NCBI GenBank assembly: GCA_965204595.1
Contig: CBDBEW010000005.1
Coordinates: 742,565-806,564, forward strand
DNA from: Candidatus Aldehydirespiratoraceae bacterium
Lineage (GTDB): Bacteria > Actinomycetota > Acidimicrobiia > Acidimicrobiales > Aldehydirespiratoraceae
Direction of reading: 5' to 3'
Length of the DNA: 64,000 nucleotides
In this document: positions 1-64,000 of the stretch, piece after piece
Position numbering within the stretch: position 1 is the first letter of the stretch
Layout of the letters: each line of letters starts with the position of its first letter
Program-made: the position numbers and the translations under genes
Notes under the pieces: generated by a model
Database searches by the model: none
What the model saw: only the letters and a program-made list of their open reading frames with translations
What the model was told of the DNA's origin: nothing

Positions 1-1347
1 TTTGTTGATTCCGTTGTCAGCCGAACCCACGACATGCACCTTGTTTCCGATGTTTGTGATGCCGTTGGCGTGGTCGTTGCGTGCGCCGATGATCGTGCCG
101 ATCGAACCGAATGTTGCGTCCAAAGCTCCGGTCGCCGTGTAGCGTGCCAGCGAGTAATGCGTACCGCCCCCGGTCACCACCAACTTGTCGTCATCTTGTT
201 GCATCATCGCGTTGATGATGTGGTTCCCTGGCCCCAAGTCTGTTGATACTGTACCGTTGGTGCCGAAAGCCGTGTCCAATGCGCCGGTCGCTGTGTAGCC
301 GACTAGAGTGAACGCTCCGAATCCGAAGCTACTGTTTTTGTCGCTCCCGCCGGCCACGACAATTTTGTCGCCGCTGGTGACCACCAGCGCGTTGGCTTCG
401 TCCTGGCCGCTCGTGATGCCGGTGATCACCTTTCCACCAGATCCGAACGTGGCGTCGAGCACGCCGGCCGACGTGTAGCGGGCAACCGCGAAGCTCCCGT
501 TGCTCGTGCCTGCGACAATGATTCTGCCCTGGGAGTCGATCGCAACGGCGTTGCCTTCATCAGTGGTGTTCGAACCGATGTCCGTCGTTAGTTTTCCTCC
601 TGTACCGAAGTCGGTGTCGAGGGCTCCTATAGAGGTGTAGCGAGCTAGGGCGAAATCGGAATTGCTAGTTCCAGCGACCACGATGTTCTTGGAGGAGTCC
701 ACCGCTACGGCATTAGCAGTGTCGTCAGTACTCGAGCCTATGTCTGTGAACACAAAGTCAGATAACTCATCGCCGAAATACGTGTCGACGAAACCGTTTG
801 TTTTTAGCATGACTACGGCGAAATCGCGACTCCCAACGGCACCGCGCGATCCAGCTATTACGAGCCTTTCCTCTACTTCTGTGGTTTGAGGATCTCTATC
901 GGGATCAAACTCGGCAACAACGACCGCGTTGGCGCGTTCGTCAGTTGAAGGGGGTCTGGGGTGCATGATGAAAGTGTTGAGATCAAGTTGCTGTTGACCC
1001 CTATTGGCAAAACCTAACCCTTGCAGCGCGTCCGTTTCGTCGTTAAGCGGATCGCCATTCAAGTCGTAGGCCAAGATCAGCATATCCTCGTCTGTTCCAT
1101 TATGGGTATAGCCGACCGCATACGTGTAAGTCTCGCCGGCCCAGTCTGCGGTGCTGACCGCCATCATCTCCTCGTCGCCCGCGCCGACCCCGAGGATCGT
1201 CATGCCGGCCGGAGCGAAACTAGCGTCGAGAGAACCCGCCGCCGCGCCCTGGGTCTGCGCCGACGCGACGTCGTGGGTGGCCGACGGAACGAGAAGACCC
1301 GCCGTCAACGCCACCACCGACAGCAGACCCGCCCGCGACAGCCTCAT
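1..1347 (-). CDS. Secreted delta-60 / beta-propeller repeat protein (3' end runs off the window)
   Basis: Absent from the ORF track because it leaves the window. Reverse translation from the ATG at 1347-1345 gives MRLSRAGLLSVVALTAGLLVPSATHDVASAQ (signal peptide). Repeated ~55-60 aa units of the form ..Y(T/S)..G.LD..FG..G.. follow, e.g. ARYTSAGVLDATFGSGGKV, GYTATGALDTAFGTNGTV, ARYTATGALDATFGSIGTI. Confidence 0.75.
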   Translation of the reverse strand, partial: MRLSRAGLLSVVALTAGLLVPSATHDVASAQTQGAAAGSLDASFAPAGMTILGVGAGDEEMMAVSTADWAGETYTYAVGYTHNGTDEDMLILAYDLNGDPLNDETDALQGLGFANRGQQQLDLNTFIMHPRPPSTDERANAVVVAEFDPDRDPQTTEVEERLVIAGSRGAVGSRDFAVVMLKTNGFVDTYFGDELSDFVFTDIGSSTDDTANAVAVDSSKNIVVAGTSNSDFALARYTSIGALDTDFGTGGKLTTDIGSNTTDEGNAVAIDSQGRIIVAGTSNGSFAVARYTSAGVLDATFGSGGKVITGITSGQDEANALVVTSGDKIVVAGGSDKNSSFGFGAFTLVGYTATGALDTAFGTNGTVSTDLGPGNHIINAMMQQDDDKLVVTGGGTHYSLARYTATGALDATFGSIGTIIGARNDHANGITNIGNKVHVVGSADNGINK

Positions 1348-1364
1348 GCAACGGACCTAGCTCT

Positions 1365-1380
1365 GGGGGGGGGGGGGGGG
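1365..1380. repeat. G16 homopolymer (C16 on the strand of the downstream gene)
   Basis: Counted directly: G at 1365-1380. It lies 17 nt upstream of the minus-strand ATG at 1347 and just downstream of an AT-rich stretch (1390-1500). Confidence 0.95.
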
Positions 1381-1543
1381 TGGTTCGCAAATCCCTAGCA
1401 GCCACAATTAGGGTATTTATGATTAGAGAACCGTTGCTCATGTTCGCGATCATAATAGAGTATTTGCTGTCTCGCAAGAATCACACTTGCAAATATTCCG
1501 GTGTGTGGGTTGTCGGCTGAACTGCGTGTGTGGGTCTGAGCGT

Positions 1544-3175
1544 CTAGTAGTCGCAGATAGACGGTGCTGGATCGGGGACGAGAACCCCCTCGGCATTGAT
1601 GCGTCCGCCGACAGTACGCGCTGACACCTCGTTGAAGACTAACTTGGCGGTCCGAGGATCGGCAGGAGCAGCGACACCGCCGGGGAGTACCACCGGGATT
1701 AAGCGGATCTGTTCAATCGATTCGCCGATGGTCACTTCAAACACCGCAGAACGAGATCTACGGAATCCGCCGTTCTGGAAGGCCAGGTTCCCGGTTGACC
1801 ACAGCACCGCGGCACCGTCGATCACTTCGACACCTTGCAGTTGATGGGGGTGCGAGATCGAGACGACATCGGCACCGAAATTTATCCAGGTAGTGACGAT
1901 CTGGCGTTGTCGGGTTGTCGGGCAGTCTGTCAACTCCCAACCTGAATGCAGCATCACAACCGTCAGGTCCGCAGCGGCAGCCGCTGTTGTGATCGCTTGC
2001 AAAGCATGCATTGCGAAACGGTCGCATGCCCACGCGACACCGATCCGTTCGGCGGTGGGGGAGTTGGCCCACCCGCAAGGCAGTGTGGTCAGCGACACCA
2101 CGCCGATCACCCAACCCTCCACCTCAACGAATACCGGCTCGTAAGCCTGTTGCTGGGTTTCTCCCGCACCGGTCCCCACTAGCGGCGACTCGTTGATCAA
2201 ACGACTTGTGGAAGCCGCCCCGCGCGGCCCGAAGTCCCAGGTGTGGTTGTTGGCCATGCCCAGCACGTCGATGCCTGAGTCCACTATCTGGTCGATGGCT
2301 TCGGGTGGGGACAGAAAATTGAACCTCTTGTTGATCGGTGGCGGTCCGACCTCCGCTCGGGTCCCTACCACGGTCTCAAGGTTGGCGAACATGAGGTCGG
2401 GGGCTGAGAGGATGTCGGTTATCTTCACGAGCATTCCCCACGGGATCTGATAATCGAGTAGCTGTAGATCACCGCCAAATCCCAGCGTCAACTTCGCTGC
2501 CATGCAGCGTGGACTATTCGGATCCAGCTCAACTGCGGGGCTGCCGTGATAGCGATACAGAAAGCCGGCGACCTGACCGCGCGTCACCTCTTGGTCTGGG
2601 GCGAAGGCAGTGGGGGAGGTGCCCGCTGCGATCGATGCCGCCACCAGCCAGGAAACTGGTTGTTGCTGGTACGGTGCAGTCACATCGGCGAACCGATGCT
2701 GTGGAGCCGGGGGTTGCCCGGCGAGCCGGTGCAGCATCGTTGCTAATTCTCCCTTCGTCACCAACTCGTCGGGTGAGAACGTGGTTGAACTCGTACCTCT
2801 CGTGATGCCGGTGTCTGCCATCCAAGAGACAGGCGACTGCTGCCACGGCGCGGTTACATCGGTGAACTTGTGCGTGGGCGCGAACGGTTTTCGTTGCATC
2901 CGCCACAGCAAAGTCGCCGCCTGACCACGGGTGACCGGCCTGTCAGGAGAGAAACACACTTCGGAAGTTCCTGCGGTGATGTTTTTGTCGACCATCCACT
3001 GCACGGCTTTGGCGAAGTCGCGATCGCGGTCGACATCGCCGAAGCCGGCGACACCGCTCGCTGGTTTCGGGTTGAGCGGCACGACCGCTATCAGCAACGC
3101 TGTCAAGGTGGCAACCGCGATCCATGGAGCGGATCTGCTGCGGCCAGAGTTGTGCGTGGAGCAGCCCAAGGTCAC
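1544..3175 (-). CDS. SLH-domain envelope protein with C-terminal CapA/PGA_cap metallophosphatase-like domain
   Basis: 543-aa ORF. N-terminal hydrophobic signal, then three SLH-like repeats (F.DV....W....V.W....GIT.G.S...F.P...VT(R/K)G..A..L.R). C-terminal CapA-type motifs MANNHTWDFG and SISHPHQLQG. Confidence 0.8.
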   Translation of the reverse strand: MTLGCSTHNSGRSRSAPWIAVATLTALLIAVVPLNPKPASGVAGFGDVDRDRDFAKAVQWMVDKNITAGTSEVCFSPDRPVTRGQAATLLWRMQRKPFAPTHKFTDVTAPWQQSPVSWMADTGITRGTSSTTFSPDELVTKGELATMLHRLAGQPPAPQHRFADVTAPYQQQPVSWLVAASIAAGTSPTAFAPDQEVTRGQVAGFLYRYHGSPAVELDPNSPRCMAAKLTLGFGGDLQLLDYQIPWGMLVKITDILSAPDLMFANLETVVGTRAEVGPPPINKRFNFLSPPEAIDQIVDSGIDVLGMANNHTWDFGPRGAASTSRLINESPLVGTGAGETQQQAYEPVFVEVEGWVIGVVSLTTLPCGWANSPTAERIGVAWACDRFAMHALQAITTAAAAADLTVVMLHSGWELTDCPTTRQRQIVTTWINFGADVVSISHPHQLQGVEVIDGAAVLWSTGNLAFQNGGFRRSRSAVFEVTIGESIEQIRLIPVVLPGGVAAPADPRTAKLVFNEVSARTVGGRINAEGVLVPDPAPSICDY

Positions 3176-3184
3176 AGACGCATC

Positions 3185-4627
3185 CTAGAGTGTTTGAGTG
3201 GTACCCATGTGTGTCTGCGGGGTCGTCGACTGGGACTGGGTTGAACTCCCTGCTCGGTTGGCCTGTGAAGTCGCAGCGGCGAAGCTGTGAAGGAACGCCG
3301 CCGCAGTGCAACGTGTGGTCTTAGTCTCCGGCAAGAATAGGGGCAAAGCACCATCTCGGCCTGCGCTCGCGGTGTCACTCGTGCTGAGAACGGTGATACC
3401 GCTCTCAGCAGCCCAACTAATCGCTTCCGCCGCGAAACTCGATGCCTTCACGTCGCCAAACACTCGCTCGTCGCTCGTCGGTCGTGGCCGCGAAGCGGCC
3501 CTCCACAGCAAGGTCACGAACTCTCCTCTGGAGATCGGCTGAGCGGGATTGAAAGTAGTTCGTGAGGTTCCGGTCGTCACACCCTGTGAGAACATCCACT
3601 GCACTGAGCGAAAGTAGTAGGAGTCCGCTGGCACGTCTCGGAACAAGATGTTGGTTTCAACGGTGGGTTCTCCGAAGTACCGCCAGAGTAGGGTCGCCGC
3701 TTGAGCACGGGTCAGTTGCGCCGTGCCGCAGAAGCGGTTCGGTCCGCATCCGTTGGTGATCCCCTCGGCGTGGAGCCAATCGACATGCTTGCGGAACTGA
3801 GAACCTAGCGTGTCACAGAACGGGTCCTCTGCTGTGGGTTGGTGGGCCGCGCAGACAATGTTAGTGACACCGATCCACACGAACTCCCAAGGTTCGGGGT
3901 TGGGTCCGGTCGGTCTGCTCCCCGCCGGGTAGCTTGGAACCCAGCCGTGAGCTTTGGCGTTGGCGAAATTGTCGGCGGACAGCCAGCGGTAGGAGGCGGT
4001 GCTTCCGAAGTCGTTGAAGTCGCCTCTCCCTTCGGCGATGTCAAGTGTGTAGCCGGTGTGGTGCCGCGAGTAGCCTGGTGGCGCGACCAGCCTCAAAGCC
4101 CCGTTGAGGGCTGCTGTCGAAGTACCCCGGTAGTGCTTGTGAAACACTCGTCGCTGCGAGGCGTGGCTCCGGTAGGAGGATCGTATAGTGATGTCCAATC
4201 CCGCTTGGTGAGCAGCGGTTTTCAACGATTCCCAACCCGCTGCCGCTTCGGGTTGCAGTCTGTGATGTCCGACTGCGACTAAGGGCCGGTTCGGCGTGGG
4301 TTGCCGTCTGTATCCGCGGCTTATCGCAGCCTGTCTGATCCTTGTGTCCGAGGCCGTGTGCGCGGTGATGGTCGGTGCCTCGGTGAGATCGGCTAATCCG
4401 TCGAGGTACGCCTTTTCGATCGCGTCGAGGAACTCATCTGGAGAGAGGACGGTTCCGGTGGCGGCTTCGATCATTGCGTCGTTGTTGGTCGCGGAAGTTG
4501 AGGCCGCTGCCTGTTGTGTCGCATGTGCGATTATTGCACAGAGCACCGCGATCGCGCAGAGAACTCGTCGTCTTTGCGAGTCTCTCAGTCTAAGTTTGGG
4601 CGGATCGTCTAGTAGCACGTGTGCCAA
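3185..4627 (-). CDS. M15B (VanY-like) D-Ala-D-Ala carboxypeptidase fused to C-terminal SLH domains
   Basis: 480-aa ORF. Motifs SSYRSHASQRRVF, PGYSRHHTGYTLDI and HGWVPSYP...EPWEF are typical of the VanY/M15B family. Three SLH-like repeats follow (HVDWLHAEGITNGC.., FRSVQWMFSQGVTTGTS.., AAEAISWAAESGIT). Confidence 0.8.
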   Translation of the reverse strand: MAHVLLDDPPKLRLRDSQRRRVLCAIAVLCAIIAHATQQAAASTSATNNDAMIEAATGTVLSPDEFLDAIEKAYLDGLADLTEAPTITAHTASDTRIRQAAISRGYRRQPTPNRPLVAVGHHRLQPEAAAGWESLKTAAHQAGLDITIRSSYRSHASQRRVFHKHYRGTSTAALNGALRLVAPPGYSRHHTGYTLDIAEGRGDFNDFGSTASYRWLSADNFANAKAHGWVPSYPAGSRPTGPNPEPWEFVWIGVTNIVCAAHQPTAEDPFCDTLGSQFRKHVDWLHAEGITNGCGPNRFCGTAQLTRAQAATLLWRYFGEPTVETNILFRDVPADSYYFRSVQWMFSQGVTTGTSRTTFNPAQPISRGEFVTLLWRAASRPRPTSDERVFGDVKASSFAAEAISWAAESGITVLSTSDTASAGRDGALPLFLPETKTTRCTAAAFLHSFAAATSQANRAGSSTQSQSTTPQTHMGTTQTL

Positions 4628-4686
4628 GGTTACTTGCTTGGTCCATCCCTATAAGGGTGCAGACGCTCAAAGTTGGTGGACTCTCC

Positions 4687-6192
4687 TTAAATTCTGTGAC
4701 TTGCTTGGTGCTTCAGCGAAGTCTCAACGCTGCTGAATGCGTTGGCAGCGTTATACACAGGCGTGTAGTCCCAAGAGTAGTGGTCGTCGATGGTCATTGC
4801 CGTGTGCAGCACGCGGCGGGTGCGTTGGGATTCCAAAACCCGTTGGTGGATGCCTTTGATGTCCCAACGCTGCGCTGTTTCAGCGGCGAAACTAGCGGAC
4901 ATCTTGGTGTGGGCTGGGTCGGCGGCGAGGTTGGTGCGTTCGAGTGGGTCGGTCTCCACATCGTAGAGCAGCGGCGGGTCGGTGTCGCAGTGGATATACT
5001 TGTATCGCCCTCGGCGAATCATGAACATCGGATGCGATGTCATCTCGCCGGTGTACTCGGCGATGGTCTCGTTGACGGGGTCGTGACCTCCGCTTGCGCT
5101 CTCCCAGAGGCTGCGCCCGTCTAGCGGCACCACTGGTTCGACCCGCCCCTTGCCGCAGTAGTCGCCTGCGATGTCGAGCAGCGTGGGCAGCAGGTCAAGC
5201 AAGGAGCAGGCGTTACCCACAGTGCGGTTAGCCACGCCAGGACCAGCGATTACCAGTGGTACCCGCAAGGACCGTTCGAAGAAGTTCATCTTGAACCACA
5301 AGCCGCGGTCACCGAGCATGTCTCCGTGGTCGCTGGTGGCGATGACTATGGTGTTGACGAGTTGGCCGGTCTCTTCGAGGACTGCGAGCATTCGTCCGAG
5401 CAGCGAGTCGAAGTAGCTCGTGTTGGCGTAGTAAGCGTGGCGTGCGTTGAGGCATTGGTCTTCGGTGTAGCCGACGGTGGCGGCGCAGATACCACGGCGG
5501 ATTCGCAGCGTGTGCGGGTCGGGCGAGTCGAGTGTGTCGTCGGGCAAGTCGATGTTGTCGTGGTCGTAGAGGTTCCACCATTCAGGGCGAGCCACATAGG
5601 GGTCGTGCGGATGAATCAGTGCCGCCGCCATAAACCAAGGTCGCTCGTCGCTGCTGCGGGCGAAGTCGTAGAGTTGGCGCGTGGCGGAGAATGCTACTTC
5701 GTTGTCGTAGGCGATATGGTCTGTTGCCAGTGCTTGACCGGCTTCTGCGAGGCTGTTCATGTTGTGGTACCACTTGTTGATATGCATGTCGGGTGCGTCC
5801 CAGTCGGGAGTCCAGGCGAAATCAGCTGGGTAGATGTCGGTGTTGAGCCGATGCGTGAAGCCGTGGAGCTGGTCTGGCCCGATGAAGTGCATCCTGCCTG
5901 CTAGCACGGTGCGGTATCCGGCGAGGTTGAGGTAGTGCGCCAGGGTCGGCACCCGTGCCGGGAACTCCGCGGCGTTGTCCCAGGCCTCTATGTCTGTGGC
6001 CCGCCGGCCTGCCAGCATAGAGAACCTCGACGGGGCGCACAGCGGGACGTGGCAGTACGCTGCGTCGAAGCGGGTCCCCCGTTCGGCGATGGCATCCATC
6101 GCCGGCGTGTGCACCAAGTGATGGCCGTAGGTGCCAGTGAAGTGCGGTGCCAGCTGGTCCGCCATCACCATCAAAATGTTGGGCTGTGCCAT
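4687..6192 (-). CDS. betC: Choline-sulfatase family sulfatase (paralogue 1)
   Basis: 501 aa. NILMVMADQL, sulfatase signature PLCAPSRFSMLAGR (C-x-P-x-R), GPDQLHGF, TDIYPADF.WTPDW, SDHGDMLGDRGLWFKMNFFE and MIRRGRYKY match the choline-sulfatase pattern along the full length. Confidence 0.8.
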   Translation of the reverse strand: MAQPNILMVMADQLAPHFTGTYGHHLVHTPAMDAIAERGTRFDAAYCHVPLCAPSRFSMLAGRRATDIEAWDNAAEFPARVPTLAHYLNLAGYRTVLAGRMHFIGPDQLHGFTHRLNTDIYPADFAWTPDWDAPDMHINKWYHNMNSLAEAGQALATDHIAYDNEVAFSATRQLYDFARSSDERPWFMAAALIHPHDPYVARPEWWNLYDHDNIDLPDDTLDSPDPHTLRIRRGICAATVGYTEDQCLNARHAYYANTSYFDSLLGRMLAVLEETGQLVNTIVIATSDHGDMLGDRGLWFKMNFFERSLRVPLVIAGPGVANRTVGNACSLLDLLPTLLDIAGDYCGKGRVEPVVPLDGRSLWESASGGHDPVNETIAEYTGEMTSHPMFMIRRGRYKYIHCDTDPPLLYDVETDPLERTNLAADPAHTKMSASFAAETAQRWDIKGIHQRVLESQRTRRVLHTAMTIDDHYSWDYTPVYNAANAFSSVETSLKHQASHRI

Positions 6193-6535
6193 AGGTCACA
6201 AGTATAGCGAACGCAGCTCGACAGCTCTCACCAACCGCTGCAAGTTCTGTGAGGTAATAACAATAAACAATTGAGCCTGCGTGTAAACGTGGGGAGCAGG
6301 GTGAGTGTGGGTTTGGCGTGTGAATGTGGGTGGAACAGACTTAGCGAATTGGTATCGATGGCGTGTGGGAATTCGATGGCATCAAGTTCAACAATTCGAA
6401 AAGTGTGCAGTGACCTTCGTGATTCTTGAGTCTAGAGTTGACAGCGTTCTGTTAGATTCGGATAGGTGTAATGCGGGGTTGCCGCACCGACGACAAAGAG
6501 CCGTCGGTGCGTGCGGTGCGTTCGGGTAGGTGGGG

Positions 6536-6940
6536 TTAGGGAGATGTGGTCGCAGCGATCGGTTCGGAGTCTATGTTTCGCCTGCCGAAAACGGCACCTT
6601 CAAGGGTGCTAATGCGCTCGCCATGTTGCATCATGTGCTGGAGTTTGTCGCCGTGTTCTTGTTGTGTCGCGGCCATTGCGGCCACGGTGACTTTCAAGGC
6701 GGTGACCTCCATGCCAAGCTTGTCAACCTTCGCTTCGAGTTTATCGATCCGGTTGGTAAGGTCGGTTTCGAGTTTATCGATCCGGTTGGTAAGGTCGGTT
6801 TCGAGTTTGTCTATTTTGGTGCCTAGGTCGTTGATGAGGTGCTTCATGCCGTCGACTAGGTGCTTCATAAAGTAGCCGAATCCTGCGAGGATGCCGGTTC
6901 CTAGTACGGTGATGATCGTTGCGATCAAGGTTATCTCCAT
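6536..6940 (-). CDS. Small membrane-anchored coiled-coil protein, paralogue 1 (two extra 11-aa repeat units)
   Basis: 134 aa. N-terminal TM helix MEITLIATIITVLGTGILAGFGYF. Then KIDKLE-TDLTNRIDKLE-TDLTNRIDKLE-AKVDKLG heptad/hendecad repeats and a conserved tail ..ERISTLEGAVFGRR... AAAGGA-type RBS upstream. No family recognised. Confidence 0.7.
   Translation of the reverse strand: MEITLIATIITVLGTGILAGFGYFMKHLVDGMKHLINDLGTKIDKLETDLTNRIDKLETDLTNRIDKLEAKVDKLGMEVTALKVTVAAMAATQQEHGDKLQHMMQHGERISTLEGAVFGRRNIDSEPIAATTSP
6735..6800. repeat. Perfect 2 x 33-bp in-frame tandem repeat inside coiled-coil gene 1
   Basis: tcgagtttatcgatccggttggtaaggtcggtt occurs at 6735-6767 and again at 6768-6800. Paralogue 2 has one diverged unit and paralogue 3 has none. 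Confidence 0.95.
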
Positions 6941-7121
6941 TGCTTATCCTTTCGTGATCCTAACACGCCTCCGCCGTGGCGGCACGATTAGGAATTGGTT
7001 TATTTTAATTTAAGATACACCAAATGTTATTAGATAACAACACACAGTTTGTTTAATCGGTGCGAAATCACTTCTCAAACGAGTTTCGAACGAGTGCATC
7101 GTGGTGGCAACGGCACAAAGT

Positions 7122-7325
7122 GCCTCTTCGCGTTTTAGGGTGGGGTGAGGATGTTGAGGAGGTTCCAGTTAGGTTTGCCGGCGTGGAGGAGTGCTCGGAT
7201 TCTGTAGATGCTGAAGTTGATGAATCGCCAAGGCTGCGCGTTTGACGCGTTTGATCAAGTTGTTGGCCGCTTCGGTGGTGGTGTTGGTGACGCGGGCGAC
7301 ATGCCAGTTGGTGATCTGAGTGAGT
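7122..7325 (-). mobile_element. ISL3-family IS remnant (3' end of transposase plus terminal repeat)
   Basis: Reverse translation gives ..ITNWHVARVTNTTTEAANNLIKRVKRAA, then after one frameshift FINFSIYRIRALLHAGKPNWNLLNILTPP* (stop at 7135-7137). This is the characteristic ISL3 transposase C-terminus. gcctcttcgcg just outside the stop resembles an ISL3 terminal repeat. Confidence 0.65.
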
Positions 7326-7330
7326 TAACG

Positions 7331-7575
7331 GTTGATCGACACGAACGTGGTGTTGGAGTTGGACGCGCCCGCTCCAGAGCCTCGCGTTGTTGTGTTTCTT
7401 CGATCCAGTGGCGACCTTTGGATTTCGGTGATCGTCATTCATGAACTGTACTGCGGTCTGAGGCAGTTTCCGTCGGGTCGTCGTCGTGACCAACTCACCG
7501 ACACCTTGTCGGTGTTTTTAGGCGAGTACGCCGATCGTATTCTCCCGGTTGGACTCAGCGAGGCTGACCGGGCTG
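7331..7575 (+). pseudogene. vapC: vapC (PIN toxin) 5' fragment, copy 3
   Basis: Translates LIDTNVVLELDAPAPEPRVVVFLRSSGDLWISVIVIHELYCGLRQFPSGRRRDQLTDTLSVFLGEYADRILPVGLSEADRA. This is collinear with VapC at 18393-18845. It lacks the first codons and the partner antitoxin (ISL3 remnant on the left). It ends abruptly where repeat unit B begins. Confidence 0.8.
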
Positions 7576-7598
7576 TAATGCGTTTGGGTAGGTGGGGG

Positions 7599-7964
7599 TT
7601 AAGGAGTTGTGGTCGCAGCGATCGGTTCGGTGTTTCGCCTGCCGAAAACGGCACCTTCAAGGGTGCTAATGCGCTCGCCATGTTGCATCATGTGCTGGAG
7701 TTTGTCGCCGTGTTCTTGTTGTGTCGCGGCCATTGCGGCCACGCTGACTTTCAAGGCGGTGACCTCCATGCCAAGCTTGTCAACCTTCGCTTCAAGTTTA
7801 TCGATCCGGGTGGTAAGCTCGGTTTCGAGTTTGTCTATTTTGGTGCCTAGGTCGTTGATGAGGTGTTTCATGCCGTCGACTAGGTGCTTCATAAAGTAGC
7901 CGAATCCTGCGAGGATGCCGGTTCCTAGTACGGTGATGATCGTTGCGATCAAGGTTATCTCCAT
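7599..7964 (-). CDS. Small membrane-anchored coiled-coil protein, paralogue 2 (one extra repeat unit)
   Basis: 121 aa. Same N-terminus and tail as 6536-6940 but only KIDKLE-TELTTRIDKLE-AKVDKLG. Confidence 0.7.
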   Translation of the reverse strand: MEITLIATIITVLGTGILAGFGYFMKHLVDGMKHLINDLGTKIDKLETELTTRIDKLEAKVDKLGMEVTALKVSVAAMAATQQEHGDKLQHMMQHGERISTLEGAVFGRRNTEPIAATTTP

Positions 7965-8213
7965 TGCTTATCCTTTCGTGATCCTAACACGCCTCCGCCG
8001 TGGCGGCACGATTAGGAATTGGTTTATTTTAATTTAAGATACACCAAATGTTATTAGATAACAACACACAGTTTGTTTATGAGGTGCGAAATCACTTCTC
8101 AAAGGAGTCTTGAACGAGTGCATCGTGGTGGCAACGGCATCAAGTTCTTTACAAGGAAGGTTCATTTTAAACTCGAACGGTGGCGTTGATGTGCTTTTGT
8201 GATCCAAACACGA

Positions 8214-9164
8214 TCAATTGCGGGCAGGTTGTTTGAACAGATTCTCGTAGTGCCAATCAATGTGTTCGTTGGCGGGTGGTGGGTAGCCGCGTTGGGGGGG
8301 CCGCATCGGCTCGCGTGACAGCGCGAGTAGTGGACGTGACGATGCTTCTTCGAACACGTTGAGGTGTTGACTCACCAGAATTTCGCGCTCGCCGCCGCGC
8401 ACGCCGAGTCCGAGCGCTCCACTATCGAAAAGTCGGTGATGTAATGCACACAGCGCCAAGCCGTTCTCTATCACGCTAGGGCCTTGTTTTGAATGCATGC
8501 GCAAGTGGGCGGCATCAACACTCACCGAACTTCCCCCCAAGAGTGCTCCAAAATCGCAAAATGAACACTTGTATTCGTAGGCCAACAGAATCTTTTCGCG
8601 GAACCGAGAATCACGTCGAGGCGTTTTGATCTCGGTTAGCAATAGCCCAAGTCTGCTCAGGACATCATCGTGTACCGACGCCGGGAACTCAGACTCGAGA
8701 AGAAAGTGAACGATTCGATCACGCTGCCTTGTGTCCTGTAGTGCTGCCACGAACTTGGCCGATACTCGCCCAGTCGCCTCTCGACGTAAGAAGCTGACGG
8801 TTTCACGTTTGGGTGCAGACATGGACGGTTTCAGAGGTTCCGACATCGCAAAGATGTCGGAACCGTTTTGATCCTTTACCTGCCAAAGCTCGGGCCTGCT
8901 ACCCAAGTAAACGAATGGGTGTTCGGGCTTCGGCGACGTATTCCCGACCCGGTGCTCTTCGAGCAGTCGTCTTAGGTCAGACTCAGCGTCTGCGAACCGG
9001 ACCTCAGGACTCTCTCCATTGCTCAGCCGCGCGATCAACCAAAGCAACAGCAGCGGCTTGTATGGCGCACGTTTGCCCATTGCGCTTCTGTGTTGCGGAA
9101 TCGATCGGATCACATCGATCCACGCTTCCGCACAGTTGGCATCGGCTGTCATGCCAAGCATCAT
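8214..9164 (-). CDS. HNH (HNH_2-type) endonuclease, ScoMcrA/SprMcrA-like putative phosphorothioate-DNA-binding type IV restriction enzyme, paralogue 1
   Basis: 316 aa. C-terminal CSFCDF....VDAAHLRMHSKQGPSVIENGLALCALHHRLFDSGALGL is a classic HNH_2 signature. The N-terminal GKRAPYKPLLLLWLIARL ... PEHPFVYLGS.PELWQV matches my recollection of the sulfur-binding-domain-HNH family (..HKPLLLL.., ..YPF..L..DG.W). Domain identity is from memory, not computed. Confidence 0.65.
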   Translation of the reverse strand: MMLGMTADANCAEAWIDVIRSIPQHRSAMGKRAPYKPLLLLWLIARLSNGESPEVRFADAESDLRRLLEEHRVGNTSPKPEHPFVYLGSRPELWQVKDQNGSDIFAMSEPLKPSMSAPKRETVSFLRREATGRVSAKFVAALQDTRQRDRIVHFLLESEFPASVHDDVLSRLGLLLTEIKTPRRDSRFREKILLAYEYKCSFCDFGALLGGSSVSVDAAHLRMHSKQGPSVIENGLALCALHHRLFDSGALGLGVRGGEREILVSQHLNVFEEASSRPLLALSREPMRPPQRGYPPPANEHIDWHYENLFKQPARN

Positions 9165-9618
9165 ACACGCTGCTGAGCAAGGTGTAGAATAGCCATGTCC
9201 ATTATCGGTGAGGAGTGCTTTGAGATGAGATCGGGTAGGAGCAGTTTTGGACGCGCTCCCAGATTGGGATCGACCCGGTCTATCGTGCGATGCCAGCGGT
9301 CAGGGCTTTCAAACCTTGCCGCATTGGTCTCGTCGGGTTCAAACTACACGAGTGGCGCGTGATGATCGAGCACTCTATGACCCGGCGTGACAGCGAGTCG
9401 AGACGATCCGCTCTATCCGAGGTGATCTGCCTGCCGGAGTGGAATGCAGCGTACCACTGTCTGGGGATACAAGTTCCGCCGGAAATCGGGGGAGTCGCGC
9501 AGTTTTTGCCACCACTCCTTGAAACCGCTGAAGGTCGTATCTACGGTGATGCACCGACTCGAATATTCTGGTATAGTTCAATCTAGACCATCAATCGTGT
9601 CATAGGAGGCGATGGAAC

Positions 9619-9897
9619 ATGGTTGAAGTGCTCTCAGACGAGATTTGGACAGTAGCGGCGGCGAAGGCGAGGCTGTCGGAGGTGCTGCGGTTGGCTGAGG
9701 AGGAAGGTCCGCAGCGAATTGGGAAGCGTAAGCGGTTCGTGGTCGTGTCTGAGCACGCGTGGAACGCAAAGACGATTCGCTGCAAGCACATGGGGCAGTG
9801 GTTGGTGGAGAAGATGCCGAGAGGTGCGGATCTCGCGTTGCCCGACCGCAACGAACCAGATCGGGAGACATCCTTCGCTGACTTGGAAGATGCGTGA
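9619..9897 (+). CDS. Phd/YefM-type antitoxin (partner of the decayed vapC, copy A)
   Basis: 92 aa. MVEVLSDEIWTVAAAKARLSEVLRLAEEEGPQRIGKRKRFVVVSEHAW is typical of prevent-host-death family antitoxins. Its stop overlaps the GTG of the downstream PIN gene (GTGA). Confidence 0.8.
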   Translation: MVEVLSDEIWTVAAAKARLSEVLRLAEEEGPQRIGKRKRFVVVSEHAWNAKTIRCKHMGQWLVEKMPRGADLALPDRNEPDRETSFADLEDA

Positions 9898-10325
9898 CTG
9901 GGTGGCTGATCGACACGAACGTGGTGTCGGAGTTGGCCGCGCCCGCTTCAGAGCCTCGCGTTGTCGCGTTTCTTTGATCCAGTGGCGACCTTTGGATTTC
10001 GGTGATCGTCATCCATGAACTGCACTGCGGTCTGAGGTAGCTTCCGTCGGGTCGTCGTCGTGACCAACTCACCGACATCTTGTCGGTGTTTTTAGGCGAG
10101 TACGCCGATCGTATTCTCCCGATTGCACTCAGCGAGGCTGAACGGGCTGCCGATCTGCGCGCCCTGGCACGCAGATCGGGTCGCACCGTGAACCTTGCTG
10201 ACGTTCTGATTGCAGGCACTGCTTTGGTTCACGGCCTGGGTATTGCGTCTCGAAACACGTCTGACTTTGCCGGTCACGGCATCGCACTGACCAACCCTTG
10301 GGATTCCCCGACGGTGTTGATGTAG
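9894..10325 (+). pseudogene. vapC: vapC (PIN toxin) copy A, inactivated by two in-frame nonsense codons
   Basis: In frame from GTG 9894: VTGWLIDTNVVSEL..FL*SSGDLW..GLR*LPSGRRRDQL... TGA at 9975-9977 and TAG at 10038-10040 stand where intact copy B has CGA (Arg) and CAG (Gln). Confidence 0.85.
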
Positions 10326-10823
10326 GTGATGTCACCAACCCAGACACTGTTGGCGTGTCCGACACCGAAGTCGCGGCGCACCGAGAATGGTTTCTTTGCG
10401 ATGCACAGAACCAGAGAGCAGGAACTGCGCCAACGAAGTATGGGTTGTGTCGCGGATTGGGTCGCGCAGAAGGCGTGGACGATAGAGCACTATACGAGCC
10501 TGCACGCAGTTGCAGGGAACTTGTAATGGCATTCTGTCAGAGTCTAATCTTTTCGTGACTAGATTGGGACAGGAGTGGTGGGTGTCTGTGGTTGAAAGCT
10601 TAGAGATCGCTTTTGGTGATCCCGTCTTGAAGTTTGTGACACGCGTGGCACGTCAGAGAGGCCTTTGTAGACGACTTCCACGAGAACAACGACACACAAC
10701 ACGTCGCTGTTGAAGTCGCTCACTCGCTAGGGGAGTCTCAACTGGGGTCGTCCATATCAATCGGTTCTGTATGCCCAGCGTTAAACGACCGCAGTTGCAA
10801 GGCCGGGTTATCTGTAAATGTAG

Positions 10824-10849
10824 ACAGCCCCGGCGTGTGCCGGGGCTGT
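10824..10849. terminator. GC-rich hairpin (11-bp stem, GTGT loop)
   Basis: acagccccggc-gtgt-gccggggctgt. No T-tract follows, so function as an intrinsic terminator is uncertain. Confidence 0.35.
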
Positions 10850-10930
10850 TGGCCCGAGGCTACTCACCCCGGGGGCGTAACAAAATAATATCACACACAA
10901 CCGTAGATCGGTCGACTATTTTGATGAACT

Positions 10931-11554
10931 ATGCAAATTGAACGGTTAATCGCTTACGTTGATGGCTTCAATCTCTATTATGGCCTGCGGACAGCACGCC
11001 TAAACACTTCACGCTGGCTTGATATTCACGGCTTGTGCTTGTCGTTGTTGAATTCCACACAACAACTTGATTTGGTTCGCTACTTCACCACGAGAGTCAA
11101 AGCCGATCCCAAAGCCGCCGATCGCCAGGCGATCTTCATCGACGCATTGTTGGCACGTGGGGGGATTGAGATCGATTACGGCCACTTTCTCTCGAAGAGA
11201 ACGAAATGTCATGAATGTGGTGTTGTCGTTAGGAAGCACGAAGAGAAAAAGACTGATGTCAACATCGCGGTCCGCCTTATTGAAGATGCTTATGACGACC
11301 GTTTCGACACAGCTCTGCTAATCTCAGGTGACAGTGACCTCGTCCCCCTTGTTGAATCGCTGCGAACTCGATTCTCAAGCAAGCAGATCGTCGTGGCGGC
11401 ACCGCCGAACCGTTGGTCCACGCAACTCGCACAGGCTGCGAATGCGGCGTTCCAGATATCGCCTCTTACAATCCGATCAAATCGATTGCCCGACCCTGTG
11501 AAGACTTCTGATGGAGTGATGTTGCGCGCTCCAGTGGGCTGGTTACCGCGATGA
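10931..11554 (+). CDS. NYN (LabA/DUF88-like, PIN-fold) domain protein
   Basis: 207 aa. AYVDGFNLYYG... KKTDVNIAVRLIEDAYDDRFDTALLISGDSDLVPLVESLR is the NYN-domain acidic-residue pattern. It lies in a lower-GC segment. Confidence 0.75.
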   Translation: MQIERLIAYVDGFNLYYGLRTARLNTSRWLDIHGLCLSLLNSTQQLDLVRYFTTRVKADPKAADRQAIFIDALLARGGIEIDYGHFLSKRTKCHECGVVVRKHEEKKTDVNIAVRLIEDAYDDRFDTALLISGDSDLVPLVESLRTRFSSKQIVVAAPPNRWSTQLAQAANAAFQISPLTIRSNRLPDPVKTSDGVMLRAPVGWLPR

Positions 11555-11850
11555 TAGTGGACAGTTGTCCGATTTGCTCGGAGAACACCCTCTCTTGTCG
11601 AGGTGCAGTTATTGAAGGAAGGCATGGTCTAAACCATCAAGAGATTTGAGCTTTATTGTGAATGTAGATGGGGGAGAGAGTTAAGCAGGGGTTGCGTCAC
11701 GGCGACATAGAGCCGTCGGTGTATTGGCATTGATGAACACAAGATGTTCGTGGCGAGCTGGTAGTTACTCGGACTCTCGAGGCTCTAGTGAGACTTCGAT
11801 AGAGCCTGCACTACAAGCGTTTGTGGACGCACCATTCGAAAAGACTGAAT

Positions 11851-12273
11851 TTAGATTGCGTGTGCTTGTTCGGACAACTCGAGTTTCAATGCAACGCCTC
11901 GTTCCTTCGCGTCTCTCATTACAGATACGAAATCACGCCACAGCTCGGTCTCGCGATCATTTGGATTCAACAGGACGTGATCAACCCGGACCTCTTTGTT
12001 CGACAGCAACACTGAGATCCCGCCGAAGTGGTCTGCGTCCGCGTGGGGCAGCAGTACAGTGTCGATCTGCATGATGCCCTGCGCGGCGAGGAATCGAGAA
12101 GGCGTGTCACCGCGGCACCCATCGATCGCGTACACAGTAGGTGGGTCTGCGACTACAGTCGCGGCACCATCAGCGCGGAGACTGTGTACCGCGCTTGAGA
12201 CGCGGAGGACTCCGGCGGCGGACTCGAAGCAGGGTCGCAGAAGAAGTTGCCGAGTCCTGTGGTGTCGTTGCAA
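11851..12273 (-). CDS. Short metallo-beta-lactamase-fold protein (possibly a fragment)
   Basis: ..YAIDGCRGDTPSRFLAAQGIMQIDTVLLPHADADHFGGISVLL contains the MBL H.D.DH.GG motif. At about 140 aa it is much shorter than typical MBL proteins. The start is uncertain, and the IS3 element sits about 80 bp upstream. Confidence 0.4.
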   Translation of the reverse strand: MQRHHRTRQLLLRPCFESAAGVLRVSSAVHSLRADGAATVVADPPTVYAIDGCRGDTPSRFLAAQGIMQIDTVLLPHADADHFGGISVLLSNKEVRVDHVLLNPNDRETELWRDFVSVMRDAKERGVALKLELSEQAHAI

Positions 12274-12355
12274 ACCCCGAAGGTGCTGTGGGCAGGCGAA
12301 ACGCTCACCGCTGGGCCGCTACCGGCCCTTGACACAGAGGGCTCCTCCATAATGA

Positions 12356-13681
12356 TGAATCACACCGGGTTTGGTAGAGACTTGGTTTTGTGTGTGTCTG
12401 TTGGTTTGTGGTTGGGTTTTGATTGTAGTGGGTGTTTTGTGTTCGGTGGGGGTGGTGTATCGGCCACCTAGGAGTTGGCTGTGGCTGCGTCGGTGGTTGT
12501 ACCAGTCGACGTATTCGAGGGTGGCGAACTCGACTTCGCGTAGGTTTTGCCAGGGTTCGTGGGGGTAGATGAGTTCTGATTTGTATAGGCCGTTGAAGCT
12601 TCAGGTCATGGCGTTGTCGTAGCTGTCGCCCACTGAGCCGACCGAGGCGACGATGATGTTGTTGTCGTCGAGTCTGGTGCTGTAGCGGATGGACAGGTAT
12701 TGCGATCCGCGGTCGCTGTGGTGAACCGCTCGGTCGGTTCTGCGGCCGTCGCGACGGCGTGTGGCGATGGCCATGGTCTGACGCGTCGAGGGCCAGTTTG
12801 GTGTGTGGTGTGTGTGATGCCCGCCAGCGGAGAACACGACGCGAGTAGGTGTCGATGACAAACGCCAGATACACCCAACCGCAGCCGGTTCGCACCCGAC
12901 TGAGATCGGCGAGCCGCAACCGGTTTGGGGCGTCGACACCGAAGTGGCGGTTCACCAGGTCGCCGGGTGTGTCGCTGCCGACGGGTGGCGTGGTGGTGAC
13001 CGGTTCTTTGCCTCGGCGGGTGCCGACTAGCCCCATCTTAGACATCAAAGGTTCAACGGTGCAATCCGCCACCACCACGCCGGCGACGCGGTTGAGGTGG
13101 TCCCACATTTTCGCGGCAACATAGGCACTGTAGTTGGCTTCATAAACTCGCGCGATCAACAAAGCGAGCTGCGCGTCGCGCAAAGCACACGCCGACGGCG
13201 CCCGCTTGGTGAACGCGTAGTAGGTGGACGGGGCGATCTGTCGCCGTGCTCTGTGAGCACCGCGCAAAACAGGATCGAAGTCGAACCGGTGCCGGTAAGC
13301 GTCGATGAACGACACTACAACCTTGACTGACCGTCGAGCTCCACCCCGACCAAAGCCGAAGCCGCGGCCAAAATCTCGTTCGCTCGGCGCAGCTCACGGT
13401 TCTCGCGTTCAAGATCCTTACCACGCTCACGCTCGACGCTAGTCACCCCCACACGCACCGTTGTCGATCTCAAAACGATGCACCCACTTGCGCACCGACT
13501 CCACAGACAGACCCAGCTTCAAAGCAACCGAACAAATCGCGTCGGCGAGATCCATAAAGCCTCTCATTATCAAGCACCATCCTCACCGCCCGCTCACAAA
13601 GCTCAGCCAGATATCTTCTGTTGTTTGTAATAACTCCATCCTCTCAAGGAAAAAAGTCTCCACCAAACCCGGGGTGATTCA
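12356..13681 (-). mobile_element. Degenerate IS3-family insertion sequence (1326 bp)
   Basis: Terminal inverted repeats TGAATCACACCGGGTTTGGTAGAGAC (12356-12381) and reverse complement TGAATCACCCCGGGTTTGGTGGAGAC (ending at 13681). OrfA-like ..AELCERAVRMVLDNERLYGS.. and OrfB-like ..WVYLAFVIDTYSRRV.., ..HHSDRGSQYLSIRY..SVGSVGDSYDNAMT*SFNGLYKSELI.. lie in several frames with an in-frame TGA. The transposase is therefore non-functional as sequenced. Confidence 0.85.
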
Positions 13682-13775
13682 ATGCTTTCGGGTAGGTGGG
13701 GTTAGGGAGATGTGGTCGCAGCGATCGGTTCGGAGTCTATGTTTCGCCTGCCGAAAACGGCACCTTCAAGGGTGC

Positions 13776-14039
13776 TTATGCGCTCGCCATGTTGATCATG
13801 TGCTGGAGTTTGTCGCCGTGTTCTTGTTGTGTCGCGGCCATTGCGGCCACGCTGACTTTCAAAGTGCTGACCTCAATACCAAGCTTGTCAACCTTCTCTT
13901 CGAGTTTGTCTATTTTGGTGCCTAGGTCGTTGATGAGGTGCTTCATGCCGTCGACTAGGTGCTTCATAAAGTAGCCGAATCCTGCGAGTATGCCGGTTCC
14001 TAGTACGGTGATGATCGTTGCGATCAAGGTTATCTCCAT
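13776..14039 (-). CDS. Small membrane-anchored coiled-coil protein, paralogue 3 (no extra repeat unit, frameshifted C-terminus)
   Basis: 87 aa. Identical N-terminus, KIDKLE-EKVDKLG only. A 1-nt deletion relative to copies 1 and 2 (catgatcaacatgg versus catgatgcaacatgg on the coding strand) changes ..QHMMQHGERISTLEG.. to ..QHMINMASA*. The lost tail is still readable in the next frame. Confidence 0.6.
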   Translation of the reverse strand: MEITLIATIITVLGTGILAGFGYFMKHLVDGMKHLINDLGTKIDKLEEKVDKLGIEVSTLKVSVAAMAATQQEHGDKLQHMINMASA

Positions 14040-14288
14040 TGTTTATCCTTTCGTGATCTTAACACGCCTCCGCCGTGGCGGCACGATTTGGAATTGGTTT
14101 ATTTTAATTTAGGATACACCAAATGTTATTAGATAACAACACAAAGTTTGTTTAATCGGTGCGAAACCACTTCTCAAACGAGTCTCCAACGAGTGTATCG
14201 TTGCGGCAACCGCACGAAGTATTTTTCAAGGCAGTTCAACTGTATCCTCAAACAGTGGCGTTGATGTACTTTTGTGATCCAAACACGA

Positions 14289-15239
14289 TCAATGTCGTGC
14301 TGGGTGTTTGAAAAGGTTTTTGAAGTGCCAATCAATGTGCTTGGTGGCGGGGGGTGAATAGCCGCGCTGAGGTAGCCGCATGGGTTGGTTTGACAGCGCG
14401 AGAAGTGGACGCGAAGATGCTTGTTCAAAAATGTTTAGGTGTTGACTCACTAATATTTTGGGTCGATCCTCTTGTACTGTAAGCCCGATTGCGCCTCTGT
14501 CGAACAACTGATGATGTAACGCACATAGTGCTACGCCGTTTTCGATCACACTGGGGCCTTGCATTTCCCGTGTGCGAACGTGTGCTGCGGCTACACTCAC
14601 GGGACGGTCTCCTAGATAGGCTCCAAAGTCACAGAATGAACATCGGTATTCGTATGCCAGCAGAACGATTTTGTGAAACGATTCGTCTAACTCAAGCGAT
14701 TTCGTATCAGGTAGGCTGAGTCCAACTCTACCCAACAATTCTTCGTGTCTTGATTCTGGGAACTCCGACTCCAACAGGAAAGTGACGATTTGGTTACGTT
14801 GTATTGGGTCTAGGATCACTTCGGTGAACTCTTCAGAGACCCTGCCGGTTGCCTGTTGTCGTAAGAAGGTCACATTCTCACGTGCTGGGGTTGAGCTTGC
14901 AGAACTGAGAGGTGCTGACATCGCAAAGATGTTTCTCCCTCGAGTGTCTGTTACTTGCCAGAGCTTTGGTTTGCTTGCCAAGTAGACGAATGGATGCTCG
15001 GGCTTTGGACTTGAGTTTCCGACTTTAAATGTATTGAGCAAATCTCTTAGGTCAGTTTCGGCATCTTCAAACCGGAACTCAGGGTCGTGTCCATTGGTCA
15101 AACGACCGATCAACCACAACAGCAGTAGTAGTTTGTAAGGTGCGCGCTTGCCCGACGCATCCGTGTAAACCGTAATTGATCGGATCACGTCTATCCACAC
15201 GTCCGCACTGTTGGCATCGGCTGTCACGCCAATCATCAT
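14289..15239 (-). CDS. HNH (HNH_2-type) endonuclease, putative PT-DNA-binding type IV restriction enzyme, paralogue 2
   Basis: The track ORF (to 15575) has a 112-aa extension with no counterpart in paralogue 1. MMIGVTADANSADVWIDVIRSI.. at 15239 aligns with the paralogue 1 start MMLGMTADANCAEAWIDVIRSI... Same GKRAPYK(L/P)LLLLWLIGRL, PEHPFVYL and CSFCDF...AAHVR...ENGVALCALHHQLFDRGAIGL motifs. Confidence 0.65.
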   Translation of the reverse strand: MMIGVTADANSADVWIDVIRSITVYTDASGKRAPYKLLLLLWLIGRLTNGHDPEFRFEDAETDLRDLLNTFKVGNSSPKPEHPFVYLASKPKLWQVTDTRGRNIFAMSAPLSSASSTPARENVTFLRQQATGRVSEEFTEVILDPIQRNQIVTFLLESEFPESRHEELLGRVGLSLPDTKSLELDESFHKIVLLAYEYRCSFCDFGAYLGDRPVSVAAAHVRTREMQGPSVIENGVALCALHHQLFDRGAIGLTVQEDRPKILVSQHLNIFEQASSRPLLALSNQPMRLPQRGYSPPATKHIDWHFKNLFKHPARH

Positions 15240-15404
15240 AGTCGCCATCGACGGTGGCATGCACATGCTAGCTCCATTATCCACGGGGAGTGCCTTGAAA
15301 TCGGGTAGGAGCAGTTTTGGGCGCGCTCTCAAATCAGGACCGTCTCCGTCTATCGTGCGATGCCAGCAGGCAGGGCTTTCAAGCTTCGCCGCATGGAGTG
15401 GAGT

Positions 15405-15650
15405 TACACCGGTTTCGCCGATGGCGTGGTGTTCAATGAGTCGGTGCTGTTCGGCGACTGGCTTGAGGCGCATGGCATGTCGGTTGCGGATTTGGTGGGT
15501 TTGGCAACTGATTATTGTGTGCGTGTTACGGTTCTCGAAGCGGTGGGTTTTCGCATGAAGGTCTTGTGGGGGCATTGCGCGGGGTAGGCTGTTGAGAGTT
15601 CCGAGGCTGCGCTCACCGAACTCGCCGCCGCTGGTGTCACATTGAAGTAG
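15405..15650 (+). pseudogene. pncA: Nicotinamidase/pyrazinamidase (isochorismatase family) 3' fragment with in-frame stop
   Basis: YTGFADGVVFNESVLFGDWLEAHGMSVADLVGLATDYCVRVTVLEAVGFRMKVLWGHCAG*AVESSEAALTELAAAGVTLK* is collinear with the C-terminal half of PncA proteins (..YSGF...L..WL...GV..VDVVGIATD.CV......A...G....VL.DLTAGV....T..AL.EM..A.V.L). Internal TAG at 15585-15587. The N-terminal half is missing. Confidence 0.7.
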
Positions 15651-16035
15651 TTAGACTATTGACATAATCTTTTGAGTATATTGTGTTGTTACGTGTTACG
15701 TTTCCTTTTGGGTCTGGCTAGGTTTGATGTATGGATGCCGAAACGATAGCGCAACTGGTCTCGTTGATCTTAGCTGTGTTGGGTATTGTGACGCGTCCCG
15801 TATCACGGATTTCGTGACACCACATATGTATACGCGACGTCTTTGCGTGTCGATGTCAGAGCACCGGCTACTTGGCCTTGTCGGGGAGGCCGGAGCGGGT
15901 GGTGACCGCCTCACCGGCGATCTGCGCCTGCTTCGGCCTCGTCCGCAGTCTTGGCGGGGAGAGTTCGAGGTGTACCGGTACGGGTGGGCCTCGGCATCTT
16001 TCTTTCAGACTTGGGCCGTTCAGACGACGACCGGG

Positions 16036-17577
16036 TCAGGTCGGCTCGGGGAAGCGGAGACGTGGGCCGGCTTCGGCCCAGTCCATGTGGTCGCGGATGT
16101 ATTCGTTCGATCCGTCGCGCACGGGTGTGTAGTCCCAGGAGTAGTGGCCGTTGATGGTCATGGCGGTGTGGAGCATCCGTCGGCTTCGCTGTGATTCCAG
16201 GACCCGTCGGCGGATGTCGTCGCTGTTCCAACGCTGCGCGGTCTCTGCGGCGAAGTTCGCGGACAGCTCGGCGTGGGCGGGGTCCTCTGCGAGGTTGGTG
16301 CGTTCCAGCGGGTCGGCTTCGACGTCGTAGAGCAGGGCTGGGTCGCTGTCGCAGTGGATGTACTTGTGCCGGCCCCGGCGGATCATGAACATCGGGTGTG
16401 CCGTCATCTCGCCGGTGTACTCGGCGATGGTCTCGTCTACGGGGTCGTGTCCTCCGGTCGCGCTCTCCCAAAGGCTGCGCCCCGCCGGCGGCACGACCGG
16501 TTCGATGCGTCCGCCGCGGGTGCCGTTGCCGTTGCCGCCGGTGCTGTCTCCTGCGATGTCGAGCATGGTGGGCAGCAGGTCGAGCAGTGAGCAGACGTTG
16601 CTGACGCTGCGGTCGGCCACACCGGGCCCGGCCACGATCAACGGCACCCGCAGTGACCGTTCGAAGAAGTTCATCTTGAACCACAGGCCGCGGTCTCCGA
16701 GCATGTCGCCGTGGTCGCTGGTGGCGATCACGATGGTGTTGTCGAGTTGGCCGGTTTCTTCGAGGACTTTGATCATCCGCCCGAGCAGGGAGTCGAAGTA
16801 GCTGGTGTTGGCGTAGTAGGCGTGGCGGGCGTTGCGGCACTGGTCTTCGGTGTAGCCGATGGTGTCGGCGCAGATGCCGTGGCGGATTCTCAGCGTGTGG
16901 GGGTCGGGCGATTCGAGTGTGTCGTCGGGCAGGTCGATGTCGTCGTGGTTATAGAGGTCCCACCATTCGGGGCGGGCCACGTAGGGGTCGTGGGGGTGGA
17001 TCAGCGCAGCCGCCATGAACCAGGGTCGTTCGTCGGCGTCTCGGGCGAAGTCGTAGAGCTGGCGTGTGGTGGAGAACCCGACTTCGTCGTCGTAGTCGAT
17101 CTGGTAGGTGGCCAGGGCCTGACCGGCCTGTGAGAGGCTGTCCATGTTGTGGTACCACTTGTCGATCCGCTCGTCGGGCGCGTCCCAGTCGGGTGTCCAG
17201 GAGAAGTCGGCGGGGTAGATGTCGGTGTTGAGCCGGCGGGTGAACCCGTGGAGCTGGTCGGGTCCCACGAAGTGCATCTTGCCGGTCAGCACGGTGCGGT
17301 AACCGGCGAGGTTGAGGTAGTGGGCCATGGTCGGGACCCGCGCCGGGAACTCGGCCGCGTTGTCCCAAGCGTCGATGGCGGTGGCCTGCCGGCTTGCCAG
17401 CATCGAGAACCTCGACGGGGCACACAGCGGGACGTGACAGTACGCCGCGTCGAAGCGCGTGCCCCGCTCGGCGAGGGCGTCCATCGCCGGCGTGCGAACC
17501 AGCCGATGGCCGTAAGCACCAGTGAAATGCGGCGCCAACTGATCCGCCATCACCATCAGAATGTTGGGTTGTCTCAC
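16036..17577 (-). CDS. betC: Choline-sulfatase family sulfatase (paralogue 2)
   Basis: 513 aa, collinear and highly similar by eye to 4687-6192. Same CAPSR signature. It has a small G/N-rich insertion (GDSTGGNGNGTRGGRIEP versus GDYCGKGRVEP) and a divergent C-terminus. Confidence 0.8.
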   Translation of the reverse strand: MRQPNILMVMADQLAPHFTGAYGHRLVRTPAMDALAERGTRFDAAYCHVPLCAPSRFSMLASRQATAIDAWDNAAEFPARVPTMAHYLNLAGYRTVLTGKMHFVGPDQLHGFTRRLNTDIYPADFSWTPDWDAPDERIDKWYHNMDSLSQAGQALATYQIDYDDEVGFSTTRQLYDFARDADERPWFMAAALIHPHDPYVARPEWWDLYNHDDIDLPDDTLESPDPHTLRIRHGICADTIGYTEDQCRNARHAYYANTSYFDSLLGRMIKVLEETGQLDNTIVIATSDHGDMLGDRGLWFKMNFFERSLRVPLIVAGPGVADRSVSNVCSLLDLLPTMLDIAGDSTGGNGNGTRGGRIEPVVPPAGRSLWESATGGHDPVDETIAEYTGEMTAHPMFMIRRGRHKYIHCDSDPALLYDVEADPLERTNLAEDPAHAELSANFAAETAQRWNSDDIRRRVLESQRSRRMLHTAMTINGHYSWDYTPVRDGSNEYIRDHMDWAEAGPRLRFPEPT

Positions 17578-17711
17578 AGGTGCGATACTACTAGCCGAAG
17601 CCTTGTCGGGAGCGTCCTAACGGGCCGATTAGACGCTTGTGGACCATCGAGCCACTCACGTCCTACAAGGCAAATCCTGAAATTGCATTGTAGACGCTTG
17701 CCAGTTATGCT

Positions 17712-17990
17712 TTGGCAATGTCTGCTAGTGAGTCGTCTGATCGTGGAACGGTTGCGATCGTGGATGTCCGAGTCTCTGAAAGAGGCCAGATGAGCCTTCC
17801 AGCGGCCGCCCGACACCGCTGGGGCCTCACCGACGGTGGGACAGTCGGCTGCCTCGACCTGGGAGACGGGATGCTGCTCATCCCCAAGAACCTGGACGCC
17901 TTTCGTCGGGAGCTCTTGGAAGCTGTTTCTGAAGAGGACTGGGACGAAGCCCGAGCTGGGTTCGGAGACCCGGATCTGGCCACAGAGTGA
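17712..17990 (+). CDS. AbrB/MazE/SpoVT-family antitoxin-like protein (no adjacent toxin)
   Basis: 92 aa. VSERGQMSLPAAARHRWGLTDGGTVGCLDLGDGMLLIPK is a SpoVT-AbrB looped-hinge-helix pattern. No toxin ORF follows before the vapBC copy B module. Confidence 0.65.
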   Translation: MAMSASESSDRGTVAIVDVRVSERGQMSLPAAARHRWGLTDGGTVGCLDLGDGMLLIPKNLDAFRRELLEAVSEEDWDEARAGFGDPDLATE

Positions 17991-18117
17991 CAAGCGGAGT
18001 GACGCAGTTAGTCGACGACCGCATCCTGTCATCTCCCAATGCTAAATCTGATATAGTCCAATTTAGATGATATAGTCTAATCTAGACCATTATCCACGAC
18101 ATGGGAGGCAATGGAAT

Positions 18118-18396
18118 ATGGCTGAAGTGCTCTCAGACGAGATTTGGACAATCGCGGCGGCGAAGGCGAGGCTGTCGGAGGTGCTACGGTTGGCTGAGGA
18201 GGAAGGTCCGCAGCGAATTGGGAAGCGTAAGCGGTTCGTGGTCGTGCCTGAGCACGCGTGGAACGCAAAGACGATCCGCCGCGAGCACATGGGGCAGTGG
18301 TTGGTGGAGAATATGCCGAGAAGTGTGGAGCTCGAGCTACCAGACCGCAACGAACCAGATCGGGAGACATCCTTTGTAGCCTTGGAAGATGTGTGA
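18118..18396 (+). CDS. Phd/YefM-type antitoxin (copy B)
   Basis: 92 aa, near-identical to 9619-9897. Stop TGA 18394-18396 overlaps the vapC GTG. Confidence 0.8.
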   Translation: MAEVLSDEIWTIAAAKARLSEVLRLAEEEGPQRIGKRKRFVVVPEHAWNAKTIRREHMGQWLVENMPRSVELELPDRNEPDRETSFVALEDV

Positions 18397-18845
18397 CTGG
18401 GTGGCTGGTCGACACTAATGTGGTGTCGGAGTTGGTTGCGCCGGCACCAGAGCCTCGTGTTGTCGCGTTTTTGCGATCCAGTGGTGACCTTTGGATGTCG
18501 GTGATCGTCATCCATGAACTGCACTGCGGTCTGAGGCAGCTTCCGGTAGGTCGTCGCCGTGACCAACTCACCGACACCTTGTCGGTGTTCGTTGGTGAGT
18601 ACGCCGGTCGTATTCTCCCGGTCAGTCTCAGCGTCGCCGACCGGGCCGCTGATCTGCGCGCCCAGGCACGCAGATCGGGTCGCACCGTGAACCTCGCTGA
18701 CGCTCTGATTGCAGGCACCGCCCTAGTTCACAGACTGGGGGTTGCGACTCGAAACACATCTGACTTTGAGGATCACGGCATTGCGCTTACCAACCCTTGG
18801 CATTCACCTCCAGAACTGACTGGCCACTCAGAAAGCGGGGTTTGA
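18393..18845 (+). CDS. vapC: VapC PIN-domain toxin (copy B, intact)
   Basis: GTG at 18393 (GTGA overlap). VTGWLVDTNVVSEL...IVIHELHCGL...NLADALIAGTALVHRLGVATRNTSDF shows the PIN acidic residues D..E..D..(N)..D. The track ORF start at 18258 is an upstream extension inside the antitoxin gene. Confidence 0.8.
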   Translation: MTGWLVDTNVVSELVAPAPEPRVVAFLRSSGDLWMSVIVIHELHCGLRQLPVGRRRDQLTDTLSVFVGEYAGRILPVSLSVADRAADLRAQARRSGRTVNLADALIAGTALVHRLGVATRNTSDFEDHGIALTNPWHSPPELTGHSESGV

Positions 18846-18896
18846 ACTGAGTTGTTGTTGGTATGCGTCAACTGAATCGGCGCAACACAAGTTTCA

Positions 18897-19844
18897 TCAC
18901 TGTCGAGCCGGCTGTTTGAATAGATTCTCGTAGTGCCAGTCAATGTGTTCTTTGGCGGGCGGCGAATAGCCGCGTAGAGGGGGGCGCATGGGTTCGCGTG
19001 ACAGCGCGAGCAGAGGGGGTGACGATGGTTCGTCGAAAACGTTCAGATGTTGGCTCACAAGAATCTCACGCTTGCCATCGGTCACGCCGAGACCGATGGC
19101 ACCACTGTCGAACAGTCGGTGATGGAATGTACATAGCGCGATACCGTTCTCGATCCTGCTTGGTCCCTGCTTGGCGTGCATGCGCAGGTGCGCTGCATCT
19201 ACCCCCACCGAACGCCCGCGCAGATAGGCACTGAAGTCACAGAATGAACACTTGTTTTCGTAGGCGAGCAGAACTTTCTCGCGAAAAGCTGGGTCGCGTC
19301 CGACCGTTTTGTTTTCAGTTAAACAGAGTCCAACGCTATTCAACACATCCTCATGTGTTGATTCTGGAAATTCTGCGTTCAAGAGGAAGCGAACAATCTC
19401 GTCACGTAGTATCGGATCCTTGAGTGCCGCTGCAAACTCGTTAGAAACTCGTCCATTTGCTTGCTCCCGCAAGAAGCTGACTGTCTCGCGCGCGGGAGTG
19501 GATCTCGAAGGATCGATTGGGCCTGACATTTTGAAAATGTCCTGTCCATCCTTGTCGGTCACTTGCCACAGTTCAGGTTTGCTACCGAGGTATACAAAAG
19601 GATGTTCAGGTCTAGGTTTTGCGCGTCCATATCCGAACTCGTCGAGCAGCTTCTTCAAGTTAGATTCGATATCCTTGTAGCGAAATTCAGGCTCGGCTCC
19701 ATTAGCCAATCTTCCGTCAGCCACAAAAGAAGCAACGGCTTATAGGGTGCGCGTTTGCCTGCTGAATCTTGATATCGGCGCATCGATTGGATGATGTTGT
19801 ATCTATTCGCTTACGTCGTTGGACTCGGCTTGCACGCCAATCAA
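18897..19844 (-). pseudogene. HNH endonuclease paralogue 3 (operon-linked), N-terminal region broken by two frameshifts
   Basis: Intact from GTG 19724 downstream (..GRLANGAEPEFRY...PEHPFVYLGSKPELWQV...CSFCDF...AAHLRMHAKQGPSRIENGIALCTFHHRLFDSGAIGL). Upstream, LIGVQAESNDVSE (frame 1) switches to NIIQSMRRYQDSAGKRAPYKPLLLLWL (frame 2) and back to frame 1. The TTG at 19844-19842 lies 1 nt after the SNF2 stop. Confidence 0.75.
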
Positions 19845-19845
19845 C

Positions 19846-21570
19846 TTACTCTCTAACGCGAGTGCTGCAAAGAATTCCCAACCAATTCATCAAGCGCCCA
19901 TTAGGTGCCAACACCCGAGATTGACCTAAGTAGGCTTTGGTAGAGTCTCCCGATGAGTGAACGCGACATCTCATTCTTTCTAATTTGATGTCGGGTTGTA
20001 AGAGTTTGCTGGCGAAATCGGGACGGTGCTGGAGCGCGTCGATGAGTTGCGCGAACGTTAACTCCTTGCGGTCGAGCAGGGGTTGAAGTCGGTCTTCTAC
20101 CGTATTTGTGCAGGTCAAGTTATAAATCGTGACGGGCTTGTGCTGCCCGATGCGCACGATGCGGTCTATCGCCTGAGAGTTGGTGGACGGATTCCACCAT
20201 CGGTTGATGAAAATTGCATGGTTCGCCTCGGTCAGAGTGAGGCCCTCAGACGCGACGCGCATGGATGCGAGCAGCACCGAACACTGGGCATCGGTTCGGA
20301 ACCTCCGGATGATCCGGCCGCGCTGATCGAGTTCAAGTTCGCCGGTAAGTAGAGCGGCATTGTCACCCATCTCGGCTCGCAACCGCCGCGCAAGTTCTCT
20401 CAGCGGACCGAGTGTGTAGGAGAACACAACGCACTTCTCGCCTCGATCAGTGATCTCTTTTAGCAACTCCACTGCGCGGTTGAGCTTTGAACTATCGCCC
20501 GTCGTCGGGTCCATATCGCAAATGGTGCGGAGATCGTTGAACAGTGCCAGCCACTCTCCTTGGCGCACTCCCTGTGAAGCTGACGAGTATGCCGATCGCT
20601 GCGCTGGTGAGAGCACCACCACTTCAGTTCGTTCGGTAACCGGCGGGAGTTCTGGAAGCACCGATTCCTTGAGGCGTCTCAGAATGTAGGGTCGCGCTCG
20701 AGCCCGCAAAATCTCAGGCCCAAGCCTCGCGTCGTCGACGGCGAAACGGATCGGCTCCAACAGGGACAGCAGCCCGGCCAGATCGTCAGCGTCGCGTTCG
20801 ACCGGTGTACCGGTTAGTGCCCAGAGTCTCTTCGTCTTGATTCGTCTCAGGCCTTTGTGGGCCAGCGAATCCGATTTGCGAAGTCGATGCGCCTCGTCAG
20901 CAACGATGACATCGGGAGGGTGTTGCAGAAGGCTGGACGGTGGGTCTCTGACATCCTCATAGCTCGCTATAAGCACGTGACATTGAGCAGCTGCCTGCTT
21001 CCAGTTCAATACACGGCCGCGCCCTGCACTACTTGTGTAGTGCCCGACGACGAGTTCAGGTGCCCATCGGCGCGCTTCCGCCTCCCAGTTCGCGCGTAGC
21101 GTCTTCGGAGCGACGACGAGGCAGAAACTGATCCTGCCAGCGCGGAACAACCGTCGAAGCGCCGCAATCACTTGGATCGTCTTGCCGAGTCCCATGTCAT
21201 CAGCGAGGATAGCGCAATCGCGACGCAACAGCCAAGCCACTCCTGTGCGCTGGAACGGGTAGAGTTGGTCGTTCACTCGACGCGGCAATAATAGCGGAAG
21301 CACCAAATCCAACGCACGATCGCGATCGCGCTCGTGACCTGGCCTTGGATCAAAAGACCACGAAAGTGTACATGGTGCAACTTGCTTGAGCTTCCAGACG
21401 ATACCAGCATCGAGCGAAAGCAATAGTTCTACAGCCCGAGCCAAACGCGCCGGAACTGTGTGATCGCTGCCATTCAACGCAACCTCAAGGATAGTCCGCT
21501 CACCCGCTAGCGTCAGTTTCGCCGAGAGCCCTTTCTTATCAAGCGCAAGCGACCATAGCGGGACACACAC
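19846..21570 (-). CDS. SNF2-family helicase
   Basis: 574 aa. LADDMGLGKT (motif I), VADEAHRLRK (DEAH), ALTGTP, and C-terminal helicase motifs LLASMRVASEGLTLTEANHAIFINRWWNPSTNSQAIDRIVRIGQ. Confidence 0.85.
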   Translation of the reverse strand: MCVPLWSLALDKKGLSAKLTLAGERTILEVALNGSDHTVPARLARAVELLLSLDAGIVWKLKQVAPCTLSWSFDPRPGHERDRDRALDLVLPLLLPRRVNDQLYPFQRTGVAWLLRRDCAILADDMGLGKTIQVIAALRRLFRAGRISFCLVVAPKTLRANWEAEARRWAPELVVGHYTSSAGRGRVLNWKQAAAQCHVLIASYEDVRDPPSSLLQHPPDVIVADEAHRLRKSDSLAHKGLRRIKTKRLWALTGTPVERDADDLAGLLSLLEPIRFAVDDARLGPEILRARARPYILRRLKESVLPELPPVTERTEVVVLSPAQRSAYSSASQGVRQGEWLALFNDLRTICDMDPTTGDSSKLNRAVELLKEITDRGEKCVVFSYTLGPLRELARRLRAEMGDNAALLTGELELDQRGRIIRRFRTDAQCSVLLASMRVASEGLTLTEANHAIFINRWWNPSTNSQAIDRIVRIGQHKPVTIYNLTCTNTVEDRLQPLLDRKELTFAQLIDALQHRPDFASKLLQPDIKLERMRCRVHSSGDSTKAYLGQSRVLAPNGRLMNWLGILCSTRVRE

Positions 21571-21618
21571 GGTAGAGATCCTGATGTCTGCTGGGGTTGG
21601 CTGTGCCCGCCAAACCAG

Positions 21619-23037
21619 TTACCGTTGCAACCCAGACACAATCTGTTGCCACATGTCGGTTGCTTCGTCCTCAGCGGACAACGGCAGATAACTCTTCCAT
21701 AGGTTGTGAAGGCTGTTTTCTTCTGAACCGGAGATCTCGTCGTCACTGAGTTGATCGAGGCCGATTTGCCAGCGGACGATCCGCTCGACAAGACGAAGTC
21801 TAGGATCTCGATTTTCGTTAGCAATTCGCCAACTACCAGTTTCCGACATCACGAGGAGAATGTGTCTCCAAGGTGGAGAGTGAGCATCCCAGGTGACTTG
21901 CGCTAGCGGTGACAGTACCAGCGAAGCGTCCGTTTGAGTAAAAGCGGCACCGTGGGCCATTGATCTCGCTTGCGCGTCGTCTAAGATTGCTCTGACTAGA
22001 TCAGCAAAGAGGATTTGAACTATCGGCCAAAATAGCACACAGTCTTGTGATGTTTCAGCGTTCCCCTCATCTTTCGGAGCTGGGTTGTGGATACGGCTCG
22101 TGCTTGGCTTATCGTACAAGACCGGTAATGCTTCCAATATCGCGTCCCAACAGAACATCAACTCCGCTTCCAATGCATCTATTTCTTCCTCAGGTGGTCG
22201 AAACTTCACGTACTCTTTGATCCGAGTCTTCTCAGAACCCCAACCTTCATTCCGCCTCTGCGCTGTTGACAACAAGCGGGTGTTGAGAACGTAGAGTATC
22301 TCGAGGGTTGTGAAATGATTAGAACCAGGAGAGAGGTTCTTGCCGCTGGACATCTTGACTTTGGACGAATCAAATTCCGAACCCGGCTCAGCGAAAAACG
22401 AGTGGTTCGAGATAAGTCGACGCGTTATTATCGCAATCGCATCATCTTCATCCATGACGATATTGTCGTATTGTGACATCGGTTTTGCGTATCGGTTGAG
22501 GTTCCCGAACAGACGGCGGTATCTCAATAAGAATTCGCTCTCGGATTCCATCTCCGTAGGTAATACACAAATCACACTGACTTCCTCGTTGCCAAAGTCC
22601 TGCGGTATGCTGAAATCTGTCTCCTTGTCAAGAAGGAGTCGGATTGCTGCTAGGCGATGCTGACCATCGAGAGCATAATAGTTCTGTTCACCATTGAAGG
22701 TCAGGATTCCGAACGATTCTGAAAGACGGCGATCATCTCTGAACAGTCTCAGTTCAGGGTTGTCCTCAAGACTGACTGGGCGCCATTGAGGTTCTCCATG
22801 CAACACTGCTACTACAATGGACGAGAAGAACCGATCGTCTTGCCTAACGAGGTATTTGGCGATCTCGTTCGTGGCGCGATTCTTGTTCAATTGGCGTTGA
22901 ATTGCATCAGATAGTTGAGTCGGACCGTGTATCTCTTCTGCGTACCGAATGTTCTGCGCTAATTCACGCATTGACATTCGCACCATAAAGTACTCCCAAC
23001 GTCCCATCTTTGCTTTGATTGCTGGATAGATTTGCAT
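21619..23037 (-). CDS. DGQHR-domain (DndB/ParB-like) protein
   Basis: 472 aa. ..QRQLNKNRATNEIAKYL.. and ..YYALDGQHRLAAIRLL.. are the diagnostic DGQHR/DndB-family motifs. Long unassigned C-terminal half. Confidence 0.8.
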   Translation of the reverse strand: MQIYPAIKAKMGRWEYFMVRMSMRELAQNIRYAEEIHGPTQLSDAIQRQLNKNRATNEIAKYLVRQDDRFFSSIVVAVLHGEPQWRPVSLEDNPELRLFRDDRRLSESFGILTFNGEQNYYALDGQHRLAAIRLLLDKETDFSIPQDFGNEEVSVICVLPTEMESESEFLLRYRRLFGNLNRYAKPMSQYDNIVMDEDDAIAIITRRLISNHSFFAEPGSEFDSSKVKMSSGKNLSPGSNHFTTLEILYVLNTRLLSTAQRRNEGWGSEKTRIKEYVKFRPPEEEIDALEAELMFCWDAILEALPVLYDKPSTSRIHNPAPKDEGNAETSQDCVLFWPIVQILFADLVRAILDDAQARSMAHGAAFTQTDASLVLSPLAQVTWDAHSPPWRHILLVMSETGSWRIANENRDPRLRLVERIVRWQIGLDQLSDDEISGSEENSLHNLWKSYLPLSAEDEATDMWQQIVSGLQR

Positions 23038-23052
23038 CGTATTTCCTCTTCT

Positions 23053-23538
23053 CTATTTGATTGATTGAGCTGGTCCAACTTTTCCGGTAAGCACCATGCC
23101 TCTGGGAACTGTTCGATTTGCAGGTGGATCGAAAGCTATTATTAGCTGGCGTTCGGCTTCCCTAAGCCATCTGTCAAGTTGGTGGATATTCCCTGACGGC
23201 ACTCGCGTGAATGCGAAACGTAGTGTGCCGAAGTTTGACTTACATTTTTGAACGATTGGATTGGTGTTATTTGAACTGTGTTGCTTGAATCGACGGTGAA
23301 GGTTCGAAGACTTGCCAACATAAATTACGGTGCTGATAAGCTCTGGAAGATTGTATTTGTTCGACAACTGGAAGCGATCAGTGACGAGCAGATAGATTCC
23401 AGAGTACTTCGGAATTGATTGCTGAAAGGTAATGTCGAGCTTCGTATAGTACCATTCTGTGCGTCTCAGTATCTCCATCAGTTGTAACCAAACATTTTGT
23501 CTGGTCGAAAGGCCATTTGACGACACAGCCATCAGCAC
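23053..23538 (-). CDS. GIY-YIG nuclease-domain protein
   Basis: 161 aa. SGIYLLV...VIYVGKSSNLHRRFKQH...EAERQLIIAFDPPAN follows the GIY-(x10-11)-YIG...R...H...E...N pattern. Confidence 0.75.
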   Translation of the reverse strand: MLMAVSSNGLSTRQNVWLQLMEILRRTEWYYTKLDITFQQSIPKYSGIYLLVTDRFQLSNKYNLPELISTVIYVGKSSNLHRRFKQHSSNNTNPIVQKCKSNFGTLRFAFTRVPSGNIHQLDRWLREAERQLIIAFDPPANRTVPRGMVLTGKVGPAQSIK

Positions 23539-24899
23539 TCCTCGGAATGGGGTCTCGCTAGGGCGCGCGTGCTCGTATCGCTCGTCGTTGGCACCCCGTC
23601 TTTGGCGGTGTTCTTCAACATGCCCTTTACCGGTTTGCCTAGTTTGACACCTCGGTAGAATCGTTCTGATGTAGTTGATGTAGGGATGAATGACTTTGGT
23701 GGAGTACGCTTTTGCGGATTTCTGCGATCTGGTGGAAGTTCAGGTTTCAAGACTATTGAGACATCACCATCCTCATGGAGAACTAGACAAGCAGTTTTGC
23801 CGTCACAGGCCGAGATAGCCTTCAGTGGAGAACTTACGCGTCCCATCTCTGGACCCGCCGGAGAGGTTGGGCGCCAGATGACGGAGACATCAGGGGATGG
23901 ATGGGGATTTCGCACCGCAGCAGTCGTCTTCTGACCCCATTCACATCCTAGCGACACTGCGATTTCGGCAGGAATGCCCCTGATGCTGTGTCCTCGTAGA
24001 TTTCGTTCATGCACTTCGAATATCCAGTATGGATCGCCGTGGATGTCTCGTCCGTCCACAACATCGTCAAGTTCGCCGATAACCACATCGTGGTGGGTGA
24101 CTTGACTGACCCAGCCATTTTCCAATCTGAAGGCGTTGGAAGCAATACACGCGCGAACGCTCGTCTCACTTACTCCGAACAGGCGAGGGAGCTCGTCGAG
24201 CAGTCGGTTGAGGCGAGTGCTGCCTCCATCCTCCACTATGCGTTGAACGATCTCCGCAGGGATTCCTTCGTATTCGTCCTCGATCCAGACTGCAAAGCCC
24301 CAGCGCGTCTTGTCTGCCCGTACCACGTCAGGTAACGCCCAGAAGCATGTTCCTACACGCTCAGGCGACAACCCGCTTAGCTCTGCGATCTCATCCTTTG
24401 TCGCTGGGCGGCCCAGTGCCTGCAGCGCGACTAACGTTCGCGTTTCGGCACTTCCGATGAAGTCGGCGGATCCCTCTTCAGGCCTTGCTAATCGTTCATC
24501 ACCAGTGCCTTGCTGGAGACTCAGGAGATTGCTAGCACTGGAAGAAATCGGCTCAACTTTGTTGTAAGCGAGCAACTCATCGAGCTCCTCGTCGAATGCT
24601 TCGCCAATGTCGTCGATGAACTTGGCATCGTTGAATTCGTCGTCGGCAAACACGTCGAACTCAACACCCCATTGAGTCACCCGTGCCAGGCTACGAAGTT
24701 TCGAATCTAATCTCGCTTCGCTGCCGAATTCGGAAATGTCCCAAGGAACGACATCCTCATTCGTAGAGTCAGAAAAATCGGCAGGGTTGCACTCATTATG
24801 CTGTTCGAGTTCAGCATCCCAAGCCAGGACGTGATCTGGATGGAGAACCGGGTCTCTTTCCTCGTAGTGGATCGGTTCTGTTGGGTTTATAGGGCGCAT
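23532..24899 (-). CDS. Hypothetical protein: acidic N-terminus, possible winged-helix segment
   Basis: 455 aa. Start overlaps the sspD stop by 13 nt and the stop overlaps the GIY-YIG start by 7 nt. The segment TLVALQALGRPATKDEIAELSGLSPERV looks like a wHTH (HARE-HTH-like), but this is a guess. No family recognised. Confidence 0.5.
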   Translation of the reverse strand: MRPINPTEPIHYEERDPVLHPDHVLAWDAELEQHNECNPADFSDSTNEDVVPWDISEFGSEARLDSKLRSLARVTQWGVEFDVFADDEFNDAKFIDDIGEAFDEELDELLAYNKVEPISSSASNLLSLQQGTGDERLARPEEGSADFIGSAETRTLVALQALGRPATKDEIAELSGLSPERVGTCFWALPDVVRADKTRWGFAVWIEDEYEGIPAEIVQRIVEDGGSTRLNRLLDELPRLFGVSETSVRACIASNAFRLENGWVSQVTHHDVVIGELDDVVDGRDIHGDPYWIFEVHERNLRGHSIRGIPAEIAVSLGCEWGQKTTAAVRNPHPSPDVSVIWRPTSPAGPEMGRVSSPLKAISACDGKTACLVLHEDGDVSIVLKPELPPDRRNPQKRTPPKSFIPTSTTSERFYRGVKLGKPVKGMLKNTAKDGVPTTSDTSTRALARPHSEEC

Positions 24900-25735
24900 A
24901 TGGTGCAGGGGAGGGTGTCGTCGTCTTCGTCTAGGACGTCGGCGAGGGCTTCTATTAAGGGGATATTCGATCGGGTTTTGGTGGCTCGGGCTAGGGATGC
25001 CTCGTGGCGTTCGAGTATCTGTTCGCGGCGAGATCGGAGTTGCAGCAGGGTCTCGCCACCGGACCAGGTGTACTGTCGGCCGCGCATGGCCTGGTCGCCG
25101 AAATCGGCGTCGCCGTCGACCCCGGCATCTTGTAGAACTTTCTGCTCAATCGCGACCGCCCGCTCGAACAATTCGGGATGACGCTCCGAAAGGCCGATCC
25201 ACTCGGCTTTGCGCTGGTAGAAGCAGAAATAGCAACCTGACCTTGTGCGCCACTCGTAATACGCGGGCAGCCCGATGCCGGCATCGTCGAGGATGCACAT
25301 GACACCGTCGTGGTCAATGCCGTCTTCAATGAACGGGAACCGAGTTTCGATGTTGGGCTTGGTCGATATGTAGCCCTTGCGGTTGGCCTCATCGGCGCGG
25401 ATCGCAACATAAGACACAGCAGGCGCGTCGCCTATCCACTCCTCAATCGGCTTGATCTTCATGTTCGTGGTACACCAGCGCATCTGCGGTGACGGCAGCG
25501 CGCCACGAAACACCTCGAACCAGTGATCGAAACCTCGTGAAGCGTTGAGCGTAGCGATGGGCTTGCCGAGAATCGCCTCCAGTCTCGTCAAATACTCGTA
25601 AGTCTCGGGCAACTCTGCGCCGGTGTCGCAGAAGAAATATTCCATCTGAGGAATCTCGCCACGCAGATACACAGCTAGGGCACTTGAATCCTTACCCCCA
25701 GAGATTCCGCAAATGTGCCGCAGTGCCTCAGCCAT
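24887..25735 (-). CDS. sspD: PAPS-reductase/DndC-like PP-loop ATP pyrophosphatase (SspD-type)
   Basis: 282 aa. N-terminal PP-loop GISGGKDSSALAVYL, then RWCTTNMKIKP and CYFCFYQ motifs of the PAPS-reductase/DndC superfamily. Position follows the DUF4007 and ATPase genes, as in SspABCD. Confidence 0.75.
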   Translation of the reverse strand: MAEALRHICGISGGKDSSALAVYLRGEIPQMEYFFCDTGAELPETYEYLTRLEAILGKPIATLNASRGFDHWFEVFRGALPSPQMRWCTTNMKIKPIEEWIGDAPAVSYVAIRADEANRKGYISTKPNIETRFPFIEDGIDHDGVMCILDDAGIGLPAYYEWRTRSGCYFCFYQRKAEWIGLSERHPELFERAVAIEQKVLQDAGVDGDADFGDQAMRGRQYTWSGGETLLQLRSRREQILERHEASLARATKTRSNIPLIEALADVLDEDDDTLPCTICAL

Positions 25736-28700
25736 GATGCGCTGACCTGCCGATCTCGACTACCGAACCCGCTTTGCTTGTGCAGGTCGCGCTGGTGATA
25801 GTTGCGGTGGCGTTTACACTCCCAACTTCCGGCACAGAGCCAGTTTGGGTTGCGCGTCCGGCCTCGGATACTAGTCCAATTTCGTCACCATTATCCCGCC
25901 GCTCAGTGACGCTTGGGCCAGAGTCGGTGCCCTCGACAGATTGGTTTGGCAGAAGGCGTTCGCACAGCAACGCCAGCAGAGCGTGCTCTGCTCGCTGAGA
26001 TGAACCCGTGAGGTCTGCCATATCCCCAAGAACACGGTCAAGTGATTTATTGAGATCGTCTCGCTGAGCTTGGTCTAAAGCAAGCAAGCGAATGTGTTCA
26101 CTACCATCGGGGCGGGTGACGGTAACCCGAAGAGCGTCAAAAGCACCCGGGCCGTGGGCGCGTCGCTCGGCGTGAAGAGCCAACAACCGTTGGAACGCGG
26201 CGACTTGCTCGGGCAATTCACGCTTGAACCTATGGTGGTCGTCATCACGCCACTCCGCAGGTGCCTTTTTTGCCACAACAGTAGCGATGCCCTTGATCCA
26301 GTCGGTGTCGCTGTCGACACTGTCGTTGGCGAGTGCGTACACGAACGCTTTCACATCTGGGTTGAGCACTTCGTCTGCTAGGGAAGCCGCTTGCCCACAA
26401 ACTGCCAGACGGTTCTTTTCAGCACTGGTATCAAGCAACAACTTTGTGAGGTTCCCCAATAGTGCCGAGTAGCAAACCTCAAGTTCGTTCAGTGCCACAC
26501 TCACCGATTCGGTAAACGAAGCAGCGGCAGGGTAGGATTTGTCGCTAGCCTCCACAGGCATGAAAGCGAGTGCTTCGGGCAATGCACGAAACAGCAAATC
26601 GTCTGGCTCTACCGCTCCAAGCAGGGCTGCGCGCACAAGCCTTGTTTGTTCGGAAAGGCTCGAAGTTCGCAACGTGTAGTTGTCGAGCACTCGAATTCGT
26701 GCCACGAGGTGTGAGACGATAGCAAGGACATTGGCCACTCTGCGCTTACCACGAACCGGGCGGACATCAAGCCGATTGGCGAGTTCACCGATAACCTCGC
26801 GGCGGGCACCTCTGGTATTGGCGAAATGCTTGATGTCGAAATGGCCGGGATTGCGGACCATGCGCTCGGAAATCTCAGTTGTGAGCAGGGGCTTGAAAGT
26901 GCCGTGCTCATAAAGAGCAACATTGTCGGAGGCCGCGAGCAGACCAGCGGTCACAAAAACGGGCACCACAGCCGCCTTCATCCCCACAGGCGGACACAAC
27001 AGCACAGCGTAAACATCGCGCAGGTTCATGCGGCGAACCCTCGCCCGGTCAAACGAATCTTGCATCAAGTCCCAAGCCACAGCCAGAGACTCGTCAGATG
27101 GCCGGCCAAACGCATCTGCACCCGCGCTTTCCTTCACGTGGATGTGTGTGCGCTTCAGGAACGCTCGGTACATTGCAACCTCAGGACCGTGACCCTCGAA
27201 ACCCAGGTCGGGTTGATCAGAATGTTCGATCATTCCCTTGAGCAGAAGACGGCGGGCTTTAGACCCCTGGGTTGTGAGGTCTGAGCGGTTGAGCATCTCG
27301 TTGCCAACAAGGGGAGTGTGTGGATAAACCTCATCACAAGCCTGCGAAAGAGCCGAACTACCCCTACCCGCCGCCAGTTCCACACCGTTTTCGCCTTTGA
27401 GCAGCACCCACCTACAAGTTGCTGAGTTGAAAGCGTCAGAAACGGCCCGGTCAAAGACAGCTCGCGCCGAGGCGAGCCGTTCACCTAGTTCGCTACGAGC
27501 TACCCGATCCTCGACTACAGAGGGGTCTTCAAGAGCGGCAAGTAGTGCATGAACTTCCCGGGCGGAGCCAGCGAACTCGCCAATGTTTGCGGGGAGAGCG
27601 ACCAAGACGGGTTTGGCACCGTTCCCCGAGGAATCCATCTGGGGTACCTGCGGCTCGTTGTCCACAGCGAGTAACACCGTGCCGTCGTAACAAGAGAACG
27701 CATCGGGGGGGGGGGGGGGGGGCATATTCCATTGCATTACTATCGAAGTAGCGCACAGAGAACATCCTGAGCGTGTCGTTTTGTGAACTGTGACGAGCGG
27801 CGACCAGCGGCCGAGGGGCATGCACAGAAGACAAAACTTGCACCAGCGGTTGTTGCTCGGCTTGTTTACGCGCCGCGTCCACGAGACGATTCAGGTCAAC
27901 ATCGGTGCCTTGCCAAACCCGGTACTCGTCTGCGAACTCCCGATAGGTGACTAAACCACCTGCCTCAAGTAAGGCGAGGACATCGTCTGTCTTGGTGTCG
28001 ACTAATCGCAGGAGTTCCCTTGAAGCTCTGAGGACACCAGAAGTTGCCACCAGATTGAGCAGTGCCACCGACTTGATGACACGCTGTTGGGAAGCCGTCA
28101 ACCCGTGAGTATCGCGTAGCCTGACAACAATCTCGATCCAACGGCTTATGTCACCACCCTTAGCTGAGGTGGTAAGCGAGAAAGCGTCGCTCGCAACAAA
28201 ATAATCGTACACGCCGTCAAGACCCAACGAAGGCAGCGAACCGGTTGGCGGAAAAGAGGTCTCAGCCAAGAAAGTTGCTGCGCTGTTCGGGGCTGACCCG
28301 GCGAGGAAAGAAAAGAGAGTGCGTTCCTGTTGTCCATAGCGACTGCACAACTCAGGTAAAACTAGAGCTGCGAGTGGGTGTAGCGGATAGTTAGCCGCCA
28401 CCACCTTCGCATCGGCGAGTTCAGCGATGCCAAGCGAGCGCATCTTTTCGGCCTCAGATTCCGCCCACCGTGAAATTTCGGCGCGCAGGTTCCGATCATG
28501 CACATCAAAGACTGTGCCAATCAAAGCGCGTGTCTGCGCGGGCGACTCCACGAAGGCAACATCTTCAAAGCGTCCCTGCACTTTAGCCCACTCACGGCGT
28601 TGGGTGCGAGTCGCCCCAACCAGGCAGTCATCAAACGACAAATGCTGAAGTGTCAGCAAAAAGATCGGCAGTCCAGAACCCTGACCAGCCTCCGCGAGTT

Positions 28701-29373
28701 GTTGCAGCAGATAGGGGTCTGTGTTGGTGGCACCATCTGCGATCGCTTCAAGATTCTTGCCAAACTCGTCGATGATTAGCAGAAGCGGAGCATCCTGTGC
28801 GAGACAGCGGGCAATGTCAAGTAACGCTGCAGGTGACGGCCCCGAACTTCGGGGGTCGCCCCTGCGGACATCTTCAAGAGCCCCCCGCAAGGCAGGTGCC
28901 GCCGCAAACTTAGACTTCGGTGGAATCTTCCCAAAACGCTGGCGCACAGCCGTTTCAAGGGCGCGAAGTATGGTGTGAGTCAACGGCTCACGTTGGGCGG
29001 TCACCAAACCCCGGTTGAAACAGGACTCGACAGTGGCGTGGCGAGAGTGGGCTTGTCGAGCCAAGTCTGTAACAGATGGTGACACCTCCGATAGCAACGA
29101 CAACGCTTTTGAGCGGGTTGCACCAGGTGGACCTAGCACGGCATCAAGGAGTAAGGCCAGTGAAGACTTTCCAGAACCGTATGGGCCTGTCAACGACCAA
29201 GCCCCGCCCGCCTCGTCTGTGGCTGCCGCGCCGATCACTCGCTCCACAACATCGAGGGTTCGAGCCGTGACCACATACCCCTCAAGAGGTTCGAGACGGG
29301 ATGCATCGCGTTCAAGGTTGGCCGACCTCGCATAACGGCCGACAACTGCGATGGAATCCGAAAGCATCGCCAT
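25728..29373 (-). CDS. sspC: Large P-loop ATPase (SspC-type), split into two ORFs by a frame error in a C18 tract
   Basis: ORF 29373-27529 carries Walker A TGPYGSGKSSLALLL and Walker B LLLIIDEFGKN. Its sense reading ends at ..NAMEYAPPPPP. ORF 27821-25728 makes sense only from PPPPPPDAFSCYDGTVLLAV.. onward. Both cross the same poly-C run, and 17 or 20 C would give one ~1215-aa protein. Confidence 0.7.
27705..27722. repeat. G18 homopolymer (C18 / poly-Pro on the coding strand) inside sspC
   Basis: Counted directly: G at 27705-27722. Confidence 0.95.
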
Positions 29374-29394
29374 CAGGTTACCCCAGACTCGCCA

Positions 29395-30471
29395 TCAGAC
29401 TGCCCCGAGCGAGAGCGCAGGTGGCTCGTTTAGCCTGCGCATAACCGAACCACGATCACGACCAAAACCGAGTGCCTCTATAACCTCGTCGTCCACCGCA
29501 CAGTCGCCTCGGCTACCGGCGAGCATTCCCTCTTGCACCGAATCGAAGTAGCGATCGAGCAGCTTTGGGGCGACCTCCGCCGGGTCTTTTGACCAAACAA
29601 GTTGTTTCACACCAGTCACTGTAGTCAAATTTAGTGCGCTCTCACAGCTAACACAAGACTCAAGTAGCACGCCCAATTCAGCTTCGCTCAACTTGAAGGC
29701 TCGACCGGGTGACCCGGGATCATTAGCTAACCGTCCGATGGTAACAGTACTGCTCGCCGTGTGGGTTCGAGCGATCCAATCGAGCACCGCATAGGTTGCG
29801 ATCTCTGCTGGCAGCGTAGGTTTGTTACCCAACGTGAAGCGGTGCCGACCAACCTCAGCGGAACTACTAATCAGGTTCAGTTCCCGCAACGGGCAGTTCA
29901 AAACGTCGTCTATAGCTGACCGAGTTGATGGGGGAGAGGGTGCATAAGTGCGCAGCAGGACTCCAAGGTCTTTTTTGATAGACGACTGACTCGGGGAGGG
30001 CCAAGGCGAAGTCCCGCCCACAACCCCGCCTAAAAGTGTGGAAATCGACATCTCAAGGTCTGCCTCTCTGAACTCAACTGCACTGAACTCGTTGAAGGCG
30101 AGCCACCAGACAGGTAAGCGTGAGCGAGGAGCGAGCAGTAGCCAATGCAGCAACCAGAGAGTCCCTGGGTCTTCCATGTATGGGTCCCACCCCGAATCAC
30201 CGAAAAGCGCATTGCCGAAGCGGGTAGGCACACAACCCCGAGACCTGCCGCTTGAGCGCGAATCCTCAACGATGACTTTGGCAGCGAGACCCCAAAAACG
30301 AATCGATCGGACCATGTTTTTGCCAACGCCCATAGTCACTGGTGCATCGGGTTGAGTGAAAATATAGGGGTCTTGCGCGCACGCCGCAAACGCTTTACGG
30401 AACCATCCATAACGTGGGTGGAAGGTCTCGTGGCGTGCGAATGTGGGCAAAGCAGCGTCTATCAAGCGCAT
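29395..30471 (-). CDS. sspB: DUF4007-family protein (SspB-type)
   Basis: 358 aa. N-terminal FARHETFHPRYGWFRKAF is the DUF4007 hallmark. The start codon directly abuts the stop of the cysteine desulfurase gene. Confidence 0.75.
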   Translation of the reverse strand: MRLIDAALPTFARHETFHPRYGWFRKAFAACAQDPYIFTQPDAPVTMGVGKNMVRSIRFWGLAAKVIVEDSRSSGRSRGCVPTRFGNALFGDSGWDPYMEDPGTLWLLHWLLLAPRSRLPVWWLAFNEFSAVEFREADLEMSISTLLGGVVGGTSPWPSPSQSSIKKDLGVLLRTYAPSPPSTRSAIDDVLNCPLRELNLISSSAEVGRHRFTLGNKPTLPAEIATYAVLDWIARTHTASSTVTIGRLANDPGSPGRAFKLSEAELGVLLESCVSCESALNLTTVTGVKQLVWSKDPAEVAPKLLDRYFDSVQEGMLAGSRGDCAVDDEVIEALGFGRDRGSVMRRLNEPPALSLGAV

Positions 30472-31641
30472 TCAGTGTGTCTCCTGAGTCATATCTCTAA
30501 CATAGCGAACGGCTGTGACAGTCGCTTCGACCGCAGCGTCAATCTCTTGTGCGGTTGTGAAACGGCCGAGGCTGAAACGGACCGTCTCAAAGGCAGCATC
30601 ACGGCTCAGACCCATCGCAATCAGAACCGCGGAGGGGTCGATAGAGCCGGCACTACAAGCACTACCTGTTGACACCGCCACAGGGTCCATCTGTGCAACC
30701 ACGGCCTCGGCAACAGCATCCACGAAACGGATGCTCGCAGTGTTGGGGAGTCGCCGCTCAACATCACCGTTCTCTGAGACATTGGGCAGTTTCGCCCTAA
30801 TCCCAGAGACTAGACGATCCCGCAGCCCGCCCACTCGCTGCGCCTCAACCACCCACTCACTCTCGGCGAGTTCTGCAGCCCTACCGAAACCAACGATCCC
30901 TGCGACATTTAACGACCCCGACCGCAGCCCTCGTTCCTGCCCACCCCCATGAATGATCGGCTGAAGTTGGCGCAAGCTACGGCGAGTTCCAATCAGCGCA
31001 CCAACCCCGCCCGGCCCACAAATCTTATGGCCACTAATCGACACAAGGTCGGCCCCAATCTGTTGCATGTCAAAAGGCAATCGCCCCACAAGTTGAGTGG
31101 CATCACAATGGAAGAGCGCACCGCAAGCATGAACTCGCTCTGCGATCGCAGCCACATCGTTGAGCACACCGGTCTCACTGTTTGCCGCCATCACCGACAC
31201 CAAACCCACATCGTCTTCGAGCAATGCTTCCACATCATTGGGATCAACAAAACCACCCTTAGTGGCTGGGATCACATCGGACTTAGCGATCCCGCGGTCA
31301 CTGAGCCAACTTGTTGTCTGATGCACCGAGGCGTGCTCCACAGCAGAGACGAGAATGCGCCGCCGATTGTTGCCACCACCCTCAACCACGCCACGAAGAG
31401 CCAGATTATTGGCTTCGGTCGCACCTGCAGTGAACACCACATCGCCACCTCGTCCGCCAACAAGGGCTGCCACCTGCTCACGAGCTTGCTCCACCGCAGC
31501 AGCTTGGAAGCGTCCGAAGCGATGGCTTGCCGAAGCGTTGCCCACCCCCTCGCTTAGCACAGGCAACATCGCTTCCACCACCCGCGTATCGACAGGTGCC
31601 GACCCGTTGTAGTCAAGATATATCTTCTGCCTGTCTTTCAC
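30472..31641 (-). CDS. sspA: Class V aminotransferase / cysteine desulfurase (SspA/DndA/IscS-type)
   Basis: 389 aa. IYLDYNGSAP, FTAGATEANN, HKICGPGGVGAL (PLP-lysine region) and active-site STGSACSAGS are typical of NifS/IscS. Confidence 0.85.
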   Translation of the reverse strand: MKDRQKIYLDYNGSAPVDTRVVEAMLPVLSEGVGNASASHRFGRFQAAAVEQAREQVAALVGGRGGDVVFTAGATEANNLALRGVVEGGGNNRRRILVSAVEHASVHQTTSWLSDRGIAKSDVIPATKGGFVDPNDVEALLEDDVGLVSVMAANSETGVLNDVAAIAERVHACGALFHCDATQLVGRLPFDMQQIGADLVSISGHKICGPGGVGALIGTRRSLRQLQPIIHGGGQERGLRSGSLNVAGIVGFGRAAELAESEWVVEAQRVGGLRDRLVSGIRAKLPNVSENGDVERRLPNTASIRFVDAVAEAVVAQMDPVAVSTGSACSAGSIDPSAVLIAMGLSRDAAFETVRFSLGRFTTAQEIDAAVEATVTAVRYVRDMTQETH

Positions 31642-31940
31642 GGCTTAGTTAACCTTGCGCTGCATCTTTGAAAATGGAATATCACCTGTGTCAAACACAC
31701 GACCCAGATCATAGTACAAGTCATTCTTGGTGCTTTCTGTTACGAAGATTTGGGCTAGATGGTTCGTTAGTCAACTGTTCAAATTGCTGCACGAGTTGTT
31801 GCACTTGATGGAAGGGTATGCATCTGTTGGGTTGTGAGCATCTCCCCGAAATGCTACTCGGGCTATTGCGTTGCCTGATACACTTACCAACGCTAAAGTA
31901 TAACTGATATCGCGCCGTCGAGCACGAAAACGGAGGTCAG

Positions 31941-33965
31941 ATGACAAGTGCTACAAACGGTAGTGTGATCGAACAGTTGACTCTTCCCGATGAACTCGTT
32001 CTAACCCTGCTGAATGAAGAGAGCGGGTACTTTCGCCAAGTATCGGGGTGGAAGCTGAACTGCGCGGTCGTCGGCTCGGTACTCGCGGAGTTGTCGCTCA
32101 TCGACCGCCTCGACACCGACATGGAGTCCTTGATCCTCTTGGACCAGACACCTACCGGTGATCCCTGCCTCGACCCGTGCCTAGCGGAGATCGCTGCCGA
32201 ACCCCGCAAGCGCAACGCCCAGTACTGGGTCGAGCGTCTCGCTCCGAGGAGCGAGGAGATCATCGACACGGTGCTCGATCGCATGGCCCGACGCAACATC
32301 TTGCAACACCACGAAGGGGACTACTGGTCGCTCGCGCACGGTGCCTGGAAGTCCGGATTCGCCGCGAGTTCCGAGGTCGGCACTCCGGTCGAGTTCGTCA
32401 AGACCCGCATCAGCCGGGCCATCTTCTACAACGAGATTCCCGACCCGAGAGACATCATCATCATCTGTCTAGTCGACGTCTGCGACGTCCTGCGCGACAT
32501 CTTCGACATCGAGGAGGAGTTCGAGGAACGAGTAGCGCAGATCTGCAAGATGGATCTGATCGGTCGTGCGATCGCCGACGCGGTGGGCGAGAACATCTCC
32601 AGGCCCGCGAGTCGAACAGCCCTGGCCAAACCGATTCCCGTGGTCAAGCGGAGCAAGCTTCTGCGCAGCGAAGCGTTCCGCGGTCGCAACATCCCGGCGA
32701 TCTTCGCCGCACTCTTCGAGGAGTACGGGCCGGTGTTCCAGGTCAAGGTGCCTTTCCAGGGACCTATGTTCTTCCTCGCAGGACCCGCAGTGAACCATTG
32801 GATGCACCGTGAGGGCCGCACGTATCTCAGGGCCCGGGACTACTTCGAGAGCTTCGAGAAGGTCTACGGTGGAGTCGCTTTGCTGCCCGCCCTCGACGGT
32901 GCCGACCATTTCAGGTACCGTAAGACCGTCCAACCCGGATACTCACGCGCCAGACTAGCCGAGCAGCTCGACGAGAGCCTGGCTTACGCGCGCAACCACA
33001 TGGCCACGCTTGCAGTCGGAGAGAAGATCCCGGCGATACTGATGAGCCGGCACATGATCAACTCGCAGTTGTCCCCCCTGCTGGTGAGCATCGAGTCGAA
33101 CGACATCATCGACGACCTGTGCATCTTCAAGAAACGAGCACTCAAAGCGCATCTCGCCCGCGTCGTCCCCAAGTTCACGCTGAAGACACCGGGCATGAGA
33201 CGCCGGGCGAAGATCATCGACGACGTGGTGCAGCAGGTACAAAGGGTCCACACACCCGCTCAGCGGGTCGGTTGTCCACGGAATCTCGCCGACGAGCTGT
33301 TGAGCATGCATGCCAACGACCGACAGTTCCTGCCGGAGTCGAACCTGCCGTTCGTGTTGTCGTCCCCGCTGCTCGCGGCGATGTACTCAGGCGACCAGTT
33401 CAGTTTCATCCTGTACCACCTGCTGTCACAGCCGGAACTCTACGACAAGATCCGTAGCGAGGCCGACGCCGTCTTCGCCGACGGCGACCCCGACATGGAG
33501 ACGCTCACCGGGCCCGCGACCAGCGTCTCTAGGTGCTTCATCATGGAATGCCTGCGCCTGCATCCCATCATTCCGATGTCGATCCGCAATGTGATGAACG
33601 CCTGCGTGGTCGAGGGCTACGAACTGCCCGAGGGGGTGCGGGTTCACATCGCCACCACCGCGACGCACTACCTGAGCGAAGTTTTCCCCGATCCTCACAC
33701 GTTCGATGTCGATCGCTACGAGGCACCGCGCAAGGAGCACTTGGGTACCGGGTACGCGCCCTACGGCCTGGGCACCCACTCCTGCCTCGGCTCGCGACTG
33801 GCCGAGACGCAGATCCTGTTGAGCATGCTGCTACTCGCTCACTACTTCACGATGGAGATCGCGCAGAAGAGTCCCAAGCTGAAGATCAGCGCGCTGCCGA
33901 CCATGTCTCCTAGCAAGAAGCTGAAGTTCCGCATCACCGAGCAGAGGCGCGAGCTGCCCGTCTGA
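31941..33965 (+). CDS. GPP34/GOLPH3-like N-terminal domain fused to a cytochrome P450
   Basis: 674 aa with a GGAGG RBS. Residues ~10-200 (LPDELVLTLLNEESGYF...AVVGSVLAELSLIDRLD) match the GPP34 pattern. The C-terminal ~430 aa carry the P450 ExxR (MECLRLHP) and heme loop YAPYGLGTHSCLGSRLA (F/YxxGxHxCxG). Confidence 0.75.
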   Translation: MTSATNGSVIEQLTLPDELVLTLLNEESGYFRQVSGWKLNCAVVGSVLAELSLIDRLDTDMESLILLDQTPTGDPCLDPCLAEIAAEPRKRNAQYWVERLAPRSEEIIDTVLDRMARRNILQHHEGDYWSLAHGAWKSGFAASSEVGTPVEFVKTRISRAIFYNEIPDPRDIIIICLVDVCDVLRDIFDIEEEFEERVAQICKMDLIGRAIADAVGENISRPASRTALAKPIPVVKRSKLLRSEAFRGRNIPAIFAALFEEYGPVFQVKVPFQGPMFFLAGPAVNHWMHREGRTYLRARDYFESFEKVYGGVALLPALDGADHFRYRKTVQPGYSRARLAEQLDESLAYARNHMATLAVGEKIPAILMSRHMINSQLSPLLVSIESNDIIDDLCIFKKRALKAHLARVVPKFTLKTPGMRRRAKIIDDVVQQVQRVHTPAQRVGCPRNLADELLSMHANDRQFLPESNLPFVLSSPLLAAMYSGDQFSFILYHLLSQPELYDKIRSEADAVFADGDPDMETLTGPATSVSRCFIMECLRLHPIIPMSIRNVMNACVVEGYELPEGVRVHIATTATHYLSEVFPDPHTFDVDRYEAPRKEHLGTGYAPYGLGTHSCLGSRLAETQILLSMLLLAHYFTMEIAQKSPKLKISALPTMSPSKKLKFRITEQRRELPV

Positions 33966-34256
33966 GGTCCCACGCTCCCGCACGTCGAGTTCGCCGTGGC
34001 AACGACCCGGCAACGAACAAACCAACGGACTGCTCCCCGCTGGCTGCCTAAAGGCACCAACGTCGGCACCATACGCCTGCCATCAGCCCAGACAACATCA
34101 ACCACATACCCCGCAAACTACACAACTGGAAATCAGCACAAACCATATACACTCACCTAAACTGCAACCAGCAATAGAGTCCGCCCGCGCTTGGAATGGC
34201 GCGCATGGGCCGGATTCGCGAGTAATGGGTATTGAAGCGTTTATTTACCGCTTAGA

Positions 34257-36749
34257 ATGGCGCGCATGGGCCGGATACTTGATGGGTGGAGTCGACTGGT
34301 GACGGCCCGCCCGTACATCCTGCTCCTCGTGCTACTGCTCATCACCGCTGCGCTGGCCTCGGGAACGACCCGGCGGGCACCTCCAATTGAGAGGGCGTCG
34401 GTGTCGTACCTGCCCCCCGGCAACGCCATTGCTGATGCAATGGACGAGATCGATGAACTGTTCGGAGAGTCCAGCGATATCACCGTCGTGACGCTGATCT
34501 TGCGCGGTGCGGCCCTTACGCCCGACGGACTGTCCCAGATGGACACGCTCCTCGACGACATCGTGAGCGACCCGAGCGTGACAGAACTGTTGGCACCGGT
34601 GGATCCGGTTATCGCTCCCGCGCCTTTCATCGGAGCCGCTCTAGGTGTGACCAGCTTTGAATCGGTCACCCCGAGTCAGATCGAACAGGCTCTCAGCACC
34701 CCGGAGATCAACGCTGCGGTTGCCGCGATGACCGGAAGCGACACAGACGGCGAACCCGTGGCGATCGCCAACATCCGCCTAGTCGACACCGGTGACGAGA
34801 AGGTTGCCGAGGCTGAACGGAGGATCAACGAACTGGCCGTCGGTGCTGGGGGACCGCTGCGTGTGAGCAGCGTGTCGCCTGTGATCATCGAGGACGAGTA
34901 CAGGGAAGCCACAGAGACAGGGATAGCGCAGCTGCTGGGGCTGGCCCTGCTGCTGATCGCGGCGCTGATCCTGCTATTTTTGCGCACACTGACCGATCTA
35001 CTTCTCACGCTCGCTGGGCTGATCGTCTCAGTGACGTGGGTCGTCGGCGCAGAGGGCTGGCTCGGGCCGGGTGCTCTGGGTGTTATCGGCCCTCCGACCG
35101 GACTCACCTCGATGGTACCGATCATCGTGATCAGCCTCACGGTGGACTATGCGATCCAGACTATCTCGCACTACCGCGAGCAACGAGCCGAGGGTGGGCC
35201 GGTTCTGGAAGCGATCCGGACGGGACTGCGGCATGTCACCATCCCGCTCGTGCTGGCAGCGGTCACGACGATCGTGAGCATGTTCGCGGGTCTTCTCTCT
35301 CCGATCGAGGCTATCGGCGACTTCGGCATCCTCGCGGGTCTCGGCGTTGGGATGAGCCTGATCGTGATGCTGACGTTGGTTCCGGCTGGTCGGACGATCA
35401 TCGACCGGCGTCGCGAAGCACGCGGCACGCTCAAGGAGCCGCGCCCCGTCTCGGGAGCGTTGCCCGGTGTCGAGCGGGCAGCACACCTGCTGGGAGCGTC
35501 AGTGGCTCGCCGGCCGTTACCCTACATTGTCGCCGTCGTCGGCGTGACCGTCGGGTTCGGGTTCGCGGCCACGGGAATCAAGTCCGAATTCAGCGTTCGC
35601 GACATCCTGCCCGACGGTGGGGGTGTGCTGAATGATCTGGAGACCCTCGAAACAGCCGTCGGCGGCTTCACGGAGATGGCCAGTGTTCTCGTGAGGGCTG
35701 AGGCCACGGACATCCGCACACTCCTGAACATGCAGGATCTCACAACCGCCTTCGAGGACGAAAGGCGCCGCCCGCGGACGGCAGCGGGACCGCTGAGTGC
35801 GCCCCTTCTGTCGCTTGTGCTCGACTGGGCCGACGAAAGCGGCGAACCCGGCGACAACTATGACCCTGATCTCGCAGAACTCCTCCAAGCAGCCTCTGGA
35901 GGGGTGCATCTCGATTCAGAGTTGATGCAGGAATTCCTCGACAAACTCGAGCAGAGGGATCCCGCGGTGGCACACAGTCTGGTCAACGATCCCGGCGGTA
36001 TCGACACCATGCTGATGCAGTTCCCGTTCTTTACCGATGATCCCAGCCGAACGAGGTTGATCCAAGAAGAACTCGAAGGACTCTGGCCGCTGGGCGAAGG
36101 CGAGGACATCACGGCGACTTCACTGGCCATCGTCGAGGTCGCTGTCGAGGACGAGATCACGAGTCGGCAGCTAGAGGCGATCGTCACGACCATCGTCGTG
36201 GCCCTCAGCATCCTCACCATCTTCTTCTGGGTGACGCTTCGCCAACCCGCGTTGGCATTCATCGCTGTGGGACCGATCGTGCTCGTTCTCATCTGGGTGC
36301 TAGGCACGATGGCACTGCTCGACATTCCCTACTCTCTGATCACCTCGATCATCACCGCGCTCTCGATCGGGATCGGGGTGGACTACAGCATCCATGTGAT
36401 TCATCGCTACCGGGAGGAGTTCTACCGCGTGCGCAACCCGGAGAAGGCGGCGATCCAGACACTCACGACCACGGGATCGGCACTGCTCGGCTCCGCGCTG
36501 ACGACGGTGCTCGGCTTCGGTGTGCTGGTCTTCTCGTCGTTGCTCGGGTTCCGGCAGTTCGCTATAACCACGGCTGTCATGATCGGCTACTCGCTGATCG
36601 TCTCCATCCTGCTGGTACCGCCGGCCATGACAGTCTGGGGCGCGTACCAGAACATGCGTTTGCGCTCGACGATGCAGCGTATGTGGGACGAGATCGATGT
36701 GGTGGCCGATGCAATGGACGGGCGCCACGCTCGAGAACAGAGTGGTTGA
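34257..36749 (+). CDS. MMPL/RND-superfamily membrane transporter
   Basis: 830 aa with two 6-TM bundles, each preceded by a large soluble loop. Typical MMPL segments SMVPIIVISLTVDYAIQ and ITALSIGIGVDYSIHVIHRYREE. Confidence 0.85.
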   Translation: MARMGRILDGWSRLVTARPYILLLVLLLITAALASGTTRRAPPIERASVSYLPPGNAIADAMDEIDELFGESSDITVVTLILRGAALTPDGLSQMDTLLDDIVSDPSVTELLAPVDPVIAPAPFIGAALGVTSFESVTPSQIEQALSTPEINAAVAAMTGSDTDGEPVAIANIRLVDTGDEKVAEAERRINELAVGAGGPLRVSSVSPVIIEDEYREATETGIAQLLGLALLLIAALILLFLRTLTDLLLTLAGLIVSVTWVVGAEGWLGPGALGVIGPPTGLTSMVPIIVISLTVDYAIQTISHYREQRAEGGPVLEAIRTGLRHVTIPLVLAAVTTIVSMFAGLLSPIEAIGDFGILAGLGVGMSLIVMLTLVPAGRTIIDRRREARGTLKEPRPVSGALPGVERAAHLLGASVARRPLPYIVAVVGVTVGFGFAATGIKSEFSVRDILPDGGGVLNDLETLETAVGGFTEMASVLVRAEATDIRTLLNMQDLTTAFEDERRRPRTAAGPLSAPLLSLVLDWADESGEPGDNYDPDLAELLQAASGGVHLDSELMQEFLDKLEQRDPAVAHSLVNDPGGIDTMLMQFPFFTDDPSRTRLIQEELEGLWPLGEGEDITATSLAIVEVAVEDEITSRQLEAIVTTIVVALSILTIFFWVTLRQPALAFIAVGPIVLVLIWVLGTMALLDIPYSLITSIITALSIGIGVDYSIHVIHRYREEFYRVRNPEKAAIQTLTTTGSALLGSALTTVLGFGVLVFSSLLGFRQFAITTAVMIGYSLIVSILLVPPAMTVWGAYQNMRLRSTMQRMWDEIDVVADAMDGRHAREQSG

Positions 36750-36795
36750 TCCTGCTCAAGCGTCAAACTGTCTTCCCTGAGCCGCAGATCCGAGG

Positions 36796-37761
36796 TCAGG
36801 ACGAGTCCAGTCCTGCCACCCATTCCTCAGCGTGGTCCCAGAGGCGCTTCGACATTGAGGCGTCGATCGCCTCGGGTGATGGCCGCGACGGTGTGCATGC
36901 TTCGTAGTATTTGCCGCCTTGGAAAGGGACTGCGGACGCGCAGGCTATTGTGGTCTGAGCACCGTCAAACTGGCTGAGAAAGAACGGGGCCATCAGCGGC
37001 TTGCCCAGCCGGAACAGCATTTTCAGTATCGGTTGAGCATCAAGGCCCGACTGCGTCAGGTTGCTGCGCACGTCCCCAGGATGAAGGGCCGCGGACTGCA
37101 GGCCGTGTTCAGCGGCAAAACGGCGCTGCATCTCGAAAGCGAAATGCACAAGAGCCAGCTTCGACTGCGCGTACGACTCCCACGAGTCATAGCGGCCAGG
37201 TGCCTTGGTGAAGAAGCGGTCGTTGCTGCCCTTCTCGTGGATGACGGACGAGGTGATGACGACCCGGGCGTCTCCGGTGCGTTGACCCGCACTCTTCAAT
37301 AGGGGTAGCAGCAATCCGGTCAGATGGAAGGTGCCGAGAAAATTGACTCGCCAGTGGATCTCCTCACCGTCGCTTGCCAAGATCGGAGACACGCTGCGTT
37401 TCGCGATGTCCTTGAACAAGCCGGCATTGTTGACCAGAACATGCAGTTCGTCGCTGTGATGTTCCCGATACCAGTGCGCGAAACGGATGACGCTCGCGGA
37501 ATCTGAGAGATCCATAGACTGCGCCGTGATTCCACCTCCGGCCGAGCCACGTTCCGGAAGTTCGTCACGCAATGCTTGCTGCAGGTCTTCGACGTCGCCG
37601 AGCGAGGTGACGACGACGTCTGCTCCCCAAGCCGCGAGCACCCTTGCGACTTGGTAGCCGATCGAGTTGAAGGCGCAGCCGGTCACAATCACGTTCCGAC
37701 CCGAGAGGTCGACACGTTTCGCTCTTGGTTTGGATTTCATGAATGGGCGACGTGTCACCAT
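36796..37761 (-). CDS. Short-chain dehydrogenase/reductase (SDR)
   Basis: 321 aa. VIVTGCAFNSIGYQVA (TGxxxGxG), NNAG and YAQSKLA (YxxxK). Confidence 0.85.
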   Translation of the reverse strand: MVTRRPFMKSKPRAKRVDLSGRNVIVTGCAFNSIGYQVARVLAAWGADVVVTSLGDVEDLQQALRDELPERGSAGGGITAQSMDLSDSASVIRFAHWYREHHSDELHVLVNNAGLFKDIAKRSVSPILASDGEEIHWRVNFLGTFHLTGLLLPLLKSAGQRTGDARVVITSSVIHEKGSNDRFFTKAPGRYDSWESYAQSKLALVHFAFEMQRRFAAEHGLQSAALHPGDVRSNLTQSGLDAQPILKMLFRLGKPLMAPFFLSQFDGAQTTIACASAVPFQGGKYYEACTPSRPSPEAIDASMSKRLWDHAEEWVAGLDSS

Positions 37762-37816
37762 TAGCCCCGCATATTCAGTAGGGAGTCTGTGTGGGGGTGG
37801 TTGAGACCGCGAAATG

Positions 37817-37961
37817 CCCTCTTGGTGTGGCGTTGTCGGGTTTCGGGAAACGTTCCCGAGACCACACCAAGAGGAGCACTCACATGGTGGAGCATACGGT
37901 ACCAGAAACCGACTGTTGATATGAATAGATGAGGAGCACTCACATAGTGGAGCATACAGTA
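37817..37961. promoter_or_regulatory. Structured intergenic element: 13-bp inverted repeat plus two 31-bp direct repeats 60 bp apart
   Basis: cctcttggtgtgg (37818-37830) pairs with ccacaccaagagg (37862-37874) around a loop holding the near-palindrome cgggaaacgttcccg. gaggagcactcacatRgtggagcatacRgta occurs at 37871-37901 and 37931-37961. Confidence 0.4.
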
Positions 37962-38203
37962 AAGATGCCTTATGATTACGTCATGGATCACATCGTGGCG
38001 TTGGAACCACAGACGATCCGTTCATTATCGGTGCTCTCAGCTTCGGTGGCAGGAATGCCAGTCCCTGGTTCTTGCGCTTAGGCCGGAGTATCTCTCGCAC
38101 CTGTGAGACGATCGACATGTCGATGAGCCTGCCGTCCACCGGAGTGATTCAATCTTGTTGTTTCGTGTTGTGCGTGGAGTGGAAGTCGGGTAGTGTTGCG
38201 TTT

Positions 38204-38464
38204 ATGGATGTAGAGGCTGTAGCACAACTGGTCGTGTTTGTCATGGCCGCGTTGGGGATCGTTTGGCACCAACAGCACAGTAGTGACAAGATCCGAGACG
38301 AACTTCACGAGTCTAACCGCGAGCACCGTGAGGACTTCAACGGACTGCGTGAAGGCATTGTTGAGAACGGGATGCGACTGGCGCGGATCGAGGGTCATTT
38401 GGGGATTGGCTTTATAGTGCCCTCCGACGAGACTGCCGAGTCCAGTGGAGAGGATCTCGGCTAG
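38204..38464 (+). CDS. Small membrane protein with charged coiled segment
   Basis: Inner ATG at 38204 gives MDVEAVAQLVVFVMAALGIVW (TM helix), then ..DKIRDELHESNREHREDFNGLREGIVENGMRLARIEGHLG... The architecture resembles the three coiled-coil paralogues. The upstream 44 codons of the track ORF look non-coding. Confidence 0.4.
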   Translation: MDVEAVAQLVVFVMAALGIVWHQQHSSDKIRDELHESNREHREDFNGLREGIVENGMRLARIEGHLGIGFIVPSDETAESSGEDLG

Positions 38465-38675
38465 AGGGCTGTGCATCCCGAGAGTTTCAAGGTTGCCGGC
38501 TCGGTCTACGTGGCGAAGCTTGTGGGCGTGTCGGTGAGCACTGTCTCCTACACTCTCAGCAGGGTGAAACCGGCCTCGGAATGGCGAAACTTACTCGCCG
38601 ACACTGCCGCCTGGCTGTCGCTGTCGACGAGTGCGACCAGTCAGACAAGCTCGCCTGATAAGGAGACCTGAGAAG

Positions 38676-39845
38676 ATGTCCACCATCACCTTAGAGAAGA
38701 TCAACAAGGTGTACGAGAACGGGTTCCACGCCATCCACGACCTCGACTTGGAGATCGCCGACACCGAGTTCCTCGTGCTGGTGGGTCCATCGGGCTGCGG
38801 GAAGTCGACGGCGCTTCGGATGGTGGCGGGCCTAGAGGCGATCACCGACGGCGAAATGCGCATCGGCGACCGAGTCGTGAACGGTGTCGTGCCCAAGGAC
38901 CGCGACATCGCCATGGTCTTTCAGAACTACGCTCTCTACCCCCACATGTCGGTGTACGCCAACATCGGCTTCCCTCTCAAGCTGGCGAAGATCCCCAAAG
39001 AAGAGAAAGACCGACGCGTCAGAGAAGCAGCCGCGATCCTGGAACTCGACGAGCAGCTCGACCGAAAGCCGGCGCAACTCTCGGGTGGCCAGCGTCAGCG
39101 CGTGGCCATGGGACGGGCGATCGTGCGCCAGCCGGCCGCCTTCTTGATGGACGAACCCCTCTCCAACCTCGACGCCAAGCTGCGGGTGCAGATGCGCGCC
39201 GAGATCGCCGCGCTGCAACGCAAGCTGGGAGTCACCACGTTGTACGTGACCCACGACCAGGTGGAGGCCATGACCATGGGCGACCGGGTGGCGGTGTTGA
39301 AGGACGGTTTCCTCCAACAGGTGGACACGCCCCAGCGTCTCTACGACCGTCCCGAGAACGTGTTCGTCGCCGCCTTCATCGGCTCGCCCTCGATGAACCT
39401 GTTCGAGGGCATCTTGCACGTCGACAGCGAGGGCGGTGGCGGGAGCCTGTCTTTCGGCAGCCAGAGCGTTTCGCTTCCGCCCGAGGTCTTCGCGGCTAGA
39501 CCCGCGCTCTTAGCCTACGACGGTAAACCGTTGATCTTCGGCATCCGCCCCGAAGACATGGAGGATGCGTCGCTCATAACGCGCCCCGACGATCAATGCA
39601 TCCGCGGGGAAGTCAGCCTCGTCGAAGCGCTTGGGGCGGAGATACTGGTACATTTCGGACTCGACTCCGTGCCTGTCGACTCTGGGGATCCCGACGCGGT
39701 GGCCGAACTCGGCAACACCGCCGTGGTGGTCGGCAGGTTCAACCCGAGGAGTCGGCTGCGCCTGCGCGACACTGCCACGGTGGCGGTCCAGACAGAGTTC
39801 ATCAGCTTCTTCGATGCCTCGACACGCTTGGCGATCTGGGGTTGA
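38676..39845 (+). CDS. Sugar ABC transporter ATP-binding protein (MalK/UgpC/MsiK type)
   Basis: Start at ATG 38676 with an AAGGAGA RBS. Walker [10 protein letters not shown], signature [14 protein letters not shown], Walker [12 protein letters not shown], and a C-terminal TOBE-like regulatory domain. Confidence 0.9.
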
Positions 39846-39905
39846 GTGCCGCAGGCGAACCTGAAGCTGCGCCTCGGTGTCGGGGGCACTCCGCGGCGAC
39901 GCGGC

Positions 39906-40340
39906 TCAGATCGGGGTGACTCCCTTGCGGAGCAGGACGTTGGCGTACGTGGCGGTTTCCCCTGTGGCGACAACGACTTGGGCTTGCGCCGCCTCCGCAT
40001 AGAAGTTCTGCCGGCTCAGGAGCCGTACGTCTGACCCGGTGGGCGACCATGGGTTGATCGTCTCAATGAGCTGCTTGCGGAAGGCTTGGTCGATTTCGTC
40101 GCCGGGTTCGGGAGCCATGAGGGCAACCGGCGGTGGCCCGTAGGTGTCGAGGGCGAGGAGTGTGACAACGGCTGCGGTCAGCGGCACGATGCCTGCGGCA
40201 TCGAGCCTGTGCTCTCGCTGTTCGGAGAGGGCTGCGGCGGGAAAGTGGCCGTCGCACAGGACGATCGTGTCGCCGTGGCCCATACGCCACATCGCGGCGA
40301 TCAGGTCTGGGGTCAGAAGTGGTGGGATTCCCCTCAGCAT
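39906..40340 (-). CDS. fucU: L-fucose mutarotase (RbsD/FucU family)
   Basis: 144 aa, collinear with E. coli FucU: ..L.P.L...L..MGHGD.I...D.HFPA.......DSY.PP........FYE.A......V.TGE...Y.N.LL.KGVTP. Confidence 0.8.
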   Translation of the reverse strand: MLRGIPPLLTPDLIAAMWRMGHGDTIVLCDGHFPAAALSEQREHRLDAAGIVPLTAAVVTLLALDTYGPPPVALMAPEPGDEIDQAFRKQLIETINPWSPTGSDVRLLSRQNFYAEAAQAQVVVATGETATYANVLLRKGVTPI

Positions 40341-40648
40341 GGCAGCGACGGCGGCTGCGGGACTGGAGAGGGCACCGCAGCACGTAGAGCACAGAACATA
40401 TGATCTTTATACCACGATTGTGCCCATTCCGAGCGGATAATCCTCAAAAATGTTCCTAATTATCTAATCATTAATTTGACAGTGGATGTCGCGCCGTGTA
40501 TCCTTAGCCTATGGAGGAGGTACCACTACGAGCGGGGTAACGTTCAGGTTGCCTTGGATCAGGTCGGTCGGAGGCGACTCGGTAGCGAAAGCCCAATGGT
40601 CAGTGCACAAAATCCAGATCCCAAAAACAACCTATTGGTAAGGAGAAA

Positions 40649-42226
40649 ATGATGAATTCAAAGCAACGTGGAGCCACAACGACGTGCTATTTGCTCGCTG
40701 TGCTCGCTGCGTTCGCGGTGTTGGCCGCGGCTTGCGGCGGCGACGGGGACGACGCGGCACCGACGACAACTGTCCAGGCAACCCCAACGACGGCTTCCGG
40801 TACCACGGCTCCCGAACCCGCTTCGTTGCCGTTCGAGGGCGTGAACGTGGAGCTGCTGACCCACACGGGTCCGACGATCGCCGAGCCGCTGCAGCGCCGG
40901 GCACCTGACTTCAACGCGCTTACCGGCGCGAACGTGCAGGTCACCACGGTTCCGTTCGGTGAGCTGTACAACAACATCTTGACTGATGCGGCCACCGGCA
41001 CCAACAGCTTCGACGCATGGGTCTTCGCTCCTCAGTGGATAGTGGACTTCGCGGTCCCGGGCTACATCGAGAACCTGACGAGCCGGATAGCCGCCGACAA
41101 CGCCCTCGAATGGAACGACGTGGCACCGTTCTTCCGCGACTTCTCGTCCACTTTCGAGGGTTCGGTCTACAGCATCCCGCTAGACGGCGACTTCCACATG
41201 GTCTACTACCGCAGCGACGTGCTCGAAGAGGCTGGTCTGGAGCCGCCGAGGACCTGGGACGACTACCTCGCGGTGGCTGAGGCGGTCCACGGAACAGACA
41301 TGAACGGCGACGGCGAGGCCGACTACGGCAGCTGCATCTCCAAGGCGCGGGGTCAGCAGTCGTACTGGTGGATCACCTCCATAGCGGCACCCTATGTCCA
41401 GAGCCAGGGAACCTCCTCCGGGGCGTTCTTTGACTTGGACTCATTCACGCCGCTAGTGGACAACGAAGGCTTCATCCGGGCACTGGAGGTCTATGCGGCC
41501 ACGGGTGAGTTCGGACCCCCCGAAGAGAACAACCACGGCGTCGGCGACTCGCGGGGACTGTTCACCTCAGGCCGCTGTGCCCTGACCCTAGACTGGGGCG
41601 ACATCGGCACCCTGGCCGCCGACACTGAGAACTCCGAAGTTGTCGACCTGGTCGGCTCGCTGGTGACACCCGGCAGCCGGCAAGTCATCGATGCCAACGG
41701 ACAGCTAGTCCCGTGCGATGCCAGCACATGCCCCCATGCCGTGGACGGCGTGAACTTCGCGCCGTTCGCTTCCTTTGGAGGCTGGTCGGGTGGCATCAAC
41801 GCCAACAGCGACGATCGCGTGAAGGATGCCGCGTATGCGTTCCTGTCCTACATGGCGCAGACTGCACAAGCAAATGTCGATGTCACCATCGGTGCGACCG
41901 GGTTCAACCCGTACCGGACCTCACAGTTCGAGAACCTCGACCTGTGGGTGGACGGCGGCATGAGCCGGGCCGCGGCGCAGGACTACCTAGGTGCGATAGG
42001 CGATAGCCTCAGCAGCCCCAACATGGTTCTTGACCTGCGCGTGCCGCAGAACCAGCGGTACCAGCAGAACGTCCTCGACACCGTGCTGGCACAGTTCATT
42101 GCAGGAGAACTCACCGCGCCGGACGCCGCCTCGGAGATCTACGACCAGTGGGAGGAGATCACCGACGAACTGGGGCGCGACGACCAGCTGACCGCCTACC
42201 GCAGCACGCTCAACGTCACCCGCTAA
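40649..42226 (+). CDS. ABC transporter extracellular solute-binding lipoprotein (sugar family)
   Basis: 525 aa. AGGAGA RBS, signal plus lipobox LAAACGG. The size and pattern fit family-1 solute-binding proteins, and two permease genes follow. Confidence 0.8.
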   Translation: MMNSKQRGATTTCYLLAVLAAFAVLAAACGGDGDDAAPTTTVQATPTTASGTTAPEPASLPFEGVNVELLTHTGPTIAEPLQRRAPDFNALTGANVQVTTVPFGELYNNILTDAATGTNSFDAWVFAPQWIVDFAVPGYIENLTSRIAADNALEWNDVAPFFRDFSSTFEGSVYSIPLDGDFHMVYYRSDVLEEAGLEPPRTWDDYLAVAEAVHGTDMNGDGEADYGSCISKARGQQSYWWITSIAAPYVQSQGTSSGAFFDLDSFTPLVDNEGFIRALEVYAATGEFGPPEENNHGVGDSRGLFTSGRCALTLDWGDIGTLAADTENSEVVDLVGSLVTPGSRQVIDANGQLVPCDASTCPHAVDGVNFAPFASFGGWSGGINANSDDRVKDAAYAFLSYMAQTAQANVDVTIGATGFNPYRTSQFENLDLWVDGGMSRAAAQDYLGAIGDSLSSPNMVLDLRVPQNQRYQQNVLDTVLAQFIAGELTAPDAASEIYDQWEEITDELGRDDQLTAYRSTLNVTR

Positions 42227-42455
42227 CCTCTGGTCATGCGCGTCCCGCCTGGGCGACAGCCTCAAAGGCCCCACGACACGGGGACTGCCGGTCGAATGTG
42301 CTGGCAGCCCCGGGTCTGGTGTCTGAACCCTTCACCACACGAGGGCTGCTGCCCAGGCGGCGCGAGGCCGCCCAAGCCCAAGCGGGCGATCGCGCGCATT
42401 GCCGGCCGCGTAGTCTTCGGCTGCTCGGTCGTCATCGCCCACCAGAGGTACTGCC

Positions 42456-43604
42456 TTGGCAGAGCCTGAGGACGTCACAACTCGATCAGTCCCGCGGCGG
42501 CGCACCGTCGAGCTGTTCCCGCACGAGGCACTGTCCAAGCGGTTGCTGCTCAGCCCGACAGTGCTGCTCGTCGTGTTGCTGAGCATCGTGCCGCTGATCT
42601 TCTCGGGCTATCTCGCCCTCTCCCGCTTCCGCTTCGTGCAGGGGGGATTCGAGATCAAGTTTCTCGGACTCGACAACTTCGAGAAGCTGATAGTCGGCAG
42701 TCAGCAGCGCAGGTTCATCGGCGACCTGGGCCAGACACCTTGGTGGGCTTGGGCCGCTTTGGCAGTGTTCGTGGCGATCCAGGCGCGTTTGGCGGTGCGG
42801 GCCGTGCGCGCCTCGCGGCGGCGTATCCTGGTCGGCACTACCCGCATCATTGTGCTAGCGGTGACGACGGTGCTGGCGTTGTTGGTCGTTCGGACCCTGA
42901 CCGGGGGCGGGATCCCGGGCACGCTGGTGGTGACGTTGGTGTTCGTGGCGCTGGGTGTGGTGCTGCAGTACATCCTCGGCCTCGGCCTCGCCATGGCGGC
43001 ATCGCAGCAGTTGCGGGGTCGGCGGCTGTTCCGCACCGTTTTTTTGATCCCGATGATAATCACACCCGTGGGTGCAGCTTTCCTGTTCAGGATGGTTACC
43101 GACACCGGCAAGGGGCCGCTCGCGCCGGTTTGGGATCTGATTTTCAGCGGCAGCGAGTACACCTGGATCGACGACCCCTGGCCGGCTCGCATTGCAATCG
43201 TGCTGGCCGACACCTGGCAGTGGACGCCGTTCATGTTCATCATCTTGCTGGCCGCGGTCCAAAGTCTCTCGCCGGAACTCAACGAGGCTGCGAAAGTGGA
43301 CGGTGCCCGGGCCTGGAGCTTATTCCGCTACGTGACCTTTCCTCAACTTGTCCCGGTTTCGCTGACCCTCGTGCTGATCCGCTGCATAGAGGCGTTCAAG
43401 ATCGTCGACCTGCCCCAGGTCCTCACCGGCGGCGGTCCCGGCACCGCCACTGAGTCTCTGTCTTTGCATGCGCTGCTGGAGTGGAGGACACTCAACCTCG
43501 GTGGCTCGGCTGCGCTGTCTTATGTGCTGCTGTTCGTCACCACGTTCGTGGCGCTGCTCATCGTCAACTACGGACGACGCCGGGCCGTAGCGAGGTTAGC
43601 GTGA
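42456..43604 (+). CDS. Sugar ABC transporter permease (MalF/UgpA-like)
   Basis: 382 aa, multi-TM, with EAA-loop-like LNEAAKVDGARAWSLFRYVTFP. The exact start is uncertain. Confidence 0.8.
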   Translation: MAEPEDVTTRSVPRRRTVELFPHEALSKRLLLSPTVLLVVLLSIVPLIFSGYLALSRFRFVQGGFEIKFLGLDNFEKLIVGSQQRRFIGDLGQTPWWAWAALAVFVAIQARLAVRAVRASRRRILVGTTRIIVLAVTTVLALLVVRTLTGGGIPGTLVVTLVFVALGVVLQYILGLGLAMAASQQLRGRRLFRTVFLIPMIITPVGAAFLFRMVTDTGKGPLAPVWDLIFSGSEYTWIDDPWPARIAIVLADTWQWTPFMFIILLAAVQSLSPELNEAAKVDGARAWSLFRYVTFPQLVPVSLTLVLIRCIEAFKIVDLPQVLTGGGPGTATESLSLHALLEWRTLNLGGSAALSYVLLFVTTFVALLIVNYGRRRAVARLA

Positions 43605-44635
43605 GCGTCCGCACCCTCTCCCGCTCCCGGGAGCGCGGCCCGCTTGACCTGAGCTTGCGTGCGCGCACAGGCGCGTACGCGGTACTGGTAGTTTGGGCGG
43701 TGATCGTGCTGTTTCCCGTCTTCTGGATGGTGACGACCTCCTTCAAGACGCCACTCGACGTCAACGCCGGCCCCGTCTATTTGCCCGGTGTCGATTACGA
43801 AGGGTCGACCGACGCCTGGAACTACATCATCAACGAGGAGCCCCAGACCGCCAGGGCATTTTTCAACACGGTGATCGTGGGCGTGGTCAGCTCGCTTTTG
43901 ACCCTGCTGCTGGCAGCGGCGGCCTCCTACGGCCTGTCACGCCTCGAGTACCGACCTCGCCTGGCGTCGGTGGCGGCCTTCATCGGGGGCATCGCGGTGG
44001 CCGCGGCGGCGGCCTTCGCGGGACTCGCTTGGCAGCTTGGTATCCTGCTCGGCCTGGCCTTCTTCGCGGCATCGGTGGCGACTTGGTCCAGGCGATTCGA
44101 AACGAGGCTGTCCAACGACGACATCGCCTTTTGGCTTATCTCCCAGCGCATCCTGCCGCCGATCGCCATCGTGTTGCCTCTGTACGTGTTCTTCCAGCAG
44201 CTCGACCTTCTCGACACGAGACAGGCCCTGATCATCACCTATGTCGGGGCGAACCTGCCGATCGCCATCTGGCTGCTGCGGGACTTCTTCGCCAGCATTC
44301 CCGTGGAGCTTGAGGAGGCCGCCGCGATTGACGGGGCGTCGAGGTTGCAGACCTTGCGCCACGTAGTGCTGCCGGCCGCGGTCCCAGGCCTTGTGGCCAC
44401 GTTCTTGTTCATCTTGGTCTTCGCATGGAACGAGTTCATCATCGCCAGCGTGCTTACCTCCGCTGACGCGCAGACGATGCCGATGCTGGTGGTGGCTCAG
44501 AACGCCACTCGCGGCCCGCAGTGGTGGAACATGTCGGTGCTGATCCTGATCATGTCGGTGCCGGTGGTGCTGATGGCCGGTGTCCTCGAGAGGTTCATCG
44601 CCCGCGGGCTGCTCGTCGGGGCCGTCAAGGGCTAG
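43601..44635 (+). CDS. Sugar ABC transporter permease (MalG/UgpE-like)
   Basis: GTG at 43601 overlaps the previous stop (GTGA). LFPVFWMVTTSFK and the EAA loop LEEAAAIDGASRLQTLRHVVLP are typical. Confidence 0.8.
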   Translation: MSVRTLSRSRERGPLDLSLRARTGAYAVLVVWAVIVLFPVFWMVTTSFKTPLDVNAGPVYLPGVDYEGSTDAWNYIINEEPQTARAFFNTVIVGVVSSLLTLLLAAAASYGLSRLEYRPRLASVAAFIGGIAVAAAAAFAGLAWQLGILLGLAFFAASVATWSRRFETRLSNDDIAFWLISQRILPPIAIVLPLYVFFQQLDLLDTRQALIITYVGANLPIAIWLLRDFFASIPVELEEAAAIDGASRLQTLRHVVLPAAVPGLVATFLFILVFAWNEFIIASVLTSADAQTMPMLVVAQNATRGPQWWNMSVLILIMSVPVVLMAGVLERFIARGLLVGAVKG

Positions 44636-44673
44636 CCCGGCTCGACGAGGTCCTAACCCGGCCAGGCAGGGTC

Positions 44674-45462
44674 CTAGCCCGGCCCGAGGGGTTCGCCGCT
44701 GTCGACTGGCTCCTGATCGGGGTCCTCGGCACGCATATCAAACTCCTGTCGCAGCCAATGTTCGACGTTGGCGATGTGTGAGGCCACGGCGGCCGCGGCC
44801 AGCACGGGCTCACGGTTCTTGATGTGGCGGAAGATGTCCTCGTGCTCGGTGCTGGACCTCGCCAGTATGTCCCTGACGTGGCGTCCCCGTAGGAGTCGGG
44901 TCCGCTGGGTTCCCGCCGAGAACGACGCGCACAGCATCCGCAGCGACGCGTTGCCGGCCGCGGTCGCGATCAGGTCGTGGAATCGCATGTCGAGAATCAC
45001 GAACCTCTCACTGTCGGTCTCGGCACTCAGCACGGCCAGGTGCTCTTCGAGCTCGCAGAGTTGTTCATCGGTGATCCTTGAAGCGGCCATGGCCGCCGCG
45101 GCCGACTCCATGACCCGTCGTATCTCGAAGATCTCAAGCGCGGTCCGCTCGTTGGCGACCTCTCCGAGCAGACCGAAACCTCGCAGCAGGCTCGTGCCGT
45201 CGAGTTCGGTCACATAGGTGCCGTCGCCTACCCGGACGTCGACGATGCCTAAGAAGGCGAGCACTCGAATGGCCTCGCGCAGCGGTCCGCGTGACACGTC
45301 CATCATCTCTGCGAGCTGGCTCTCGGGTGGGAGCCGTGTCATCGGCATCAATTCGCCCGAGCCGATCAGTGCTACGATCTTGTCGATGGTCCGGTCGGTG
45401 GCTGAGCGATTGGCCTCGATATGGGTCGGTGCCGTTCGGCCGTAGTAGGCATTTGCTGACAC
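44674..45462 (-). CDS. GntR/FadR-family transcriptional regulator (FCD domain)
   Basis: 262 aa. wHTH LPPESQLAEMMDVSRGPLREAIRVLAFLGIVDVRVGDGTYV plus an all-helical FCD-type C-terminal domain. Confidence 0.85.
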   Translation of the reverse strand: MSANAYYGRTAPTHIEANRSATDRTIDKIVALIGSGELMPMTRLPPESQLAEMMDVSRGPLREAIRVLAFLGIVDVRVGDGTYVTELDGTSLLRGFGLLGEVANERTALEIFEIRRVMESAAAAMAASRITDEQLCELEEHLAVLSAETDSERFVILDMRFHDLIATAAGNASLRMLCASFSAGTQRTRLLRGRHVRDILARSSTEHEDIFRHIKNREPVLAAAAVASHIANVEHWLRQEFDMRAEDPDQEPVDSGEPLGPG

Positions 45463-45471
45463 GTAGGCAGT

Positions 45472-46452
45472 CTAGCTGTGCTCGCCCGACCGTCTCACGG
45501 CGGGCTCCCAGTGCTCGGGCCGGCCCGAAGCCCAGGCAAGGTTGAGATTCTCGGGTCCGATAACGCCCTCGACCTCGGTGAGCAGGCCGTCATCGATCGG
45601 TTCCTCTGCGGCGGCCAGTGCCGCGTCGAGCGTGGCGATCCTGCTCGAGCCGAGCAGTGTCGTCGAAACATCGTCGTTCGCTAGCGCGAACTGGATTGCC
45701 AGAGCGGAGACAGAGACTCCCGCGTCGCGGCAGTGCTGGCGCACCCGCGCCGCCACATGCTGGGCGCGGTCGGTCGCGGGATGCCAATCCTGGGGACCTC
45801 GCTCGCTAAGGAGACCCATGTGCAGGATGCTGCCGTTGATTAAGGTTGTGCCGCGCCGTCGGGCTACCGGTGCCAAGTTCTCCTGCAACGACCGGTCCAT
45901 GAGGTTGTAGCGGCAGTATGAGAGCACGACGTCGAGCGGGAAGGTTTCGACAGCCTCGGCCAGCAGAGGCAGCGGGTAGCCCGTGACACCGATGTGGCGC
46001 ACCTTGCCCGCATTCTTGAGGTCGATGAGGGCACGCATCGCCTCGTCGAACACTTGTGCCTTGTCCCCGAACTCGATGTCGTGGAGCTGGTAGACATCGA
46101 GGAAGTCGGTCCTGAGTCTTCGCAGGCTAGTCTCGCACATTCCGATGATGCTGTCGTAGCTGAAGTCGAACCCCGTCTCGAGCGGCGCGTCGAAGCGCCC
46201 CCCCTTTGTGGCCAGCACGATCTGATCCCGATGGCCGGTCAGTGCTTTGCCGAGCCGCTCCTCGGACAGCCCGCGGCCGTAGTAGGCGGACGTGTCGAAG
46301 TAGGTGATCCCCCTGTCGATCGCGTGATGCACCACCGCGGCCGCGTCGTCGTCGGTGAGGCCACCGTACTCGTTGCCCAGCCCGGCACAGCCGAACCCGA
46401 TCCGCGAGACCTTCACGCCGGTCCCTGAAAGTGTGGTTCGCTCAATCGACAT
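45472..46452 (-). CDS. Aldo/keto reductase
   Basis: 326 aa. GFGCAGLGNEYG, FDTSAYYGRGLSEERLGKAL, YQLHD, and the overall AKR pattern. Confidence 0.85.
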   Translation of the reverse strand: MSIERTTLSGTGVKVSRIGFGCAGLGNEYGGLTDDDAAAVVHHAIDRGITYFDTSAYYGRGLSEERLGKALTGHRDQIVLATKGGRFDAPLETGFDFSYDSIIGMCETSLRRLRTDFLDVYQLHDIEFGDKAQVFDEAMRALIDLKNAGKVRHIGVTGYPLPLLAEAVETFPLDVVLSYCRYNLMDRSLQENLAPVARRRGTTLINGSILHMGLLSERGPQDWHPATDRAQHVAARVRQHCRDAGVSVSALAIQFALANDDVSTTLLGSSRIATLDAALAAAEEPIDDGLLTEVEGVIGPENLNLAWASGRPEHWEPAVRRSGEHS

Positions 46453-47098
46453 GGTTGCCCTCCTGCGAGGCGGCTTCTGATCCGAGGATAGCCAAAGATA
46501 AGATCTTTAGGTCAAGTTTATGCAGGGTTATTCAACTTGACATAACCCAGTTCCGCCTAGACATCATAGTGTTGATGGTGATCAGAGTGGAGTCACCTTA
46601 CTTGCTTCTGCTCAGGCTTGCCCCCCTAACCCGGCCCCATTAGGGACGGAGGAGGGCGTGACAGACTTGGCCGTTGATGAGGCTGTTTATCGGGTTGCTG
46701 CCCCAGTCCGACTCACAGAGGGATTTGCCATGTCGTCGGTACAGTGGATCACCCTCAACAGCGAAGGCCCTGTATCGGGTCCAACTTCATGGACTACCTG
46801 ATCACCACCGTATGGAAGATGTCCTGCTTAGAACGGCTGGAGACTGTGTCACTGTCGCCCGAGCAATCGATCGGGCTAAAGGAATCGGCGAGTCGGCCAC
46901 CGTCAGATCAACTGCCACCATCGTCACGGTGGCACCGCTGTTGAAGAGCTCCCTAAGGTGTGTTGAGCATGCGGAGGGCGACGCGGCTCGGGACAGCGAC
47001 CACTAAACTTGGAGAGGTGGCGGAATCTTGGTTCCACTGCCGTTTGCACTGTTGTGTTGTCTGTGCTAATATGACTTGGATGCTAGAAGGAGCCATCG

Positions 47099-47329
47099 AT
47101 GACTGACCACGCAATCACTAAGCTCGCCGACGCGCTTGAACAGGACGGCCAGGAAACCCTTCCTATGTCTATCGACGCAATGGCGACTAGGTGGGTGCCT
47201 GAAATGAGCACGACCCATCCATGCTGTCCATTGACCCGCACTACTAATGCCAACTGTCCGCCCCCGAGACAGCCTACTAACGTTCAGAGGTGTCCTCTCC
47301 AGAAACCACCCGACCCTCTGTCCACATGA
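47099..47329 (+). CDS. Candidate lanthipeptide precursor (LanA-like), Pro/Thr/Cys-rich C-terminus
   Basis: 76 aa. AAGGAG RBS 7 nt upstream, and the ORF ends 38 nt before lanM. The putative core TTHPCCPLTRTTNANCPPPRQPTNVQRCPLQKPPDPLST has 4 Cys and many Thr/Ser. There is no GG/GA leader cleavage motif. Confidence 0.45.
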   Translation: MTDHAITKLADALEQDGQETLPMSIDAMATRWVPEMSTTHPCCPLTRTTNANCPPPRQPTNVQRCPLQKPPDPLST

Positions 47330-47367
47330 TGGACTGCACTATATAACACCACGCTGGGGCAAATCAC

Positions 47368-50109
47368 GTGGTGTTCTGGACTCCAGTCACAGAAGATGGT
47401 GCCCCGGTCTTTGAACAGATACTAGAGCCACTCGCTCAACGTGTTTGGGATTCAATTGCTGAAGCTTCGAGCGATCTTGCACTAAATCGATCGGATGTCT
47501 TCAAGGACACGATCCTTCGATTATCGGCCGTGTTGGCTGACCCGATCTATCGTCGGTTTTCGTCGATGCGAGAAGCTCACGTTCGATTATCTCATACGTT
47601 TCACTACAGCAGCTTCGAAGATGAACTCCTAAATGGAGGACTCGATGCGCTCTTGGCGAAGCGACCCTCCCTTAGACACTTGCTTGAACGTGTTTTAATC
47701 AACGCGGCTGACGCTTGGAAGGAGCTTGCACATGCCATCACAGATGATCGGGTGCCACTAGCGAACGGCGGATTCATCAGCTCTTCCACTGAGCCAATAG
47801 AGAGTTTGACTCCTAGGGAAAGTGACTTTCACGACGGTGGTCGATCGGCCACTAGGGTGCATTTCTCCTCTGGTGAGTTGTACTACAAGCCGCGGTCCGG
47901 TGCCGCAGATCAGATCTGGAATGCACTGCTAGACGAAGTCGGTTCAATCCTCGGTATCAATCTACCAACAACGAACACTCTTGATCGTGGAAGTCACTAC
48001 TGGTCGACCGTCATAGAACCGTTCAAAGAACACGGTTCTCTCAATGACTACTACACGCAACTGGGAATCCTAGCCTTTCTCGTGTATATATTTCAGGGGA
48101 TTGACTTCCACTGTGAGAACCTAATTGCGTCGCGCTACGGACCGATATTAGTCGATCTTGAAGGTCTATTGCACCCAAGCGCACTTCCAGATGCAGCATT
48201 GGATCCCGCAACATCAATGACCTTTATGCGTCTCACACAATCAGTGGTTAGCACTGGCCTTTTGCCGTGTTCGTTGGAACGCGCTGGCCAAAACGCCTCA
48301 TTCGGCGGGATGAATCCGCCGATTCCGGTCCAATCTCAGCGGGTGTCACCAGTTGACGCTCACACAAGTGAAATGACGTTCCAACCTCAACAAATCACCG
48401 CCTATTGGATGGATCATACACCGTTGGTCGAGGTTGACGAGTTCGAATGCAACCATATTGACGCAATCCTCGGCGGATTCCGACGAGCATACGAAGCGTG
48501 TTATCGTGGCAGCATTGATAGTGCTATCAGCAGAGCGTTCGAAGCCTTCGAAGATGTAGAGCTTAGGTTCATAGCGCGTCCTACAGCATTCTATTTCAAT
48601 GCACTACACGAGTTGCTTACTGCCGTTTACGATAATCATGAAATAGACATACGCGGACTCTTGACGAGACATTTGAAGTCTTTACCAGACATCGGGGTGA
48701 GTGATGAGTTCGTCGAGGCGGAGGTTGCAGCACTAGCGCAGTTCGATATTCCGCGATTCGTGAGGGCCGGCGGTGATCGATTTGCGCGATCTGCTGGCAC
48801 GTTGATTTCTGACATTGGCAGAATTGAGGCTCCGCTTGCGACGGCGCGAGAGCGGCTAAGTCGGCTGTCAGCAACCGATCTGGAGTTTCAGGAATCAGTA
48901 ATCTACGCGTCGTTCGGCAATCTTCGAAAAGTTGAACCACGCGATCCCTCAGCAGGCGCGTACCTGAGTGACTCGGAGATGCTTGAGGCTTCTGTTGACT
49001 GCGGTCGAACTGTCCTTGCGGCGAGCGTCCACAGCGAGAAGGAGATCGCATGGCTCGCTGCGACGGCCACGGCTCAACGTAGCACGTCAATGATCGTATG
49101 TGGACTCGACCTGTACGAAGGGCTGAGTGGGATCGCTGTCTTCCTTGGCGAACTCTATGAGGTGACTGGAGAGAAGGAATTCAAGGAGGGAGCCATCCGG
49201 TGCGTAGATACCATCAGATGCCGACTCCAGAACGAGCGCTCAGGTTTGGGAGTTGGTGGGGGAACAGGTGTCGGAGGAATATTGTATGCAATGTCGCGTC
49301 TTTCGGCGAGCCTCCCAGAGTCATGCGCTCCCGAGGTTGGATCGTTGCTATGTGGCGAACTGACAACTGAGATGATTGTAGCGGACAAGTCTTTTGATCT
49401 CATCGAAGGTTGTGCCGGCCTCCTGCTTGGCCTCATTTCCTTTCGACGGATTCAGAGACATGATGCTCACGAGGAGGCTTGCATTGAGACTTTGTTGTTG
49501 GCACTGAGGGATGCTAAGAGACAAGGGCTCCCGTCATGGCAGACTTTCGATTCGGGTCGCAGTCAGTCGGGTATGGCGCACGGCTCCAGCGGAATAGCGA
49601 TGGCGCTTGCACGCCGTTACTCGTTGTCGAGTAGCAAACGTGTACTTCAAGCTATAGAAAATGCTCTGTCCTTCGACAATTGTTCCGACTTTACTTGCGG
49701 CTCAGTACCCGTTCAATGGTGTTATGGAGCACCCGGGATTGCCCTAGCTCATTGGTCGATTGGACAAGACGTACCTGACTTGCAAAGACGAGTACGTGCT
49801 TCAGTTGATCGCGCGCAGAATCACACAGGTTCAGTAGTCGGCAATGTGACAGATGGCCTTTGCTGTGGTGATCTGGGACGAGCAGCGGCACTGTTTCACA
49901 CTGGCGACCGCAGCGGAACAACTGAACCGGGGTGGCGGACGATCATTGCCAACGTCTGCCGAGGACAACAGAAGAAAGGGACATTTCGTTGGAGCGCGGG
50001 AAATGACTCACTCAACCCAGGCTTGTACGTAGGAATTAGCGGAATAGGATTAGAACTCCTGAGAATGAGTATGTCAAGGGGAGGAGTCTCACCGCTGATC
50101 TTTAGGTAA
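47368..50109 (+). CDS. lanM: Class II lanthipeptide synthetase (LanM), CCG zinc-site variant
   Basis: 913 aa. Dehydratase-domain motif GIDFHCENLIASRYGPILVDLE. C-terminal LanC-like motifs SGMAHGSSGIAMAL, QWCYGAPGIALA and GLCCGDLG (Cys-Cys instead of Cys-His, codons at 49861-49869). Confidence 0.85.
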   Translation: MVFWTPVTEDGAPVFEQILEPLAQRVWDSIAEASSDLALNRSDVFKDTILRLSAVLADPIYRRFSSMREAHVRLSHTFHYSSFEDELLNGGLDALLAKRPSLRHLLERVLINAADAWKELAHAITDDRVPLANGGFISSSTEPIESLTPRESDFHDGGRSATRVHFSSGELYYKPRSGAADQIWNALLDEVGSILGINLPTTNTLDRGSHYWSTVIEPFKEHGSLNDYYTQLGILAFLVYIFQGIDFHCENLIASRYGPILVDLEGLLHPSALPDAALDPATSMTFMRLTQSVVSTGLLPCSLERAGQNASFGGMNPPIPVQSQRVSPVDAHTSEMTFQPQQITAYWMDHTPLVEVDEFECNHIDAILGGFRRAYEACYRGSIDSAISRAFEAFEDVELRFIARPTAFYFNALHELLTAVYDNHEIDIRGLLTRHLKSLPDIGVSDEFVEAEVAALAQFDIPRFVRAGGDRFARSAGTLISDIGRIEAPLATARERLSRLSATDLEFQESVIYASFGNLRKVEPRDPSAGAYLSDSEMLEASVDCGRTVLAASVHSEKEIAWLAATATAQRSTSMIVCGLDLYEGLSGIAVFLGELYEVTGEKEFKEGAIRCVDTIRCRLQNERSGLGVGGGTGVGGILYAMSRLSASLPESCAPEVGSLLCGELTTEMIVADKSFDLIEGCAGLLLGLISFRRIQRHDAHEEACIETLLLALRDAKRQGLPSWQTFDSGRSQSGMAHGSSGIAMALARRYSLSSSKRVLQAIENALSFDNCSDFTCGSVPVQWCYGAPGIALAHWSIGQDVPDLQRRVRASVDRAQNHTGSVVGNVTDGLCCGDLGRAAALFHTGDRSGTTEPGWRTIIANVCRGQQKKGTFRWSAGNDSLNPGLYVGISGIGLELLRMSMSRGGVSPLIFR

Positions 50110-50559
50110 TTGGGTCAAGTGGGAACGCATCTGTGCGTCAACGTCCGCGACCAAGACACCATCAGCTTAGTTTACGTGCGGAACCCGAACCTCGACAACA
50201 ACGACACCGACAACGACTGGGTCAATGTTGCGGTCACCAAAGACACGGCCGTCACCGCCGCGTCAGCCCCGAATGATGGACCGCAACAAACTCGTCCACT
50301 TGAATTGGGGTCTCCCACGGGCATCGGAGCTGCTCGTGTCCTCGACAAGACAGTCGACGAGCTCGGACATCTCGGCGCGGACCTCAGTGGTCTCCAAATC
50401 AGTCCCGCAGACTGGGACGCTCATCGTCAATTACCCTTCGTTATCCAGATCAAAGGTCAACCGCTAACACTGATCCCGCTCACAGGCCACAATGTCGTCT
50501 GTTTGGCTGCTTACAGCACCAATTCTGGGGATCCCTTTAGGCTTGTTGTATGTCTGTAA
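50110..50559 (+). CDS. Hypothetical protein
   Basis: 149-aa ORF (TTG start in the track) immediately after lanM. No recognisable motif. The start is uncertain. Confidence 0.3.
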   Translation: MGQVGTHLCVNVRDQDTISLVYVRNPNLDNNDTDNDWVNVAVTKDTAVTAASAPNDGPQQTRPLELGSPTGIGAARVLDKTVDELGHLGADLSGLQISPADWDAHRQLPFVIQIKGQPLTLIPLTGHNVVCLAAYSTNSGDPFRLVVCL

Positions 50560-50687
50560 ATGTTCAACAGATTACTGGCGTTGCGCGATCGATGTCAGAG
50601 TTGTTGTCGAATACGCGGTTTGGACTTGATTTTTCCCAACACGAATATAGTTGGGGTGAGGCACAGGTTGGTGAGTTGCTTGATGAT
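50550..50687 (+). pseudogene. DUF262 (GmrSD/SspE-type N-terminal domain) gene, 5' 46 codons only, cut by the IS1182-like element
   Basis: MSVNVQQITGVARSMSELLSNTRFGLDFSQHEYSWGEAQVGELLDD resembles the start of DUF262 domains (..IP.YQR.Y.W....V..LL.D). The reading frame stops exactly at the IS left end (50688). Confidence 0.45.
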
Positions 50688-52581
50688 CTAGGAGACTGTT
50701 GAGCAAACGGGTTGTGGGGGTTGTGTTGGGGGTTGTTGGGTTGCGGCGGGTGTGCTGGGGTGTGGGCGCGGCGTTTGGTTGGGGTTGCTCACGCCGACGA
50801 TTCGTCGCCGGGGTGTGCTGGTGTGTGGGCGCGGTGTCTGGTTGGGGGTTAGTGGGCGGCTGGGAGGGTGAATTGGTGGCCGTTGTGGCTGATTTTGAGG
50901 TTGGTGAGGCGTACGAGGTTGACGGTGGCGGCTCTGTTGGTGAGCCATAGATGGTTGGCGGCGGTGCCGCGGTAGGGGACGCGTCTGGCTTTGCCTCGGG
51001 CGAGCCAGGCGATGCTTCTTTCGACCATGGGCCGGTGGCGGCGGTAGGCGGCTTGGGTGGCGGGGCTGCGCCAGCGGGCCTTGTTGGTCTGGCGGTGGGG
51101 TTCGTGGGCGTCCACGGCGACGTTGCGGCCCCGTTTCGAGGTGGTGCAGCGGGTGCGCAGCGGGCAGGCGGCGCATAGTTTGCCGAAGCGGGCCGCGCCC
51201 GAGGTGACTGGGCGGGTGTGGCCGGCGGGGCAGGTCACGGTCTGGGAGTCGGTGTCGATGCTGAATTCGTCTCGGGTGAAGCCTCCCGCTATGGGTGCTC
51301 TGCGCTCGATGGGTTTGATGGCGGTGTCCCACCCGGCGCCGGTGAAGGATTCGAGCGCCGCGCCCGACGCGTACGCCGAGTCCGCCAACACCAGCCAGCC
51401 GTCGCTGGTGGTGTCGGTGTTGTCGGTGTCGGTGCTGGTGGCGTCGCTGTTGGTGGTGTCGGTGCTGGTGGCGTCGCTGTCGGTGTCGGTGTTGTCGCCG
51501 GTGTTGGTGGTGTTGGTGTTGTCGTTGGTGGTGTGGTGGGTGGGGTCGCTGTGGAGTAGCCGGGCACCGACTTGGGCGTCTGAGGCTTCGGCTGTTGTGA
51601 GTTCTGCGGCGGTGATGATGCCGGTGTCGGGCTCTGCGACGATGTGGGCCTTGTAGCCGTCGACGCGGCGGCTGCGGGTCTTGCGGGCGTGGCGGGCGTC
51701 GGGATCCACCGTGGAGATCACCCGGCCCGCAGCGACACCGCGCGCGATGCGCCAGCGTCCCGGCACCTCGGGGTCGGCCTCGACGTCTTGGCCCGCCACC
51801 GCCGCGAGCAGCCCCACAGCGTCGGCTTGCGCGTCTGTGAGGTCCAAGCCACCAACGGCGGCCAGCACCGCGGCCGCGTCGTGGACCAGCTCATCGACGA
51901 GCCGGGCCCGCTCGGCGGGGTCAGACCAATCACACGACAGCCCTGCTGTGCCGCTGTCGTAGTCGTGTGTCAACTCCACCGCAGCGGCCGCATCGATCAA
52001 CCGCCGGCAGCGCCGTATCGCCGCGGCGATCATCGTGTAGGTGTCCTGAGTCGCCACCGCGTCGCACAGCACCGTGGAGTCCAACGCCCTTCGGCGGCCA
52101 GACAACGCCCCGCACTCAGCGGCCAGCTCGCGCACCGCGTCGAACACCCGCTCGGGACGAGTGCTGGCACGCAGCCGCGCCCGCCACAACGACAGCACAC
52201 TGTAATGGAACCCCCCATCGTCGACCGCCAGACCCGCCGCGGCCTTCCAACGCAGATCACACCGCAGCCGCTCCACCGCCTCACGATCAGAACACCCCTC
52301 CAAAGCCTGCAACACCAGCACCGTCGCCACCACCGACCCAGGAACCTACCGACGGCCCCGACCACCGAACAGATCGGCGAACAACCCGTCACCAAACAGC
52401 CTCAGCCGATGCTCAGCCAAAAACCGGTACACCGACCCCTCCCGCACCAAACCCCAACACAAGCCCAACACATCCAACAACTCCCGATCCATACTCTCAG
52501 TACCCTGCATAACCCCCATCATCCCACACCCACCACACAAACGCGAGCACCCCAAACCCGAATTACTCAACACACTCCTAG
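50688..52581 (-). mobile_element. IS1182-family-like insertion sequence (1894 bp)
   Basis: Imperfect terminal inverted repeats CTAGGAGACTGTTGAGCAAACGGGTTGTGGGG (from 50688) and reverse complement CTAGGAGTGTGTTGAGTAATTCGGGTTTGGGG (ending at 52581) enclose one long DDE-transposase reading frame. Confidence 0.8.
50849..52510 (-). pseudogene. IS1182-family transposase with in-frame TAG and a T/D/N-rich repeat insert
   Basis: MQGTESMDRELLDVLGLCWGLVREGSVYRFLAEHRLRLFGDGLFADLFGGRGRR*VPGSVVATVLVLQALEGCSDREAVERLRCDLRWKAAAGL... The TAG at 52346-52348 is in frame. The insert ..TNDNTNTTNTGDNTDTDSDATSTDTTNSDATSTDTDNTDTTSDG.. is encoded by 30-bp tandem units at 51425-51484. Confidence 0.75.
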
Positions 52582-52894
52582 GTGCAGTAACCGGAAGCGT
52601 CACGGGCATCTCGTGGACAATCCAGCCGTCCATGTCCAGTGCACAGGATTCGCGCTCGCCATCGTGAACATGCGCTCGATGGTAGATCGCTGACTGTCGC
52701 GAGGCCGGTCTAGCGAACATGATCGGGTTCGGATGGACATCACTGGCAATAACTACCGGTCGCCCGCTCCCTCCGGTGTGCTCCGAGAAGAGTCGACCAT
52801 CGGGCCTGCTCACATCCTCGTGTGGCAGGCAGAACCAGCACTCGGGGCCGTATTCGAAGCCAGCCCCTAGCTCTCGCCGTAGCTGATCCCACAC
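52582..52894 (-). pseudogene. 5' fragment of an unknown gene truncated by the IS (weak MazF/PemK-like resemblance)
   Basis: MWDQLRRELGAGFEYGPECWFCLPHEDVSRPDGRLFSEHTGGSGRPVVIASDVHPNPIMFARPASRQ...CALDMDGWIVHE runs straight into the IS right end. The G.RPVVI.S...N.....ARP.S pattern only loosely recalls PemK-family toxins. Confidence 0.3.
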
Positions 52895-53089
52895 CGTTAA
52901 AGAGAGCCGTTCTTTGACACGACATTACATTTCAGATTGATAGTTGTCACCCTCTCACACTATTGCGCTTAGACGTAAATAACTCTCGCGCTAGCACTCG
53001 CTATCTCGCCCGACTACAGCGGAATGCTTTGGGTCGAATTGTGATGTCGCAATTTGTTATGAAGTGGTGGAATTGTGGCATAATGTGGC

Positions 53090-53362
53090 GTGGCCAAAGA
53101 TCGGGTGCTTGACAAACTTGAAGGTGCTTTCTTAAAGAGTCGGGCGAGGTTGTTGGCGACCGAAAGGGGTCGTTGGGCTTTGTTTGTGCAACCTAATGAT
53201 GGGCGCCGCAAACCCGAATACGTAGGGTGTTTTGATGACGAACAGCAAGCCTGCGATGCTGGTTTTCGCAACAGTGTTGGCAAACGGTTTCTAGTGCAAG
53301 AAGTGGTGGAAAATGAGCGAGTCGTCAGTGTCCCGTGGGCGGTTTTGGCCGACGACCGCTGA
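53090..53362 (+). CDS. Small hypothetical protein (DUF5678-like pattern), partner of the aspartic protease
   Basis: 90 aa. ..ERGRWALFVQPNDGRRKPEYVGCFDDEQQACDAGFRNSVGKRFLVQEV.. resembles the small proteins (G.WVA....... G.F....A...G.......FL...V) that commonly precede retropepsin-like genes. Confidence 0.4.
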   Translation: MAKDRVLDKLEGAFLKSRARLLATERGRWALFVQPNDGRRKPEYVGCFDDEQQACDAGFRNSVGKRFLVQEVVENERVVSVPWAVLADDR

Positions 53363-53810
53363 CGCGGACGACCGTTGCTGTGTCTCTGGTTCAATAGGGG
53401 GCAGGGGACCAGTTCTTGACGTTGAGATTCGGTTACCCGTTAGCGAACTAGAGCGCTATCGAGTTGAAGGTAAAGGGCGCATCGAACCACTCCCATACCG
53501 AGCACGCGCCATCATCGATACGGGAGCAGAACGCACCTGCATTCGTGCGCGCACTGCTGCGACCCTGCTTGTTGACCCCGTAAGTCGTTCTCTAATGTCA
53601 AGCGCATTTGGCTTGGCTGAACGGGATGTTTTTTGCTTGAGTTTGCAGCTCGGACTGACTTTGGAGCGTCTGCCAGCACCTATCGAAGTGTTCGCTCATT
53701 CTGTGCCAGAAATCTTGGGTGCGGAGTTGTTGATCGGTCTCGATGTGCTCTCACAATGCGAGCTAACTCTTTTTGGCCCCGAAAGACGGTTCGAATTGCT
53801 CCTCCCATGA
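53313..53810 (+). CDS. Retropepsin-like (clan AA) aspartic protease
   Basis: Catalytic AIIDTGAERTCI (DTGA) and flap/dimer segment LIGLDVLSQCELTL. The true start is probably downstream of 53313, since the track start overlaps the preceding gene by 50 nt. Confidence 0.6.
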   Translation: MSESSVSRGRFWPTTADADDRCCVSGSIGGRGPVLDVEIRLPVSELERYRVEGKGRIEPLPYRARAIIDTGAERTCIRARTAATLLVDPVSRSLMSSAFGLAERDVFCLSLQLGLTLERLPAPIEVFAHSVPEILGAELLIGLDVLSQCELTLFGPERRFELLLP

Positions 53811-54045
53811 TCTGAGCCACGGCTGCGGCGGGCATACTCTACTACTATCGGCTATCCTGAATGATTTTACTCAAGTATCCGCTAGCCACGTAATAGCTGC
53901 ATTTTGGCCGCTAGCAGTTCTACACCCACTGCAACAATCAGGCAAGAGATCAACTTCGAAAGGCAGATGGTGCGGGTGCCATATGTGAAGCAACGCAGGA
54001 GGCGTTGATTGGAGCAGCAACCAGAGTGCGGATATGCGCTCTGAC

Positions 54046-55473
54046 TCACCAGTCGGTGGCGATGTACTGAGTTTCGCAGAACTCGTAGATCCCCTCGCCG
54101 GCCCCCTCGCGGCCCAGACCCGACTGTTTCATGCCTCCGAAGGGAGCGGCCGGGTCGGAGACTGCGCCGCGATTGAGACCGATCATCCCAGCGTGGATGC
54201 GTTCGCTGACCCGCAGTCCGCGGGCTAAGTCACGCGTGTAGACGTAACCGGTGAGTCCCATCTCGGTGTCGTTGGCCTGATCGATCATCGCGTCGATGTC
54301 GTCGAACGGGATTATCGGCGCCACCGGCCCGAAGATCTCCTCACGGGCGATCGGGAAACCATGGTCGACCCGTTCCAGTACCGTCGGCTCGTAGAAGAAG
54401 CCGGGACCGTCGACCGGCGCACCCCCGATCACCGCGTTGGCGCCGGCCGCGACCGCGCCCTTCACCAGCCCGTCGATGTCTTCAATCGCACGTGCGTTGA
54501 TCATCGGCCCGCAGGTGACCGACTCGTCAAAGCCGCTTCCGACCTTCACGGCGGCCATCGCCTCAGCGAGAGCGGCCGTGAACTCAGCGGCGATACCGGA
54601 CTCCACGTAGAAGCGGTTCGCGGCCGTGCAAGTCTCCGCCGAGTGCCTCATCTTGGCGACCATGGCACCGTCGACTGCGGCCTCGAGATCGGCATCGTTG
54701 AACACGACGAACGGGGCGTTGCCCCCGAGTTCCATCACGGTCTTGAGCACCCGGTCCGCGCAGCGGCGCAGCAGCATTCTGCCGACCTCGGTGGAACCTG
54801 TGAACGAGACCATCCGGGTGTGCGTGTTGTCGACCGCGGCATCGAACCATGCCCCGGAATCCGTTGTCGCCACGATGTTGACCAGCCCCGGGGGCAGCCC
54901 CGCCTCCTCTAGGAGTTCGCCGACCCGAAGTGCCGTGAGGGGCGTCTCGCGTGGAGGCTTGACGACCACCGCGTTGCCGGCGCCGAGTGCGGGCGCCAGT
55001 TTCCGGGTGATCATGGCAGCCGGGAAGTTCCAGGGGGTCACCATGACCACCACGCCCATCGGCGGGTGATGCACGATCATCTTCTTGTCGCCGCCCGGAG
55101 ACGTGCTCAGCGACCCGGCGATGCGCACCGTCTCCTCAGCGTTCCATCGGAAGAACTCCGCGGCGTAGGCGACTTCGCCCTTGGCATCCGCGAGCGGCTT
55201 GCCGTGCTCCTCGACGATCAATGCGGCCAGTTCCTCAGTGTGGTCGACCAGCGACTGCCAGGCTGCCCGCAGGATCTCGGACCGCACACGCGGCGCGGTC
55301 TCGGCCCAGCCCCGTTGAGCCTCGGCCGCCACATCCACGGCGCGTGAGGCATCGCCCGCGGTCCCCGCGGCCACGTCGGTGATCGGCTCACCCGTGGCTG
55401 GGTTGAGCACCACGATCCGTTCGCCGTCAGTGCCGTCGACCCGCTCGCCCCCGATCAGCAGTCCCGTATCCAT
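54046..55473 (-). CDS. gabD: NAD(P)-dependent succinate-semialdehyde / aldehyde dehydrogenase
   Basis: 475 aa. VTPWNFP, VMELGGNAP (catalytic Glu), FANRFYVE-like CTAANRFYV (catalytic Cys), EEIFGPV and GGMKQSGLGREG are standard ALDH/GabD motifs. Confidence 0.8.
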   Translation of the reverse strand: MDTGLLIGGERVDGTDGERIVVLNPATGEPITDVAAGTAGDASRAVDVAAEAQRGWAETAPRVRSEILRAAWQSLVDHTEELAALIVEEHGKPLADAKGEVAYAAEFFRWNAEETVRIAGSLSTSPGGDKKMIVHHPPMGVVVMVTPWNFPAAMITRKLAPALGAGNAVVVKPPRETPLTALRVGELLEEAGLPPGLVNIVATTDSGAWFDAAVDNTHTRMVSFTGSTEVGRMLLRRCADRVLKTVMELGGNAPFVVFNDADLEAAVDGAMVAKMRHSAETCTAANRFYVESGIAAEFTAALAEAMAAVKVGSGFDESVTCGPMINARAIEDIDGLVKGAVAAGANAVIGGAPVDGPGFFYEPTVLERVDHGFPIAREEIFGPVAPIIPFDDIDAMIDQANDTEMGLTGYVYTRDLARGLRVSERIHAGMIGLNRGAVSDPAAPFGGMKQSGLGREGAGEGIYEFCETQYIATDW

Positions 55474-55514
55474 TCCGTCTCCCTTATCGCCAGAGTCCCC
55501 GTTGCTAGAGAAGT

Positions 55515-55770
55515 CTAGGAGATTGTTGACTAATTTGGTGATGAGTTCGTGTCGGCGTTGCGGGCGGTGGGCGGTGCTAGAGAATGCTAGGACAGTGTTG
55601 CGCTATCCGCTTGGGGTGCTCGCGATTGTGGTGGTGCGTGAGTGTTGGGGGTATGCATGGAACCGAGAGTCCAGTTCGGGAGTTGTTGGATGTGTTGGAT
55701 TTTTGTGGGTGTTGGTGCGGTAGGGTTCGGTGTATTGGTGTTGGTGGAGAAGCGGTTACAGATTTGAACG
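55515..55770 (+). mobile_element. Solo end remnant(s) of the IS1182-like element
   Basis: CTAGGAGATTGTTGACTAATTTGG at 55515 and CTAGGACAGTGTTGCGCTATCCGCTTGGGGTGCTCGCG at 55587 both mimic the IS terminal repeat. A decayed copy of the transposase start follows (MHGTESPVRELLDVLDFCG.. versus MQGTESMDRELLDVLGLCW..). Confidence 0.7.
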
Positions 55771-55785
55771 GTTAACCTTCCTACG

Positions 55786-56349
55786 ATGACTGTGCCTGAG
55801 GCCCTACTGTTGACGCACGGTGCTGGCAGCGACTCCTCGCACCGCATCTTGGTGGCGTTGTCGGAGCGACTGGATTTGCCGGTGTGGCGCATGGACTTCC
55901 CATACCGCAGGCAGGGTCGCAGGTTCCCCGACCGTGCCCCGAAACTGATCGAGGCTCTGCTGGCGGAGGTTTCGGTGGCAGCTGAGACGCTCGGCGTGGA
56001 CCCCGAGGCAATGGCTTTTGGTGGGCGTTCGATGGGTGGTCGTATCTGCTCAATGGCGATAGCCCAATCAATGGCGGCGGTTGGCTTGGTGGTACTCAGC
56101 TACCCTCTGCATCCTGTTGGCAAGCCGGACCGTCTCCGTGTTGAACATTTCGGAGATTTGGCTGTACCGACGCTGTTTGTGAACGGTGACCGCGACCCCT
56201 TCGGCAGCCCAGAGGAAGTCGAGGCGCATGTCGGTGCCATTGCCGGCCCGGTCACGGTGTACTGGCTCGCCGGTCAGGGACACGACCCAGCTCCGCAGTG
56301 CGACGACGAAATCGTCGCGGTTGTGGGTAAGTTCCTTGCGTCACTGTAA
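55786..56349 (+). CDS. Alpha/beta hydrolase (KANL3/Tex30-like, dienelactone-hydrolase fold)
   Basis: 187 aa. LLTHGAGS, nucleophile elbow GGRSMGGR, and ..NGDRDPFG...GQGHD. Confidence 0.7.
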   Translation: MTVPEALLLTHGAGSDSSHRILVALSERLDLPVWRMDFPYRRQGRRFPDRAPKLIEALLAEVSVAAETLGVDPEAMAFGGRSMGGRICSMAIAQSMAAVGLVVLSYPLHPVGKPDRLRVEHFGDLAVPTLFVNGDRDPFGSPEEVEAHVGAIAGPVTVYWLAGQGHDPAPQCDDEIVAVVGKFLASL

Positions 56350-57242
56350 CCCTCCTTGCGTCAAAGCCTCTGAACAGGTGTTGGTAACTGAGAATGGTTG
56401 ATCCTCCACGATGAAGATGCGGCGGAGGGTGTCGAGATAAGTCGCCACAGTATTTCGGCTAGGCGGATCGCCGCTTCGCATCTCCGCAGCTAGTTTTGTC
56501 ATCTTGGTTTCGGTGGCGGTGTTCCTCGCCAACGTCAACATCAGTTGTCTTAACATGGTCGGGTTGTGACGCACCTCGCTAGCACTGCGAATGTCCACTC
56601 TGATGATCTCGTTCACGTAGTCTCGGGCGGACGCGAGCGCGTCTGCTTCACTCTGGTTCAGGCTCGGGGCCAACCACCACGGCAGACAGCCGAGGCGATC
56701 TGTCTCAAACCCATAGCATCGTTGGGTTGCGATGAGATGGTTTCCCCAGCTAGGAGCTTTCTCAGCGACACCGTTCCTTTGGATTCAGAGGTTTCAAACA
56801 GTGACATCGGGCGCAGCAGCACGCGACTGACGCGGCCTGTGCCGGTGTGGCGAGTTGTGTCGTCTTGTGGGGTGGTTGAGCCGGTGAGAATGAATTGGCC
56901 TGGTTCGGTTCGATCGTCGCACTCCCGCCGTACTCGGTTCCATATTTGTGGTGCGTTCTGCCATTCGTCGAGCAAGCGGGGCGTGGGGCCTTTCAGCACT
57001 TCGGTGGGATCTGAGGAGGCAAGCAGCAGGGTTGCCTCGTCGTCGAGTCGGGCTTCGCTGCGGGCGAAATGGCGTGCGAGCCATGTCTTACCGCAACCGC
57101 GAGTCCCTTCGATGAGCACAGCACCACGTCTTCTGAGCGCACTTTTGACGCTGCGGTCTTCTACACGAGGCAGGTAGCCGGGCATTGTGAGAGTTCGGTT
57201 CCTCTCGTTCATGGTATGCCCTCCTAAGGTTGTTGGTCGCAC
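56341..57242 (-). pseudogene. AAA ATPase with DUF4143-type C-terminal region, frameshifted and 3'-truncated
   Basis: ORF 57242-56658 has Walker A EGTRGCGKTW and ..LLDEWQ... It ends ..ICRGGWPRA* where ORF 56673-56341 (..SLNQSEADALASARDYVNEIIRVDI..TVATYLDTLRRIFIVEDQP) continues in another frame. The shift lies in a C4 run (tggccccgagcc). The usual last ~150 aa are absent. Confidence 0.65.
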
Positions 57243-57256
57243 TCTCAGCGTAGCAG

Positions 57257-57312
57257 CATTGCGCGTTCTGTAGATAAGTCATTGCGCGTTCTGTAGATAA
57301 GTCATTGCGCGT
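57257..57312. repeat. 2.4 x 23-bp tandem repeat immediately upstream of the ATPase pseudogene
   Basis: cattgcgcgttctgtagataagt occurs at 57257-57279 and 57280-57302, with partial cattgcgcgt at 57303-57312. It lies 15 nt from the minus-strand start at 57242. Confidence 0.9.
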
Positions 57313-57381
57313 ATCGCCGTCATAACACACTCATTATTGAAATTATGAGAATATTTTTGGATTAGGGTGGGGGAGAGGTGC

Positions 57382-58668
57382 TCACTTATTGTCGGGTGGA
57401 GGTTCGGTGCGGACGATTTTCTCAATTAGTGTAGGTTGTTCGATTGACTTGGCACCGGAACCGACTCCTAGTTTCTCGAAGCGTTGCGCTCGAGGCAATA
57501 CCCGTTGATTCAGCGATCCAACACTTTTGTTGTAGGCATCGACGGCACGGCTTAATCCTTTGCCGACACCTTCAGCGTGCTCAGCGTATACCCTCAGGCT
57601 GTCATACAAATCAGCGGCACTGTCGGCAATTTTTTGGGCGTTCTCCTGGATGTCTTGCCGCTGCCACGCTAGAGCGACCGTCTTCAGGAACGCTAGCAGC
57701 AGACCTGGTGTGGCGATCAGTACTCGGTGAGTGCGCCAAGCTTCCTCCCATAACAGCGGTCGTGCCTCCATGGCCTCGTCTAGTATTGGATCTGCCGGTA
57801 CGAACATCACCACGAAGTCAGGCGATCCTTTCACAGCGGAGGCGTAGTCGCGTCTCCCCAGAGCTTTGGCGTGACCCAGCAGTGTGTCGGCGTGCGCTTC
57901 CAGCGACTGTTTCCTAGTTTCGTAGTCCTCAGCTTCGTGCGCTGTAAGGTAGGAGTCCATTGGTGTCTTGGCATCAATGATCACCTTCACGTTGCCGGGT
58001 ATACTAACCACCGCATCGGGACGCCCTTGCCCACGCTCACTGTCGACGGTGATCTGTTCTTTATAGTCGATGTGTTCACTGAGCCCCGAGAGTTCGAGGA
58101 TGTTGCGTAGTTGCTGCTCTCCCCACTTGCCTCGCACAGACGACGACCGCAGTGCTTCGCTAAGGCTCTTGGTGGTGGTTCGTAGTTGCCCCACCTGCTC
58201 TTTCAAACTCTCATAGGCACCCCTTCGGTCCTTTTCGATTTCGCCTACTTGCTGTTCAAACTTCGCAAGGTTTTCCTTTACAGGCTTGACGAGTGCGTCG
58301 ATCGCTTGGTGGCGCTGCTCAAGGCCGGCATCATTGAGCTTTTGCTGGTCTTCAAACTGTGCTCGAGCTTGTTTGAGGAACGCTTCGCTGTTGGCCTTCG
58401 TTATGTCGTCTGCGATGCCTTTAAATTTGGTCTCTAGGTCTTGGTTCGCCTTGGCCACTTCCTCGATTCGTGCCGCGTGGTCGGCTTCAACTTTCGCGAG
58501 CGTCACCCTTGCCTCGTCACGCTCGGCAGCAACGATTTTCAGTTCCGAACGCGCCGAATCTCTCTCTTGCGTTGTGGCTGCCAAGTGCTTTGCTAGTTCT
58601 TTCAGCCTTACCTGTTGCGCGGCGATCCACCCCCCCGCAACCAACGAGCACGACCCCAGCGATGACAA
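57382..58668 (-). CDS. rmuC: DNA recombination protein RmuC
   Basis: 428 aa. Long N-terminal coiled coil, then the RmuC nuclease-like C-terminal domain (..PDAVVSIPGNVKVIIDAKTP...VVMFVPADP...VLIATPGLLLAFLKTVALAW..). A better N-terminus (METLILVIAGVVLVGCGG, TM helix, ATG 58684) lies one frame away. It would join at the G7 run (58630-58636) if the run were G6. Confidence 0.85.
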   Translation of the reverse strand: MSSLGSCSLVAGGWIAAQQVRLKELAKHLAATTQERDSARSELKIVAAERDEARVTLAKVEADHAARIEEVAKANQDLETKFKGIADDITKANSEAFLKQARAQFEDQQKLNDAGLEQRHQAIDALVKPVKENLAKFEQQVGEIEKDRRGAYESLKEQVGQLRTTTKSLSEALRSSSVRGKWGEQQLRNILELSGLSEHIDYKEQITVDSERGQGRPDAVVSIPGNVKVIIDAKTPMDSYLTAHEAEDYETRKQSLEAHADTLLGHAKALGRRDYASAVKGSPDFVVMFVPADPILDEAMEARPLLWEEAWRTHRVLIATPGLLLAFLKTVALAWQRQDIQENAQKIADSAADLYDSLRVYAEHAEGVGKGLSRAVDAYNKSVGSLNQRVLPRAQRFEKLGVGSGAKSIEQPTLIEKIVRTEPPPDNK

Positions 58669-59093
58669 GTATTAGTGTTTCCATAGCCATCACGCTAGCG
58701 ACAGGGTGTGACACTCCCGCGACAGCATTCAAACATGCGACCCTGCGGATGGTTGTTGTGCTAGACAACTCAGCGTTCACTACTCACTGCGCTGCTCTTC
58801 CATCCCCGCAAACAATCCCACACACAATCCCACCCAAGTTTCGGATTACATTTCTGCGTTTCGCATAAATCGTCTGTTGCTAATGTTTCAAAATTAAACG
58901 AATACTAGAAGAAGTCGGACTACAAGAGCAAGTTGTACATCCCGGCCGAGAAGATTTATGCCGACGGGTCTGAGGCGGAAGGTCGCGTCTCGCGCTTCAG
59001 TGCGAAGGAGCAAATCGCCCCGGTCGAATTAGGTGGTTGCCGTTTGAAATAATTTGCGGTAGTTTAAGTTTGACTTCCCCACTTTAGAAACAG

Positions 59094-62000
59094 ATGCGGG
59101 AAGTTATGTTGTTAAACCACACGGTAGCAGAACGGCGCCGTATACAGTTGAGGTCGGTGAACGCCGACGATCTGCTCAACCGGCTGATGGGGCTGGGTAT
59201 TGCCAGGGAGATGCCCGACCGCCCCGGCATCCGGCGGTCGGTGCGGGTCAACAAGATCGAGGTGGCCATCGCCGCCAAGCCCGGCGAGCGCAGCCTCCGG
59301 GCCCGCTGGCGGGAGCACGCCGACAAGATGGACTTCCGCTATCTGCTGGTGATCGACGACCCGGACCATCCTGAGAGCGTCCGCACTCTCGGACCCCGCA
59401 CGTACAACGAGCCCATACGCTCGGTTGACTGCGCCCAGTTGTCCACGGCCATCGAGGCCACAGCCCCCATGCACAACCTCGACGCGGTGAGGCATCTGGC
59501 CGGTGAGGTCATTCGGCTTGCCGGCCGGGGCAAGGTGGTTCACGGGCTGCTGACCCACCACACGCTGGAGGCTCGATTCCGCGACCACCCCGAGCGCTGG
59601 GCAGGGGCCTGCGAGGCCACCGAAGGTCTATCGGTGATCGGCGACTGGAAGACGCTGTTGGCCGGCATGGGCTATGAGATCGAGCAGCTTCCCCAGCGCG
59701 GCTACCTCGCCCGTTGCGACGGCCAGCCGGTGGCCATGGTCCACCCTTGGGCCACACCCGGCCATTTTGTCCGAGTAGACGAAATGGGACGCCCGGCTGA
59801 GGGGCTGCTTGCCTCCGACTGCCGTCGTCATGGGGCCCGCTACGGCATCATGGCGTGCCGCAACCGCTACCGGTTGTTCGACTGCGACCCCTCGGCCACC
59901 ACCGGTGAGTGGCTCGACCTCGACGCCGACCTTTTGGGCACGCAGAACCGCCCCTATCTGGCCGTGCTGGCGCCCGCCTATCTGGCCGAGGGCGGCCTGA
60001 TCGAACTACAGGCCGAGGCCAGAGCATTCGGGGCCGAACTGCGCAAGCGGCTCGACCAGACGATCCGTCAAGAGGCCCTGCCTGCGCTGGCTGAGGGGCT
60101 CGACCACTGGACTCGCCGGAACGACTTCGACGCCGCAGACGACGATGGGCGGCTGGAGTTGGAGCGGGCCGCGCTGACCCTGCCTGTTCCGGCTGCTGTT
60201 CGTGCTCTACGCCGAGAGCTCCCGTTTCCTGCCTGTGGACAACGAGACCTACCGGCGCAAGTCGCTCACAGAGTTGGTGGCTGAGGCCCACAAGACCCGA
60301 AGCAGGCTGAGCATGCGGTCGAATGCGCTCTGGAAGAGCTTCATGATCCTGGTGGGCGCCCTGCGCGACGGCAATCCGGCCTGGGGTGTGCCCGCCTACA
60401 ACGGGGCGCTGTTCGCGGCGACGGATTTCGAGGGCGCCGAGTTGCTGGAGCGCCTTGAGCTCGCTGATCCCCACTTCGCCCGAGTGCTGTTGGCTGTCGG
60501 GCGGGACTCGGCTTCGGGGCACGGTATCGACTACCTCGTCGTTGGAGGTCGGTCACTTGGGCCACATCTACGAGGCGCTGCTCAGTCTGCGTCTTTCGGT
60601 TGCCGACCGTCCGCTGCGCTACGACGCGGGCAGGGACCGCTACGTGCCCGATCAATCCCAGCCCGACGTCGTCGACGGGTCGTTGCTGTGGCTCACCAAC
60701 GAGGGGGGCCGCAAGGTGGGGGGCGTGTACTACACACCGGCCTCGCTGGTGGAGCACCTGGTGCACCACACCGTGAGGCCCGCATTCGAGGAGCATCTGG
60801 GGCGCGTGCGTGAGCGGACCATGACCGACCCGCAGCAGGCCGCGCGTGACCTGTTCGACTTCGCGGTGCTGGACCCGGCCTGTGGCAGCGCGCATTTTCT
60901 GGTTCAGGTGACCGAGGAGTTGGCGGACCAGACCGTGGCCTTCCTGGCCACCAATCCGCTCCCGGTGGTGCGCCAGGCCGTCGACCGGCTGCGTTCCCGT
61001 ACCCTCGGCGGCGCTCAGGTGACCGATGTGGCACTTCTGCGACGACTGGTGCTCAAGCACTGCGTGTTCGGTGTGGACCGCAGCCCCATGGGAGCGGAGA
61101 TCGCCACCCTGTCGCTGTGGCTGGCGTCGTTCGTGCCCGGCCTGTCGCTCGCATACCTGGACCGCAACGTGGTCGTGGGCAATTCTCTGATCGGGGTGGC
61201 CGACTCCGGTTCGGTGGTTCGGGAGGGCACGATGCAGGCCGAGTCATTGCAGACGGCCTTGGAGAGCAGTGCTGAGGCGGCCGCCCCGGCTCGCCGACAT
61301 AGACGACCTCACCCCCGCCGAGGTGAAGGCGAGCAGGGCCGCCGACTTTGAAGCCCGGCAAGCTACTGAGGGCCTGCGGCGACTGTTCGATCTTTGGACC
61401 GCGGAGGGATTCGGTCTGACAGGCGCTCGGGACCATGCCGAGACTCATGGCCCGGAGGTGATCGCCGGCGCCAATGGTAGGAACGGCCAGACTCTGGTGG
61501 GTCAAGCTGCCGCGCTGAGCGAGACTCATGCCTTTCTGCACTGGCCGCTCCAATTCCCTCGGGTGTTCTCGCGCGACCGTCCCGGCTTCGACGTGGTGGT
61601 GGGCAACCCTCCGTGGGAGGAGGTGGTGGTGGAGGAGCTGTCGCACTACGGACTGCATCTTCCCGGCCTGCACGGCTTGTCGGCCGGCGAGCGCAGCACG
61701 GCGATGGCCGAACTCAAGGTTGAGCGGCCCGAGTTGGCCGCACGTTTCAACAGCGAGCAGGAGCGTGCACAAGCGGAACGGGAGGCTTTGGCATCGGGGG
61801 AGTACGAGTCCACCAAGGGCGACCCCGACCTTTACAAGTACTTCTGCCAGCGGTATCGGGCTTTGGTGCGCGTCGGCGGTTCCATCGGGGTGGTGCTGCC
61901 CCGAGGTGCGTTCGTGAATCAGGGGTCAGAAGGATTCCGGGAGTGGCTCTTCACGCAGAACACAGCAAGACGTATCGATTTTTTGATCAACAGACGACTC

Positions 62001-63047
62001 TGGATGTTCGAAACCCATCCCCAGTATGGGGTTGCCCTGTTGTCAGCCGATCGGGGCAACGCGGACAACGTCCATCGGGTGGCGCTCGCTGCGACGGCCG
62101 ACTCGGTCGAGTCGTGGGCCGCCCAGTCTGCATCTTCTGGAATCTTGCTGGCTCCGAGTCTGTTCGGCGCGGGATGGACGACACCACGGCTCCGCTCCCA
62201 AGGCGAGGCCGACTTGCTGGCCAAACTCCGGGCCGGATCACCGTTCCCGCACGGTTCCAGGGGACGGTGGCGTTGCTTCCCGGTCCGTGAACTGGATGAG
62301 ACCAACGACAAGCGTTTGTGGCAAGATGCGGCTGATGGTTGGCCTCTGTGGAAGGGCGAGAGTTTCGACCAGTACAACCCTCATGGAGCCGAGGCCCGAG
62401 TCTGCCCAACCAGCGACGAGGTGTGGAAGAAGGTCCGCAAACCTCGTCCCGGATCGAAGTCAATGCTCAAGGAATCCACCCCTGACAAGGATCGCCGCCG
62501 AGCCGTTTTGGCCGAGTTGGACCGTGCCCGCGTGGCGTTTCGAGACGTTACCAACGCGACAAACAGTCGAACAGTGCTCTCTTGTCTGGTTCCCCCCGAA
62601 GTGTTCTTGACCAACAAAGCACCGTACCTGGCCTTCATCGATGGTGATGAGCATGCCCAAGCTGCCTGTCTTGGAATCATGAACAGCCTGCCGTTCGACT
62701 GGCAGAGTCGCCGGTTCATTGAGATCAACCTCAACTTCTTCATCCTGGAATCTCTGACCGTCCCAGACCTCGACGACGAGGACTTCGACGAGATCGCACG
62801 CGCCGCGGCCCGCCTTTCGGCCGTCGATGACCGCTACGCCGACTTCGCGGTTGCGACCGGAGTCGAGTGCGGCCCGCTGTCCGATCCTGAGCGCATGCAA
62901 CTGAGGGTAGAGATCGATGCTCGGGTGGCGCGCGCGTGGAGACTGACCGCCGACGACCTTGGGGTCATTTTCGATGACTTCACTGCCGACGCAGTACCGC
63001 CTGCCTACCGATCAGACCTCATTGACCGTCTCAGCGAGCTGGTCTGA
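59094..63047 (+). pseudogene. Large PglX / type IIG-like N6-adenine DNA methyltransferase, broken into four frames
   Basis: Collinear pieces in different frames. N-terminal domain (..RYGIMACRNRYRLFD..). LFRLLFVLYAESSRFLPVD.. from about 60195. ..SSLEVGHLGHIYEALLSL..GGVYYTPASLVEHLV..FAVLDPACGSAHFLV (motif I)..GVDRSPMGAEIATLSLW. ..FDVVVGNPPWEE (motif IV) and a C-terminal specificity region. Shifts near 60190, 60535 and 61285. Confidence 0.75.
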
Positions 63048-64000
63048 TGCCCGGCCGCCCCTAATCTGCTCGACAATCTCGGCGACGGCACCCTCCATGC
63101 CGACGCGCTCACCTACCTGCTCGACGACATCGCCTCACGCCACGGCTCTCCATCGCCACCGGCTACGTGAATCTCGGCGGAATCCATCATGTCGCAACCG
63201 CAGTAGCGACGAACGCGCGGTACGCGTGCTGCTGGGGGTGGCGCCCGCGCCGGGGCTGGGCATCGAGGTACCCGTCTCCCGCTTCGAACTGGCGCTGCAG
63301 GGGCTCGGGCTGACCGTGACCTCTCGCGCTTCCCTCCCAGCCGCGCTGCCGCCAAGCTCGCCGACCTCGACGTTTGGCTCGACCGGCCCGAAGTGCAGGT
63401 GCGGCGCTACACCGACCGGTTCCTACACGGCAAGGCCTACTTGTTCGGCAGCCAGGACGACGCCCGGGCTGCGCTGGTCACGTCGGCCAACCTCACCGGA
63501 GCCGGCCTGTTCTCCAACCTGGAACTGGGGCTGGTCCAGTACGACCCTCCGGTGGCTCAGCAGGCCGTGGCCTGGTTCGACCATCTGTGGGAGCAGGCCC
63601 GAGACTTCAAACCAGATCTTCAGGGGCTGCTCTTCCCAGACGTCGGACTGCTCAGTCCTCGCGACATATACCTGCGTGCGCTGCTGGAACTTCTGGGCCA
63701 CCAAGACGATGTGCCCGAAGGCCCGACCCCTAGCGCAGTGGAGTTGACCGGCTTCCAGCGCGACGGCTTCGCGCGTGCACTGCGGGTCATCGAGGCGCAT
63801 TCACGGAGTCGTCTATGCCGACGGCGTGGGCACCGGCAAGACCGAGATCGGCCTCGCCCTGATCGAGGAGTACGCCAGCGCCGCGGCCTCCACGCCTTAG
63901 TGGTGGCACCGGCCCAATTGGTGAGCTACTGGCGGGAGCGCTTGGACCAGACCCGCCTGCCCGCCCAGGTCATCAGCTACCATCAGCTTGCCGCCGACGA
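63047..64000 (+). pseudogene. PLD-nuclease / SNF2-type helicase fusion, multiply frameshifted (3' end outside window)
   Basis: ATG overlaps the methyltransferase stop. Readable pieces lie in alternating frames: NLLDNLGDGTLHADALTYLLDDI, SIATGYVNLGG, VRVLLGVAPAPG, RRYTDRFLHGKAYLFGSQDDARAALVTSANLTGAGL (PLD HxK..SANLT), ELTGFQRDGF, GVVYADGVGTGKTEIGLALIEEY (helicase motif I), LVVAPAQLVSYWRERL. Confidence 0.65.

What the first reader, a model, noticed from the sequence alone, without database searches (positions are those of the whole stretch)
27705..27722. 18-nt poly-C tract inside sspC puts the PT-writer ATPase out of frame (17 or 20 C would restore it)
On the coding strand the run reads gcc-(ccc)5-c, so translation goes ..MEYAPPPPP then garbage. 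The downstream 697-aa ORF is meaningful only from PPPPPPDAFSCYDG.. onward. One C fewer, or two more, fuses both halves into a ~1215-aa protein.

Runs this long are highly prone to slipped-strand mispairing. This could be a contingency switch turning DNA phosphorothioation ON and OFF, a PT analogue of phase-variable mod genes. I am not aware of that having been described for Ssp/Dnd writers.

It could equally be a homopolymer-length error in the assembly.
Basis: partly seen in the sequence, partly recalled or inferred. Interest (0 to 1): 0.75.

Follow-up and report, generated by a model that had tools for sequence, protein, structure and literature searches.

The report
Slippery poly-C switch in phosphorothioation gene sspC
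An 18-base run of C really does break the reading frame of sspC, a gene needed to write sulfur (phosphorothioate) marks on DNA. Relatives from marine-sponge bacteria carry similar, length-variable runs in the same genes, so this looks like a natural on/off switch for a DNA-marking defence system rather than a one-off error.

Summary
A G18 run lies at 27705-27722 on the + strand, which is C18 on the coding (minus) strand. It splits a minus-strand gene that matches the SspC profile end to end once 17 or 20 C are assumed. The gene sits in an sspA-sspB-sspC-sspD operon.

The exact length in this assembly cannot be verified without reads. The tract itself is real and hypervariable:
- **Same site in a close relative.** A relative with about 91% nucleotide identity (L108) has C12 at the same site. 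It is also out of frame, yet its 658 downstream codons are intact and constrained (dN/dS 0.22).
- **Enrichment in the writer genes.** Among 40 non-redundant loci of this sponge-symbiont SspC clade, G/C runs of at least 9 nt occur 7 times in sspB-sspC and 2 times in 3.2-fold more flanking DNA (p = 9e-4). They fall at seven independent sites, all in predicted loops.
- **Strain-level variation.** In one lineage, strains that are 94.5-98.6% identical carry C10, C13, C14 and C15, giving both in-frame and out-of-frame alleles. Four of them come from a single metagenome.

The best reading is a slipped-strand contingency switch on the phosphorothioate (PT) writer. This is a new target for a known kind of switch; a 2018 review states that no such repeats are seen in dnd genes.

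Not shown: switching within a clone, or any effect on PT. The main rival is expression through RNA-level slippage. Three PT-dependent SBD-HNH nuclease genes lie in the same island.

The parts
27705..27722 (-). C18 homopolymer on the coding strand (G18 on +). This is the hypermutable tract. It encodes a poly-Pro stretch and shifts the sspC reading frame.
   Evidence: The homologous site in the closest full-length orthologue L023 reads GAACCCCCCGAC, a C6 run. The relative L108, at about 91% nucleotide identity, has C12 with identical flanks.
27723..29373 (-). N-terminal part of sspC, codons 1-551. It forms an AAA+ / BrxC-like ATPase module with a Walker A motif (GPYGSGKSS) and DEFGKN. In the 18-C state this frame runs on to a stop at 27529.
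   Evidence: Foldseek on the model of orthologue P0001 gives BrxC N-terminal ATPase and ORC/Cdc6 as top matches.
25728..27704 (-). C-terminal part of sspC: 658 codons plus the stop. It is in the other frame in the 18-C state. It is intact and under purifying selection.
   Evidence: Against L108, dN/dS is 0.22 at dS 0.25, with no stop codons.
30472..31641 (-). sspA, a cysteine desulfurase and the first gene of the operon.
   Evidence: Pfam Aminotran_5 at 7e-71. PADLOC SspA at 2.6e-127.
29395..30471 (-). sspB, a DUF4007 DNA-binding/nicking component.
   Evidence: Pfam DUF4007 at 1.9e-79. PADLOC SspB at 1.3e-98.
24887..25735 (-). sspD, a PAPS-reductase-like sulfur transferase. It overlaps the sspC stop.
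   Evidence: Pfam PAPS_reduct. PADLOC SspD at 2.1e-107.
19846..24899 (-). Four genes following sspD, taken as candidate effectors:
- a 455-aa protein of unknown function (23532-24899)
- a GIY-YIG nuclease (23053-23538)
- a DndB-like DGQHR protein (21619-23037)
- an SNF2 helicase (19846-21570)
   Evidence: The same four-gene set follows sspD in L030, and the 455-aa protein's C-terminal domain follows sspC in most loci of the clade. None of the ORFs scanned hit the PADLOC SspE or SspFGH models.
18897..19724 (-). SBD-HNH homologue of PT-dependent type IV restriction endonucleases, paralogue 1 of 3.
   Evidence: NCBIfam NF045808 at 194 bits, above the cutoff of 180. Pfam HNH_2.
14289..15575 (-). 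SBD-HNH homologue, paralogue 2 of 3.
   Evidence: NF045808 at 198 bits, cutoff 180.
8214..9164 (-). SBD-HNH homologue, paralogue 3 of 3.
   Evidence: NF045808 at 210 bits. The N-terminal domain matches the SprMcrA sulfur-binding domain, PDB 7CC9/7CCD/7CCJ, at E = 3e-8.

Best explanation
The C18 run is a genuine hypermutable homopolymer. It grew by slippage from an ancestral Pro-Pro C6 in a surface loop of SspC.

**Proposed mechanism**
- During replication the run gains or loses bases.
- Lengths of 3n+2 (for example 17 or 20) give full-length SspC, so the SspABCD phosphorothioate writer works.
- Other lengths, including 18 and the relative's 12, end translation shortly after the N-terminal AAA+ module, so the writer is off.
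- The result is a heritable, reversible ON/OFF (contingency-type) switch on DNA phosphorothioation, and therefore on any PT-dependent defence linked to it.

**Shown**
- The tract and the frameshift.
- The gene's identity.
- Length variation at the same site in a close relative.
- Recurrence and enrichment of such tracts in sspB and sspC of this clade.
- Coexisting in-frame and out-of-frame alleles in near-identical strains of another lineage.
- Purifying selection downstream of out-of-frame tracts.

**Inferred**
- Reversibility within a clone.
- Loss of PT in the OFF state.
- The selective benefit.
For: **Identity and anatomy**
- The gene is sspC inside an sspA-B-C-D operon.
- 17 or 20 C restore one ORF.

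**Same site, close relative**
- L108 is about 91% identical in nucleotide sequence over the operon.
- It has C12 between flanks identical to those of the window's C18.
- dN/dS is 0.16 upstream and 0.22 over the 658 downstream codons, at dS about 0.25, with no stops (Fisher p = 2e-22 against neutrality).

**Recurrence**
- The test used 40 non-redundant loci with at least 50% identity to this SspC.
- G/C runs of at least 9 nt: 7 in sspB-sspC (172 kb) against 2 in 559 kb of flanks, p = 9e-4.
- Runs of at least 12 nt: 5 against 0, p = 7e-4.
- None occurs in 46 more distant loci.
- Counting all sequences fetched, the tracts lie at seven different sites.

**Strain-level variation**
- L006 has C10 (in frame), L104 C13 (in frame), L105 C14 (out of frame) and L106 C15 (out of frame).
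- These strains are 96.0-98.6% identical over about 5.5 kb, and the tract is the only indel.
- L104 and L106 differ by 6 substitutions in 1041 codons.
- All keep the 1041-codon downstream frame, with dN/dS 0.18-0.25.

**Other supporting points**
- L040 (C12) and L051 (C9) are both out of frame, with downstream dN/dS 0.23.
- G12 in L110 is reproduced in an independent assembly, L111.
- All tract sites map to coil regions between secondary-structure elements in the AlphaFold2 model of orthologue P0001, so in-frame length changes should be tolerated.
- The window has a second long tract, C16, 17 nt upstream of a secreted-protein gene. This is the classic promoter-type arrangement.
Against: - No reads or clones from this organism exist here, so within-population heterogeneity and reversibility are untested for this tract.
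- No in-frame allele of this particular lineage was found. The window (C18) and L108 (C12) are both 3n, and no full-length protein above 74% identity exists in the protein database.
- Across all tract-bearing sequences the frames look random: 4 in frame and 11 out, or 2 and 5 in the subset found without bias. There is therefore no sign that the in-frame state is favoured.
- The window comes from an 809,574-bp contig. From the contig length I infer a long-read assembly, and an 18-mer can be miscalled by one base in such assemblies.
- No experiment links SspC truncation to loss of PT in this clade.
Confidence: 0.6

Rival explanations
1. Frame-insensitive expression. On homopolymers this long, RNA polymerase (or the ribosome on CCC codons) slips often enough that every DNA length yields some full-length SspC. 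The tract would then act as a throttle on expression rather than an ON/OFF switch. Tract length would drift neutrally while the whole ORF stays under selection.
For: - Frame states are random, at about one third in frame.
- Two lineage pairs share the same out-of-frame phase across dS of about 0.22-0.27, yet keep dN/dS of 0.22-0.23 downstream. These are the window with L108, and L040 with L051.
- Rescue of frameshifted genes by transcriptional slippage at homopolymers is established for A/T runs (PMC6260861, PMC4256274, and review PMC5009743).
Against: - Documented bacterial transcriptional slippage concerns A/T runs (PMC6260861). I found no evidence for G/C runs in these taxa.
- In-frame alleles do exist in the Aldehydirespirator lineage.
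- Tracts of only 9-11 nt, which would slip less, are also found out of frame.
Confidence: 0.2
2. Non-adaptive decay. Long G/C runs are simply mutational hot spots, for example in lineages with weak indel repair. The sspC genes that carry them would be recently inactivated pseudogenes on their way to loss.
For: - Genuine decay does occur in the clade. L017 is broken by a 13-nt tandem duplication. L112 has lost most of sspB and has a frameshift next to a transposase. L107 has two extra frameshifts.
- Most tract-bearing genes are out of frame.
Against: - In 12 of 13 tract-bearing lineages or strains the tract is the only lesion.
- Downstream frames of 658-1041 codons are stop-free with dN/dS 0.18-0.25, even between two out-of-frame sequences.
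- Tracts are enriched in sspB-sspC relative to the flanks of the same genomes. A genome-wide mutation bias would not produce that pattern.
Confidence: 0.12
3. Pure assembly artefact. The real population carries a uniform in-frame length (17 or 20 C), and the consensus miscounted a long homopolymer.
For: Homopolymers of 18 nt are hard to size in long-read consensus. The window's contig is 809,574 bp, which I take to indicate a long-read assembly.
Against: - L108 shows the same site out of frame with C12. Its record name indicates an independent scaffold from a short-read-style assembly.
- Short tracts (C9, G11, G12) in other assemblies are also out of frame, and G12 is reproduced by two assemblers.
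- An artefact cannot create the tract or its recurrence.
Confidence: 0.08

Closest known systems
Pgl (BREX type 2) phase variation through the G tract in pglX of Streptomyces coelicolor
   Same: - A G/C homopolymer lies inside the coding sequence of a gene of the modification arm of a phage-defence system, in an actinobacterium.
- Contraction or expansion by one base inactivates the system.
- Measured switching rates are 1e-2 to 1e-4 (PMC4365076, citing Sumby and Smith 2003).
- SspC is itself a BrxC/PglY-like ATPase (PADLOC BrxC at 6e-92; Foldseek top hits are BrxC).
   Different: - The switched gene there is the methyltransferase; here it is the AAA+ ATPase (and, in L007, SspB) of a phosphorothioate writer.
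- The tract there is 8 G; here tracts are 9-19 nt.
- Switching is shown experimentally there and only inferred from comparative data here.
Phase-variable type III mod genes (phasevarions) of Haemophilus and Neisseria, and poly-G/C contingency loci of Campylobacter
   Same: A simple repeat in the ORF of a DNA-modifying enzyme toggles an epigenetic mark by slipped-strand mispairing. The loci show length polymorphism between strains (PMC6435447, PMC12707154 and PMC8355987).
   Different: - The mark there is base methylation; here it is backbone sulfur.
- The hosts there are small-genome host-adapted pathogens; here they are sponge symbionts from several phyla.
- Here the tracts arose at many different positions of the same genes.
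Canonical SspABCD-SspE and SspABCD-SspFGH systems (Vibrio, E. coli)
   Same: The same four writer genes occur in the same order, with strong profile matches. The writer is needed for the linked defence (PMC8092258).
   Different: - No SspE or SspFGH was detected in the ORFs scanned here. The partners are a 455-aa protein of unknown function, GIY-YIG, a DndB-like DGQHR protein and SNF2, plus three SBD-HNH genes nearby.
- No repeat tract has been described in those model systems. A 2018 review states that no simple sequence repeats are seen in dnd genes or their promoters (PMC6435447).
Frameshifts at homopolymers kept under selection and rescued by transcriptional slippage
   Same: An out-of-frame homopolymer is conserved between relatives while the downstream frame stays constrained. 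Examples are poly(A) tracts in insect endosymbionts (Tamas et al. 2008 and Wernegreen et al. 2010, from my own knowledge) and tssM of Citrobacter (PMC4256274).
   Different: Those cases are A/T runs with transcript evidence. Here the runs are G/C, no transcript data exist, and in-frame alleles coexist with out-of-frame ones.

Membership tests
SspABCD phosphorothioate-modification module | Four linked genes: cysteine desulfurase (SspA), DUF4007 protein (SspB), large P-loop ATPase (SspC) and PAPS-reductase-like protein (SspD). | tested here: met
   Pfam and PADLOC hits for all four, in one minus-strand operon at 24887-31641. The repaired SspC matches its profile end to end.
SspABCD phosphorothioate-modification module | Intact ATPase motifs in SspC. 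| tested here: met
   The Walker A motif GPYGSGKSS and the DEFGKN motif are invariant in the alignment with 28 orthologues. The fold resembles BrxC and ORC/Cdc6.
SspABCD phosphorothioate-modification module | Produces single-strand PT at a defined motif such as CpsCA. | not testable with these tools
   This needs LC-MS/MS or PT mapping.
SspABCD-SspE / SspABCD-SspFGH defence systems | A linked SspE or SspFGH effector. | tested here: not met
   No PADLOC SspE, SspF, SspG or SspH hit in the 15 neighbouring ORFs scanned. A DndB-like DGQHR protein, GIY-YIG, SNF2 and SBD-HNH genes are present instead.
Simple-sequence-repeat contingency locus (phase-variable gene) | A hypermutable repeat within the ORF or promoter, far longer than chance allows. 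| tested here: met
   C18. The expectation for a 12-mer is 0.02 per window.
Simple-sequence-repeat contingency locus (phase-variable gene) | Repeat length differs between closely related genomes at the same site. | tested here: met
   C18 in the window against C12 in L108, at about 91% nucleotide identity. In another lineage, C10, C13, C14 and C15 occur at 94.5-98.6% identity, four of them in one sample.
Simple-sequence-repeat contingency locus (phase-variable gene) | Length changes toggle between a full-length and a truncated product, and the gene is otherwise intact. | tested here: met
   for the window. In-frame and out-of-frame alleles with a single lesion and dN/dS 0.18-0.25 are seen.
Simple-sequence-repeat contingency locus (phase-variable gene) | High-frequency reversible switching within a clonal population, with a phenotype. 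| not testable with these tools
   No reads, clones or PT measurements are available. The DNA-pattern scan for more copies of this tract found none.
Programmed or adventitious transcriptional slippage rescue | An out-of-frame homopolymer conserved among relatives, with a constrained downstream frame. | tested here: inconclusive
   True for the window with L108, and for L040 with L051. In-frame alleles exist in the L006/L104 lineage.
Programmed or adventitious transcriptional slippage rescue | Heterogeneous transcript lengths that restore the frame. | not testable with these tools
   This needs cDNA sequencing.
Pseudogene | Relaxed selection (dN/dS near 1) and accumulation of further lesions. 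| tested here: not met
   dN/dS is 0.16 and 0.22 against L108, with a single lesion at the tract and no stops in 658 downstream codons.
PT-dependent type IV restriction endonuclease (SBD-HNH, ScoMcrA/SprMcrA type), for the three neighbouring genes | An N-terminal sulfur-binding domain plus a C-terminal HNH nuclease. | tested here: met
   NF045808 scores above its cutoff for all three. An SBD match to PDB 7CC9 at E = 3e-8 was obtained for one of them. Pfam HNH_2 hits all three. Cleavage of PT-DNA was not tested.

The most novel reading that the evidence does not exclude
Sponge symbionts from several phyla may use hypermutable G/C tracts in sspB and sspC as a community-wide contingency mechanism. 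The tracts would flip cells between two states:
- **PT-positive.** The writer is on, self DNA is marked, and PT-linked effectors are armed.
- **PT-negative.** The adjacent PT-dependent SBD-HNH nucleases (three paralogues in this island) can attack PT-marked phage or foreign DNA without harming the host.

That would be a bistable choice between 'modify' and 'restrict the modified'. Phages leaving one subpopulation would be vulnerable in the other.
Probability: 0.15. Interest if true: 0.85.

Novelty: new variant of a known kind. Interest (0 to 1): 0.72.

Why it matters
- **PT heterogeneity.** Phosphorothioation is known to be partial and heterogeneous between cells. A 2018 review compared this to phase variation but noted that no simple repeats occur in dnd genes (PMC6435447). 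Slippery tracts in Ssp writer genes would give the first genetic mechanism for ON/OFF PT states.
- **Testability.** The tracts recur independently at seven sites, in Acidimicrobiia and at least one gammaproteobacterial symbiont. This makes the question testable in existing sponge metagenomes by comparing tract length with PT signal per strain.
- **Annotation.** In these MAGs, split sspC genes should not be filed as pseudogenes or corrected as errors.
- **Ecology.** The finding suggests that dense, phage-rich sponge communities select for bet-hedging in defence systems. Writers and PT-dependent nucleases may be balanced by such switches.

Tried and rejected
- **Exact-protein look-ups.** Look-ups of the window's SspB and SspD, made to find other assemblies of the same strain, found nothing on record.
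- **DNA-pattern scan.** A metagenome scan for the tract's flanks with a variable gap found 0 hits.
- **Own genome not held.** The genome-contig scan did not return the window's own genome. The best match was 63% identity.
- **No in-frame allele.** No full-length SspC above 74% identity exists in the protein database, so no in-frame allele of this lineage could be found.
- **Shared element around non-ssp tracts: rejected.** I tested whether the non-ssp tracts (window G16, L002 G11, L051 C11) share a common flanking element. The alignment and blastn showed no homology.
- **Two-colour-chemistry poly-G artefact: rejected.** In every case both flanks continue the same gene, collinear with orthologues.
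- **Designed two-product gene: rejected.** I considered an N-terminal ATPase plus a separate C-terminal protein. No natural split occurs among 120 full-length orthologues. The other tracts lie at residues of about 57, 150, 405, 570 and 950, which gives no consistent split point. No Shine-Dalgarno sequence precedes the ATGs just upstream of the run (direct reading).
- **SBD-HNH association: kept only as a lead.** SBD-HNH genes lie near 3 of 8 tract-bearing lineages against 1 of 33 others (p about 0.02). Flank coverage is uneven.
Full report
**1. The observation**

The + strand carries exactly 18 G at 27705-27722. On the minus strand this is GCC (CCC)5 C.
- The upstream frame reads ...RYFDSNAMEYAPPPPP, then 57 unrelated residues, and stops at 27529.
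- The downstream frame reads PPPPPPDAFSCYDG... and runs to the stop at 25728.
- With 17 C the two halves fuse into 1214 codons. With 20 C they fuse into 1215 codons.
- Runs of 12 or more G occur at only two places in the 64-kb window. The expectation from dinucleotide-preserving shuffles is 0.02.

The description is correct in every detail. Only the exact count (18 rather than 17 or 19) cannot be verified without reads.

**2. What the gene is**

The 17-C product matches the PADLOC SspC profile PDLC02781 from end to end at 1043 bits. It also matches a BrxC/PglY profile at 6e-92. Its neighbours on the minus strand form a complete sspABCD phosphorothioate (PT) writer operon:
- sspA at 30472-31641 (Aminotran_5)
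- sspB at 29395-30471 (DUF4007)
- sspD at 24887-25735 (PAPS_reduct)

An AlphaFold2 model of the orthologue P0001 has mean pLDDT 75. Its N-terminal ~580 residues resemble the BrxC ATPase and ORC/Cdc6. This agrees with the published assignment of SspC to the ORC/Cdc6 AAA+ clade (PMC10853773). The tract lies at residue 552, near the end of that module.

**3. Orthologues at this position**

- The 120 best database hits are uninterrupted proteins of about 1153-1209 residues, at no more than 74% identity.
- In the alignment with the best 40, the window has a five-residue insertion (AMEYAPPPPPD against Q-----VEPPD) in a variable stretch between invariant Y542 and D563. None of the 40 has a poly-Pro run there.
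- The closest full-length orthologue, L023, reads GAACCCCCCGAC at the site.

The tract is therefore a lineage-specific expansion of a Pro-Pro C6.

**4. A close relative with the same tract**

A search with the C-terminal half alone turned up a truncated protein, P0137, at 86% identity.
- Its contig, L108, is about 91% identical in nucleotide sequence to the window over the ssp operon.
- It carries C12 between flanks identical to those of the window's C18.
- Both lengths are 3n, so both are out of frame.
- Both keep the 658 downstream codons free of stops.
- dN/dS is 0.16 upstream and 0.22 downstream, at dS about 0.25. The departure from neutrality has p = 2e-22.

The part of the gene that is 'not translated' in either consensus has nonetheless been under purifying selection through most of their divergence.

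**5. The tract is not an isolated case**

Relatives of this SspC come from sponge-symbiont MAGs and sponge metagenomes. They include Acidimicrobiia, Ca. Poriferisocius, Ca. Aldehydirespirator, Ca. Spongiisociaceae, Latescibacterota and Chloroflexota bins. The loci were collected by SspC homology alone, not by tract content.

*Enrichment*
- Among 40 non-redundant loci with at least 50% identity, G/C runs of at least 9 nt occur 7 times within sspB-sspC (172 kb) and twice in 559 kb of flanks (binomial p = 9e-4).
- Runs of at least 12 nt occur 5 times against 0 (p = 7e-4).
- Forty-six more distant loci have none.

*All tract-bearing sequences, including those fetched later*

| Site | Approx. residue | Sequences (tract, frame) |
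|---|---|---|
| A | sspC 57, just before Walker A | L008 G14, out |
| B | sspC 150 | L040 C12, out; L051 C9, out; L006 C10, in; L104 C13, in; L105 C14, out; L106 C15, out; L107 C10, in |
| F | sspC 405 | L109 G11, out; L110 G12, out |
| C | sspC 552 | window C18, out; L108 C12, out |
| D | sspC 570 | L032 G19, in |
| E | sspC 950 | L044 G13, out |
| sspB | sspB 275 | L007 G15, out |

- The G12 of L110 is identical in an independent assembly, L111.
- Every sspC site maps to coil between secondary-structure elements in the model. Poly-Pro or poly-Gly of varying in-frame length should therefore be tolerated.

**6. Strain-level polymorphism**

In the Ca. Aldehydirespirator lineage, five contigs are 94.5-98.6% identical over about 5.5 kb. 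Four of them come from one sample, ERZ25067264.
- Among the four with C10, C13, C14 and C15 (L006, L104, L105 and L106), the tract is the only indel.
- L104 (C13, in frame, 28x) and L106 (C15, out of frame, 12x) differ by six substitutions in the 1041 codons downstream.
- All four keep that frame open, with dN/dS 0.18-0.25. This includes the comparison between the two out-of-frame sequences.
- L040 and L051 (C12 and C9, both out of frame) give dN/dS 0.23 over 995 downstream codons.

This is the pattern expected of a contingency locus sampled in nature. The repeat mutates far faster than anything around it, both phases are present, and the rest of the gene is maintained.

**7. How it most likely works**

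*Mechanism.* Slipped-strand mispairing at the run changes its length at high frequency. This rests on established knowledge of homopolymers; the 8-G tract of pglX switches at 1e-2 to 1e-4 (PMC4365076).
- Lengths of 3n+2 give full-length SspC and an active writer.
- Other lengths give a 551-residue AAA+ fragment with a short nonsense tail, and no writer.

*Consequences of losing PT.* These depend on the effector.
- SspE is simply inactive without PT.
- SspFGH damages PT-less DNA (PMC8092258).

*Effectors in this window.* Neither SspE nor SspFGH was detected in the ORFs scanned. Two other sets of genes are present.
- sspD is followed by a conserved 455-aa protein of unknown function, a GIY-YIG nuclease, a DndB-like DGQHR protein and an SNF2 helicase. 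The same set occurs in L030.
- The same low-GC island (about 6-32 kb) also holds three paralogous SBD-HNH genes. All score above the NCBIfam cutoff for 'phosphorothioated DNA-binding restriction endonuclease'. One of them matches the SprMcrA sulfur-binding domain.

*Speculative link.* ScoMcrA-type enzymes cut PT-DNA and are incompatible with a matching dnd cluster (PMC3009677), although sulfur-binding domains are context-specific (PMC7470945). A switchable writer next to PT-dependent nucleases suggests a toggle between 'mark self' and 'cut the marked'. This is speculation (probability about 0.15).

**8. Rivals**

- **RNA-level slippage (0.2).** Frames are random (4 in, 11 out overall; 2 in, 5 out in the subset found without bias). 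Two lineage pairs share an out-of-frame phase while staying constrained. This is what one sees at homopolymer frameshifts rescued by transcriptional slippage. That phenomenon is documented for A/T runs only (PMC6260861 and PMC4256274), and in-frame alleles exist here.
- **Decay (0.12).** Genuine decay occurs in L017, L112 and L107. The single lesion, the low dN/dS and the enrichment relative to flanks argue against it as the general explanation.
- **Pure assembly error (0.08).** This is possible for the one-base count in an 809,574-bp contig (long-read origin inferred from the contig length). It cannot explain L108, the short out-of-frame tracts, or the recurrence.

**9. Comparison with what is known, and novelty**

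SSR-mediated phase variation of DNA-modification genes is classic. Examples are type III mod phasevarions, Campylobacter poly-G tracts and the pglX G tract in Pgl/BREX (PMC12707154, PMC8355987 and PMC4365076).

[quoted passage not shown] Four full-text searches found no report of repeat tracts in dnd or ssp genes.

I therefore class this as a new variant of a known kind: a known switch type on a new target, recurrent across a symbiont guild.

**10. Verdict**

- Within-clone switching and the PT phenotype remain to be shown.
- Interest is 0.72.

Noticed in passing
window 1365-1380 (tract); gene start at 1347 on the minus strand, running off the left end of the window: This is a second long homopolymer, G16 on the + strand and C16 on the minus strand. 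It lies 17 nt upstream of the ATG of a protein of at least 449 aa. That protein has a signal-peptide-like N-terminus and DUF5122 beta-propeller repeats. The arrangement resembles promoter or 5'-UTR contingency tracts of surface proteins.
   Followed up: partly
window 8214-9164, 14289-15575 and 18897-19724 (all minus strand): Three paralogous SBD-HNH genes, 61-71% identical to each other, score above the NCBIfam cutoff for PT-DNA-dependent restriction endonuclease. They sit in the same low-GC island as the PT writer. SBD-HNH genes also lie near tract-bearing sspC in L006/L107 and in L044. The counts are 3 of 8 tract-bearing lineages against 1 of 33 others (p about 0.02, with uneven flank coverage).
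   Followed up: partly
window 19846-24899 (minus strand); L030 16013-20373: A conserved four-gene set follows sspD: a 455-aa protein of unknown function, a GIY-YIG nuclease, a DndB-like DGQHR protein and an SNF2 helicase. The 455-aa protein's C-terminal domain follows sspC in most sponge-clade loci. The DGQHR plus SNF2 pair also accompanies distant sspC genes (L043, L086, L091, L095 and L096). This may be an undescribed Ssp-linked effector module.
   Followed up: partly
L007 4719-6710: A second, partial ssp copy (an sspB plus an sspC fragment covering residues 484-847) lies upstream of the main operon. The main operon's own sspB is frameshifted at a G15 tract.
   Followed up: no
L017 about 11765-11800; L112 2878-4034: These are examples of genuine decay in the same clade. 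In L017 a 13-nt tandem duplication breaks sspC. In L112 most of sspB is deleted and sspC is frameshifted, next to a DDE transposase.
   Followed up: partly
window about 6000-32000: The GC content of this stretch (0.49-0.59, apart from one 2-kb block at 0.64) is lower than that of the flanks (0.60-0.65). It holds an IS3 transposase fragment (12305-13315), a NYN/HEC-09 protein (10931-11554), a PIN protein (7332-7850) and the defence genes. This is consistent with a horizontally acquired defence island. SspC relatives at 55-60% identity occur in several phyla of sponge symbionts, which suggests exchange within the sponge community.
   Followed up: partly
one search hit list (P0137-P0255): Many database SspC relatives from sponge metagenomes are called as truncated proteins of 600-1100 aa. 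Four of these were examined for the first time here. Three are split at a G/C tract (L108, L109 and L110) and one is decayed (L112). Three further list entries (P0154, P0179, P0197) appear, from their contig lengths, to be the C-terminal fragments of the tract-split genes in L008, L040 and L051. Frameshifted sspC may be much more common than the 40-locus sample shows.
   Followed up: partly
window 1544-6192 and 16036-17577: These stretches encode SLH-domain wall proteins (PGA_cap and VanY) and two sulfatases. Such genes are typical of sponge-associated bacteria and fit the inferred source.
   Followed up: no
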